A stretch of 61,785 bases of DNA, filler included, from Rhabdomonas costata (GCA_019059605.1; 19 parts of 19 records of this genome joined end to end with filler, not necessarily neighbours in it), one strand, 5' to 3'. Counted from the whole stretch's first letter, positions 1 to 61,785 are shown. Notes: generated from the sequence alone by a model not told the origin. Made by a program: numbers and translations.

Positions 1-2172
1 TGTTGTGGTTTGAAAAGTTGCGCTGTAGCAAAGTGGGCAGCGAGTAGCGACAAGATAGAATTTGCTCAAAAACATATTTACCATTTTTAAAGGGACACCC
101 TGTTGTAAAAAGTAGTCAGTCGGATTTTGGAAAGGGACAAGAAACCCGTTCCTTGTTGTGTGGTAGCCAGAGTATTTGACAGAAAACCCATCAGAGCGCA
201 CCGCACACGAGCTCCTCCAGAGTCAGGAAAATCAGACTGCGGACCAGTCACTCCTTTGTCGTGGGGATCCCGCGATCGAACCATTATTCGTGCTCCGTCC
301 TACCGGGACCGCCCCTTCGCCCTACGTTTCCTTGTGGACAAGTCTTTTTCTTAGCTACGCGGCTTGCGTACACAAGGCCCTTTCGGAACGAAGGATGCCT
401 CCACGTTGACAGGAGCAAGTGGCAAACTCTCGGGCGTTTTGCCTCACCCCTGTGGAGCCGGTGGACCAGCTGAAGGTTGTTGGGGAACAAGCCCGGGTGA
501 TGTCTAACGGCACGGTATACCGTGGTGCTGGGCTGAGTGGTGGGTTGCGCTGAAGCGCGTGCCTCAAGCCGTATGGGTGGTGGATATGATCCCATGTGGT
601 CGCCGACGATCTCTGGAGTCTCAGGAAAACTCCCATCTCCACAAGGATCTGGGTCCACGTTAAATTTGGGTCGGACAAAGGAGTGGCAGCCTTTAATACG
701 GGGCTCCTGTGCGTGAAGCGCGTTGCACGCGCTCAGACTGACAAGTTTTTGCTCAGCGTCTGCGTAATTCAACAGGATAAAAGATGCCTGAGCAGAAGCA
801 GGCCGGGCCTCCCAAAACGCTGCACAAGGCCGGTTCCTGGGTTGAGGTGTTTTCCTACCACTTGCCCCGAAGTGGTGCCTCTCGGCAGCACCTTGTATCT
901 CTTTTGCAGCACTTCTTCACCCGCCACAGCAGCAGCGCAGCGTAAGGCCACGAAGCTCAACTGCGAGGAGTGCGGCATGAAGCAAGTGAATCGCCAGAGA
1001 ATTCGCCATCTTGAAGGCAAAGGAAGTGAAGTTCATAAAGAACTTAATTTTTCTTTTAAAGTCCACCAGGAACACAGCACTTTGGGAAGCATTTCACATT
1101 CAAAGTAAAACTTCTGCAAGAGCTAGCAAATAAATTGGTAATACAGGTGTGCAAATAATTTAGGAAAATGTCCATCGCGTCGAAGGCAGGCAAATTTGCG
1201 TGGAGTTCGGGCAGTGTACAAGCATTGCCAAGGAGGCCCCAAGGATTCCGGCACAAAAAGGCGAAGCGGACAGTCGCACGTCCCGCGCGGGCCGCTTGGC
1301 AAAACGAGAGGACAGTGCTGGACAAGGGAAGGCAAGCAGGGGCCACGCGGAGCAGGCGATTGCGATGGTGGGCGGTCGGGAGAGCACACTCCTTGTGGGT
1401 GAATTGTACTGTTCCTTTACACAATGGGGATAAGGAACACTCCAGAAGAGCGAACTGAAGCAGAGTAGAAAAAATAACCCTTCAAATTGTCCTGCTTCCA
1501 AAGGCGATCATCGAAGCAGTACTGCTGACGCAGCCTGCAGCCTCACGCTCAGGAAGCCGGACTACATCTTATCATCAGGGTTTCAGTACTACACATTTTG
1601 ACAACTCGAAGCTAAGCACATACTCAAGAAATGATCCTCTTGGAGTACGGCCATGAGTATCGTCTTGCTGCAAGAAGTGCTGATGGCTAATTTTTAAAAC
1701 GGGCAGTTATGGGAAAACAAGTGTCTTAAAACCCCATCGGCGAAAGTTTCGTCCCTTCTTCAATTATCATTAAACACATTATTCTTGCTTCTGATATCAA
1801 AAGCTGTTCAAATTAAATAACCTGGAGGAGACGTGGGGCGGCGGGTCTTACTGCGCAATTTCACATGGCGGACGATGATGACCTGAAGCGCCAACTTGTT
1901 CTCGAAGCAGAACGTGATAAGAAGTTAAGGCAAGAAATTGAAGATGCGGAAAAACTTGCTCAGGTTTTTCAACTCGGATTTGTGCACAGACTTTTGCAAC
2001 ATCGAAACAGAGAAAGAAACTCACCACTATTGAACAAGAAGTGTCTTGGGTTGGGTATTTCACGTTATAACCTCCTCAAAGTCACTTTTGCACATTATAA
2101 ACCTCCTCTGGCACATTATTATAAACCTCTTGTACTTGTGTTGTGGTGGAGGATGCGGAGTTGGGGAGTTTC

Positions 2173-2507
2173 CTGATCGTAGCAGTAGACACCCTTCCCG
2201 TGCATCGCACCTGTGGGCACAAGCGAACCCACACACACTCAGTTCCGAAAAACATGAGCTATTTTGTGGAGAAAGTTCAGTTCAAAAGAAGAAGACCATC
2301 TTGCCATTCTCCTTCATAGGTGTCCCCGTTGGAGAAGGTGTACTTCTCCACCTTCCCTGACTTGCCCACGTCAGAGTTAGCCATGTCCTTCAGCTCGGCC
2401 GCGATCGCAGCTTGCTGCTGAGCTTCCTCGACCTTTTCCTCTGCGCGCTGCTTCTTATTTGTACGCATCTGCTTCTTTCGTTCAATGCGCTTCCTGCGCT
2501 CTTCCTC
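2173..2507 (-). CDS. MORN-repeat protein fragment (exons 2507-2297 and 2210-~2173)
   Basis: Splicing out a GT-AG intron at 2296-2211 gives ...KYTFSNGDTYEGEWQDG/AMHGKGVYCYDQ, a complete MORN repeat, preceded by a charged helical stretch. Both gene ends are missing. Confidence 0.85.
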
Positions 2508-3160
2508 CTATGGTGGGCAGTGCACAAGTGGGCACAGCACAGGTTGCAAGATGTCCACCGGGAGGGAGAGGGGGTGTTGAACGGTTTGGCAGCGCAAATA
2601 ATTTGACCTTGTCATTCCGTTCACGCAAGACTTCCCAAGATCAAGCAAGAAAAGCAGCTGACATCTTTGCCAATGGTCCCCGATTAATCCAAGTAACCGG
2701 TGGGTTCCTCTGGTCTTTCACCTCCGGACAGTTTACCCACGACAGTCGAATACCGCTCTCCTGTACTGCGTCGTTTAACGATTACCGTTCGCCATCTTAT
2801 CGCTATATTGGCCGCGCTGTACTTGTGTGTCAGTATTTCTAACACTCTGCTGCTGTGCACCTTTCAGCTTACGATTACCGTTCGTTGCCGTTAAAATTTT
2901 TTTTGCTCTGGAGCATGTGCCAAAGCTCAACAAAAGCCGTCGTCCGGGAAGAAAAAATTTGGTGCCCCCCACTAAGCATGCTAAAGACCCCAGGCCTGCT
3001 TCGCCCATCCATCAAATTAAGAAGTCGACTGATCCATTAGCACATTGGTTTACGATTGCCGTGACTCCCACATGCGTCGGTTACCGATTACCACCACAGT
3101 GACAATGACGAAAAACACCCCAAAATGGCCCCTAAAGGCCTCTGGGGCACCTCTACCACC

Positions 3161-3260
3161 NNNNNNNNNNNNNNNNNNNNNNNNNNNNNNNNNNNNNNNN
3201 NNNNTTAATTAATTAANNNNNNNNNNNNNNNNNNNNNNNNNNNNNNNNNNNNNNNNNNNN
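3161..3260. other. Artificial contig linker N-TTAATTAATTAA-N (first of 18; others start near 6420, 9681, 12939, 16201, 19460, 22718, 25976, 29234, 32491, 35748, 38999, 42255, 45523, 48779, 52032, 55284, 58532)
   Basis: Same six-frame-stop 12-mer inside N runs every ~3.26 kb; genes are cut at these points. Confidence 0.99.
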
Positions 3261-3542
3261 GGGGGTGGTGGCAAATGTGATGGCATCTTGGAGAAATGCC
3301 ATTTGACGCGACCTCTCAACTCTCATGTGGATCACAACAAAGGGGAGTATACCCTTCGGGAGACGATAAAAGGCCAGCTTAGGGTGGTGTCGACACAGGG
3401 TATTGACGGCGCCTGGGGCAACCTCAAAAACTTCCTCAGGGCACGAGGAGGATGCTCTGCTGACCACCTGGAGAGCTCTGTGAAGGAGTTTCAATGGCGC
3501 TGGAACTTCCCTGACCACTCTGATCCTTTTTATAACGAATAG
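3261..3542 (+). mobile_element. Merlin/IS1595 (ISXO2-like) transposase, C-terminal part
   Basis: HVDHNKGEY...VSTQGIDGAWGNLKNFLR...HLESSVKEFQWRWN...DPF matches the family pattern VNH..E...TxxIEgxWxxxK...hLxxYxxEfxwRxN. Truncated by the contig start. Confidence 0.85.
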
Positions 3543-4091
3543 AGTGTATTGCGGGTGGCTGTTTTCAGTGACTTGCCTTTCGGCCTCGTGGGCGAATAAG
3601 TGTAGGTATGCCGTAGAAATATAGGGGGTCCCTAAGGTGGCCCAAACTAGCCAGGCTTGCTCAGCCCCAAAACCGGCACCACTGGGGGCATCCCATAGCC
3701 AACCATTGGGGGGACAGGGTGATGGTTTCCACACGCGGATTGTTTAGGATGCGCTCGCTTTTTGGGACGCATCTGGGTTGCCGTTTGATAAACTCAGTTT
3801 CAGCGGAGCGGATGGTCACCGTTTTTGACGCGTCCCCCTCCTTCCTCAACAGGCTCGCGCTCAAAAATTACTTTCCCATTCTCCGGGAATTTCTTGGTCG
3901 TCCACGGCAAAGGTACTCTCGCCTTTAGCTCAGCACTGGAGACAAGAGCTGAAAAACTCGACACGGAGGGAGACACCACTTCAATAATGGGTTCGCCATT
4001 TTGTATGAAAAAGAAATAGAAACTTCAAAAGCAGGGGTTTGTTGTAGACATCTTGGCCAATTTTGGTGGGCGGGCGGAGGGTCGGCCAGGC

Positions 4092-4840
4092 CTCGTCGCT
4101 CTGCCTGGCCCAGTCCATCAGCGCAGACACCGGCATCTTCACCAGCACCAACAGCTCAGTGAGGCTCACGGGCCGGCCAAGGGACGCTACGAAGGCCAAG
4201 GCCTCGTCAGACAAAGCGTTCAGAAGAACGGGACGCCACCGTGTGAAGGCCTGGTACACCGCCACAAGTTCGGACAACGTCGTCGCCACAGGAACATCTG
4301 CAGCAGCAGAGCCGAAGGGAAAAATTTGCACAATGGCGTGTGCCACGATGAAAGCAACACATTACCACAGTTGCTTTTCACGCGAGTGCCAGTTTCCGAA
4401 TGGCGTGCAGATTCAAACACATCATTAAATACCACACCGCCGACCTTTCCAAAGAAAAAGATTTCTTGTCAGACTGGCGGTAGAGGGCGACGACAGTGCA
4501 GGACTGGGGTCTTTTTCGAACACAGTTCCTATAATATGTCATACGTTTCCCAACATGGCTTTTGTTTCGCTCAAGCTCCCACTTTTCAGGGGTGGACTTC
4601 GCCTTGCGAGGAAAACCAGGGCCATGGCAGTAATATAATGCTCCATTCGCGCAACCTTCCCCTGGGTACAGGGTGGTGGCTGTGAGGGGCTCGTGTGCAG
4701 CAGCGGCACACCCCGGTGAAGGTCTGTGTTCACCTTGGCTACCCCTTGCGGGGAGAGATGCTCCAGCGCCACGACCTCGATGGTCTGCAGAGACCGGCCC
4801 AGCTGAGCCTCGAAGTACTCAAGAAGAGCAGGCATGGCTT
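4092..4840 (-). CDS. Two probable exons (4840-4712, 4297-~4092) of an unidentified protein
   Basis: GC-rich open frames join in phase 1 through a G|GTGTGC donor (4711) and a pyrimidine-tract CAG acceptor (4298). No recognisable domain. Confidence 0.45.
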
Positions 4841-5764
4841 CTTGGGGGGTATCCACGGAAGTAACGGAAAGAGCGTGCAGGAAACGAAACAAACGAAACA
4901 CAAAACGATAGCAGGTAGCAACAAGGTGCCAAAAGCCACCCGATGGCTACAAATTCCTCTGCGGACGGAGCGAAAGAACAATGCATATGAGCCCCACGTT
5001 TCCAGAAAAAAGCACAATAACAACCTCTCTCTCTCTCTCTCTCTCTCTCGAAAATACATTCTTGTTTCTTGGTTTCAGGCACACCAGTCCACTGGCCCTC
5101 TTGACGTTACGGAGGGGTGTTGGGATCCGAGCTGTGCAACTCTGCCCACAACACCAGTGCCAATATTCCTATCGCCAAGACTTGCCGCCTCCGCGCACGG
5201 CTACCCCGGCTGTTCTGTTGGTTTGAGTCACCCGTCTGCAACGGAATTAGCAGAGGCTCTCGTCTTGAGGGTATGAAATAGTGAGACAGTAATATGCTCC
5301 CTCTTAATATGGGGGGGGGGTTCAAGTGATGTGTGCGCTCTTGAGAGGTCCGCATTTCGCCCATGGCGGCTCTTTCCGCCCCTCCCCTCCCTTAAGAGTC
5401 CGGATTTTGTGCGCGGTCGTCTTTTCCAACTTTTCCGTGGTGGTTGTACCTATTCAAAACATTGCCCGTGCCATCTCAAAGTGCGAGGTTAAAAAAGCGT
5501 CACCATAATGTTACCTTTTGGACTTGCAGGGCTTTTAGGATAGTAAAATAGTCTCCCTTTGAAAACCATGACAGAACAGTTGTTTCGAAAGGATTGGAAA
5601 CTGCTAAATTTAGGTGAGAGGCCAGTGCAATTACTCAAAATGCCCGTACCCACCGCTTGCCGCGCATTGTGACGAAGCACCGCAGCATCAACTGTGCGAT
5701 TTTGGTAGGAAACAGGCGGCCCAGGGTCTCCCGTTTCGCGGGAATAGAGGCAGGCTGGTTTTTG

Positions 5765-6419
5765 TACAAACGTTGTGGGTGCTGTGGCTGAACCCGTTGC
5801 GCTGGTGAAAGAAGCCGCAGAAGATCAAAAAGGAAGAGCCGCCTGAGTGTGCAAGGACCCACCACGCAGCGTTTCGGGAGGCCCAATGAACTGAAAAGCC
5901 CCCGGGCCTGCTTCAATTGGAGTCCTTGGGGACTCGTGCATCGCTTCCTAACCCCCTTCAAGTCTTCTATTGGAATCCCAGGGGACCCTTAGACACGTCA
6001 CAGGAACACGCAAAAGGACTCCTGTGCAGAGGGATGCGCCGCGCCAAGTGGCATGTCGCGACTGAATCTGGTTCCACCTCACACATGGTCTGACCGTTAT
6101 TGCTCAAATGCCCAAGTTTCTTTGTGAACCATCCATCTTTCGGGCATATTTCTGTCGCTCTTCTTTCACCCTCAAATCCATATCGGGAGCCACCATCACT
6201 ACTATCACTGTCGCTGCAGATGGGTAACCCAAACCATCATCACCGGGATGTTGAACTGAGGGCAAAGCTGAAGCAGGCCCACGGGCTTTTCTGTTCATTG
6301 GGCCTCCCGAAACGCTGCGTGGTGGGTCCTTGCACACTCAGGCGGCTCTTCCTTTTTGATCTTGTGCCGCTTCTTTCACCAGCGCAGCGAGTTTAGCCAC
6401 AGCACCCACAACATTTGTA
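5765..6419. repeat. ~150-bp imperfect inverted repeat (5765-5915 / 6269-6419), ~350-bp spacer
   Basis: Manual alignment of the arms shows about 9 substitutions; the right arm runs off the contig end. Confidence 0.9.
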
Positions 6420-6519
6420 NNNNNNNNNNNNNNNNNNNNNNNNNNNNNNNNNNNNNNNNNNNNTTAATTAATTAANNNNNNNNNNNNNNNNNNNNNNNNN
6501 NNNNNNNNNNNNNNNNNNN

Positions 6520-6848
6520 GTTTTTGGGGCTGAATGATTCCAAAGCTCCTGTGGCGTAGATGATTGCCACCTTATCTGGAAATCTCCGGAAATCCTTCAG
6601 CCCCAGAAATTTGCTGGATTCCCGTCGTACTTCGGGAACTCTTGATCTTTCTCTTGCAACGTTCGCAACGCTCCGGCAACTTCTTGGACTGTGGATGCGG
6701 GCGCCACTCCTCCACTCTGCGAACTTTCTACTGGGGTCCCAGCAACCACTCTGCGCAGAAACTCCTGAGTAAGTTCGTGATTTGCCCTCTGTTGCTGCTC
6801 CATGCTCTGAAAGAATGAAACCATTTGAGTAAAAAAATTATGCTCCAT
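6520..6848 (-). pseudogene. Ty3/gypsy-type gag N-terminus (disrupted)
   Basis: MEHNFF...EFPKYDGNPANFWG* contains the gag PxFxG...W motif; lies downstream of the LTR and PBS array. Confidence 0.65.
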
Positions 6849-7200
6849 CGGTGGCGCGGGTGCTGCGCTTGGGTTAGGGGGCGGGGATTTCCTGACATGA
6901 CTCGTATCCCCCTCTTAATACCACTTGATGGTAGCTCCCATCGGTATTGCGCCTCTGGAAGACATCCACTCGGGGGGGGGGTAATTGTGTGCCTCTGTGC
7001 TCAGAATTCGCGGTTAGGTCGCTTGGGTCTCCTCGCGTCCTCTGCGGTGCCCTTGAGCCCGCGTCCTTTCCCCTACTAATCCCCTGTGTGGATTGATCAA
7101 CCGTAAATCTCTACCCGCACTATGTGGATGGATTGTTTGCCTATCTTCTCTTGTTTCCGCGGCCTTACTCGCTAGGGGGGGGTCTTTTGCGCTCTAAACA

Positions 7201-7526
7201 CCTGAAACCACTTGTAAATGTGGATCACCACTCGCTTGATTTCCACGCGGACTCTGCACCAAATGCGCTCAATTCGGTCCATGGCAAACTCTGCTAACAC
7301 GTGCCAACGATGCACGCTGCACTCTTCAGGGGCTTGGACTTTCAACGATACTCTGCTACCAGGTGTCACAAAGTGATACTTTGTACTCCAACACAGAGCT
7401 GCGCTCCTCGTGCCGCACATGGCTTTCTCGACTTATTCCTCTGCTACCAGGTGTCAACCTGGTAGAACTTTCATCGCACGTTGCGCTAAAAGCGGGTCAT
7501 AAACAATCCTCTGCTACCACGTGTCA
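7201..7526 (-). repeat. Array of six LTR-terminus + tRNA-iMet primer-binding-site units
   Basis: Minus strand: TGACA-cg-TGGTAGCAGAGGATTGTTT (PBS from 7519); TGACA-cc-TGGTAGCAGAGGA (7449); TGACA-cc-TGGTAGCAGAG (7361); TGGCA-cg-TGTTAGCAGAG (7299); GCGCA-tt-TGGT-GCAGAG (7261); TTACA-ag-TGGTTTCAG (7210). Confidence 0.8.
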
Positions 7527-8050
7527 CACTTCAACTATGCTGCGGGAACTCTTACGTGGCTCCTACCTCTTTGGGTGGTCGTGCCTCTGGATCTCACTCA
7601 AGCTGGACTGTATCCCGACCTTGCTTGCACAAGGTGGGCGCTGCCTCGGCTTACCTAGGTGTCTTGGCACCTAGAACGTGGCGGAGGTCTCTTACGTTCG
7701 TCCGGGGGTCTCTCTGGTGCTCTCTGCGGGCGTCGCCTTTCTGAAACGGTGGCGGGGGTGCCAACCACTTTTCGATTTACCAAGCCGCTTCGGCGTAAAT
7801 ATGGCGACCTCTGGGGGCACAACTCTGCAGATCAGGGTGGGTCACTTGTTTCTCGTGAAAGCTGCTTTAGGCACAGGAGGGGTCTCTTGGCCGGGCCTTG
7901 GTGCTCACACCTTCTGGGCTGTGGAGTGGTTTCGCTGGGCGGGTCTCGCCGCTTATGCCTTTCTACAATCTCCCACCCAAAAAAAAGGCTGCGGAAGGGG
8001 CACGCAACAGCACACACACACCGTCATGTGTTTACCGCACTAACGCCACA
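7522..8050 (-). mobile_element. Putative LTR (~530 bp, TGT...ACA)
   Basis: Starts TGTGGCG directly after a polypurine tract and ends GTGTGACA two nt before a PBS. Only one copy is visible, so the limits rest on these signals. Confidence 0.65.
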
Positions 8051-8070
8051 CCCTTTTTCCACCTCTCTCC
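8051..8070 (-). promoter_or_regulatory. Polypurine tract (plus-strand primer site)
   Basis: GGAGAGAGGTGGAAAAAGGG (19/20 purines) abutting TGT. Confidence 0.6.
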
Positions 8071-9099
8071 ATCTGCTGGTGCCTCGGGTCTCCGCGGCTC
8101 TAGCCTGCGGTTCCGCTGTGGTTCTGCTGCACATCCTCTGTAAAAACACGATGAAAGGCGAAACGCAACACAAATTTACACAAAAACCGACCTTTTAGGT
8201 TTAATTCCGCATTAGCGGACCCACGCAATTTTCTCTCTGTGTAATTCTCGTATTTCTTGGCGTTCAGGGGCCCCAGGGTAGTCAGGACGAACTCTGAAAG
8301 CTGCCTGACCTGTGAAAACTCGGGAGAAAGATGAGAATGCAACTTTCTTCCTCCGGAACCGTGGAACACACCCTGTGGATTTCTAATGCGTTCGTGTCGT
8401 GTGCAGTCTACATCCTTCCACGTGACTTCCCTCCATTGGCCTGGCTCTCTGCCTCGCCCGGGGTCTTCCACACAGTCTCTCTGCAGGCCTTCCATCTCTC
8501 ACCTGGCCCTGCTCTGCGCGCTTTCTCGCCCAGCTGGTTGATATATAGCCTGACCCATGGCCTGGCCAGGAGCTGGCTCACGACGGGCTGAGCTTCGCCT
8601 TCTGTCTCAGCTGACCCTTGACAAAAGGGCACGATGGAAACCTCTGGAAAATGTCTATGTACCAAGCATGTGACTTTTGTTCAATTCTGTCTCTGAGTGT
8701 GAAACACCTGGGTGATCTGAACCGTTAAAGAGGGGAAATCCTCAACCCGGCGACCGAGGTTTGAATCCAACCCACCACGCTCCAAACCAAAGCCGACCAC
8801 AGACCCGTTGAAGGCTAACGATCATACGCCCGAGGTGTGCCGAAGAGAGGAAATCTGACCCCCGCCACAACGACCAGCATACGGTTACAAAGTGGAAACT
8901 TCCCATCTTCCAACTTTCTGGGTAGGTGGTCTCTTTTTTTTCTGCCGGTGGTTCTCAGAATTTTGGACGGTAGCTTTGTCTGCGCAGTACGGCTCTTCAT
9001 CTCGAGGCCGTTGTTGTAATTGCGGCGGTAGGCGTCTGCAACAAGGGAACTTTTCCCGGCAAATCACTGAAAAAAAAGCCGTGACAAAGGGGACCGCGG

Positions 9100-9680
9100 C
9101 CACCGTGGGCACGGGCACCTCAATGCCACAGTCCACTTCGGACTCAGGAATAGCAATGGACACACAGATCGCGCGACACCGGCCACATCTCAATCCTTGA
9201 AACCCCAAAGTGTGGCAATTTGTCAGGCCTCGATACGGTGTTGGACTACTGCCCCTGGAAAAGGATAGAAAGGTTAGTATCATTGTGTGAGTGTGTAATT
9301 TTGTGTGGGTGCTCGTGGACCATACCACATCAGCAACAGCAGCATTCCGAAAACTTCAGGGGCAAAAAGCGCGCGCTCTGGACGGAATGTGTGTGAGAGA
9401 TTTCAGCAGTCTGAATACAGCCCCAAAAACCGCCTTTCAGCTGCCGCGCCGGCCTCTGGAAGTTCCACCTTAGGCTCCTCGGATTCTCCGCCATCACTTT
9501 CGCCTGGATGTACCCTTCCAAGCCTATTACAAACAGGTACTGCAATAAGGTCTCGCTCTCAAACATCGTTCCATACAGCAAATTCATCCCAGTCACAAAC
9601 TGCTGATGGTAAAACTGAAAGTTTCCTTCTGACATCTTCCAACCTCCAAACCACACTATAGTCCCAGGTATGGCGCACAA
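9100..9680 (-). pseudogene. Ty3/gypsy-type gag middle/C-terminal remnant
   Basis: FYHQQF...LLQYLFVIGLEGYIQAKVMAENPRSL fits Y...F...L...FxxGL...I...V....PxxL; a frameshifted zinc-knuckle-like remnant (CVHC...VALRCP) lies near 9110-9165. Confidence 0.55.
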
Positions 9681-12355
9681 NNNNNNNNNNNNNNNNNNNN
9701 NNNNNNNNNNNNNNNNNNNNNNNNTTAATTAATTAANNNNNNNNNNNNNNNNNNNNNNNNNNNNNNNNNNNNNNNNNNNNGGTTGGTGGTAATCGTAGTT
9801 TACTTACCCCTGATTTCTACTCAAAAAACTATAGTCCCGGCGGCACCACGGCGATCAAAGAGTTCCCGCGGCATAGTTGCAGTGTGACACCGGTGCCCTA
9901 CCTAGGACCAATACAAGGAAAAAAGGCAGGAGCCCTGCCCACTTTGTCAAGGAAACAGCGGGCGACATGGTATCAGACATTCCCGGTTCTATGTGTTTGG
10001 TCTGAGGGCAGGGTCGCGGGTTTGATTCCCGGACCCTTACAGGGCGTTCACGTCCAAACCAGTTTTGCGGCCGCTCAAAACACGGTCCTTACACTCAAGC
10101 TCTGTTAAGTACGTGTCTTATATCCCAATGATGTCCTTTTTACCCACGAAATCCTTTTTTCTGTGGTACCACTTGACAAGTCCCATTCTCCACCATTTTA
10201 CGCCCGATTCTCTCCAGCACATTCTTCCTCCATCCATCTTGTGGGCCAAATTATGGCTGGAAAACCACTGTCTTGATACAACACAGTTCTTTTGACAGGC
10301 TGTTTCTTTACACTCGTGCTGCGAAGTGGCCTCAACATTTGAGTTCCCTGGCGTTACATTGGGCCTTTCATCCCCTCATCACATCGTCGCCACTGTTTTG
10401 TATAGTATTGCGCGTTTTCCCATGACTGGTTAGTCTACCGCTGAAATTTGTCGGAAAATTTCCTACCCTGTTTTCCAAATTAATCATCAGTCTTTAAAAC
10501 CAATGCCCATCAAAACTTTTACTTTTCTGAGCGTCCTTTACTGGTAATTCCCTCCTGGCTTTCTTTTACCGCTTTCTGAGCTCCAAAAATCCCAAACCGG
10601 CCTGCTTTTCCTTTTACGTTAGTTCCTTCTCCTTCTTTGGATCCTCCTGTGTTTAACCCTACCGCTTGAACTGTGATTCCCTACCGGTGAAAGTTCCCAT
10701 CGATGATTCTTCACTTCAGTAGAATAGAAAGCAAACTGGTATCATACGAAGAAAAACTTCTTGACGTGGAGTTTAACAACAAAAATCAAAGGGGCAAAAA
10801 CCCAAAGTAGATCCTAGAGAACGGAATTTAACACCCAGTAGCCCTTCTTGACTCCTGCTTCACGTCTGCCGCCGATATGAGGCAAGCAGGCTGCACCTTT
10901 TTTCTGCATCTTCAGCGACAGCCCCGTTTTCGGATAACGTCCTAGACAACGGTCGCTGCCTATGCCTTAGCCCTTTGACCCAAGCACGCTCCAGCAACAG
11001 TTTTCACCAGGGTGAGTGGACCTTGGATGCCTGGAGTAGCTGGAAGCTCTTAGTTGCTGGACGCTAGTGGAGAAAGCACGCTATTTGCAAAGCTTTCAAG
11101 CTTCGGGAGTCCCAAGCCGACGCTCCAGTGGCACCCATTGCCCCCATGGAACCCGATAATACACAGCGGGCGGAGGAGTTCTGCAGCGGAGGCCGAGGCC
11201 CCCGCGAATGGGATGCAGCCCGTGCCGGGACCGACCAGGGTGTCAATGGTCTCCGGGCACTCCTCGGGGCCGTGTGCCTGGGGAAAGTTGAACCGCTCCA
11301 CGAGGACCACCACAACATGGGTAACACAAGCGGAGCACTTGGTGGTCTTGTGCGGGGAAAAGCATGGGAACAGTAGGCAGGGGAACAACGGAAGAGGGAG
11401 GGATGCCCCGTGCCTAGATTTGAAGGTTTAATCGAGTCACCTATGAGCATAGGATCAACAAAACGGTTCTTTGCCAGTGAGTGACAGAAAAGCACAATGC
11501 ATCTATCTGTAGAAGCAATCGTGAGCACAAAAGGAATAAACGCAGTGTCTATCGAAAAAACATCTGCATAAATGGCGCAGGAAGCGATTGCTGGTCCAAC
11601 TTCGTTGTGTGCCGGTTCACGGAACTCGACCTGTTTGTTACAATTAATGTGTACAACAGCTCATAAAATGTTCCCGATGATAAAAAGAACCCGTAATTCC
11701 ATAATAAAATCACCAAGAAACCAACCTCCCTGGTTTGGCACAGGTGGTAAGCTCCTCTTAGGTTTTGTAAAAACTGGGTCGTTGAGAAAAGGGCCAGGGC
11801 AGCCTAGGAAGAGCCGGTGGGTTCTGTTCACATGAAGCAGCGCACCGCTGCCAGATCAAGGCATAATTGTCGTGCCTTACGGTGGGAATGAAACCGCAGG
11901 GCGTAAATTTGGATGAAAAGCAAGATGAATGCTGAACTTGAATTTTTTTCGCTCAGAACACAAATATCCATGCCGACCTGTCACCGATGGAAGGGAGTCC
12001 TCACTAGGAAAAAGGGGACCCTTGGGACGCGTGTCGAAATGTGAAACATAGGATACGACTTTCGCGTGGCGCAAATGGAGCGGGGGGTGGATTGCTAAGA
12101 GACATGGGGGCGAGGGGCCTCATGGCCATCCACGTGACAGCAGGCAGCATCTCAGTTCTGCATTTTATCTGCTAAAGCAGTGGGACTTCGGATTCAAGTC
12201 TGATACTACCGACTATTACAGGCTACTACTTTTTACGGGTGTTAACAGATACTGAAGCCGCTGAAGCCTTCACGTGCATGATATGTAATGACTATTAGGG
12301 CGCCAACACCAACGTGAACTTCAAGGACACACAGAAGCTTTGATACACGACTGAC

Positions 12356-12631
12356 ATGATATACGGCATCTACCACCTCGAGACTGGATGGTGGTACGTC
12401 GACCATATCGTGAACAAGTAGTGCTAGTGGTCCCACAAGCACCGGTATGAGCGGAATACATAGACTGACCTGTTCCACAGAGCCATGGCGAACGAGATCT
12501 CCACGTTCTCCTTCGTGATATTCCCACTGTACAAGTGCCGCACCCGGGAGGCCAATGTGAACAAGTTCCGGTACACCGCGCTAGAACTACTGGGTTGGGC
12601 GTCTGAACAGCATGTGGCCATATGGCTTTAA
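12356..12631 (+). pseudogene. Decayed GIY-YIG endonuclease-like frame
   Basis: MIYGIYHLETGWWYVDHIVNK*C*WSHKH...LFHRAMANE..F...FPL resembles GIY-x-YVG...R...H...L..A....F...L; three in-frame TAG stops. Confidence 0.55.
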
Positions 12632-13038
12632 CTGAACCGTTCCATGGAAGCCCGTTGAGGCCTTTGTGCTGAGTAAGTACCGCATTCCAGCGCCATACAG
12701 GAGAGAGCACAATGACAAGTCCCCACGAGGTGAGCCGCCAGGTCTCCACCTGGTTGAAGCAGCTCGAAACTCTAGGTGAGGACGCCCTGAACAAGGTCAC
12801 CTGGAGTCTCTCGACTGGATACAGTCCAGCGTCCCTGCAGACAAGCTCTTGGACGGACTGACGTACGTGGAGGCCCAGAACATCGACGAGCTGCATGCGC
12901 GAAGAGCATCACCTTCGGATAGTAACTACCCCAACACCNNNNNNNNNNNNNNNNNNNNNNNNNNNNNNNNNNNNNNNNNNNNTTAATTAATTAANNNNNN
13001 NNNNNNNNNNNNNNNNNNNNNNNNNNNNNNNNNNNNNN

Positions 13039-14521
13039 GGGTTGTGGTGACAACCTACGAGGCGTGTAACTGACTCGCTCTCTTTGTATGCTTGGCCAAG
13101 ACGAGACAAGACAAGACAAGAAAAGAAAAGAAAAGAAAAGACCGCGCCAAAGTCGCAAACACACCAATCAACATTCAAGACGCGAACCCACCATCTGTTG
13201 CTTTTCGTGTTTTATGAGTTGCTTTATATGTTTTATGTCAGTCATTTTTTGGGCGAATCAGGTGGTCTCGAGGGAGATATCCACCCTGAAACGGCTGAGG
13301 TTTCGCTATGTGATTGTGGACGAGGCCCACCGGCTGAAGAACGATCAAAGCGTTCTTTCACAGGTTCTGTAAGTTTTCTTCCAGGCTTTTTGCTTGCCCC
13401 AGCCTCTCTTTTGTTTAACCCTTTTCCATTCGTTAGTCAAACCCGCTACGCTGTACCCCGTGTGCAATGCGCTTTGACTCTGTCCATCCCGTGCCCTGTG
13501 GGTTACGTTTCCATCCTTGCCTGGTGTGCTGCCGCACTCCGTTTGCATTTTTTTCCGAAGGTTGTGCGAAGGCTGCGGTCGAGCTTCCGGCTGCTGCTTA
13601 CGGGCACCCCGCTGCAGAACAACCTGCACGAGCTGTGGGCGTTGCTCAACTACATCCTCCCAGACGTGTTCGACTGCTCGCAGGCTTTCGACTCTTGGTT
13701 TGCGTGTAGCCCTGTTGTTCGGACAAAATCAGAATTAGGCCCTTCTCGAATTGTTCACCGAGTGTCTGACACTAAATAAAACCAAGTGACCGCGAATGAG
13801 TGTCCTAAAGCGACTGCTGTTGAGTGGTGACGTCAGTGATAACGACCGCGAACGATCAGAAAACGCATGGTCAGCGGATCGCCCGCTTTTGCTTCGCATT
13901 TTTGCTCTTTTTTTTTCCGTGGTGACAGATTCAGAAAAAGTCGACAGCAACGATAATACTGCCCAACTCAACGCTAGTTTAAACCTAACCCGCTCGCAGA
14001 ACCGTACCCTCCGCATAACGCAGCGCACCGCCGGCACCTTTTCCCTAAACCATGTCTAACGTTAAATCAGGCGGAGATGCTGCCTGGCTGATGACCCAGC
14101 CACTCCGCCAGGACTTCTGTAAGGGCATCAGATCATTCACAGTTCACCTATTTCACCTAACTTACGTACACTCTTTCTCTCTCTGGCGCTGGAGTTTTCC
14201 TCATAGAAAAACCTGCATCGTATTGGAACTGCGCCGAGACATGGGGATTGTTCCTTAAGGTTCAACACGTCCACGGGGAGCTCCGAGAACTCCGTTGTGC
14301 TGCAGCTACATAAGCTGCTGAAGCCGTTCATGCTGCGGCGTTTGAAGGCCGAGGTGGAGCGCGGGCTGCCGCCGAAGAAGGAAGTTCTGGTGAGCTGCCC
14401 GCTGTCTGCGATGCAGCGGGGGTGGTACATGCGTATCTTGGCGCGGGATCCCGGGCTGGTCAACGGCACTCAGGCGGTATCCCGGGTCGGCTTGTTGAAC
14501 ATGGTGATGCAGCTGCGCAAG
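13039..14521 (+). CDS. ISWI-type SNF2-family chromatin remodelling ATPase, partial (exons 13039-13061, 13262-13363, 13561-13697, 14260-14521)
   Basis: Spliced motifs VVTTYE / [11 protein letters not shown] / [21 protein letters not shown] / [22 protein letters not shown] / [10 protein letters not shown]; phases are consistent; intron 1 is GC-AG. Confidence 0.95.
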
Positions 14522-15194
14522 GCATGCACAATGAAGCCCCGCTCCTGCACATACATACACTTCAGTTCACCTCCAATGCTCATGAGAGAATTCTGAAAGA
14601 AGAAGCGGATCATTTTGGACGTACATCTGGACAAGGTTTTCTCAAAAAAAAACCTTTTAAAACCTTTAAAAATCACGGCCCTGCGGCACAGGCACAGTAG
14701 TTCTTGCAGCAGAGTTCAGCAGGAAACGGACAATCTGCAAGCAGGACCGCGAAAAGATACGACAGTCCCTCCTCTCGCATCACTCCTTCCACCATAGTTC
14801 ACTACGCCACCATAAGGTGTCTCCGTTCACCCAGCATGCATGAACTCAGGGGGGAGAAGTGTTCCTGCGGAGCCCTTACCCTTACGTTGCCCTCTCTTAC
14901 ATGTTAGAGTGAGAGTCCCTCCCAGTCGCTAACTCTAACGCTAGGGTTGGGATGTGGCATCTTGGCATCTGGTATGCTTCTGAGTGCCCTTCCTTCCAAC
15001 ATCCCAGCATCCCATCCAGCATCGCAGCAACACATCATGGTGGGAGAATGACGATGGATGCAGAGGGTGTGACATCGGCCCTTGCGCAGCCCTCTGTCTC
15101 TCTCCCTACCTCCATCACCAACATCACCAGCATCACGGTTGCAGTAGAGGGAGTGGAAGTGGAGGAGGTGACAATTTGGCAATGCACAGGGTCA

Positions 15195-15430
15195 CTCGTA
15201 CCACCACCAACATCACTACTACCATGGGGTGCCAACATCGTACGGTGGATTGGATCGGTGTGTGTACGTTGAGTCAAGGAGGCATTGCTGCAGCCATGAC
15301 CGGTAAGTACCACACTCGTCCGTACCAACATCGATGACATGATTCGGGTGGAAGGGTGTGAGTGACGTTGCATCACCGGTAGCCCCTCACCTCAATCACT
15401 CCCCTCGTGTGGGTGGAGTGGGTGCTGCCT
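15195..15430 (+). repeat. Diverged dispersed repeat, related copy at ~43075-43305
   Basis: Shared collinear blocks CATCAC.ACTAC, TTGGATCGG.GTGT and CACCTCAATCACTC...GT.TGGGT.GAGTGGGT on two different contigs. Confidence 0.55.
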
Positions 15431-18400
15431 TGACGTTCCACCAACAGATGGCATAACAGCATCGACACCTTCAGCATACCAACATCAACCCTGTGCGTGG
15501 GATTACAGGGTGTGTTACGCCCATTCCACTACAGGGGTTAGATGCTGATACCACTCTCAGTACCAACACTGCCACGACCACCATAGAATAGGAATAGTGC
15601 CTCAGGAGGAGAGAAGGACGTTACTCCTACGCCTCTACCTTACGCTCTACTCCTACCCTTCAACATAGATGCGTGTACAGCTACTAATAGGATAAGACAC
15701 CCTACGTTGGCATCCACACACCTACATTGTGGTGTAGTGTCCACTGGTGACAGAGGGCCATGAACGTGTGACGACCTGCGAGGAACGTCCATGGCTCACC
15801 CTCTGTGTCTCAGCATCACCTCAGCACCTGCACTTGACCAGCCTGTGGCGTTCATGCATAGCCTTAGCTCAACTGTTCCCAGCGGCCTTCCACGAAGTAC
15901 TCCACATTTCATTTCCTTGTTTCCTACGTGGGATCTCAGCTTGTCGTGTGTACTCGTGTTGGTGTCGTTTCCTAGGTCGTAGCTGTTGCGGGTAGCGCCT
16001 CTTGCATGGTCACACAGTCCCCCTAGGTCTCCTATCCAATCACCTCCACTCCGCTCGACGAAAGACACCGTACCCAAAGAAGCCCTTGACCACCAGGAAG
16101 CCCACACGAACGAGAAACCAGTGAGATGGGAAAGCGCAATCGACATGGTTGACCAAGAAGCGTTGCCGCACGAACACAGAACCCGATACCAACCCAACCC
16201 NNNNNNNNNNNNNNNNNNNNNNNNNNNNNNNNNNNNNNNNNNNNTTAATTAATTAANNNNNNNNNNNNNNNNNNNNNNNNNNNNNNNNNNNNNNNNNNNN
16301 TTCCCGAACCTTGCTGCCATCCGACCAGTCACTCCAGTGTGCTTCTCTTCGGCAGTGCCCTGCCTATTTAGCGCCGCGGCAACGAATCCTTCTTTGGGTG
16401 TTCTTTTCCATTTTACCCAGTTTTTTCTTTTTACTATCGTAGGTTTTTTTTCGCTGTTTTCCGCGCCAGTTTGTCTGCTTTCTGGGTGTGGTCTACGAGA
16501 TTTACGAGATTTCCGGGAGTCACCGTGTCTTGTCTTTAGCACTGCACATGCTTTTTAATTGCCGCTACCAAGAGGCGGAGAGGTTAAACCCACAATAATG
16601 TTGTGTGGGTGTCTTTCTGAACTCTGTCTGAGCTACTGACTGAGGTGTACAGTGGGAGGGTGAACATAATGCCGATGCGGATCTGCCCCCGGAGCCGAGC
16701 TCGTGCTGCTTTTGCTTCACGATTGCCGCAGCGGAGTTTGGTTTGGTTATGGGGAAGCCCTAGGGCGATTGGGTTACCGCTGCTGTGCTCTGGCACCCAA
16801 TGAGGCCAAGGGAAGCAGTGAATCATCTCACATCAATCGATGAAGCCTGCATGCCAAGTTCAACCTCCCCCCCCCCTCCAGCGCCCAGAGGTGTTTCCAT
16901 GCAGCATTGGTTGCGTGGTGTGGTTGCGGATGTAGGTTTTGTTAGAATGGCATCGGCATCCCAACAAAAGCACTGAAATTTTTGAATATTCGAGAATCAC
17001 GCTCGATCATGGATTTCTCCCATCATTGGTCACCAACGACATCCGCATCAGAGCTGATCGTAAACCATCACTTAGCACGAACAAGGACAGGGCCCTATTT
17101 TGCCTCAGGTTGTTGTTTCACCGGTGCTTTTTTTCTGCGGTTTTCGGCTCTTGATGGAAAAGTGAAAGCCTGGTACCACAACTACCGCAAAACCTAAAGT
17201 CAACCGCGCGGAGGCAAGAACCCTCTCCCCCACTCTTTGAGCGCATTATGACCCGGTCGGTGGGTGAGGGGAACGGAGCTCAGTGGACGAGGAAGAGCGG
17301 GACTGCACAGCGCCCTGCACCATCCCTGCGAGGGGTGAGGGTAGGGTGTGATAAAAATCTTTGCAGGTTTGAAAGGTTCCCTCCACTTTGGATTTAGGAA
17401 TTACTTGCGAAGAGGGCGAAACTTCATTACACTGCTCGAAAGGTCAAGCTCAACGACCAAATACCACGGCATCGAAGGGCTTTTTGGGTGTTCATCCGCG
17501 ACAGCAGCCGTTCAATCATTATACACCACCCCCTCTCCTAAAGGACACAGCGACGGGCTTGCACAACCATGGCGAAACAAACGTCTGTGAGCGGGGCGAG
17601 CCGCGAACCATCAAGTACACAGCGACGGGCAGGCCCAGGTAACAAAGCGCGACTCTCCTGCTCTCCCCGAAAGCAGAGCATACTTTCCAAGGGGTAGGGC
17701 GAGTGAGCAGAGTGAGCTGCCATTGGTCAGCGCCAACAGAAGAAAAGAAAACGGGTGCTTTCTGCATTCAGGTAGATTGCTCCTTTGCAGTGAACTCGGA
17801 AACACACCAGGCAGTAGCCAGAGACGCGCCTGCACACGATTTGCACCTCCAAGAAACTTCATTATCACAAACATAAGCAAATGGTGTCTCCATCTGTCTA
17901 TCAGCTCTTTTTTTACGTGCTAAAGTGCGCCGCTCCGCAAACTCATAACTGCAACCAACATAGGGAAAACATATGCACGACAACCAGAACCTTAAACACT
18001 CCTCTCCTGAAGCAGACGCTCACAGAATCCAAAGGTCACTTCAAAAACCAACAAAAACACGGAATCAACCGAAAAAAAAATCGCGCCTTTGGCGCACTAA
18101 CGACTTAGCAGTGCTTCATATCTCACCCATTTTTCAACTCGCACTCCAGGAAACCATTTTGAGTCATTCAGGGTGTGACCTCGGTGACGCTGCCGAGGAC
18201 TTGCGCGAATAGTTTTCTCTTTTACTTGTCTCCGCAAGTGAGGTGCCATTAATGGGGCCAGGGATGGTATCTGGGGGGGGGGGTTCCTCCGAAGGAACGA
18301 ATTCAAACGTTCTGGAACAAACCTCCCCGCCCTCAGCATCAGTTCTACTCTGGCGACACACCTTGCAGACATTGCAAGGGTCTATGGTGGAATGGGGAAT

Positions 18401-21400
18401 TGATGCAGGGAAGGCGCACCACCGCCGCAGCCTGGCTGGGAGCGATTCCAACTCCCACCACCTTCGCAAACCTTTGCGAGAACATTCACTTTCCAAGGGT
18501 CAACAGACTATAAGCAGCAACAGAGGCGGCGAACCTTCTCCTTTTTCAACGAAGCGATCGATACACAAAAACACAATCACAAACCAGGGTCCAACAGGAT
18601 TCACAAAAAAAAAAAGTTAGAGAAAGACAGAGCGTGTGTGTGAAGGGTGAGTGAGGGTGGGTTCCTTCTATTGGGAGAAAAGTGAGGTGGAGCCAAAAAC
18701 GGGGGAATCAAATCCACCGTTACCATGACAGGATACCTAGGTAGGTAGGTAGGAGGAAAGCCACCAAGCTTTGCTGTCGCCGTTGTGGGTGAAAACTGTT
18801 TGAACCTGATGTAAAGAGGTGAGAGAGAGTTTGCGAGAATTTTTTTGGTAGCCGCGCATGAAGGTCAGTTTGGTCTGGGGCGGGATGCAGTGAGAAAGGA
18901 AGCCGATTGCGTTCCGGGGGACCGGCTGCCTGAAACAGAAACAAATGCCCTCCGGAGTTGAAGAAGGGCGTTACCCTGAGCCAACTGTGAGCCCAGAGTG
19001 TCCAGAACGCAAAAAGCAACACAAGATAGAAGAAGCACGAAAAAAGGAGGGGACGGGGTAGGAGAAGATTAGAGAGTGGAAATGGAATGGGGGAGAAGGA
19101 AGGCACATGAAAAGCACTGACAGCCCACCGAGCAACGTAGTGGAAAAAGGTTCCGCAAGGGTTCGGCTACGGCCTTTGAAGATCTGCGGCCGCGGAGCAA
19201 AATGAAAACGGCAGCTTGCCACTGGACAAAGCACCATACCATACGGATCTGAAACTTCGCAAAAATGCACCTCTGCGGCACGTAGCCTAAGGTTCCGTGC
19301 ACCAAAGGTGCGCACCCCGCGCACCCCAGGGTTCACCCCAGGAAATACTGCACATCGCAACGCACACTTCAGCACACTACAGCTCTCTGTGCGTACTCGC
19401 AGTGGAACTTCGAACTTCGGAAGACGAGCGCATGGTCAAGTGGAAGTCACCCAACAAACNNNNNNNNNNNNNNNNNNNNNNNNNNNNNNNNNNNNNNNNN
19501 NNNTTAATTAATTAANNNNNNNNNNNNNNNNNNNNNNNNNNNNNNNNNNNNNNNNNNNNGATCCCCCCTTCCCCTGATCTCGCGGGCAAATATACAAAAT
19601 GCACAAAGCTACTGCGCCATATTATTGACCATTTTTCATTCAACATTCAGAAGCTCGGTTCCTATAGTGTGGGTAATTCAGTAAACAACTGCAAACAAGG
19701 ACACTGGCATTTTGGGAGAACAAACACAAAACCAGCATGACCATTTTGCTTTACTAAAGCGAACATATTCACAAACCTTGGCACTTAGCCTCCGCCTTAA
19801 ACACGTATCTTAACACTCGTCCCAAGCAGAGCAATGCGAATTCCCTTGAGATGCGAATATTTGCAGGGTAGCGTGGAGCGTTTCTCTGTTTTGGTCAGAA
19901 TGTCTTAAGGGCAGCGTCGAAGTCCCCAAGCCCAGGCGCTATTGAGGGTCGCCGTCGCGCATCTGTTGATATTGAACCCGACCTTGTATGATGACTCGGT
20001 AGCATGCCATTCAAAACCAAAAACATCACACATGGGTCACCCTCCCTATAAGGTCATAGCGGCAGGAAGTTCTGGTAGGGGTCGCTGCAAAAGTTGTTGA
20101 CTGCTGGTCTGACTAGTTGTGGGAATCGTAGCCAGCCTTCCAACCAAACCTCAACAATCTGAGACCCGCAGGAATGGGAATGGCCTTCCGGAACCAAAAA
20201 GAGACTATCGCACCACGCACCGTTGCAGCATGACCGTAAAAAGTTACGAATGGTGCCCCGCTGACGGCGTCCCATAGCACTGCTCCGTTAGGACCGCCTC
20301 CGCACAGGAGGTAGGCACCTTCCGGGCTGAAGCAGACACCATGTATGCTTTTGCTGCTCTACCGGCCCTCCCCTTTCACAAAGACACGCCGGCCTGCACG
20401 CACCGCTACCAAAGTCAGGTGAGCTCCGCAACCAGCCTTTCATCGTTGCCAACAAAATCGGTGAGGTTCGGTACACCTCTGCCTTGCCCGCAAGAACCCA
20501 GTGGCCTCATGGGGGTTCTCCGTCCCGAGCCCTTCGCGCGGGACCGCAGGAAGAAGGCAAGGCCAAAAAAGGAAACGAGACCACAATGCACACCTTGGGC
20601 TGAAACCTCGCAGCTATTGATACTGTGCAGGCCACCAAACACCCGAGGCCAAGGCCGAGGCCTTCTCTGCAGCTCCACAGCCACCACAGCCGCCACCCAA
20701 GGGCAAGGGCATCTCGGTCCAGCGCACAGCAGCGCACAGCACCACCTCTTTGAGATGCAGCCGAGCGAGCATATCTCCCCACAGATCATTGGAAAGCACA
20801 ACCACGTTGGTTTCATGGGATTCTCGGGCCTCCTTTCCTCCTGCCTCAGTTGAATTTCTTTTCCGGCCAGAACCTGCAGAGTCCCTCGCCCTCCGGAAAC
20901 AAAACAATTAGGAGCCTAAAATCTTTGACTGATTGAGAAAGGAGAGGAGAAATGGACGAACATACAGCTTGAAGATCCACCCAGGTTCCGTTGAGGAAAA
21001 TATGAGAGCGCGTTGCTCTGTGAACACCCGCCCGAAACGATCTTGCAGACCTGACCCGGTTTCAATTTTCACAATTTTATGTGCGCTCGAAATGGTTTTT
21101 TTGCATGGGACCGCGTAAGCGGTAAAGTAATCATGATATCCGCTTTTGGGTTTAGGGGGTAAAAGTAAGTACCCCCAAAAGAACCCTTCCAGCAAATGAA
21201 CTAGCCATTTGTTCGAAGAATTGCTGGCGAATGACGACTCCGTGCATCAACCGCTGGTGAATCACCGCAGACACAGAGGGCACCGGTCTCCAGAAGAGTT
21301 TGAGGCCGAGGCCTTCTCTGGAGCTCCACTGAGACCACTGGAAATGGGCATATGAGGCAACTTCGGAACACTGCACACAGAAGACCTGGTATTCTCACCA

Positions 21401-21919
21401 TGATTCTGGAGAATAGCACCCCTCAGGGAACTTGATAGCTCAGTATTCTTTCCAACTGCAGCCACTGATCCTTGATTCTCTGCCTTTAACCTTCTCTTTA
21501 AACGGGATTTACTTGCTGCGAGCTGACTGACACCGACGTAATATTTGCCTGGGTACCTAGCAGCTATGCTGTCGAAGCACCTCCAACCTCGGTCAACCCA
21601 TCAAACAAAATACTAAACTGGTCATACACACTGATCCCGGTTGTGATTCGATGAGAAGTGAGGTTTGCGAGGCAGGAAAATAGGCAGATGACAGTATGCT
21701 GAGTATGCTCGCCGTGCACCAAGGCAAGCAATGTGCAAATGCATAGGTCATAAAAAAAGGCAAAATTCCGAAGCGCAAAAACAAAACCACGTCTCGCTCA
21801 CCACTTGAAAAAGAGCCAAACAGCCAGCAAACGGCTAAAAACGCTGCCAGTTCGACGCCCCAGAAAAACTCCACAAGACAAAATATTTCAAAAAAAAATC
21901 AAGTCGCGTTTTCCTTTCC

Positions 21920-22252
21920 TTAGCCCACAAAGCCCAACAGCCCCGACAGATACCGTGGAAGTATCCAGGACCGAAGCAGGCCGTTTATGTCCCCACTCAC
22001 CACAACCTCACCGCCCACCGCACAGGATTGCACTGGACCGGTGTGCCCGCAAAGAGTCATGAGCTCTGATCCTTTCCGCAAGTCCCACAGCTTAACGGTT
22101 TCATCAAAACTCGCGGTGGCCACCCGCCACCCCAAAGGATCAGCAAACACCGCCTGCCTCACTTCACGGCTGTGCCCGACAAGTGTCACCTCGCACTGGC
22201 CTGACCGAAGGTCCCACAGCGCAGCAGTGCAGTCCTCGCATGCAGACAAGAC
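21920..22252 (-). CDS. WD40-repeat protein, terminal exon
   Basis: CAG acceptor at 22253, then SACEDCTAALWD..GH..ATASFDETVKLWD..GHTGPV; ends in TAA. Confidence 0.9.
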   Translation of the reverse strand, partial: VLSACEDCTAALWDLRSGQCEVTLVGHSREVRQAVFADPLGWRVATASFDETVKLWDLRKGSELMTLCGHTGPVQSCAVGGEVVVSGDINGLLRSWILPRYLSGLLGFVG

Positions 22253-22817
22253 CTGGGGGGACAAGTGAACTCATCAGGAACAAAAGCCCGGCGGTATCGC
22301 TAACCATAACAACATGCAGATAAAGATGAACCTACGGGTGGGGCAGGGCGCCCCAGAGGTCAAAGGGCAGGGGGATATACAAGTGTCTCGACGATGTGCA
22401 ATGTGCGGCAGTCTGGTTTCTACGAACGCTGCAAACAGGGTAGAATAAGAACTCATCCGAAAGAACGGGTTTCGGGCGAAGTGGAGGCGGAGCCCCGGTC
22501 GCTCTGCGGAGCCATCCTCAGTATTATTAGTTTCGTTCGAGGTTATACAGCGATGACACGGTAGTCTTTCACGCATTGGCGGTTAACATATAACGGGATA
22601 CACTTCACCGAGCAATAAAAACGAAAACCAATGCTCAAGGGAAGAAAAAAAGCCTCGGATGCGGCTGCTCACGACGAATGGGGCGCAGAGGGCAGCCACT
22701 CCGCTCCACCCCCCACCNNNNNNNNNNNNNNNNNNNNNNNNNNNNNNNNNNNNNNNNNNNNTTAATTAATTAANNNNNNNNNNNNNNNNNNNNNNNNNNN
22801 NNNNNNNNNNNNNNNNN

Positions 22818-22995
22818 TTTGTTTGAGGGCGGGCGCCCCCCTTGTAAAAGCGGGTGCTCTCTCTTGGCGTGCCTGTGTTTCTGTGCATCGCCTTTCTTGT
22901 TTCTGTGCGTAGTGTTTTACCAGTGCGCTGCGGTGGTGGGCTTTGATTTTTATCGCTTCTCGGGCCTTGGCGCGAGACTTGCGGCTTCCCCCATT
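22818..22995 (+). repeat. Dispersed ~180-bp repeat, related copy reverse-complemented at ~42370-42545
   Basis: Collinear GGGCGGGC..CCTTGTAAA..GGCGTGCCTGT.TTTCTG..GTGGTGGG..GCCTTGGC.CGAGAC.TGCGGC on two contigs. Confidence 0.75.
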
Positions 22996-24849
22996 TTTTG
23001 CCCGCGCCACGCAACACCTTTTTATGCTCTTCCATGTGCCTCCGGCCGCTTCCTTCTGTGCCACCAAATTTTTTCCCTCAACTTCCTCCTTTCAAGCCTC
23101 CTGTTTCCTTCGTTTTCCACCGCGCCTCTCTTAAAATTTGTTGGGAAGTTCCTGTCTTAGAATTTGTTTTGTCAACAGCCTTTGTGTGCAGATGAATGGA
23201 TTTATTTGGCAGCTCACTTGTTTTTCTGTTGTTCCAAAACGGTCGCTATTGAATTGCAAATCCTTAATCAGACGATCCGTGGCGAAAACAATTGACCGCA
23301 AGGCCGCATGGCGGAAACAAAACGGAAACCAATTCAAGGCAAATACGTGGATCCACGATAAGTGACTCAAGCATTTGTTGAAACAAAACACCTCAAAACA
23401 CTTAGTTGAAACACGTAGTTGAAGTAACACGGTTGCTCCAACAATGGCTGCCTTGACGTCCTCAAATCACAAAATCTGGCTTCATGGAAAGTACAACTGA
23501 GCACAACTGCGAAGTGTAAGTGTAGCTGGTGTGATCAAATACTTCCTGACTGGAGAGTTCTGAGATGCCTTCACTCCATCCAATGATGAAATCCGCGGAT
23601 TTTATCATTGCTTTCTTCTGGAAAGCGTCGCGATTGCACTTTTTAGACTCAGCATATGTTGTATTACGTCAGAAAAGTTATTAAAAAAATGAAAGCCGTT
23701 CCATGAAGGTAGTTCTGTTGCGAGGTCCATACTTTTGAGAATTTCCATTGACATTCTTTACCAGCTTTGGTAATGACGGCCTGTTTAAGAAGCACCAGTA
23801 CCGCCTCAGAGCAAGTTGGTAGTTATTAGTTCATCATCACTAAGTGATTGCGTGCCTTGAAACGTTTCTCAAGGATTACGTAATTGGAGCTGCGGATCGG
23901 AGTTCTTTCTTGCTACTTCTTGTCGCTTGGTCGCCTGCCGCAGAGTTTTACGTGAAAATACGATTACTCTGGTACTTTTGGGTAAATTTTCCAAGACTTC
24001 CACTATATGGAATCATTTGGTGATTAAGCACCAGCTGCATTGCATGATTCTCCAACTTTCCCACTGATTGGTTGCAATCCATGATTCTATGAACACCTTG
24101 TGGATTGGGGCCTGAACCAGGAGGTAGTATCCTGAAAGTTCCGCCTTTCGGTGTGAGACCCGCTTGTCCACACGACTTTATAATGTTCTTAGGCGTCTTG
24201 GTGTGTTTTTGCCCAAATTCTGTGTTTTAGATGCTGATGCTCCACAGTGTAATCAGGTGAGTAATTCGTTGGGTCAACCAGTATACGTGGAGAACTCTGT
24301 GATATAAAAATGTGGTACTCGTTCTGTGTGGTGTTTCCAGCACGCCTGTAGCAGCAAATTATAAAAAGGAGCTTGTATGTAAAATTGGACCAATTTCTAG
24401 TAATTTACTACATGTGGCAGTGAAAAGTACGTGCGCAATGGTGTGGATTAACATCAATTTTATGCACCCAGATTAATTGCGAGATTTTGTCCACTGATGG
24501 GACGTCATGACGTGCCATTTTGCCATTTTGTTTAAAATCAACGGCCTCCTCCAGTTGCTCCGATATCTTTGCAATCTTTTGAGATTTTGATACCAAGTGG
24601 AATTGGAAAGTACGGAGTGACAAGCAGCACCATACTATTTTTAAAATGACAATTACCATGCAATTTTCCACCTTGGTAAAATGGTGGCAACTTAAAGTTA
24701 TTCTAATTTTCACAACCAAGTGATGTATGATATTCCTTTTACGCAATAGCACACTGTAAATGTACTGAAACACGTAAACAAAAAGTGGTCATCCGCATCC
24801 GTTGCAGCTGGAATTTTTAATCCATGTTGAAAGTCATGACACACAACTT

Positions 24850-25800
24850 GCTGTTGGTGAGCCGTGTCATCTGAGTCTTCAACTGGAAACAAAAAATTGT
24901 GTTATTAGTGAAAAAGGTCTTTGTTACCCGCACTATCATGCTGTGTTAATTGCTCAACAGTTTCCAGTTCAATGGTTTCGAATTGGATGAGATTGCTGGA
25001 ATGTAAAACGGGTCTCATATTTTTGAGGACGCTGCCGTTGATGGTAAATGTTATTGGTAATCTTCATCTTGATCTTGTAATTTTTACGATTGTTCTTACA
25101 CTGGTTGATCAAGATGTCATGAACTACCACAAACTTATAGTAGATATGGCACACAAATGCCAAGTATGTGCTCATCTATGCAATACATTCCTTGATGGTG
25201 AGCGTTTTATTGTCTCTACTTGTTGAAGTTGTTCACATCAAAAAAGCTCGCATTGTGGCCCATATCCGAGAAATAATGGCTAAGCTTAGTACATCATATT
25301 GGAGCATTGTTGATGGCGATTTCAACACATTCAAGCAAGCTAAGTCTGACTACCTGCATCTTGCCAACACGATGGTGCTGAGTATATGCTTCATTGTGTT
25401 GTTGGTACTCTAGGCAGCTCCATTCTCCTGCAGATTGAATGGGGATCTCATCCGCTTCTTGATCTCCATCATGCGGCAAAGTGCCTTCCAAAAGGCACTG
25501 GAGAACTTTGTGCCACTGCAGGAGATTATGCTCTAAGATAATCTGAGATGACCCACAACCTCGTGGAATAACAGCTCTGCTTGTGGTGCTTTGATATTGT
25601 CCAAACCTGTGATTAATGTCACTTGATGCGAGCCACTGTATGTGACAGTGACAAAGTTGTTGAACTTTCTCTCTGGACCTTGGGCGTTTCCAGTCCATCA
25701 AAATGGACTGCAGGTGTCTCATGAGCATCTCCAGATGCTCCATTTGGCCTAGTGGAAGGTGATACTGATACTCGCTGGCAGGAAGCACATGTCATGCAGT
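24850..25800 (-). pseudogene. Ty3/gypsy integrase remnant
   Basis: Across frameshifts: CASCQR, LPLGQMEHLEM...QSILMDW, LFHEVV...SIISCSGTKFSSAFWKALCRMMEIKKRM..PFNLQENGA..STNNTMKHIL, VEIAINNA; collinear with the rve core. Confidence 0.85.
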
Positions 25801-28072
25801 AGCGTGGTACCAGCCCCGTAGATGCTCAATGCAATACCGTAGCCTAAAGAGACGAACGGTATGACTGGTGCACCAAAGTTCTGCATGGTACTGTGAAATA
25901 ATCTCCGTGGGTCTGGACCATAGTGGAGTCATGTTGTATTGAGTGTATCAGAGGCATAAACGAAGTGCTTTTACANNNNNNNNNNNNNNNNNNNNNNNNN
26001 NNNNNNNNNNNNNNNNNNNTTAATTAATTAANNNNNNNNNNNNNNNNNNNNNNNNNNNNNNNNNNNNNNNNNNNNCAGTCCATCCCCATCCCTCTTCGTT
26101 TTGGTGTTATTCTCATGGTAAACCCCCTCCCGATAAATCGGTGGGGATAGGGGGTCTTTCAAACCAACAAACAATTTACTGGTATTGCTCCACCTCCCGC
26201 TCGGGGAAATATGTGACGTCCGCATTTCACCAAGGACACCTGGGAACCAACCCGGTCCCAATAAGAACTAACAAAAGTTGTCCTAAAGAGTCGTCAGCAA
26301 GACGGTCAGAAATCGAAAATCTTCCGTCCGCCTTCCCATTTCACGCAGATAATCACCAGGAACAATGCAGAACTCCACTCTAGCCATACAAACTCCTCAG
26401 TCTTGACGTTTTGACAACAAATGTCCAATGGCGGCCTCAAGGGTGGATTGCAGAGGAGAGATGGAACAGCCTCCCTCCCCGATAGCCTAACTGCTTGGAA
26501 GAAAAGGCATGTCCCGCCAGGAAAATCAGATGCTGCGGTCTCTGCGTTTCAAATATTCAGGCGTTCTCATTGCAATTGAGTACCAACCCAATCAACCAAC
26601 ACAGCGAGGAGGCACAGTTAACACGGCGCAAGAGCGAAAGAGCGAGTTGTCTGTGGGTATGTATGGGCATAGTGTGATTGGGAGGGTGGGGAGAACGAGG
26701 CCTGCAGGCAGCGCACGGAAGACAGCACAAAGAGGGCGCCGCAGACGCCCAGCGCGACCCAGCCAACGGTGGCCCACGGCAGGTCCGCCACCCCACTGAC
26801 ACTGACCGTCTGCAGACCGCCCGAGGACGGGATAGCAGAGCTCATTTTACTTCACACCAAACAGTCCAGCTCAGCAAAACCAGCACACTCTGCGCTTTGT
26901 AGGTGTTTATGTGTGTGTGTTATTGCAATTTGCAGGAAAAAACGATACGGTACAGGTGCGAGCACGAGGATTGAGGAAAAAGATTCCCAGGGGGGTTCCG
27001 CTATCCCACCGTGCACCACGGCGGAGCAAGCGGCGAAGCAGAGATACAGAAGCAAAGGACAGCACAAAAAGAGGAGCTCCAGCGGTCGCTCCTGAACAGC
27101 ATATCTGCAAAAACAAAATGAGGCATGTGAGAGAGGCGGCAACAGAACGGGCAAAGAGAGGGCGGGGTTGGTGATGGTCCATATGCGACAATACAATTCT
27201 GACCCGACCCGCAGGCCTCAGCTCGTTAGAATCCGAACAGTTCGCGCAGTTTTGACTCAAACCTCTTGTGCACCCCTTCTGAACTCGGCTGGGTCTTTCG
27301 CAGACTCGCACGGACTCTCAGGGATCTTTACTTTTCATTACCTAACATTGAGCTGATTGTCTTGACAGACAATGTATCACACAGACAATCTCTCGACTAC
27401 GGCAAAAAATGTGCTGGAGACATTATTCCACCAAAAAAGCCATTGTTGTTCAGGGGTCCACGGAAACCTAAACGAACGAATTTTACCGTTTTGACGAATG
27501 GTAACTGAGACGTATTCCTTTCCAGAGCCAAGAAGGAGAGATCGCATTACTGCACGCACTGCATGCTGCTGGTGCTGTCACAGTCGCAGTCCAAAACCGA
27601 AGCCAACACCAATGCCTCAGTGCATTTCCCTTTCCACAGAGGCCACGCGGTTCGGCAGCTTGGCCTCTCTGCCAACATGAGTACCCAAAAGCCTGCGTGC
27701 AACAATCACGCGGGCTTCTCATCACGGCCGGGAGACACGGACCGAGCCACTGGAATATCTTGCCCCTGTGTGTAGAAGGGACAACGCAAAAGAAAAATAG
27801 GTCGTCAAAAAATGGAAACACACTGCGTATACAAGGAAGGAGGGAAGGAAAATAAGCAAGAGGAAGCGACAGGATGGGTGAAGAGAAGAGAAATGCTTCC
27901 CGGATGCTGCTGGACGGGATGGAACACCAAGGATGATGCCAAGGATGGAAACGTAAGCCACATGGGCTTAGGCTCTTTCCAAACAATTGAATAACCTGTT
28001 CAGTTTGTGGCAGAGTACATGCGCCAAACAGTAAAAAAAATGAGGGAAGTCAACGCAACGGGGGGGGGGTTG

Positions 28073-28878
28073 CCTCGTCAGCCCGAGGCTCATCCTCGCG
28101 GTCCTTCTCGTCGCGGAACCGCGGGTTGTTGGGATGCCGTGGCGGAGAACGCTCCTGGGTTTGCCTTTCTTCACGCAGTGGCTGAGACTGAGGCTGGTCC
28201 TGTCCGCGAGAAGAGGGCTGAGGCGGTGGCTGCTGCGAGGGCTGCCCAGAAGGAGGCTGCCCGCGAGACTCTGCGTGAAAGGGCGTGCATAAAACAAAGT
28301 GTTAGAGACTCATGGCAAACACCGAGACGCTGGGAAGCTGTCGGACAAGCAACAGTGGGGTACAACCAGCTCACCATGTACACGGGCCAAATAGGACGGG
28401 TCCGCGGTCCCGTCCGGTCCGGCTTCTGCTTCAAAGGTCCTTGGTGGTTCAACCCCCAAAAGCGGTGCCTCCCCCCATTTTCAGTTGATCAGCTGTCCCC
28501 ACCCAACCACAAGGAAGGATTCTCCGAATGCCCGCACGTCAACATGCCCACGCCCTGCACAAATCTCCTGAATAACCCCAACTAACACCGTCTATATGTC
28601 GCCATGAAAGCCAGGTCATCGTAGTCACCAAACGAAACCGCAACTCCAAAAACCGCGCGCAAAAGTGCAGAAAGGTTTGCAGAGAGCCCCCCAAACAAAA
28701 AGCCGGCCGTCCCAAATACACCCGGAAATCGGTCCCCTCCTCCTCCTCCTCGGTAATCCTGGGGCGCAAAGTTTCTCCGGAACCCGCCGCGGCCGCCCCC
28801 GCCACGGCCTCCACCGCCATAAAAGCCCCGGCCACCGTAGGGGCGGTAGGGCCGGTCCGGCCCATCGTAGCCACCACC
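28073..28878 (-). CDS. RGG/Gly-rich then Gln/Pro-rich low-complexity protein, partial (exons ~28878-28722, ~28424-28376, ~28271-28073)
   Basis: GGGYDGPDRPYRPYGGRGFYGGGGRGGGGRGGFRR joins in phase 1 via GT-AG introns to ..DPSYLARVH and ESRGQPPSGQPSQQPPPQ..; there is no conserved domain to confirm the boundaries. Confidence 0.55.
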
Positions 28879-29333
28879 TTGGCCGCACATGCAGACGACC
28901 ACGCATACACTCCCCTACACCCGAAGATCCTTCCTAGCAGCCAACAGAGCATTTTAAACTCCGTCCTTCCCCAGCGCAGATGTCTTAAAGCTTGTTTTCG
29001 GGTAAATGGCGAAAGCACATGGCGACCAGGACAGAAAAAGGCAGAACAAGAAGAGAAAGGGAATCAAAAGGTGGGGCAAAGAGATAAGCATCAGAGAGAA
29101 AGGGAAGGTTCTGAACCAGTGCAGTCAACATTTCGTCCAGTGTGTGTTTGGCTCAGGTCATCATTGCACCGGGCCAACGCCCCCTAGGACAGGTTATTTC
29201 TTCGCAGGGGGTTACGGAGACTTTGCTCTCCATNNNNNNNNNNNNNNNNNNNNNNNNNNNNNNNNNNNNNNNNNNNNTTAATTAATTAANNNNNNNNNNN
29301 NNNNNNNNNNNNNNNNNNNNNNNNNNNNNNNNN

Positions 29334-32300
29334 CTGCCGTACACGATCTTCTTCATGAGCTCCTGCAGGGAGTCCGCCTCATAGGGCCGCGACAGCACGG
29401 CCATCTCATACAGGATGACCCCCTGTGCGGGCACCACCCCTCCTCTGCCCTGTGCTCAGCGGGGATGTCGGGAAGAGCGTCTGCGTCCAACCACCACCGC
29501 CACCACACCAGTTCCCTGAGCTCAGGTGCTCGCAGAGCAGCATTGCCGGTCGGCGACCAGACCGCTCGGCCGAGACCAAGTGGAGAGTGAGGCGACACCG
29601 GGAGGGGAACAACTCTCATGGCCAACTATAAGTCTGGATCGGGAGAGGGCATTCCTCACGACCCCCTTGCAACCACGCGCACCCACACAATATACAAAGG
29701 AATGACCTGAGGTATAACTTGTAATGAGAACAGGCACCGAAGCAAAAATAAGATCAGGCCCCAGTGTAAAAAAACGTGGCACACCAGCGACCAAATGTCG
29801 GACTTGTTGGAGTAGCTTTGGCCCTGGCAAAGCTCGGGGCTGAAATAGTACTGCGCGTGAGTAAGATAGCGAATGTGTGTGGGCAGATTTGGGTGGGGCG
29901 AAATGTCAGCGAATGCCCAACCAGGCGAGTAAGCAGCATCCAATTCAACCGATTCAATGAATACTGGCATCATTTCTGCGCCAGGAACGAAGAACGAGGA
30001 AAAAACTTCAAAATAAAAAACTGGAAGTGCTTCGGTTCATTTAACGCAGAGAAATGAAAAAATAAAGGTTCTGCTTACAATACCGGAGTGCCGCAGACGG
30101 TGCGCGCCATGTCGGCGGTGTTCAGCCGCTTGCTGAACCCAAAGTCTGCGTGCGTGCAAAAGGAAGTATAATAGAGCGGCTCCTGTGTCATTGGGAATAA
30201 CTCGAGATCATCATCTTAATCACTTGCACCCGCAGCTCTGATGTATTCACGTCATACCAAATAAGTAACAATATTTCTGAGGGTGACAATTCAAGAATTG
30301 GTGCTGGACAGACCTCATCTGATTTACTTTTCTTCGACATTTCGGCATCATCATCACTTAACTTTCATCACATGCTTGCGGTCGGAACTAACGCTTTCCA
30401 GCTTATGGTCATCAAAAACGGGTACATGACAATATGTATATGAATCTCTGCTTTTGAGGCCGTTATTGCGGCCGTTGTGAGAGTAATGGGAGGGACTCAC
30501 TCGTCCAACACCCATCATGACAAAAGCGACGAAGAGCAAATCCCCGACCTCACATGCAATCATGAAAGACAGGCAAGTGGCTGCAACAGCAGGTCCAACC
30601 TCCAAGCTTCACAATGTTGTTCGACGTCAGGAAGACGTTCATCGTCTTCAAGTCCCTGAAGAGAAGCCAATCGTAATGAACAGCTCAGCGCATGCTTTCG
30701 TTCTCACGCTTCTGTTTCCCATTGTTTCTTCTTCGCCTGCCCGTTTAAGTGAGTGTGGCGTCCCTCTTCTTTGCTTTATCAGTTCCCCCGCAACATAGCG
30801 TCTGGTACGACGATGCGGCACGGCTAGGTCACTACTGCGATTTCTAATTCATTTTCAGGTGAGGGGTTTTACTTCTTACTCCTCTCTCTTTGCCTCGTGC
30901 CATTCTCATGTGGACTGAGCGTATCGCGATGCACTGGCTGTCGCGGGGCGGCTGACTTAGCTCCTACTCTGTGTCTTAATTGCGTATAAATAAACGAGAG
31001 CAGCAGAGCTGGCAGGAGCGCGCCTGTGTAGAATCTTCTTCTCGTGCAGGTGGTCCAGCGCCAGGCACAGCTGCGCAAACCACAACATCACTACGTCCTC
31101 ACGGAAGTAGTGGCCCTTCTTGCGCTGTGCCTTGATCTTCCCCCCGAGGTCGCCACCTGCCCACAACCCCACTCAGGCCCTTCACGCACTCTCTGTTTGT
31201 TCGGGCCCGGTCTGCGAAGACCATAGCTCAGCAAACAAGTATCAAACACATGAATCCATTAATTTTTGATTGTCAGCTTCCGCACAGTTCCCATGGATAT
31301 GATCCATGCGTCTTCTTTCATTTGGGAAAGGCTCAGAGGTTCATATATTTCGGGGCAATGCCGATCGTCCGTCGACCTCTCCGTTGCTCCATCTATCTGA
31401 GTCTGCGCGGCGCCTTCAGACTCGCTTATAAGGAAATGTTGGAAGCCAGTCTGAATGAGAGAGAGAGAGAGCGTGTGTGTGTTGCTCACTGATTTCAATC
31501 GATGAGAAAAGGCAATCACGGTCATCGGATCATCTGGTAACCACACCATTGTCCATTTTCCGTCAATGGACGCCAAAACAGCGACCACCGCTTTAATGAC
31601 TTTGTTGTTATCGCTGACTGCTTTCATCGACAAATTTTTGGTTTTGTCCTCAAGTTGCCAGTTTGTGCTTGTGCGTCTGTGTCGGCAGGCACAGGGCAGA
31701 GGACCAGAAAGCATGATCACAGGGAGAGGTGGGCTGCGAACAGGCGGAAGGTGTTTTTGTATTGGAACCATTCTGGACATTTCGCGGACTTCGAAGAACA
31801 CACAGAACATTCGAGAACCACACGAACCATCGGCGTACTCCTGAATGATGAACATCTTCCCAGCGTTGTCGATGAAGCAGTCAACAAACTTCACAATGAA
31901 CGGGTGGTCCAGGGAGCGCAGCAGCTTGACCTGATCAAAAGTGGGCACTCCCCGACCACACATCAAGGGGATCCCCAAACTGGCTGAGTGTGGTCAGTAA
32001 GTAGGTGACGGAGATGAAGCTCAGGGGTATTGAAACGAAAAGCGGGGAGAAAAGCAGAAAGTGGAGAAGGAGTCCAAGGAAAAACACCGCTAGCGTCTCA
32101 GTATGAGAAGAAAAGACCCAACGCCATGTATTTCGCATGAAACGCATGGCATCAAAAGTGAAGGGAGAGGAGAGCGGGAGGCGGGAAGGGGGACGCGGGT
32201 CTCTTAAGCAGACCTCCGTCTCGGCAGACTTCTGATCCTTTTTGGACATCTGAAGCAGTGCGAGCTCCTTGGCCACGAGGACTTGCTGGTGGGCGTCAAG

Positions 32301-32354
32301 CACCAGCAGAGCACTGCCAAAGGAGCCCTTGCCAACGCACATGATTGAGCCATC
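29334..32354 (-). CDS. NIMA-related (NEK) Ser/Thr kinase, partial (exons 32354-32214, 31930-31828, 31156-31024, 30655-30600, 30145-30084, 29850-29785, 29422-29334)
   Basis: [76 protein letters not shown]...[17 protein letters not shown]; phases are consistent; intron 3 is GC-AG. Confidence 0.96.
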
Positions 32355-34989
32355 CTGGGAAAGAGCATCCAACCCACAAAATCTTTTCCCGGATCCCACA
32401 TTCATCGACAACCACTCCTGCGAAATAACTGACAATGACGTAATGATGAACTGACGTGTAACGGCAATTGCAGAAAGACAACACACACCCNNNNNNNNNN
32501 NNNNNNNNNNNNNNNNNNNNNNNNNNNNNNNNNNTTAATTAATTAANNNNNNNNNNNNNNNNNNNNNNNNNNNNNNNNNNNNNNNNNNNNTGGTTTGGGT
32601 ACACCGTAAAAAGGCAAGAACTACCACTCATGAGCAATCAACGAAGGGGTGACCATAGGGTTAGCAGACACATAGTTATCGAGAATTCCGAAGCGATCTT
32701 GTTCCCCAAAGGCACACATACCCATAATCATCGCAGTAATACACACGATAGCAGCATCAAGACCCAACAGCAGTGGCTAGAAGTTAACACGATCCAACCT
32801 ACCGACGACAAACCCTGCACCAAACGCACACCCATCTGACCAGTATAATTTACCAAATGCAACACAAACAGATTGTCAAGCACAAAATGCAGGCCAAAAA
32901 ACCAATTCACAGTAACCACTTACACCACCGAACCACCCCACAACAACTCCAAGATCTGTACACCCACACAAGAAGCGCTGTAGTCAGAGAGCAAATCACC
33001 TCCAAAGCACAAAGATACATCTGACCCGACACCAACAAATACCACGTAAAGCAAGCACCCCACAGCAGCAACCATATTCCCACACTAATACACCAGATCG
33101 CACCACGAGAAAACAATGACCCATGCAAAAAACAACCGATCATATAAGAATACACGCACATGAAGAACATAGCAGCACCATTTGCACGAAGACCGCGCAA
33201 CACCATCCCAGCATCCAATTAACAACCTACAGCCACAACACTCAAAAACGCTCACTAGGAAGAATGGCAATACCAAAACTCTAGCACAAAAAACGTAGCC
33301 AATTGCATACCCACTCACATTACGGCACAGAACTCCGATGACTATCCTAAAGAAAACAACGCCAACGTACTCTATGCCCACTTCAAAACGACCTGCAACA
33401 CAGCGGAATAACCCAGGAGCACAACGGAACACAGGATACCCAAGAAAAACACCGAGCCCAGAAGAAAGACTCCGAAACAGAAGACATTACCAGCACCACA
33501 AACGCATAAGCCGAACCAGAGACAGACCCCAACCACCACGCCAACACCACAGCACCACGCAACCATACCGTAGAAGCAATCGCCCAAGCAAAGGAACCCA
33601 TAGCAACAACGGAGACGGAAGTCAAAGCGACGCAACCACTTATACCGAAACACATTGGTAAGAGGAAGACACGCCGACACCCCAACACGACCACTTGCAC
33701 ACACTATCACCACGATTGCGATTCATTTGCCATGAGGTTACAGACAGGAGTGATGAATACATGATGATTCGTACCACATACACCACCAGTGGATGCTGAC
33801 TGTGGGCCACCGGTAACACACCACCATATGAGAGACCAATGAGGGAGTCTAGGGGTGCAGAAGTCTGGTGGTCCCACCTACCACATAAACTGCATATATC
33901 ATCTGATTAAATATGTTGCGTGTAAAGAAACGTTCACTGATTCCAAAATGTGTTTCTCCATAAATAAGGGACCTGATAATGATTGCGATCTTGATGCCTG
34001 TTGTGTGCAATGGAAAGTGGCACTCATTGCAATAAAAAAGGTCGCTCCAGACAACACAGGAACAAAATTAAGCAACACGCAAAGATGAGTAATAAAGCAC
34101 CTTGCATCATCGCATTAACCCTTTCTTACAACTTCGATACAACACTCCAGTTTATAAGCCAACTCGCCAGCATATTTTGTTTTGTGGTTTTGTATTTACT
34201 TCGGTTACTATTGCTCGATTCATCGCCACTTAACGTCGCGCGCTTTTTTGTGTGCATCGTCTTTTCAGTTTATTAGTGACATATCCATTGGCACTTGGTA
34301 TATTTGCCTCAGAATAGCTGGGGTATTGACAATGCCATACATTGTATTTTTTGTAGTGCTTTGTTTTCCATCTCGTGGTCGCATTTAATCGCCGTTTTGC
34401 AGCAACACCGTAATAAAATTTGTAAATTGTGTTTGGTTTTACCTTCAAAACTATTCCCACAGTAGTATGACCTACAAACAGTAATGAAACTTAACCATAA
34501 ACGTCGGAAATCTGCGTTAAAATGTTCGCATACAAATTATATAAAACGAACAAAAAGCCACCAAAAACGGAATTGCCATGGCTGAACTGGAAGAAACTAT
34601 CACACTTGAAAGGCAGCTGAAAGTGACGCACGTTTTTATCCAAGTGGTTTTTGGTCAGTTTAGTACAGCTAAAAATCAGTTATAAGGTAGTTTAAATCAC
34701 TAAACTAAGTAAGCATGTTACGTGTTTACAGTTGAAGTCCTTGGAACACTATTTTACACTACATAATTCCTCATTTGCTGCTTAGGATGTCTTGTAATGA
34801 TTCTGGGGTTATTTGGCTTCCGTATTATGGTCAAACATCAGCGGTGTCAAATAACACCACGACTGGTAAAAATCAATGCTGGCGATGAGTTTTTGTGATT
34901 TTTAGTAACAAAAACTCCTCAAATAGAAGTAATGCTTATAATAAGACACGTTGATGGATGGTGGCCTCGAATTCATGTGGTACACTGCG

Positions 34990-35500
34990 GGCCCCAAATT
35001 GGCGGTGGTGTTACGCCTGTAAACATGCCTCCATTACGTGTTTCCCGGTAAAGCGGCTGTGTTTGAGCTGATTCTCTGCTGCTCCATGAAGTAGGCCATC
35101 AGTAGGCCATATGGTGGGTCTGAGTGGTGATTCATTAGGTGTTTTGCTCCTAGCTTGCAAAGAAATTGATGTACAAAATAGGGTTTTCCACATGAAGTGT
35201 TTATAGAAGCAAACGCAGACGCTCCGTGGCTGTCAACTACGTTATGTAGGTCGTGCAGTGAACTGAAGACGCCATGGGTTTGCAACTACTTGAGAAGTGG
35301 TTGCAGTAAACGGTACGTGACACATGGGTTTTTGGAAACTTCACAGCAGAGTGAACGACTTGAATATGTTGGTGGCAATGGAATCAAAGATTTCCACACC
35401 AGTATAGTCAAGTCAGGAAGTCACATCAATCTTGTGCATTCAGTTTAATCCACAATGATACCTTCGTCCAGAGTGGTGGCCATCTTGACGTTTTTGTCCA
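34990..35500 (-). pseudogene. Heavily decayed gypsy-like integrase remnant
   Basis: Fragments HKIDV..IFDSIA..HVPFTATTS..VFSSLHDLHNVVD..WKTLF..PTDGL in shifting frames; HKIDV also occurs at ~24450-24470 on another contig. Confidence 0.45.
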
Positions 35501-35846
35501 AAAACAACGGCTTACTCCGACTATTTTTAGCCACAAATTTGGCTGAAAATTCAAAATAATCAAGTCACAATGGACAATGGATGCTTGGCCGAGAGGATAT
35601 AGTCGCTTTAGCAGTGATAGGTTAATGCAACATAGCTTTTGGTTTCACGGTCCTCGTTTCATCCAAAAATGCAGGTGCAGCTATCAAAGCTGTTGGCATG
35701 CGAGGAACAATACAAAAGTTTATGAAACTTTCTAAGAACACCAACANNNNNNNNNNNNNNNNNNNNNNNNNNNNNNNNNNNNNNNNNNNNTTAATTAATT
35801 AANNNNNNNNNNNNNNNNNNNNNNNNNNNNNNNNNNNNNNNNNNNN

Positions 35847-38529
35847 TGTTGTGGTGGATCCACTGGAACGCCTAAGGGCTCCACTTTTGTGGAGGCCAAC
35901 ATGATTTCACCCGATGGTATTTCTTTGGTTGAACCCTTTGTCGTGCTTGACTTCCAGAGCTTCGATCCAACGTACATCCTATCTCTTCTGCTCACGGTTC
36001 AGTATGGTGGTGCGCGGGCCTTCCCACGTTCCCTGGAAACAATGATGACGGAACTGTCTTTGCTACGGCCCACTCATATTGGGGCCCCGCCTTCATTCTG
36101 GTCTTCTTTACAACATCAGTTTCTTGCGCGCGTTCGCCAGTTGGTCTCCCAAGGCTTGACTGGTGAGGCGGCGCGAAACAAAGCGGCCGTCGAGCTCAGG
36201 TCGGCCCTTGGCAGTCGGCTCCAAGTTGCTACTGCTGGTGGAGCTGCTTTGAGCTCAGAAGTTGTTAAGTTTGCCAAAGAGTACCTTCATCTGGATATTG
36301 TGAATCTGTACGGGTCTCGCGAGACAGGGGGAATTGCCAAAGATGGTGTCGTTTACGCCGGCGTTGACGTTGAGCTGCTGCCTGTTCCTGAACTTGTGTA
36401 CGTTCATGATGGCCCACCTCCCCGGCGAGGAGAGATCTGCGTTCATTCCCCTCGGCTTGTTTCGGGCTATTACGGGGATCCCGACGCAACTGCAGCGAAG
36501 TTTGCCGACCTGTTTGGTGATGGGCGTCTTTTTTACAAGACTGGGGATATCGGTGAGCTGCAAGTGGACCCGTCTACTGGGAGAAAGAGGCTGTGCATTT
36601 TGGATCGCCGTTCGGCAGTGATAAAACTTGCAAATGGCGAGTGGATTTCTCCCCAGCGCATTGAGGAGTTTTTGGAAAGCCGTTCTTCACTTCTTAAACA
36701 AGTAGTAATGTTTCCTTCATCTGAATACACCCACCTTTATGCAGTGGTTCTCGTTTCGGAGAGTGGCTTGAGCCACACAGATGAGGAAATCGAACAACAC
36801 GTGCGAGTCCTCCTTCGCCATTATCACGCACGACCGACGGAGTTCCCTGCTGCGGTTTGCACAGAACGGGATTCCAATGCTTGGGGGAAGCTCTGTGCAG
36901 CGTCCGGAAAGAAACAAAGAGAAAATGTGATCGCAAGGTACAGGTATGTTTTGGAAAATAGAAGCGGGCATCCATCCGTGATGGTGTCCGAGCGATGTCC
37001 TTTGCCCGCGCGCTTTGCGTCTGTGGTTGCGTCGGTGATGCCGTTGCTGCCCCTTCATTCGGAGGCGCGCCTTTCCGAGCTGGGTGTGGATTCTCTGGGT
37101 ACTGCCATGCTTCTCAATGCTATTGAAAAAGAATACTCTGTTAAGCTTAGCCGAGCGGTGCTGTTTGAATATCCGCTTTCGCACATTGAGGCTCTTGTGC
37201 AGTCTCCCGAGGTGCTGCAGTTCTCCTCCCATGTGGAGGCAGCTGCAATTGAGTGGAATGTAGAGTGCAGTTTGAGTGATCTAAACGAAGTGCACTTTGT
37301 CCCTGTCCCTTCTTGCCGGCGAGATGTGTTTTTGACTGGTGTCACAGGATTCATTGGCCCAGTGCTTTTGGAACGGTTATTGCACTATCACCCCGTCTCC
37401 ACCGTTTATTGCCTGGTTCGTGAAAGTCCTGCTCATGTTTTGCTTGAACGGGTCGCTGGCGTTGCTNNNNNNNNNNNNNNNNNNNNNNNNNNNNNNNNNN
37501 NNNNNNNNNNNNNNNNNNNNNNNNNNNNNNNNNNNNNNNNNNNNNNNNNNNNNNNNNNNNNNNNNNNNNNNNNNNNNNNNNNNNNNNNNNNNNNNNNNNN
37601 NNNNNNNNNNNNNNNNNNNNNNNNNNNNNNNNNNNNNNNNNNNNNNNNNNNNNNNNNNNNNNNNNNNNNNNNNNNNNNNNNNNNNNNNNNNNNNNNNNNN
37701 NNNNNNNNNNNNNNNNNNNNNNNNNNNNNNNNNNNNNNNNNNNNNNNNNNNNNNNNNNNNNNNNNNNNNNNNNNNNNNNNNNNNNNNNNNNNNNNNNNNN
37801 NNNNNNNNNNNNNNNNNNNNNNNNNNNNNNNNNNTTTGTGTTGTGTCCACCATTGGCGCTGTGACTTCTGCGACGCCTGACGCACAAGAGGAACTGCTCC
37901 CATGGGCCATCAACCAGCTTGAGGCCAAAAGTGGGTATGCTCAGAGCAAGGCGGTCGCTGAAGAGCTGCTGCGCCAGCTTGCTTGCCAACGGGCAATAGA
38001 CCTGCACATATTTCGGCCCTCCGCCGTTTCAGCACACACGGAAACAGGCTGGTACAACCAGAAGGATTTCACCTACATGCTGATTTCGCTGATTCACGAG
38101 CTCAGAGTGGCCCCACTTCCCGCTGCTCTTCCCCTTCGCTGGGTTCCGGTGGACTTCCTGGCTGACGTGATTGCAGGAACATCTGCGGAGACGCTGGAAC
38201 CGCCAGATGTGATCACATCTCCAAAAGTTTTCAACGTCTTTGGGCATGCCCCTATGCTGGGTGATGTAGTGGAGACGTTGAGGCGACTCGGTATTGCTCT
38301 TGAGTCCTGCCCTGTTCACGAATGGAAGGAGCTGGCGCTTGCCAAGGTCTCGGAAGAGTCACACCCTCTCTTCTCCCTGAAGTCTGTAATCGAAAGCATG
38401 GACTTCCTGGGTTCGGGCTCCGCCGTTCTGTCGCAGTCACCGAGGCTTGTTTCTGCAGGAAAGGTTTACTCGATGGATTCAGCTGCTCTTGAAAAGTCTC
38501 TTCTGCTTTCTGGGCTGCACATGCACTAA
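35847..38529 (+). CDS. Carboxylic acid reductase-like NRPS-type A-T-R enzyme, 5'-truncated, with assembly gap 37467-37834
   Basis: GSTGTPKG, YGSRETG, VPELVY..PRRGEI, GYY, YKTGD, DRR..IKLANGE (adenylation); LGVDSL (phosphopantetheine Ser); VFLTGVTGFIG, GYAQSKAVAE, IFRPS (thioester reductase); ends in TAA. Confidence 0.92.
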
Positions 38530-41091
38530 TCTCTTTGACTGTATTGTCGCTTTGACTCTGATTGCTCTGGTGTTTTGTGCTTTTTTTCGTTCTGTTTGCT
38601 AAAATTTCGGGTTGTGGTGTGCTCGATCCACCACGAATTTATTTATCTTCACGGATAAGATTTGGCGAATCGAAGCATTCCAAAACAGATCGAACCTTGT
38701 CGTCGAACTCCCCATTCTCAGTTGCTTGTGCAGTCTGGAGTTTTTTGGGTTGGGGAGGGGGTTGTACTGTAGCGTTTTTGACGTTGTGTTTGTTACCCTC
38801 TTTTGCTTTCGTTGGGTTGTTTATCAGCTCCTTGCTGGATGCCCCAGGATACTGTCTCTGACTTTTGACTGTGTCCTTTTGTCGCCATGTGATGGCATTT
38901 TGTGGCGTGAAGATGCCCCGGTGACCTATCGGATTGCCGTAGGGCTCAGAAATTCTGAGCCAGGATGCTCAAGCTTGGGAGGCAAGCCTCTGCTTTTTNN
39001 NNNNNNNNNNNNNNNNNNNNNNNNNNNNNNNNNNNNNNNNNNTTAATTAATTAANNNNNNNNNNNNNNNNNNNNNNNNNNNNNNNNNNNNNNNNNNNNGA
39101 CAATTTCAGGTGTTGGAGGTTCGTACAGAATCGAGCAATTTACTCCCGATTTAAGCCTGTTACCCGCGGACCTGAAGCATATTGAGCAGAATTCATCTTG
39201 CAGTGAAGCCAGCATGCTTTTGGTCAAGCTGCGTTCATTGGGTTTCGCCACAGTTCGGATGTCTGATCCACGGTGGGACCAGCAACGCGAGAATTGCCTC
39301 CAGGACGTCTCTGCTCTGGAGTTCTGGCGGCCATTTGTCGAGTGGCAGAAGTACCCTCGTAAAAATGGCCAGCAGAGGACTTACGCAGTTTTTGGAAAGG
39401 TACCAAAGTCCTGCTGGGGCTCGGAGTTTCCTGGAAAAGAGCGGTTGCAAGCTGCGCTGGAATTCGTAGATTCCCACCTGGGCATCCCTTCGATGGTGTC
39501 TGTTCATATTCCGCAGTCAGACGTCCCGCACTCTGCCACCTTGGAGCTGGTGGACTGGCAACTGTCAGAGTTTGTTGCTGGGCTGGCTTCACGGGGTGTG
39601 GTCTTTGCAGTTCTCGCTTCGCCCCATTGGACTCGGGGTCACCTGGACTTAAGCCCTCTCCTGTTACGATTCTGGGGTTTCCCCAAGATGGTGTCCGGGG
39701 AAAACAAGGGACGGCCATGCTGCGGCCATTAAGGCTCCCTCACTGAAGGCCCGATCTCCAGCTTTCCATGGAAAATCCGTCCTCAGAAGGGCGGCTTGCT
39801 CGACTTTTCTGAGTTTGTGGCTTTTGCCGTGCTGGTGCGCAACCGAACGGCTGCAATGCATAGGCACTGCGGCTCTTTTTCCGTAGAGAGTATTCGTGCC
39901 CGGAGCGGTCCATTGGCTGGTCGGCAGCGGTGGGTGAAGGTATCCTTGGTGGAAGAGGAGGGCTTCGACCGGTGGTGCCTTGTAATTGGTGGAGAAGGTC
40001 AGGTAGTCATGGGGAACTGGTCGGCGAGGTTTTCCAAGCGATGCCCGGATTTGCCCTACAGCCTCAGGGGCTATTGTGTATGCTAAAGGATTTCCTGTGC
40101 TCATGGCCACGGTATAGCATTCTTTACACTGTAGATTGTTGCTGGTCCCTGATTATTTCCTGTTTGGGAGTGGGTGGCGTGGATGCGGAACATCAGAGTG
40201 GTGTGGGTGGGTCAGTGGGGTTTGTGTTGCTGGCGGCGGCGGGATGGGTGCTGCACGTGAGGTCTGTGTAGGTGGGCGTGCTCGGCACAAGTGCTCGAAT
40301 AGTTCCAGGGTCATATTTGGACCAAAATTACAGCATTTCCTGACAATCCCTGCAGACGAACCTCTCCGCCCAGCCCCAAAAGGAAATCCCCCGCTGGGAA
40401 CCGTCTTGTGATCCTCCAATCTGTCAGAATTTGGCAGATCTTATTGCCTGCTGTTGGGTCCTTGGGGCGTCCGGTCATAATTTCTGGGTGTCACCCCACC
40501 GGACCATACCGGACCGGAGACCTCAAATTCGAGTTGGGGCTGTTCTTTTGTTCTCCAACATGTCCCCTTAAGGTCGGTTTTCGATCTTCTGCAATGCTAG
40601 GACCTTTTGGTTCTTCACTGGCCCACGCACTGGGCCTCAGCTTTCGGTGTGGCTGCGCGCTGGCCGAAATTTGTTTTGTTTCTGTTTTTTTTTTAGAGGT
40701 CTGGCTAGGATATGTACGTCTCCATTCTGAGCATTCGGCATTGTGGGTCGCCCCCCGGCCCCGGCGCCTGCCTCTGCACCGGTGTGTTAGCAGCGATTTA
40801 TACCAAGCTTGCTATAACTTGGCGGCTTTTGGTTTGTTTAGTCGCGGCATCAGCCTGCGCTATTGTTTGGTGGCATCTGATTTGCCCGCGCATTGCAGCA
40901 CTTGAAAGTGTTTCCCAGCAGCAGACTTTATAATGCTAAATGGGGGTGCTCCAAAATCCTTAGTAATTGGTGGTTCTCAGTCCAATTTCTTCTGGGAGTG
41001 CTTGCATGGTGGTATCCATTCAGCTTTTTTTGTCCCTCTTCTGAGCAAGAAGAACACAGTGTTTTACCGAAGTGGCGAGCTTTGTGACCCG

Positions 41092-42103
41092 ATGGACAAG
41101 TGCATCGACAGTGACGAAGTTCATGATGAGATCCGTGCCTTGGCCGCGGTGGAGCGGCGCCGGGTGGGCGCCGCGCGGTGTGTCACCGAGGAGAAGGACC
41201 TGCTAGGGGCCCTGAGGCAGTATGGCCCCGCGCCTGGGGCGCAGAAAATGATGGATCTGGAGATGGAGGCCGCCCTGGTGGCTATCCAGACGAAGCAGTA
41301 CGTGGTGTTCCGAAACACCGCAACTGGGGCGGACTGCACGCGGGTGGGCCCCTCTCACCAGTGCTTCTGCGGGCACCCGCTGTCCAGTCACAACACCAAG
41401 AGCCGGAGGGTGCCGTGCACACAGTGCCGCTGCGGGATGTTTGAGTTCATGTTCTCTCGTCCGGAGGAGATCGGCGAGTATTGGGTGTGCTGTGAGAGAA
41501 TGACGCATTGACTTTTTTCGCCGGCGTGAGGCGGGCATGTTACCTGAGAGGTATATTTTTGTCCGACGTGGCGACGCATTTCAAAACTCGTGTGGGGCCC
41601 CCTTTGGTTTGGTTTTTTGTTCATTTCGTTCAAAGTGCAACAGCGTTATGCCGTTTTACGAATTTGTACCGTATAACGGCGTTGTACGGCACAAATACAC
41701 CAGACCGTCAGTTCGCGTCATTTCCATGTGAGGTTCGAGCAATTTCGGAAGGTCTCATCACTTGGCCCGTGTCTTTACCGCCTGTCGCTGTTTGTTGTTG
41801 CAGTTGCCCCGCCGTAAGGACTTTGATCTCTCCACTTGGTCCGCCAAGTGCCGGTGCAAGCATGGGCACAAGGAGCATCGCCCTGAGGGCTCGAAGCCTT
41901 GCCAGGCGTGCCGGTGCGTGGCATTTTCCTCCGCCTTCTGCTGTCTGAGCTGTGACCAGCATTGGGAGGCTCACGAGACTGTCTTCGAGAGTGAGCAGGA
42001 CCGAGCCGCCGCGGGTCGGCCTGTAGGAGACGCCTTCAAGCCCTTGGCCCAGAGCGACCCTGAGTTCTCGGAGATAGTTTTCGGGAAAAAGAACGCCGAG
42101 GGG
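41092..42103 (+). CDS. FAM221: FAM221 family (FAM221B-like) Cys/His-rich protein, partial (exons 41092-41484, 41804-~42103)
   Basis: DCTRVGP..CFCGH..H, RPEEIGEYW/LPRRKDFD..W.AKCRCKH.H..H, F.S.F.C..CD.HWE.HETVFESE..R...GRPVG; GT-AG intron 41485-41803. Start codon and 3' end uncertain. Confidence 0.85.
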
Positions 42104-42250
42104 GTTTATGTCAAGGCACATCCAAGCAGCGATTCCTCCCACCTGAGGCCGAATCGACGGTCTGGTGTATTTGTGCCGTACAACGCCGTTATACGGTACA
42201 AATTCGTAAAACGGCATAACGCTGTTGCACTTTGAACGAAATGAACAAAA
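41615..42250. repeat. Perfect ~95-bp inverted repeat (41615-41709 / 42156-42250)
   Basis: TTTTGTTCATTTCG...CAGACCGTC is identical in reverse complement; the second arm is at the contig end. Confidence 0.9.
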
Positions 42251-42612
42251 CAAANNNNNNNNNNNNNNNNNNNNNNNNNNNNNNNNNNNNNNNNNNNNTT
42301 AATTAATTAANNNNNNNNNNNNNNNNNNNNNNNNNNNNNNNNNNNNNNNNNNNNTGGGGGTAAAATTGAAAGGGGGGAGGAGGCCGCAGGTCTCGTGCCA
42401 AGGCGCGGGCGGCGGGAAAAGGCCGAATCCCACCACAAAAACGCACGGGGAACACACACACAGAAGCCGGAAAGACGAAGCTCAGAAAAACAGGCACGCC
42501 TGGAGGGTGCAACATCTTTACAAGGTGAGGGCCCGCCCGAAAACAATGCGCAAATCGGCCGGAGGAAAAAACAAGCTAACGATACTCTTATTTTGGTTGC
42601 GCTGGCGGGTCT

Positions 42613-42650
<38 letters not shown>

Positions 42651-43404
42651 ATCGGTGTGCGGTTGCTTCTATCCATGTTTGTTTGTGTTGTGTGTAGGGT
42701 TCTTTGTGCCCGTGTTGGAAGTTTGGGCTTCAAGTTTGTCCATAGAGGGAAAGTGTGGGCGTATGGGCCGTTGCCATGTAATCTTCTGCTTTTAGCTGTG
42801 TGCGTTGGGTGGTGTATCATTATTTATCTACTGGTTTCGTGCGTTGGGTATTCTGTTGGTTATGCGTTGGTTGTGTGAAAGTTTTATCGTGTCATGCGTT
42901 TGCAATTCTGTCTGTGTGTGCTGCTGTGATGAACCAACCGCAAGTGGCATTTGGAGTTCAGCGGGGGTACTGGCAGCTTGCTATGGTTGCATCACCGCTC
43001 TCAATTCACTTCCGCTACACGTGTTCTGTGGTGGATTGACGTGGATAGTTTTTGTCACAGCAGCATTGCATACAGGACCATCATCACCACTACTATGTGA
43101 TGACATATCGATCTGGGTTGGATCGGCGTGTTCCTGTGTGTGCACTGCTTCATGTCATTACATGTCAGCATCACACTTATACTAACCAACAAGTGCTTCG
43201 AGTAATTTGAGATGTGTCGTCGAGAAGTTGTGACATTGCTGCTACCACATCCAGTTATCGCACCACCTCAATCACTCTACCTTGTTTGGGTTGAGTGGGT
43301 TTGTTTTACACAAGCCACAGTGGTTCGTCAGTGGGTCAACTACACAAAGCAAATACCACACAAATTCACTTCAACCATTATAAACTGAGTTGACACACAA
43401 GACG

Positions 43405-44065
43405 AAACCACCAAATGCAAGTACACCAAAACCAGACATTCAAGTATCAGCACACACTGAACTCACACCAGCAGCACCATACCCACACCAACCACAGTAC
43501 CAACGCAATCATCAACATAATAAATACCAGCACAAACACACGTCCACACAGCAACCAGGTAAGAAACAACATCTGCACCCAATACAACGTCAAAATTTCT
43601 AATAACACCCATGAAAACAATAGCAATCACAACCAGAAATCCCACCTATGAACACCACAAAAATGTCACAAAGAACCAGAGTAACCAAGTTGAGTATATG
43701 CTGATCACTCTGCTACGCTAGTTACCTAGATGCTAAAACCACCAAATGCAAGTACACCAAAACCAGACATTCAAGTATCAGCACACACTGAACTCACACC
43801 AGCAGCACCATACCCACACCAACCACAGTACCAACGCAATCATCAACATAATAAATACCAGCACAAACACACGTCCACACAGCAACCAGGTAAGAAACAA
43901 CATCTGCACCCAATACAACGTCAAAATTTCTAATAACACCCATGAAAACAATAGCAATCACAACCAGAAATCCCACCTATGAACACCACAAAAATGTAAC
44001 AAAAACCAGAGTAACCAAGTTGAGTATATGCTGATCACTCTGCTACGCTAGTTACCTAGATGCTA
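43405..44065 (+). repeat. Tandem duplication of a ~331-bp C/A-rich unit
   Basis: 43405-43735 and 43736-44065 are identical except for a few bases near 43665-43675. Confidence 0.95.
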
Positions 44066-44729
44066 AAATCACCACTCTGTGATGTAAATAGCTGCGCTCA
44101 TCTCATCCACTAGTAACAAACCAAAGAAGAAGAAGCCGATGCCAATATGCATTGTTGTCGAGTAAGCGTAGCCATGACAGCGGTGACAGCGGAGAGAGCC
44201 AGATGTTGTTGAGTGAGTGCATGCATCTTAGTGTGGTGGAGTGAACATTAAGTGTGTGTATACAGAAGTATGGAATAGGCTGTAATGCCGCTATGTACTT
44301 AATAGTGATCACAAGTTAGTTGCGGCGATGTTATAAGCCAATAAAATTCCAATAATTATACAATACTCAATGTAATGGTGTAACATGGTGTCACGTGTTG
44401 GTGTTAGTGATACCTTGAGTAATACATTGGAGGTGTATTGAAGTCATCTCAAATTGGCACGGGTGTTAATTTTAACAACCACGGTGTTACCAATGGTTGT
44501 GTGGTTATATGGTAATTCAGATGGTACTTATGGCGTGGTATCACAACGTGATTCTAAATTACTCTTATGTACATACTATAATGTTGTATAACGTGGTTTG
44601 CACAACTCTATAATGCAGTGGTATATGCGTAAATAGTCACATCAATGTTTTCTCTACCATGGTGTATCATGTCATTACCTGTGTTAAGGGAGCATATCTA
44701 CACCAACCGTGCCTCAAGACGTGACGGCG

Positions 44730-45200
44730 GTTGTCAGTGGAGACAAGGGTGCATTTGACACATCCACACCATAACCTAGATGTGTTATTACAGCACCTTG
44801 CACGGATTTTGCCTTTCTTTCTAAAATAAGAAAAAAGCATTAAAACTACTCTTCAGAGCTTATCCACATCAAAGCTAATATATTTGCGTGTGTCAGATTC
44901 AATAATGTGAACACGGATACAACCACCGCATTGATGGCAAGTTGGCACCTGTGGGATATTGAGAATGCTTTAGGTTTTAGATTCCACCAAGGTATTTCAC
45001 TGGTGGTTGGATGTCAATATTTCATAAAACAAATGCCAAATTTAATGCTGGCTGATGTTGGCTAAGTACAACAACTTGCCTCACAACCACGTGATGTCAC
45101 ATTCAGTGGTGGTATATAGTGGCAATATTGGCATTATTGCTAAGTATGGCCACCAAGCCACTCCACCACATGGATTTCATCAACTACTTTTGATGAAGAC
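44730..45200 (+). pseudogene. Possible very decayed reverse-transcriptase remnant
   Basis: VVSGDKGAFDT (44730), FHQGISL (~44982) and a frameshifted YF-DE (~45185) fall in the order of RT motifs A, B' and C; many stops, weak evidence. Confidence 0.25.
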
Positions 45201-47578
45201 AAGAGTATTAGTTAAAATTAATGCATAACACAAGCTGATACTCCACTAGCTACGCTTATTTGGCACATCCTCATGTCGCTTCTTCGTCTGGTCTTCGCTA
45301 GTTACCACTAAATCCCACTAGCTGCTCAATTCCAAACACTGTCACACATCAACACACTCGAATCGTTCGCAAAGCTCCTGCGCAGAATATTGCTAGGAAT
45401 GCAGAAATAAGAGCTCAAAATCTTGCAGGCAGTTGCGCTGACTAATACTCTCGCTCTAAACATCACTCTGTAGTAATTTGACCTACTCCCCTGCGTTTTA
45501 TCACTAAACACACCACCAACCCNNNNNNNNNNNNNNNNNNNNNNNNNNNNNNNNNNNNNNNNNNNNTTAATTAATTAANNNNNNNNNNNNNNNNNNNNNN
45601 NNNNNNNNNNNNNNNNNNNNNNATGGTTGTATATATCTTATGATAGTCTGGTCGGCTTTTTTACGGTTGGCGTGTGATACATGGACTTGGCTTTTGATAC
45701 CCTTTTGTGCGCACGGTTCCGTAGCTGCTGTTTTCCGCTTCCGAAAAAAAATGGTGGGTCTCGATGAAATTTAAAGAGTTGGTCTTTGTCAATGTAGGCT
45801 AGTAAAGTTTTTGCTTTTCTGGATCCGGTGCATAGGGCACGCACGGTAATTTGCAGCGGGTTGGGAAAAGTACCAACGAAAGAAAGAAAAGAAAAGCCGT
45901 CCGCTCCGCACCACTCAAAGCGGCCAGGGAAGCACTCCGGGTCCCGCAGCCACCGCAAAAAGCCAAGGAAAAAAGGTCGATGCAGTTCCGTGGAGGCCAC
46001 CGCCACCACCAGCCCCAAACACATGAACCCGAACAAGTGCCCGCGCCTACCGCATCCCAAAAGCCAGACATGCTTTTTTGCTGCGGTTGCGCCTCGCTTC
46101 CTTCTTTTCCTTCTTTGTTGCCGTGCGCCTGTCAACGCTCCTTTGCCTTTCCTGCTCTGCGCCGCCGTGCTCCCTTACAAGATTTGGGTACAACCAGCTT
46201 CAGGCGGACCGCTTACCTGTTAACGTTGTCCTCTTCCCGTTTCGCACTTCCTGTTCCCGCCGCTTCACTTTATCTTGGTTTCTGGGTTGGGCCTGCGTGG
46301 CGGTGGCGTTTGCTTGCCTAGGCATCACACCTGAAGCCTGTGCACCGAATGGGTGCGCGTCTTTGTGGGGAAGCTCTCCCTCATTGATGTCATGGTCTAA
46401 GCACCCTCCCTGTTGAGGTTGTGCTGCTATTCTGATTGAGGGGCTTCCTCTGGGCCCTACCCTGAGCCGCTGCAGGTAGTGAGTTTCAGGAAAGGGCACG
46501 ACTGCTCTCCCACCGAGCTTTTGGTGGTATAGTGATAACATCCGACGTGGATGGGAAGGCACAGGTGGGCGTCACCAACTCTCCAGTCCAGACCTGACTG
46601 TCGTGACTGGCATAACCCCCCCCACCCGCCATTTCTCCGTCACCCTCCCCTCGCGCAGGCCTTGTGGCTTCAGCTGAGCAGCTTTCGGCTGTGGTGGGAG
46701 CGGTACCTGCACGGACGCGGAGTCTTCCTGTTGCGCTCGACATGGGAAGCCCTGCGGAGGTTGGCCACACAGCGAGTGTCCAGCCGTCTCTCGCTCTACC
46801 ATCTATCCATCACAGGAACCACACATGCTTACACACCTCGTCTATTAGGTGCGGGGACGCTCGGCTCGTTTTCGTTCATGATGCTGAGTTCGGTTGGTCA
46901 GGTTACTCCATATTCAGCAGCAACGTACCAAACCGTACCAATCTGTACCCTCCAATACGCCTGCCTCCTTCCGCCGTTGCTCACTCCTCAGGATTCCTCC
47001 TTCAATACAGCTTGATGGGGATTGAACCCGGCACGTCCCCTGTGGACCTACCCTGGTGCGCATCGGGAAGGGCGCTGAGCATTGCTGTTGTGGAGAGTCA
47101 CAAGAAAACCTTTCCTTGTTCGGTAAGCATGCTGGTAACCTTGCTTGTTCTTTTGCTGGCTTCCGTGAGCTGCAACTGGAAGCCTCAGCAGAAAAGGAAG
47201 GAAACCTCAGAGGCTACGAACACAACCCCGCTCGTGGTCAAAAACTTGCAACAACCTGGGAACAGCAAGCTTCCCGTTCCACGGGGTATGCTTATGTAGC
47301 AACAGTTGATAGCTAATGCTGGAAAGTCTTCCATTGTTGAATCGACAGCATTATGTAAAGCTACAACTAAAGACTAGACGGGAGACAGCAGCACCGGCAG
47401 CAACAGCAACAGGCTTCCAAGAATGGCAAATGACCAAGCTTGCCTCCCGCACTTCGTTATGCTTCATGGAATCGACGCATGCCACAACGATTACGTTTGT
47501 AGTGGAGGGGACTCCTCCGTAACACGTGTGTCCGTTTATTTCACTAAGCGCTGTGATATCCAGTTTTGTTTCCCCCAG

Positions 47579-48778
47579 GCAACTCCTCTCCCGCCGTCTT
47601 GAAAATGGCCGACGTCCCACCGGAGAGGATGGACTACTGGCAGCACAATGAGACGGTGCCCCTGACCGTGGACTCCGTCACGGCGCCAGGCTCTTCGGGC
47701 AGTGGGCGAACTCTCTGCTTTGAGGTCGAGAGTTGGGAGAGCCAGCCCTTGGAGCGCGTACTCCCCAGCTGGGAGCAGCAGAAGCGCGCCTCCGACGGCG
47801 CTCTTCATGCTGGCGCAGGCAGGGGGACCACCCTGCGCAACTGGAGCCTCAGCTCGGGAGTCAGCGGAATTGCAGGGGATGTGTTACCTCGACTCCGTTC
47901 TCAGTGCGACGCGCTCCGACAACACTGCGGGTTTTCAGAGTTCTGCGCAATGGTCCTGCACGACGAGCTTCGCAGACTGTCGGAAACTCCTCCCATGCTT
48001 TCGACCAGCGCTGACAATCTGTCTACCTCCATCCTTCGAGTTACCCCGCTCTCCCTGGGCTTCTTGCAAGAACTGGAGAAGCATCTTCGGCTGATCATGA
48101 TGTTGGAATGTCTGGAGGAATCGGAGAAGATCCACCGCTATCAACAATACTTGGTCTTATTGCAATCAAGAATGGAACTATTCATCAGGAGAGTGAACGT
48201 GGTCCATGCACACATGTCGAAAGTCCACGAAGAGCATGAAAACCTTGCTGCAGTGGACTGGGCATCCATCAACTGCTCCATGGTCGTCCAAGCCTCGACG
48301 ATCTTCTGGGTCGAGCTCAAGGTGGTCAATGATGTTTGTAATCCTCACATTGTTGCAACAGCGATTGCCGAAAGGGTGTACGAGCTCTCGAAGACCCTGC
48401 CACCTCCTGGTGGAATTGTTGTTCAGTGCTTTCGTCAGGGAAGCGTCCTCGACGCCTTTGTCGACTGGTACTCTGACATCACCCAAACTCCGACGTCAGA
48501 TGAGGAACTAGCCAGGTTACAGGGCGAAGTTAGTCAGGCCTACCCAGAACTACACCCTAATCCCCACTATCCTGGGCCTAAGGGCTGTGCGGCAGGAAAA
48601 AAAGTTGGTTCTGCGACTTGGGGAGCTGCAACAGAGACGCATAAGTGGATCATACACTCCTACACAACGCAATTTTACAAGATGTTCAACCACGACCTGA
48701 GGCACTTCAACCGGCTTTCGCGGTGGCGCATGTACACTCTAGCGCTTCACCACACCCTTCAGAAACTACCCACACACC
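47579..48778 (+). CDS. Protein with probable ADP-ribosyltransferase (ART/VIP2-like) domain start, 3'-truncated
   Basis: 1.2-kb open frame ending in IHSYTTQFYKMFNHDLR...WRMYTLALHHTLQKLP, the YT..Y..N..LR...L..L.KLP helical lead-in of ART domains. The catalytic R-S-E strands would be off-contig. Confidence 0.6.
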
Positions 48779-49328
48779 NNNNNNNNNNNNNNNNNNNNNN
48801 NNNNNNNNNNNNNNNNNNNNNNTTAATTAATTAANNNNNNNNNNNNNNNNNNNNNNNNNNNNNNNNNNNNNNNNNNNNCGATGGCCAGCACAGAAGAGGG
48901 CAGGCTTGTGTCATGCGACAGAAATGCGAAGGTGTATGTGCGAACAAATTCGTGATGCAAAGCATTTAATAGAAAGCAAACTGTAACACGAATGCCTGAT
49001 CACGTTGAGGCGAGAACGCTTGTCTGATCGTGCAGATGCAAGAAGAGACACCTGCAGCGCAAACGTTTGCCAGCCAGCGGTAATGCGACTTCTCCTCGCA
49101 GGTGTCCTCGAGTCGGACCAGAAACGAAGCGGTCGCCAAGACAGGCCTGCACACGAGAGCCCACCTGTACCCGGAGCCCCGCTCAGAAGCCCGTCTATCC
49201 CCAGCACACCAGTTCTTCGCCAGTCCACCCAGACACATGATATCTATGCAGGATGATGTATCTGAGCACCCATCCAGACCAAAAAAAATGCCCGAAAGGC
49301 GTGCACAACTTTTGGCAGACCAGACAAC

Positions 49329-51925
49329 CTTTGAAGGGTACGGCTCAGGTTCGCCACAGCCTGGCTCTGCTCGACCCCAGGGCCCAGCAGGGCCAACACC
49401 ATCCTGACGCAACAAGACACCACGAACGAGAATTGCTCGGGAGGGGCACGTCGAGGGAAAAGCACTCTAGAAGCCCAGTCAGCGTCAAAGGAGCTTCTCA
49501 GGTGCATTCATTGATCCACATCGGACCGTTCATGTGGTTGTCAGTTGATGATTCGATGATGATTCGAAGAAAGGCACCATGAAACGCAAATATGAGGTCG
49601 GGGACCGTCACCAAGACCCGAAGAAGCCAGATCCGGAGTGGTGTTTGGAGATTTGCATTGCTGGGGAGTTGCACACGACACACCACACACGCACACACAC
49701 ACACACACAGTGCACACCTGCGTTGGTCTCCGAAGAAACCCACGCGCAGCTTGCAGTAGTGTAGACAGACATGAACATCCCAGCGCTCGTCGCTGGGGCA
49801 CTCCACTGTATTGTGGTGCTGCACTCGGGAGCGCAGCTCGTTGACAGCGCCAAGGGCACCCCCGGCACTGTTCTTCGGGAATAGCCCCACTGCTCCCGCA
49901 CTGTCGAAGAAATCCTGAGAAAGCAAAGCGGACCGATTCGCAGCTCGTGAAAACAAAGGGTGATACGGGTCAGGACAATGGAAAAATTCTCCAATGGCGT
50001 AGCTGTATGAACTCAGAGAATGGAATGAAAAGCCAACATGCGAGCAGAAGGTTGTTCCGGATGCCACACTCATGTGCCTTACTGCACCTGTTCCTGTTCC
50101 TGTTCCTATATGTCATCCAGGACGTCAATGCTCGTGGCGGTGATGACTGTGGAAACGCCGCGACTGTGCGTTGTGTTCAGTTGATTTGTCACTTGCGCCG
50201 AAACCAAGAAGAGTGCGTCGGTAACTGTGACGAGCTATTCAGCCCTGCTGTGATGCGGGCTGCTGAACTCGAACGCGGCGAGGGCGACTTCGAGATGAAT
50301 GCAAGCGAGAGAGAGCCCAAAGGGAGAGCAGTAAGTAGAGACAACGCGGGCATAGCTCTTCAATTGCACTGCACATTGAGGATTGAATACGTAGTACTTC
50401 TTAAAAGTGAAGTGAGTGGAGGCAAGGGGCAACATTCCAAGCTCCCGCCAAACTTCCGGCAAATCTCCCCCAGCATGCACAGGTACTGGCTGTAGGCCAC
50501 GAAGGACGCTGAGTTCCCCTGAATGGGAAGAAGCAAACAGAAGAGAGGTCATCCCGCACGCACAAACCCCACCGCGCCTGAATCCCGCGACAGCTTCAGG
50601 GCAATAGAGCCCGAGAGTCACAGCAGCCCCGACAAAAGACTACTACTCAGTCGAAGTCTGCATCACTGCATGTGCGCGCAGGGGTGCGTAAGTGAGGTGG
50701 AAGAGATCGTGTGAGCTCCCATTCCAAACTACCATTCCAAAGTTAATCCCAACAGCCCCCCTCCCCGAATCACGAAGCTGCAAAGGCCGCATCTCGATGC
50801 ATGCGTGTACGTATCCCCCCATCACACACAGAATCCAACGCACACAACCCAGGACCAACCTTCCCAGCCATGGACAGGTGGGGAATCCAGCTCAGGTCGG
50901 CATACAGCACGCACAGTGAGAGGTCCCGGGCAGGGTTTCCCACAAGCTCCTCCAGGTGCTGCACACCCACGACCTGCAGAGGGGGGCGGGTGAAAGGGGA
51001 AAGAGGGCACAATGACCGCATACCGGGTAAAATCAGACTGAGGCGGGGGATTCACGGAGCACGAGCCGAAAAGGACCCTCCCATAAGGTGGACCTACACT
51101 TAACCAATACCTTCATCAGTTGGCGTGGAACGAAACGCTCGCTAGCCTCTTTCAGGGAGGTCAAGGAGCGGAACTCGCGGGCGTTGTCCAGGCACACCCC
51201 AACCTGCGCATAGCATTAAGAAAACAGTCCGGAAGGTGGAGGAGCCCGACCACACTATCATCAGTAAGGTAGGCCGGGCTTCAAAAGAAAGCAGAACCAA
51301 CATCGGGTATGCAGCTAAGCGGTGGTACCGTACAAGCATGCAAGGGGCAACTGGGACAAGACAGTTCGGTTTATTTATATGCGTTCAATCCGTATAACCG
51401 CAATTGAATCCACTCTGCCTCTGCATCCACAGGAACTCAAGGTCTGTTTGGTCACTCCCAAGCTAGCTTTTGTTTTTCTTTGCACTTCTGGCGCAGCGGT
51501 AATGTCTGAAAGGCAGCAGCGGATAACCTGAGTGGAGAACGTCTGCATCCCCCGGACCCGCGGAGTCGTGAAGACCCCCGTGAACTGGTAGTTCTCGCAA
51601 TAAATGACGTTGGTCACAATTCCCTGCAATCAATAGCACGCAAGTAAAAAGACAATCCGTCTCTCCCAACTCACTGTTGCAAATGCTTCTGTTAAAAAGT
51701 TTAGGACGAAAAGAGCTGACCCACAAAATAGCTGCCCTTCCGCCGCAGTGCAAATGCGAGGTGAGGACGCCAACCTTCTGCACCACTGGCACGCACAGGA
51801 TGCACTTCGGGTGGCGCTCAAGGCAGTAAGGGTGACTGGCCAGGCGGATGTCCGACTGCATGTCGTTCAGCACAAAGCAGTTGCGGGTCCTCACCACGGC
51901 CTCAAGGGCGGCAATGCACAGGTAC
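49329..51925 (-). CDS. GAF + class III nucleotide cyclase-like protein, partial (exons 51925-51775, 51623-51528, 51203-51111, 50973-50860, 50518-50438, 49914-49718, 49403-49329)
   Basis: PKCILCVPVVQK/GIVTNVIYCEN..GVFT..Q/VGVCLDNAR...ERFVPRQL / VLYADL / YSQYL..ICRKFGGSL/DFFDSAGAVGLFP..VHVCLH..VGFFGDQRR/MVLALLGPGV is collinear with bacterial GAF-adenylate/guanylate cyclases; phases are consistent. Confidence 0.82.
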
Positions 51926-52588
51926 CTGCACGGCAGTGATGATGCGGTGGCACACGGCACAATGCCAGGCGCATCTCACCCGTTTGTGCTCGAGGCAGAT
52001 TGTGGTGCCGCACTCTAACTTCTCACCAACCNNNNNNNNNNNNNNNNNNNNNNNNNNNNNNNNNNNNNNNNNNNNTTAATTAATTAANNNNNNNNNNNNN
52101 NNNNNNNNNNNNNNNNNNNNNNNNNNNNNNNGTGTTGGTGTGTTTGGGGTGGTTTGGGTTGGGTTGGGTTGGGTAAAGGTGTTGGATCAGAAGTTGTGTG
52201 CATATCTAAGGAGGGAACATCATCATTTTTCAATGTTTGGGTGCATCCCTAAAATGAGTCCACGGCAACAAACTCTGATTATCCATCACCAGCCACCACC
52301 AATGGTAACCTCAAGTTTGGCTGCTTGCCGAAATGCATTGCTTTTTAACGTTGTCTTCGGTAAACAGTGACAACAATGAATATTATGGTTTTAGTAATTT
52401 TGAATAGAAACACTCCTCTGGGTTGAAGTCGATCTGGCTTCGTTGGTAGACGATCTAGAATGGCTTCTCTTGCTGTGTTCTCGGGGGGGGGGTGTTGGAG
52501 CCCAGCGGGAAGAAACGCGAGTTTTTCCCCAGAAAAAACTCACCCGGGACAAGTATGTGTGTGTTTTTGAGTGCGTGCGTGGTTGCAG

Positions 52589-55283
52589 GTGGGGATGCCG
52601 AGTGTGCGGTGAAGCAGAACCATGCCGTGGTGCGGTACGACTACGAGTACATCGGGAACTCCGGGCGGCTGGTGGTGACCCCGCTGACGGATCGCTGCTA
52701 CATGACCCTCACCACTGCCCTACAGTTGCACCGCGGGGGGCTGCCCCAGGGCCCTGCAGGCACGGGGAAGACGGAGACGGTGAAGGACTTGGGCAAGGGT
52801 ATCGCGAAGTACGTCATCGTGTTTAACTGCAGCGATGGGCTGGACTACCAGAGTATGGGGAGGATGTTCTCCGGGCTGGCGCAGACTGGGGCCTGGTCGT
52901 GCTTCGATGAGTTCAATCGAATTGAGGTGTGCCCTCGCAAATCCCACAGGCGTGATGTATGTAGTAAAGAAGAGGCAGCGTAGAACACCTTGTACTGCAC
53001 TTTGTGGAGAATATCGTCCCCTAACGTACATCGTTGTAATTCCTCCATTTGAATTTCGACTTGGAACAAATAAGAGACAGTGAAGCAGGAAGTGTGGATT
53101 CGCGCTGTCGCTGTCTCCTTTTCTCAGGTTGGGGTTCTATCCGTGGTGGCGCAGCAGATTCTGAGTATCCTGACCGCCATTGCGCAGCTCAAGGAGCACT
53201 TCGTGTTCGAGGGCCAGGACATTCCTCTGAACAAGACCTGTGGCATCTTTGTCACGATGAACCCCGGCTACGCCGGAAGAGTGCGTCCGCCTGAACCATC
53301 CCTCCACCCCACTTCACGTTCCTCATTGATCCCTTGCTCCCAAGTCCCAGGAGGCTCATTCCATTTGCTGAGTCTCTCGGGGCGAATTGACTTGCGATAA
53401 AATTTTGAGTTGTAAGTAAGAATGAACGGGCCAGGGGACCGTATACGTCTCCAGATTGACTGCCCATCCGATGGTGACAGGGCTGCGCAAACGGAGTTTG
53501 CGCAGACGAAGTGGGGCTGGAGCCGCCTCTGCGTTGCCATACTTCCCTTCTGAAGTGTGAGATTGTTTTCAACACACGCAAGCGCCCCCGGAAAAACAAA
53601 AAACAAAAACAAATGGGGACTTCGTCAGCGACACGACAGAAGCAGCGCATTGTTATTTGCACGAAAGTTTCTGTTCAGGTTTCTTCTCTCTCTCTCTCTC
53701 GGTTGATTCACCAAATGCCACTCTCTTTTCCTATAGTCTGAGCTGCCGGACAACCTGAAGGCCCTGCTGCGGCCTGTGTCCATGATGGTTCCTGACTTCT
53801 CCCTTATCTGCGAGATCATCCTGCTCAGCCAGGGTTTCCAGGACTCCGAGAACTTCGCCCGCAAGATCGTGATGCTGTACGAGCTGATGGACAAGCAGCT
53901 CTCCAAGGCTCTACTACCCTTCCCCTTCCTTCTCCGAACCCTTGTTCTCTTCCTCTCCTCTTGGCTAGGTACTCACCATGTGTCTGCTCTCTTGGATCGG
54001 TCCTTTGTCACTTTACAGTCCTCTATGATTCTCCACCCACCCACCCACTCCGCACGAAGTGAAATGTCAGAGGTTTGGAGCAAATGTTCCTCGTATTGTC
54101 ATTGGACTCTAAGTGATTGCGCGCGGAAAAGTATACTGATGCAAATCTGCAAACCTATGCGCGCTTTTATTCACCTTCAACTCTGACCTACTTTTTGATT
54201 GACTCATTTTCCCAAGATCATCATTCCTACCTTCTTCCCAACCACAGGTTGACCACTACGACTTCAGTCTGCGCAACCTCAAGGCCGTGCTGGTTCAGGC
54301 CGGGAACCTCAAGAAGGAGGCCAAGGAGGACGCCAACGAGGAGGCCCTCCTGCTGAAGGCCTGCAGCAGCATGAACCTCCCGAAGTTCGTGCGGGACGAC
54401 GTCCCACTGTTCCTGGGGATGCTCGGGGACCTCTTCCCAGGTGTGGAGCAGGAGGACGCCGGGCTGGTGGAACTGCGGAAGAAGGCCACGGAGGAGCTCG
54501 CGGAGACCAAGATGCAGTTGCTGCCGCACAGCGTGGAGAAGGTGGTGCAGCTGTACGAGGTTTGTACCTCCCCACAGGAGCCGATAGATAGATGATGCGT
54601 GCGTAGTTTGGAGTAGGAGCGGGCGGCTGATCCGGGGACGTATTGGGAGATATGATGATGATAACTGTGGGGGTCTGCTTGAAACACACGTTGCCTGTTT
54701 CACCCATTACAATCTTCCAAGGTCGAGAATACCCCTTTGTTCAATGCGATGATGGGACTGACATTCCCCCCCCCCGGCCATTATACCATGGACACCTCGA
54801 TGTCTTTGGGACTGTTGTTTTCCTGTCCTCCTTGCATCACCATGTGCCGCTATCCGAGACCGCCCAGTGATTAAAATTTTTTATAAAAATGTTCCTGGGC
54901 GGGCGTGAACATGCCACTAACAGAAAACAGAATATAACATGGAGGTGGAAACCCAGCAGTACATCCCACCATCATGTTTACCGCTGGTAAGCCTCATTAC
55001 GACCGCCTCTCCTCCTCCCCCTCCCCCGCACCTTCCGTTGCACCGTCTTCCTTTTTTTTCCCTTTTCAGACCCAAAACACTCGCCACGGGGTTATGGTGG
55101 TGGGCATCACGGGCAGCGGGAAGACGGTGACCTGGAAAACCCTCCAGGGTGCCCTGAAGCGCCTGAAGGACGAAAGCGTGGGCGAGTACGAGAGCGTCCG
55201 CAGTTACCTCATCAACCCCAAGGCGATCACCATGGACGAGCTCTACGGCACCTACAACTTAGCCACCCGAGAGTGGCACGACG
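52589..55283 (+). CDS. DNAH2: Axonemal dynein heavy chain (DNAH2/I1-beta-like), AAA1-AAA2 region (exons 52589-52926, 53128-53280, 53737-53907, 54248-54559, 55070-55283)
   Basis: [104 protein letters not shown]; intron 3 is GC-AG. Paralog assignment is from recalled motifs only. Confidence 0.95.
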
Positions 55284-56987
55284 NNNNNNNNNNNNNNNNN
55301 NNNNNNNNNNNNNNNNNNNNNNNNNNNTTAATTAATTAANNNNNNNNNNNNNNNNNNNNNNNNNNNNNNNNNNNNNNNNNNNNTTTTGATTTGATGATTA
55401 TGCGCGTGGATGTATGTCTGGGTCTGATGATTTGACTGCTGTGGTTTTTTCTCCCTGCACGAAACAGATCGTGAAGGATGCAGAGGAGGAGAGGTGCCTG
55501 CCATCCTTTTTCTGTATTATTTTGCTTTGCGATAGTCGCCAGACACCTTGTCGAGGGCCGCAGACGACCTTGACATATTTACTTGTTCTCCTCCTCTCAA
55601 TTGAATTTTTGTGCCGTTTTGATATGGAGTACGCGCTCGCTTGCCATTGCATCGTTGGTTCCTCTTCAGACCCATGTCTCCTTCACCGCCACTGCTGTGT
55701 GCGATTCGTGCCGTTGCCATTGCTTTCTTGCCAGCGCCAGGAATATGGCTGCAACATTGTGTTTGCAAACGTGTGATGATACCCGTGGTACCCGTGTGGT
55801 GGATGTTACCACCGATTGTTCCCTTTGTGCGGCGGCCTTCTTCAGGTTAGTTGGCTACTAATCAGAAGCGAAGGTGCTCTACATCTTTCTTTGCAGCTCG
55901 GTCTCCGCACTTAATATGGTATTCCATGGTGGCGATGATCCGGAAAAACTGTGAAAAACTGCGGTGAGGCAGCCCGTGAAGGGATTTTGGCATGTGAACC
56001 GAGGTGCGTTGATTGGATCTCTATCGGAACGATCGTTTGCTTCAACAGAGGTCAGAATGAAGACACCGCTCCCCATTCTTTGCTTTTAGGTAATGGGTTG
56101 TGACAGTAATATTGAGAAACAGGTACCACTTTCTTTTAGTCATCCGCCATTTGGGACTCTGGAAATTGTTGGCTGCTGGGGCGCTATTCTGTATAACCTG
56201 TGGAATCTGTGATGCGCAAACGAAATGAGTACTATGATTTCTTCGCGGCTCACGGAATATTCTGAGCCTTCCGATTGAATACAGATTTTGTCCGCACGTG
56301 ACCCACTGCATACTCTCGCTCTTTTGACCGCAGATTTGAACTTTCAACGGTGTCGGTTGGGAGTTGGGGTATCGGTTTGGGTGTGTTGGGCTGGTGGTTG
56401 GGGTGGTGAGCAGCAATGGGATTCCTTCGCTTTTCGGAGGAATACTTTGAGAGAGCGGCGGTGAAGTTGGACAAGTACTTTTCGCTCAGCGAGAGGCATG
56501 CCTTGAGAATAAGTTGTTTCCGGGCTTTCTGAACCATCCACCCAACATTTCTTGAAATACTGAGAATTCCTTGAAATAAGTTATGCGGATAACGTTCAAG
56601 GTGGGGCGCTAATGTTGTCTCTGCTTCCCTCCGTTGCCGAGCGTGTCCCTTGGAGATGGTTCATTGGGCTCGGCATTGCACCTGAAACATTGCCTTTTGC
56701 GGTAAACAGGTCGCAGGCGTTTGTTGTGGTTGAATTCAGCTGGTCTCTCCACCCATCCTTGCACATTCCTACCCAACCTTAAATGAGCTAAAGGAACCAG
56801 CACTTATTCCGAACTTGCTTGTTCATCGTTTGCCCTGTTTTTTTTTGGGGGGGGGGCTGACGCACACATCACCCCCTCTCCGCCCATCTCAACCTGTCCA
56901 CCAAACGTCTCAATACACGTGACATCGCCCAGTGTTCAAAGTCCGGCACTCAACACACTATCCAAACTCGCACCTGCGCGCCTGCAG

Positions 56988-57684
56988 AGGGACCGATGTG
57001 CGCACGGAGCTGCGGAGCGGAGTCACGACCTTTCTGACGATGTCCTACATCCTGTTTGTTAACCCTCAGATTCTGGGGCAGACAGGCACACGCCCACCCG
57101 TGCCCCTGGGTGGTCCGGTTCAGTCAATCGGTCAAGGTCTTACCCTCCAGCAGCAATATTGGCGCGACCTACACACACATACATGCCATTTATAAGATAG
57201 TGGACGGGTGTTTGCTGGAAGGAGGGTGCAGTTCACTTTCCAAGTGCGCTAAATCAGAGACAGTTTTAGGCCGGAGCAGCGCCTCTCTCTTCTGACTACC
57301 GGCTCACACCTGGTGATAAAAAACAAAAGGCCCGGAGTGGAGTCACATTTTCAGTGCGTCCCTGCATCTTTGAGACGGGGTTATTTTCCTCATCTGGAGA
57401 AGGGCCAGAAGGGCCTCCCGCATGCCTCTGACATGAAGTAATGCACACGAATAGCCGAACCAAGCGCAGCGAAGTGTGTATTTATTCTTCAATATGTGCA
57501 GGGCTGGGAAGTCGCAGCGTGGCAGGCGCTACAGCGGTGGTGTGTGGGCTGGGCACGTTGAGCCTGGGGCTGTGGGGCAACCTCCCGTTGGCGATTGGCC
57601 CGGGAATGGGCCTGAACACGATCTTCGCCACGATGTCCGCCCACATCCCCGTGGAGCAGACCCTGGCAACTGCTGCTCTCGCTG
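56988..57684 (+). CDS. azgA: AzgA-like (NCS2) adenine/guanine permease, partial (exons 56988-57085, 57502-57684)
   Basis: RGTDVRTELRSGVTTFLTMSYILFVNPQILG and GLWGNLPLAIGPGMGLN are family signatures; joined by a GC-AG intron. Confidence 0.9.
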
Positions 57685-58631
57685 GTCCTCCACCGCCGCT
57701 GGCAAAAGAGACATAAAAATGCATAAAGAGGAAACTGTTAGACGCTGTCCGACTCACCTGCAGAGCAATCATCTTCTGTTGAAATCCAGAGGACACGTTC
57801 ATCATATGCTGCAATGTTTTCCTTGACGCAATTTGATTGATATACCTTGATCCTAATTTTCACACGCTTTTTTTCCTTTTTTTCTCACGCTTTTTTGCTT
57901 ACTTTGCCTTACTGTGCTTTTTGTCTCGGGCACTCCCTTTTTCCGCGCTGCGTCGCTGAGTCCGAAAACTGGAGGGTTGCTGGGGTTAATTCTCACTGAT
58001 TTCTGGCTCTTGTTTAGATCTGCGGTGAGGCTGCTCAGAAGATCACACTGATACATGTCGTCAGGTTCTGGGCTCTGGGTTCTGGGCGCAAAGCGGTCAT
58101 TTTGGTGCCTTAACACCTCCGACGAGTGAGGCCGCACTACCGGTTCTAAGCGTGCTCAATTTTCTGAACTGGTGGAGGGGAGGGATGCATACGGCTGTTA
58201 GGGGGCTTGCTGTGCCTGGTGGCCGTGTCGCGGACCTGCGCGTGGCTGATGGCGCGGTACCCTTTGCCACTAAAGACTGCTGTGATGGTGGGCATTGGCC
58301 TTTTTCAGGCCTTTCTCGGAGCCCAGCAGATTGGGCTCGTGGTGCCGGACTCGACGTATGCGCCCTAACCTTGTTTTCCCCCTTCCCCTCCCAGCGCAAA
58401 AAACCTCAGCGTCAATGCAGTTAGCAGCTTCCTTTTCTCATCGCTGGAGTGCAGGCTGGTCAGCTGCGGGCGACCGAAGTCCCAACCAGTTGCTAATTGC
58501 CAGGCCCCAAACACCCAACCACACCCACCACNNNNNNNNNNNNNNNNNNNNNNNNNNNNNNNNNNNNNNNNNNNNTTAATTAATTAANNNNNNNNNNNNN
58601 NNNNNNNNNNNNNNNNNNNNNNNNNNNNNNN

Positions 58632-58792
58632 TTGTGGTGGTGGAAGTTGGGCTGCTCCAGCGCGGCGTTGACCACATGGGTGACCCCGAAGCTCCTCAGG
58701 AGGTCCAGGTCGGCCGCGCCCTCGCGGTCGCCGAGGTAGAGCTGGCCTTCAATGATCGGGGAGACAGACGGGCATCCGGTGTCGAAGAACAT
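58632..58792 (-). CDS. Dual-specificity phosphatase, second tandem copy, 3'-truncated
   Basis: MFFDTGCPSVSPIIEGQLYLGDREGAADLDLLRSFGVTHVVNAALEQPNFH is nearly identical to the copy starting at 60724. Confidence 0.85.
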
Positions 58793-60017
58793 CGTCTCCG
58801 AAAGTGAGAACGAGAAAACGAAATGAGTGTGAGAGTAAGATGTGTGGAAGGAAGGCAGAAAAAGCGTGTGAGCTCGTGGGACACAAAACGCAACAAAAGC
58901 ACAATCTGTTCAGTCGAGGCGAGGCATCTGAACGTATTGCTCGCAACAACCTTTCGCTTTCCAGAGTCTTTTCCCATTTTCCCACGGATAGTCGCCTGAC
59001 CTCCAAAATAGCGCCATAGCTTCAGTATGCTGCTGTTTTACGAACATTCAGTCTCAACCCACAACTGCAACTGCAACTGGAGGTTCGCTCCGTCTGGGGA
59101 CACAAAACCTCAAACATGTCGAGGCTGCAGCCAGGATGCAAGCCAGGGTTACTTGGGTGCGAAGGCATGCCATGAAGCGAGGAACATCTCCCCTGGCACT
59201 CGTATCGGGTCGGGGAGGGGGTATTATCTCGAAAACGTCATTACAAGGAATGACAACATGAAACTATGACACGTCCCACAAGAATACAGTTTAGCAATCC
59301 CCCCCTTCCAAAGTGCCCCTCACTGCTATCCACGGGGACACTGGTATCCCCGTGTCCCCCCCTCCCTTGACAATTTCGCGTTGACCCCATCTCACGGGTC
59401 CCAGGAGCGTCAACAAGGACCCCCCTCCTACATTGCGAGAATCCGTCTTCCGCACAGTAGCACGTTATTGAGCATAGGGCATTGCCGCGCTGTCCACGAG
59501 GCCCAGTACATGTGATAAAAGAGGATAAAAGAAAAGGAAAAGCGAGCGCTCACTGAACGCAAGCGATATCTCCGAAGTGAAACCATTTCTCAGAAAAAAG
59601 CCCCCAAGAATGGTCCCAGAATTGCCGGCAACTCGCACCTCATTAGGAGCGCAGTTCCCAAGGGTGGGTCACCAAATCCAGAGGCAGACTCACAGCACCC
59701 AAAAAGGCGAACAAAAAAGACAGCGCAAATTGAAGGAGCAGCCTCTGGCAGGCCCCTGCCGCTCACTCTCCCAAAGAAAGTAGTGAGTCAAGTGAGCTGA
59801 AGCGTCTCCTCCCATACTCCCCGTCTACATACTCCACGTACACATACATCAAGCATGACAACTCTGGTAGCTGCCAGTGGCCACTGTGGGTGGGGCCCAT
59901 CCAAACCTCCCTGACCCCAAAGTGCTCCTGCACACGCTGCAAAGCAGCTATTTCAAAACCGTCGGAGAAACGGGAACAAAAAAGCGGAGAGCACAGAAAA
60001 GGGGACAAGACAGTGGG

Positions 60018-60724
60018 TTATTCCCGCATCGGTTGCACGGCATCTGCACCGCCCACGTCGCTCTCGTCCAAGCAGAGCTCCATCCCGGCCTGCCTACGCG
60101 GCTCTGAACATCTGAATGGACACTTGTCGGGAAAGGTCTTCATGTCTTCGCACTCATCACTCTTCTTCTGAAAGGAACAGATAGCAAACATTTTCGGTGG
60201 TGGGGACAGTAAAACAAAAATGGGCATCCGCTTTTGGTCCCTCTTCGAGATAAGGAGCAGGATGACCCCACCTGATGGACGAACGCGGAGAACGCCTCGA
60301 GCTTCCGCAGCTGCCGAAGGAAGCCCCAGTTAGGACGCACGCAGGGCCGCAATTCTCGCGTTTTCGCCAAGGCGTCGTCCAGGCTCATTCTTTGGGTCCT
60401 CATCAGGAACGCCACCACAATACTGACCGAACGACTCTTACCCTGCAAGCAGTGCACGAACACCACCCCGCCCTGGTCCAGCGCTTCCTGAATGAACGCC
60501 AACGGGCCCTCGAACTCGATAGTTTCCGTAGCAAAGTCTAAAAGATTACAGTTGTAGTACTCCAGGTCGTCGGGGTGGAAGTTGGGCTGCTCCAGCGCGG
60601 CGTTGACGACGTGGGTGACCCCGAAGCTCCTCAGGAGGTCCAGGTCGCCCGCGCCCTTGCGGTCGCCGAGGTAGAGCTGACCCTCAATGATCGGGGAGAC
60701 CGGGGGACAACCGTTACAGAGCAT
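60018..60724 (-). CDS. Dual-specificity protein phosphatase (exon 60724-60272, probable second exon 60167-60018)
   Basis: LYLG, GVTHVVN, VFVHCLQGKSRSVSIVVAFLM, RPCVRPNWGFLRQL; intact CX5R. Confidence 0.93.
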
Positions 60725-60904
60725 CTCAAGAGAGATGCAAATCGGGTCGGAAGTTGACAGACACTAAAGAGAAGTGCAGCTGCACGGCGGATGATAAGTG
60801 CAGCTGCTTTGGAGAAAGTTGTAAAAGGGGAGCACCAAAGAGGCGTGTCATCTAGTTTCGTTTGTCAATGCGAAAGATCTCGGGGCAATAATAGATACCG
60901 GCCA

Positions 60905-61053
60905 TCACAACGTTTTTGACAACACGTGAATGAGTGCACCGAAAAGCTGCAAAAAAGGCCAGCGCGGAGTGGACAGCCAACAGCCTCACAACGTTTTTGA
61001 CAACACGTGAATGAGTGCACCGAAAAGCTGCAAAAAAGGCCAGCGCGGAGTGG
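60905..61053 (+). repeat. Direct repeat of 68 bp x2, period 81
   Basis: TCACAACGTTTTTGAC...GCGCGGAGTGG at 60905-60972 and 60986-61053. Confidence 0.95.
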
Positions 61054-61785
61054 CCTCTTCCTCAACCTGATGCGACCCCCTCTGAATGCACAGGGATGAG
61101 ACCCTGTCTATTCGATGCACTGACCGGTGAGTCTGGGGTGGCGTGCTGTTGCCAACCCTGTTGACAATACTTCAACCTTCAACTTCATCATTCATGGTGG
61201 CGATCTTAAACTTATCGGTGTCCGGTTAGAGGATCCACCACAACTCCGCGACGTGACGTGCTGGCACCTCACGGCTGCGCTGAGAGGCTTCACGAGCTCA
61301 GGCCAAAACGAGACCCCAAAAGGCAAAAACCACTCACCCAATTCGTTCATTGCCGTATCCTGCACACTTAAACAGTCTAAACCCCTCGGCACAACCACAT
61401 CACCTGTGAGCTGGCATTCTACCCTGAAATGCAGTCCCAACCGATCCGCAACGCCTCAATTCGTTTCCTCCCATCCCTCAAAAATAGAATAGTCCATGAC
61501 AGAGTGCGAAGGGGAAGAAGACGCACACCATGGGGTGCACAATGAGCGGCAGATGCATCATATCGGGTTCAGGAAGAGTCGGTGGCAGTGTGGTCAGCGC
61601 GAAGTCCACCTGAAGACATGTCACCGATGCAAAAAATACAGACTCTTTACTTTTGCTCACGAAATTGTCGATTCGGACAGATTTCCATTATCAGCAGTGC
61701 GAGGAGTATTCCTAAGAAAAGCCCATAGGGCCGCCATCACCTTACTAATGACCACTTTCTAGTCCTGCCCACCACACCCAACACA

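What the first reader, a model, noticed from the sequence alone, without database searches (positions are those of the whole stretch)
7201..7526. Polarised array of six LTR-end/primer-binding-site junctions with unique spacers in a retroelement leader
Seen: on the minus strand, between a putative LTR and gag, the unit [..CA][2 nt][TGGTAGCAGAG-like] recurs with PBS starts at 7519, 7449, 7361, 7299, 7261 and 7210 (periods 70, 88, 62, 38, 51 nt). The spacers show no clear similarity to each other or to the current LTR end. Known: CA + 0-3 nt + TGG.. is the LTR/PBS junction, and TGGTAGCAGAGGATGGTTT is the complement of the 3' end of animal-type initiator tRNA-Met. Unit 1 matches 18/19; units 2-3 keep the 11-nt core; units 4-6 are increasingly mutated. 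A normal element has one PBS. Inference: units were added one at a time at the LTR-proximal end, as in a CRISPR array, each leaving the U5 tip and PBS of a previous LTR. That would be a chronological record of LTR swapping or of targeted insertion at U5 ends. Alternatively the array acts as a multi-site tRNA/RT decoy. I know of no description of such an array but cannot search the literature.
Basis: partly seen in the sequence, partly recalled or inferred. Interest (0 to 1): 0.9.

Follow-up and report, generated by a model that had tools for sequence, protein, structure and literature searches.

The report
Repeated primer-binding sites in a retrotransposon leader
A small gag-only LTR retrotransposon carries four or five spaced copies of its own LTR-end/tRNA-primer-binding junction where one is normal, which looks like spare start sites for reverse transcription, but it rests on one short contig of an amplified, fragmentary assembly.

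Summary
The motif array is real. On the minus strand an 18-nt block, TGACAC-N-TGGTAGCAGAG, occurs exactly three times (PBS starts 7519, 7449, 7361). A fourth copy has 2 mismatches (7299) and a fifth has a 1-nt deletion (7261). The sixth (7210) is at chance level.

The retroelement context holds. A purine tract is followed by a TG...CA putative LTR (8050-7522), then CG, then PBS unit 1. Gag starts at 6848 and has homologues that carry zinc knuckles.

The window is 19 unrelated ~3.16-kb contigs joined by N linkers, so only 6520-9680 is context. That contig is circularly permuted: its two ends lie about 20 codons apart inside gag. It is one ~3.2-kb unit with no pol.

The spacers do not align overall (p=0.24) but share a hexamer, AGCGCA, four times (p~0.014).

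The CRISPR-like "record of LTR swapping" is not supported. The U5 tips of units 1-3 equal the present LTR tip, and units 1-3 are equally intact.

My best reading is that these are redundant minus-strand initiation modules, each with CA, 2 nt and an 11-nt tRNAi-Met complement. Unit 1 is the working PBS.

No genome, reads or related DNA could be obtained, so copy-number variation, the host tRNA and assembly support are untested.

The parts
6520..9680 (-). The only real context: one 3161-nt contig. It is a circularly permuted unit of a small LTR retroelement. Order on the minus strand: gag middle, about 1.37 kb unassigned, purine tract, LTR, PBS array, leader, gag N-terminus.
   Evidence: N44-TTAATTAATTAA-N44 linkers on both sides. 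tblastn of gag homologues hits both contig ends, about 20 codons apart in gag. No Pfam family in any of the six frames.
9438..9662 (-). Middle part of gag, matching residues ~142-240 of the homologues
   Evidence: tblastn of P0006-P0010, E 7e-9 to 1e-6, 34-45% identity
8051..8070 (-). Polypurine-tract-like run GGAGAGAGGTGGAAAAAGGG, directly 5' of the putative LTR start
   Evidence: Read from the sequence. It has one T inside, so it is absent from the list of pure purine runs of 12 nt or more.
7522..8050 (-). Putative LTR, 529 nt, TGTGGC...GTGACA. The start is inferred; the end is well supported.
   Evidence: The purine tract precedes TG, and CA-CG-TGG follows the end. The last 33 nt recur in another contig. 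No second copy is in the window.
7501..7526 (-). It abuts the LTR and is the presumed working PBS.
7439..7456 (-). Unit 2: exact 18-nt block TGACACCTGGTAGCAGAG
7444..7465 (.). Perfect 9-bp inverted repeat CTACCAGGT/ACCTGGTAG with a 4-nt loop. It encloses the U5 tip and the start of PBS 2.
   Evidence: the same hairpin appears in the RNA fold
7351..7368 (-). Unit 3: exact 18-nt block. The PBS matches the 19-mer 16/19, and similarity to unit 1 runs over 27 nt at 89%.
7289..7306 (-). Unit 4: the 18-nt block with 2 substitutions (TGGCACGTGTTAGCAGAG)
7252..7261 (-). Unit 5: TGGTGCAGAG, the core with a 1-nt deletion, preceded by CA-TT. A decayed unit.
7200..7210 (-). Not distinguishable from chance.
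   Evidence: not found at up to 5 substitutions
7482..7487 (-). AGCGCA box in spacer 1. Further copies lie at 7400-7405, 7264-7269 and 7188-7193, with GCAGC variants starting at 7543 (in U5) and 7320.
   Evidence: 4 copies, p~0.014
6529..6848 (-). N-terminal part of gag, with ATG at 6848-6846. The reading frame changes between 6606 and 6597. The contig ends at about residue 127 of the homologues.
9858..9890 (+). In the neighbouring, unrelated contig: a 33-nt homologue of the LTR end (94%). It ends at ...GTGTGACAC and is followed by DNA that is not a PBS.

Best explanation
Shown: contig 6520-9680 is one unit of a small, pol-less, gag-encoding Ty3/gypsy-like LTR retroelement. The single LTR is flanked on one side by the element's 3' end and on the other by its 5' leader. 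That layout fits a short-read assembly that collapsed the two LTRs of a repeated element, a 1-LTR circle, or a tandem element. The first ~320 nt of the 673-nt leader hold four, probably five, copies of the element's own U5-end/PBS junction.

Inferred:
- Each good unit is a complete minus-strand initiation module. It has the integrase-end tip ...TGACA, the 2 nt that end-processing removes, and an 11-nt complement of the 3' end of initiator tRNA-Met. Eleven nt is as long as the whole PBS of Drosophila Gypsy.
- Unit 1 abuts the LTR and alone carries the long (18/19) match that plus-strand copying of the primer tRNA renews every cycle. It is therefore the PBS normally used.
- Units 2 and 3 keep exactly the parts that a start site needs, while everything around them has diverged to random level. 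They are therefore either held by selection or made recently.
- Priming at unit 2 or 3 would still give a cDNA whose right end is ...TGACA+2 nt, and the RNA genome of the next cycle would be unchanged. Spare modules therefore cost nothing and raise the chance of capturing a primer tRNA. That could matter for a non-autonomous element that must borrow reverse transcriptase.
- Units 4-5 are decayed modules.
- The array most likely arose by internal duplication of the junction segment.
For: Array:
- 3 exact, 1 near and 1 deleted copy, on one strand only.
- The cores lie in three reading frames.
- The conserved block runs from the U5 tip through the 11-nt acceptor-stem complement and stops there. 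Unit 1 continues GAT, unit 2 GAA and unit 3 TAT.
- Spacers are at random-level similarity, so neutral decay of duplicates cannot leave three identical 18-mers.
- All good units keep CA-NN-TGG.

Context:
- Purine tract, TG...CA, and CG-TGG.
- The LTR end recurs in another contig.
- Gag homologues: 3 short and 6 long. zf-CCHC is above cut-off in 3 of the 6, and Ty3_capsid is below cut-off in 5 of the 6.
- Gag matches lie at both contig ends.
- No pol domain in six frames.

Literature:
- Gypsy PBS of 11 nt (PMC1635307, passages).
- The core equals the tRNA-Met(i) complement (PMC1797187 and PMC3587641, passages).
- Engineered two-PBS vectors are said to initiate at both sites (title only, seen in reference lists).
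Against: - There is one copy only, from a contig in an assembly whose contig ends look primer-derived. No reads, genome or related leader could be examined.
- This gag copy has a frame change near 6600 and no CCHC knuckle. The copy may be dead, and then selection on its leader is not evident from it alone.
- Units 2-3 match the tRNA complement over only 13-16 of 19 nt, so they have not recently served as the copied PBS.
- Unit 2's PBS start is locked in a 9-bp hairpin.
- The leader RNA folds no better than shuffles: z -0.58, with 27 of 100 shuffles folding as well.
- The recurring AGCGCA box is not explained by this model.
- The host tRNA-iMet was not seen.
Confidence: 0.45

Rival explanations
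1. The array is a polarised, chronological record. Each rare event (LTR replacement, recombination with another subfamily, or template switching at initiation) adds a new U5-tip/PBS unit next to the LTR, and older units decay.
For: - There is a rough gradient. Identity to unit 1 over 29 nt, counted by hand, is 22, 24, 18, 14 and 15 for units 2-6.
- Spacers do not align.
- A second LTR type that shares only the terminal 33 nt exists in this assembly. Diverged partners that share little beyond the LTR terminus are therefore available.
- Short inverted repeats sit at the 5' edge of units 2 and 3, as template switching might leave.
Against: - The tips of units 1-3 are those of the present LTR.
- Units 1-3 are equally intact, and unit 3 is nearer to unit 1 than unit 2 is.
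- No spacer matches any other sequence in the window.
- The 7-bp inverted repeat at unit 3 is at chance level by my estimate.
- Nothing about the order of addition could be tested.
Confidence: 0.12
2. A functionless, decayed tandem duplication (minisatellite) of the U5-end/PBS/leader segment.
For: - Periods are irregular (70, 88, 62, 38 nt).
- AGCGCA recurs once per spacer in 4 spacers.
- 4 of 15 spacer pairs are weakly alike.
- Weak A(A/T)AGT(T/A) similarity lies upstream of the tips (seen by eye).
Against: - Three 18-nt blocks are identical while the spacers are at random level (global p=0.24; TRF finds nothing). Equal neutral decay cannot give that.
Confidence: 0.15
3. A DNA-level array of protein-binding sites (enhancer or insulator) in the leader that happens to overlap the junction. 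Every unit contains CANNTG (CACGTG or CACCTG), the E-box form.
For: - The layout of a short conserved motif with unlike spacers in an LTR-element leader recalls the Su(Hw) site array of Drosophila gypsy (recalled, not checked here).
- CANNTG is present in all units.
Against: - The conserved block is 18 nt and coincides base for base with the U5 tip plus the tRNA acceptor-stem complement. That is far more than an E-box.
- CANNTG is there by construction of the junction (CA-NN-TGG).
Confidence: 0.08
4. An artefact of amplification or assembly. Chimeric products or mis-joined reads from several family members were chained through the shared junction.
For: - 10 of 19 contigs start with a G/T-only run of 8 nt or more, and 12 of 19 end with an A/C-only run. 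This suggests degenerate-primer amplification (the primer type is recalled).
- The contig is a collapsed repeat unit.
- Read support could not be checked.
Against: - The longest exact stretch shared between units is 18 nt. By my reasoning that is shorter than the k-mers assemblers usually use.
- Each spacer-to-tip joint must exist in reads.
- Jumping at a shared motif swaps flanks but does not make tandem copies.
Confidence: 0.1

Closest known systems
Ordinary LTR/PBS junction of tRNAi-Met-primed LTR retroelements. Example: the crustacean Copia element CoRex1, with PBS TGGTAGCAGAGC one base after a TG...CA LTR (PMC3587641, passage read).
   Same: Unit 1 is such a junction...CA, 2 nt, TGGTAGCAGAG..., next to a TG...CA LTR. 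Two IMG/VR contigs with the exact 19-mer also carry it once, just after a ...CA end.
   Different: Here the junction recurs 3-4 more times downstream, at 38-88-nt spacing.
Bipartite or double PBS of Ty3 and Drosophila Gypsy (PMC1635307, abstract and passages read)
   Same: There is more than one tRNA-binding site on one genomic RNA, an 11-nt PBS complementary to the acceptor-stem end, and Ty3/gypsy-like gag relatives.
   Different: In Gypsy and Ty3 the second site lies at the 3' end of the RNA and pairs with a different part of the tRNA. Here the same part of the tRNA is matched repeatedly, all in the 5' leader, and each site has its own U5 tip.
Engineered retroviral vectors with two PBSs (Voronin and Pathak 2004; only the title was seen, in the reference lists of PMC4227088 and PMC3902901; the paper itself is not held)
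   Same: Several PBSs for one tRNA on one RNA. The title reports frequent dual initiation.
   Different: Those are man-made and have two sites. This would be a natural array with att-like tips.
Arrays of short motifs in LTR-element leaders, for example the gypsy Su(Hw) insulator (recalled, not checked)
   Same: Position in the leader, and a short conserved motif with unlike spacers.
   Different: The motif here is the element's own replication junction, not a host-factor site.
CRISPR arrays
   Same: Conserved repeat with unlike spacers of roughly similar length.
   Different: No evidence of polar addition. The 'repeat' is explained by the element's own LTR tip and primer. No spacer matches another sequence in the window.

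Membership tests
LTR retrotransposon (Ty3/gypsy-like) | Two direct long terminal repeats | tested here: inconclusive
   The contig holds one putative LTR and the window holds no second copy. The permuted order (3' end, LTR, 5' leader) fits collapsed LTRs, a circle or a tandem.
LTR retrotransposon (Ty3/gypsy-like) | TG...CA termini, a PBS 0-3 nt after the 5' LTR, and a purine tract before the 3' LTR | tested here: met
   TGTGGC...GTGACA, then CG, then TGGTAGCAGAG. GGAGAGAGGTGGAAAAAGGG abuts the TG. The LTR end is shared with another contig.
LTR retrotransposon (Ty3/gypsy-like) | PBS complementary to a host tRNA | not testable with these tools
   The core equals the published complement of metazoan tRNA-Met(i). 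No host genome is held and the window has no tRNA gene.
LTR retrotransposon (Ty3/gypsy-like) | Gag with capsid domain and CCHC knuckle | tested here: inconclusive
   The N-terminal and middle parts are homologous to 416-498-aa proteins with zf-CCHC (3 of 6) and sub-threshold Ty3_capsid (5 of 6). This copy has no CCHC motif, no Pfam hit and a frame change.
LTR retrotransposon (Ty3/gypsy-like) | pol (protease, reverse transcriptase, integrase) | tested here: not met
   No Pfam family in six frames of the contig at E<=1 or in the minus-strand frames of 1-7200 at E<=0.01. It is at most a non-autonomous relative.
Polarised acquisition array (CRISPR-like record) | Spacers derive from other elements (U5 ends of other LTR families), and new units join at one end | tested here: inconclusive
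   No spacer matches elsewhere in the 61.8-kb window. Unit tips equal the resident LTR tip. Polarity is untestable without other copies.
Minisatellite / tandem repeat | Whole units align head to tail | tested here: not met
   TRF finds nothing at score >=30. The global spacer alignment gives p=0.24. Only a hexamer box recurs.
Bipartite PBS of Ty3/Gypsy | The second site pairs with another region of the same tRNA and lies near the RNA 3' end | tested here: not met
   All units repeat the same 11-nt acceptor-end complement and lie in the 5' leader (PMC1635307).
tRNA gene or tRNA-derived SINE | Cloverleaf detectable | tested here: not met
   ARAGORN finds 0 genes. Rfam gives no tRNA match at E<=10 in the contig; it returns 4 unrelated matches, all with E>=0.94.

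The most novel reading that the evidence does not exclude
The array is written by reverse transcription itself. Occasional template switches at minus-strand initiation, or read-through of the primer tRNA followed by a jump, add a fresh U5-tip/PBS module at the LTR-proximal end. The leader then keeps an ordered tally of such events, and each module can also serve as an alternative start that shifts the LTR boundary, giving LTRs of different length among daughter copies.
Probability: 0.1. Interest if true: 0.8.

Novelty: new variant of a known kind. Interest (0 to 1): 0.5.

Why it matters
LTR retroelements and retroviruses are taken to have one PBS next to U5. A natural element with several complete start modules would show that primer capture can be made redundant. 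It would give a natural counterpart to the engineered two-PBS vectors. It would also predict LTR-length polymorphism within one family, and it might be a trick of non-autonomous elements that compete for a helper's enzymes. It bears too on host defences that target the PBS (KRAB zinc-finger proteins: search listing only, PMC8931336; tRNA fragments: recalled), because extra sites could act as sponges or as extra targets. Eight full-text searches found no description of such an array. The library lacks most subscription journals, and supplementary files were not consulted.

Tried and rejected
Tools that gave nothing usable:
- The whole genome is not held.
- Earlier findings of this scan returned nothing by place, by sequence or by words.

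Searches for related DNA:
- The metagenome scan with the gag profile found 1 confirmed locus among 127 candidate stretches. It is a 1078-nt contig with only 32 nt upstream of gag, so no leader.
- The same profile found nothing in viral contigs or in prokaryote genome contigs.
- The 18-nt block in IMG/VR gave 3 loci. All are the same phage-like coding stretch, so they are chance matches.
Each has one PBS after a ...CA end and neither has a tRNA gene.
- Two cores 50-80 nt apart gave 2 viral and 18 prokaryote-genome loci. Judged from the printed flanks, most show near-identical flanks (ordinary tandem or coding repeats). The rest are unlike-flank pairs in records titled as bacterial. None looks like an LTR/PBS junction array.
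- Cluster look-up of 8 gag relatives showed metagenome sources only, with no names.

Ideas rejected or left open:
- Coding repeat: rejected, because the cores lie in three frames and the overlapping + strand ORF 7240-7674 has no family.
- tRNA copy: rejected at the sensitivity of ARAGORN and Rfam.
- Structured RNA: no support.
- Spacers as decayed complements of the rest of the primer tRNA (read-through by reverse transcriptase): left untested, because no eukaryotic tRNAi-Met sequence could be obtained from a tool.
- P0001 and P0002 are long repetitive proteins hit in many short stretches. I set them aside as spurious.
- Other purine runs (8943-8930, 8354-8343) could mark other LTR starts. I kept 8050 because it starts TGT, mirroring the ...ACA end.

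Full report
What the window is. The 61,785-base window is not one stretch of genome. It is 19 contigs of 3148-3168 nt, in descending length order, joined by N44-TTAATTAATTAA-N44 linkers. Ten of the 19 begin with a G/T-only run of 8 nt or more, and 12 of the 19 end with an A/C-only run. To me (recalled, untested) that looks like the ends left by degenerate-primer whole-genome amplification. The finding lies in contig 6520-9680, and nothing outside it is context.

The observation. On the minus strand the coordinates are as stated. TGGTAGCAGAG with up to 1 mismatch occurs 4 times in the whole window, all within 231 nt on one strand. The expectation is 0.88, and 0 of 100 shuffles reach 4. The conserved block is longer than reported. 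TGACAC-N-TGGTAGCAGAG is exact at 7526-7509, 7456-7439 and 7368-7351. A fourth site (7306-7289) has 2 substitutions, and no more sites appear up to 5 substitutions on either strand of the contig.

Unit 2 is 14/19 by eye. Unit 5 is the core minus one base. Unit 6 (7/11) is at chance level by my estimate. CA-NN-TGG occurs 5 times in 331 nt against 0.44 expected, which is a post hoc test. The three exact cores sit in three reading frames, so a coding repeat is excluded.

The spacers. TRF reports no repeat here. Pairwise local alignments gave 0 of 15 pairs below p=0.05 with one set of boundaries. With another set, 4 of 15 fell at p=0.029-0.041, all through one shared box. A global alignment of five spacers scores 132 against 122.5 +/- 13.2 for shuffles, p=0.24. 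With the cores masked, AGCGCA occurs 4 times (7487, 7405, 7269, 7193; p~0.014) and GAGCGCA 3 times (p~0.017). GCAGC lies at 7543 inside U5 and at 7320. The spacers are therefore essentially unalike but carry one recurring short box, which I cannot explain.

The retroelement context. A purine-rich run GGAGAGAGGTGGAAAAAGGG (8070-8051) abuts TGTGGC at 8050. The sequence ends ...GTGACA at 7522, followed by CG and the first PBS. The last 33 nt of this putative LTR recur at 94% identity in the unrelated neighbouring contig (9858-9890, + strand). There the similarity stops exactly at ...GTGTGACAC, and DNA that is not a PBS follows. The LTR end is therefore a repeated element terminus. The LTR start at 8050 is inferred only, and no second LTR copy is in the window.

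Gag. Downstream, the ORF 6914-6597 (ATG at 6848) gave 5 hits at E<=1e-3 among 1.84 billion representatives. Two are long repetitive proteins, which I set aside. Three (89-142 aa) align over LRKLQEKD..FP.YDGN..F. A profile search of longer proteins found 6, of 416-498 aa. Three of the 6 have zf-CCHC above Pfam's cut-off. Five of the 6 have Ty3_capsid, and 3 of the 6 Retrotrans_gag, below cut-off. These are gag proteins, and all come from metagenome assemblies without names.

The permuted contig. tblastn of these proteins onto the window hits only this contig, and at both ends. Residues ~1-120 map to 6836-6529, with a change of frame between 6606 and 6597. Residues ~142-240 map to 9662-9438. The two contig ends are therefore about 20 codons apart inside gag. 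The contig is a circular permutation of one ~3.2-kb unit, in the order gag middle, 1.37 kb unassigned, purine tract, LTR, PBS array, leader, gag start. That is what a short-read assembler gives when it collapses the two LTRs of a repeated element, and also what a 1-LTR circle or a tandem element would give. I cannot tell which. No Pfam family is found in any frame and no CCHC motif. The unit has no pol and is at best a non-autonomous, gag-bearing relative of Ty3/gypsy-like elements.

Identity of the core. A paper on crustacean Copia elements gives TGGTAGCAGAGC as a PBS complementary to the 3' end of the Drosophila tRNA-Met gene (PMC3587641, passage). Two IMG/VR contigs with the exact 19-mer carry it once, just after a ...CA end. 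The host's own tRNA could not be examined. The window has no tRNA gene, and Rfam finds nothing tRNA-like in the contig.

Reading. Three identical 18-mers inside sequence that has otherwise diverged to random similarity cannot result from neutral decay of duplicates. Either the blocks are under constraint, or the units were made separately and recently. The block spans exactly what a minus-strand start needs: the LTR-end tip with its CA, the two bases that integrase trims, and 11 nt complementary to the tRNA acceptor end. Eleven nt is the length of the whole Gypsy PBS (PMC1635307, passages).

Only unit 1 touches the LTR and has the long match that copying of the primer tRNA would renew. Priming at unit 2 or 3 would still produce a cDNA end of the form ...TGACA+2 nt and would leave the next RNA genome unchanged. 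This is my inference from the standard reverse-transcription scheme. I therefore read units 2-3 as spare initiation or tRNA-capture modules and units 4-5 as decayed ones. My confidence in this reading is 0.45.

Points against it:
- This copy has a frame change and may be dead.
- Units 2-3 match the tRNA complement over only 13-16 of 19 nt.
- Unit 2's PBS start lies in a perfect 9-bp hairpin.
- The leader RNA is not unusually structured (z -0.58).
- The AGCGCA box is unexplained.

The CRISPR-like record of LTR swapping is not supported. The tips of units 1-3 are the resident LTR's own tip, and units 1-3 are equally intact. Unit 3 is nearer to unit 1 than unit 2 is. No spacer matches anything else available. 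A looser version remains possible: polar addition by template switching among diverged co-packaged relatives. It is helped a little by the second LTR type that shares only the terminal 33 nt. It could not be tested.

Other rivals. These are a functionless decayed repeat, a DNA-level protein-site array (all units contain CANNTG, but that follows from CA-NN-TGG), and an amplification or assembly artefact. Against the artefact, the units share at most 18 exact bases. By my reasoning that is shorter than the k-mers assemblers usually use.

Comparison and novelty. The closest known things are these:
- the single tRNAi-Met PBS junction of many LTR elements;
- the bipartite 5'-3' PBS of Ty3 and Gypsy, which pairs with different parts of the tRNA;
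- engineered two-PBS retroviral vectors (title only; paper not held);
- motif arrays in element leaders (recalled).

Eight full-text searches found no natural array of PBS junctions. The library is incomplete and supplements were not consulted. I rate this a new variant of a known kind and give it interest 0.5. The pattern is real and odd, but it rests on one short contig of an amplified assembly, with no second copy, no reads and no host tRNA.

Noticed in passing
whole window; linkers e.g. 3161-3260, 6420-6519, 9681-9780: The window is 19 contigs of about 3.15 kb in descending length order, joined by N44-TTAATTAATTAA-N44. Neighbouring pieces are unrelated.
   Followed up: yes
contig ends throughout, e.g. 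52132-52174 and 55505-58531: 10 of 19 contigs start with a G/T-only run of 8 nt or more (one of 43 nt), and 12 of 19 end with an A/C-only run. These look like degenerate-primer amplification ends (primer type recalled). The terminal ~10 nt of each contig may not be genomic.
   Followed up: partly
35847-38998: An ORF with AMP-binding, PP-binding and NAD_binding_4 domains (a carboxylate or aminoadipate reductase-like architecture), interrupted by a 368-N run at 37467-37834.
   Followed up: no
13051-13779 and 40906-41511: An SNF2-related ORF and a FAM221-like ORF, which suggests a eukaryotic host with cilia-related genes.
   Followed up: no
9858-9890 (+), and about 10000-10040: The contig next door carries a 33-nt homologue of the LTR end followed by unrelated DNA. 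About 110 nt further on is a stretch that looks like a tRNA T-arm, but ARAGORN does not call it.
   Followed up: partly
7444-7465 and 7368-7384: A perfect 9-bp hairpin encloses the tip and start of PBS 2. A 7-bp hairpin lies just 5' of the tip of unit 3; by my estimate the latter is at chance level.
   Followed up: partly
43405-44003; 5765-6419; 41615-42250; 58634-60713: An exact 268-nt direct repeat (spacing 331). Inverted repeats of 151 nt (94%) and 101 nt (98%). A 145-nt direct repeat at 91%.
   Followed up: no
6520-6615 (-): An imperfect inverted repeat at the contig end inside gag (GGGGCTGAAGGATTTCC ... GGAATCATTCAGCCCC), seen through a sub-threshold Rfam miRNA match. It lies next to the frame change in gag.
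   Followed up: no
L005:520-690: An IMG/VR retrovirus-like contig has a single tRNAi-Met PBS at 168-186 and three ~60-nt tandem repeats further down its leader.
   Followed up: no
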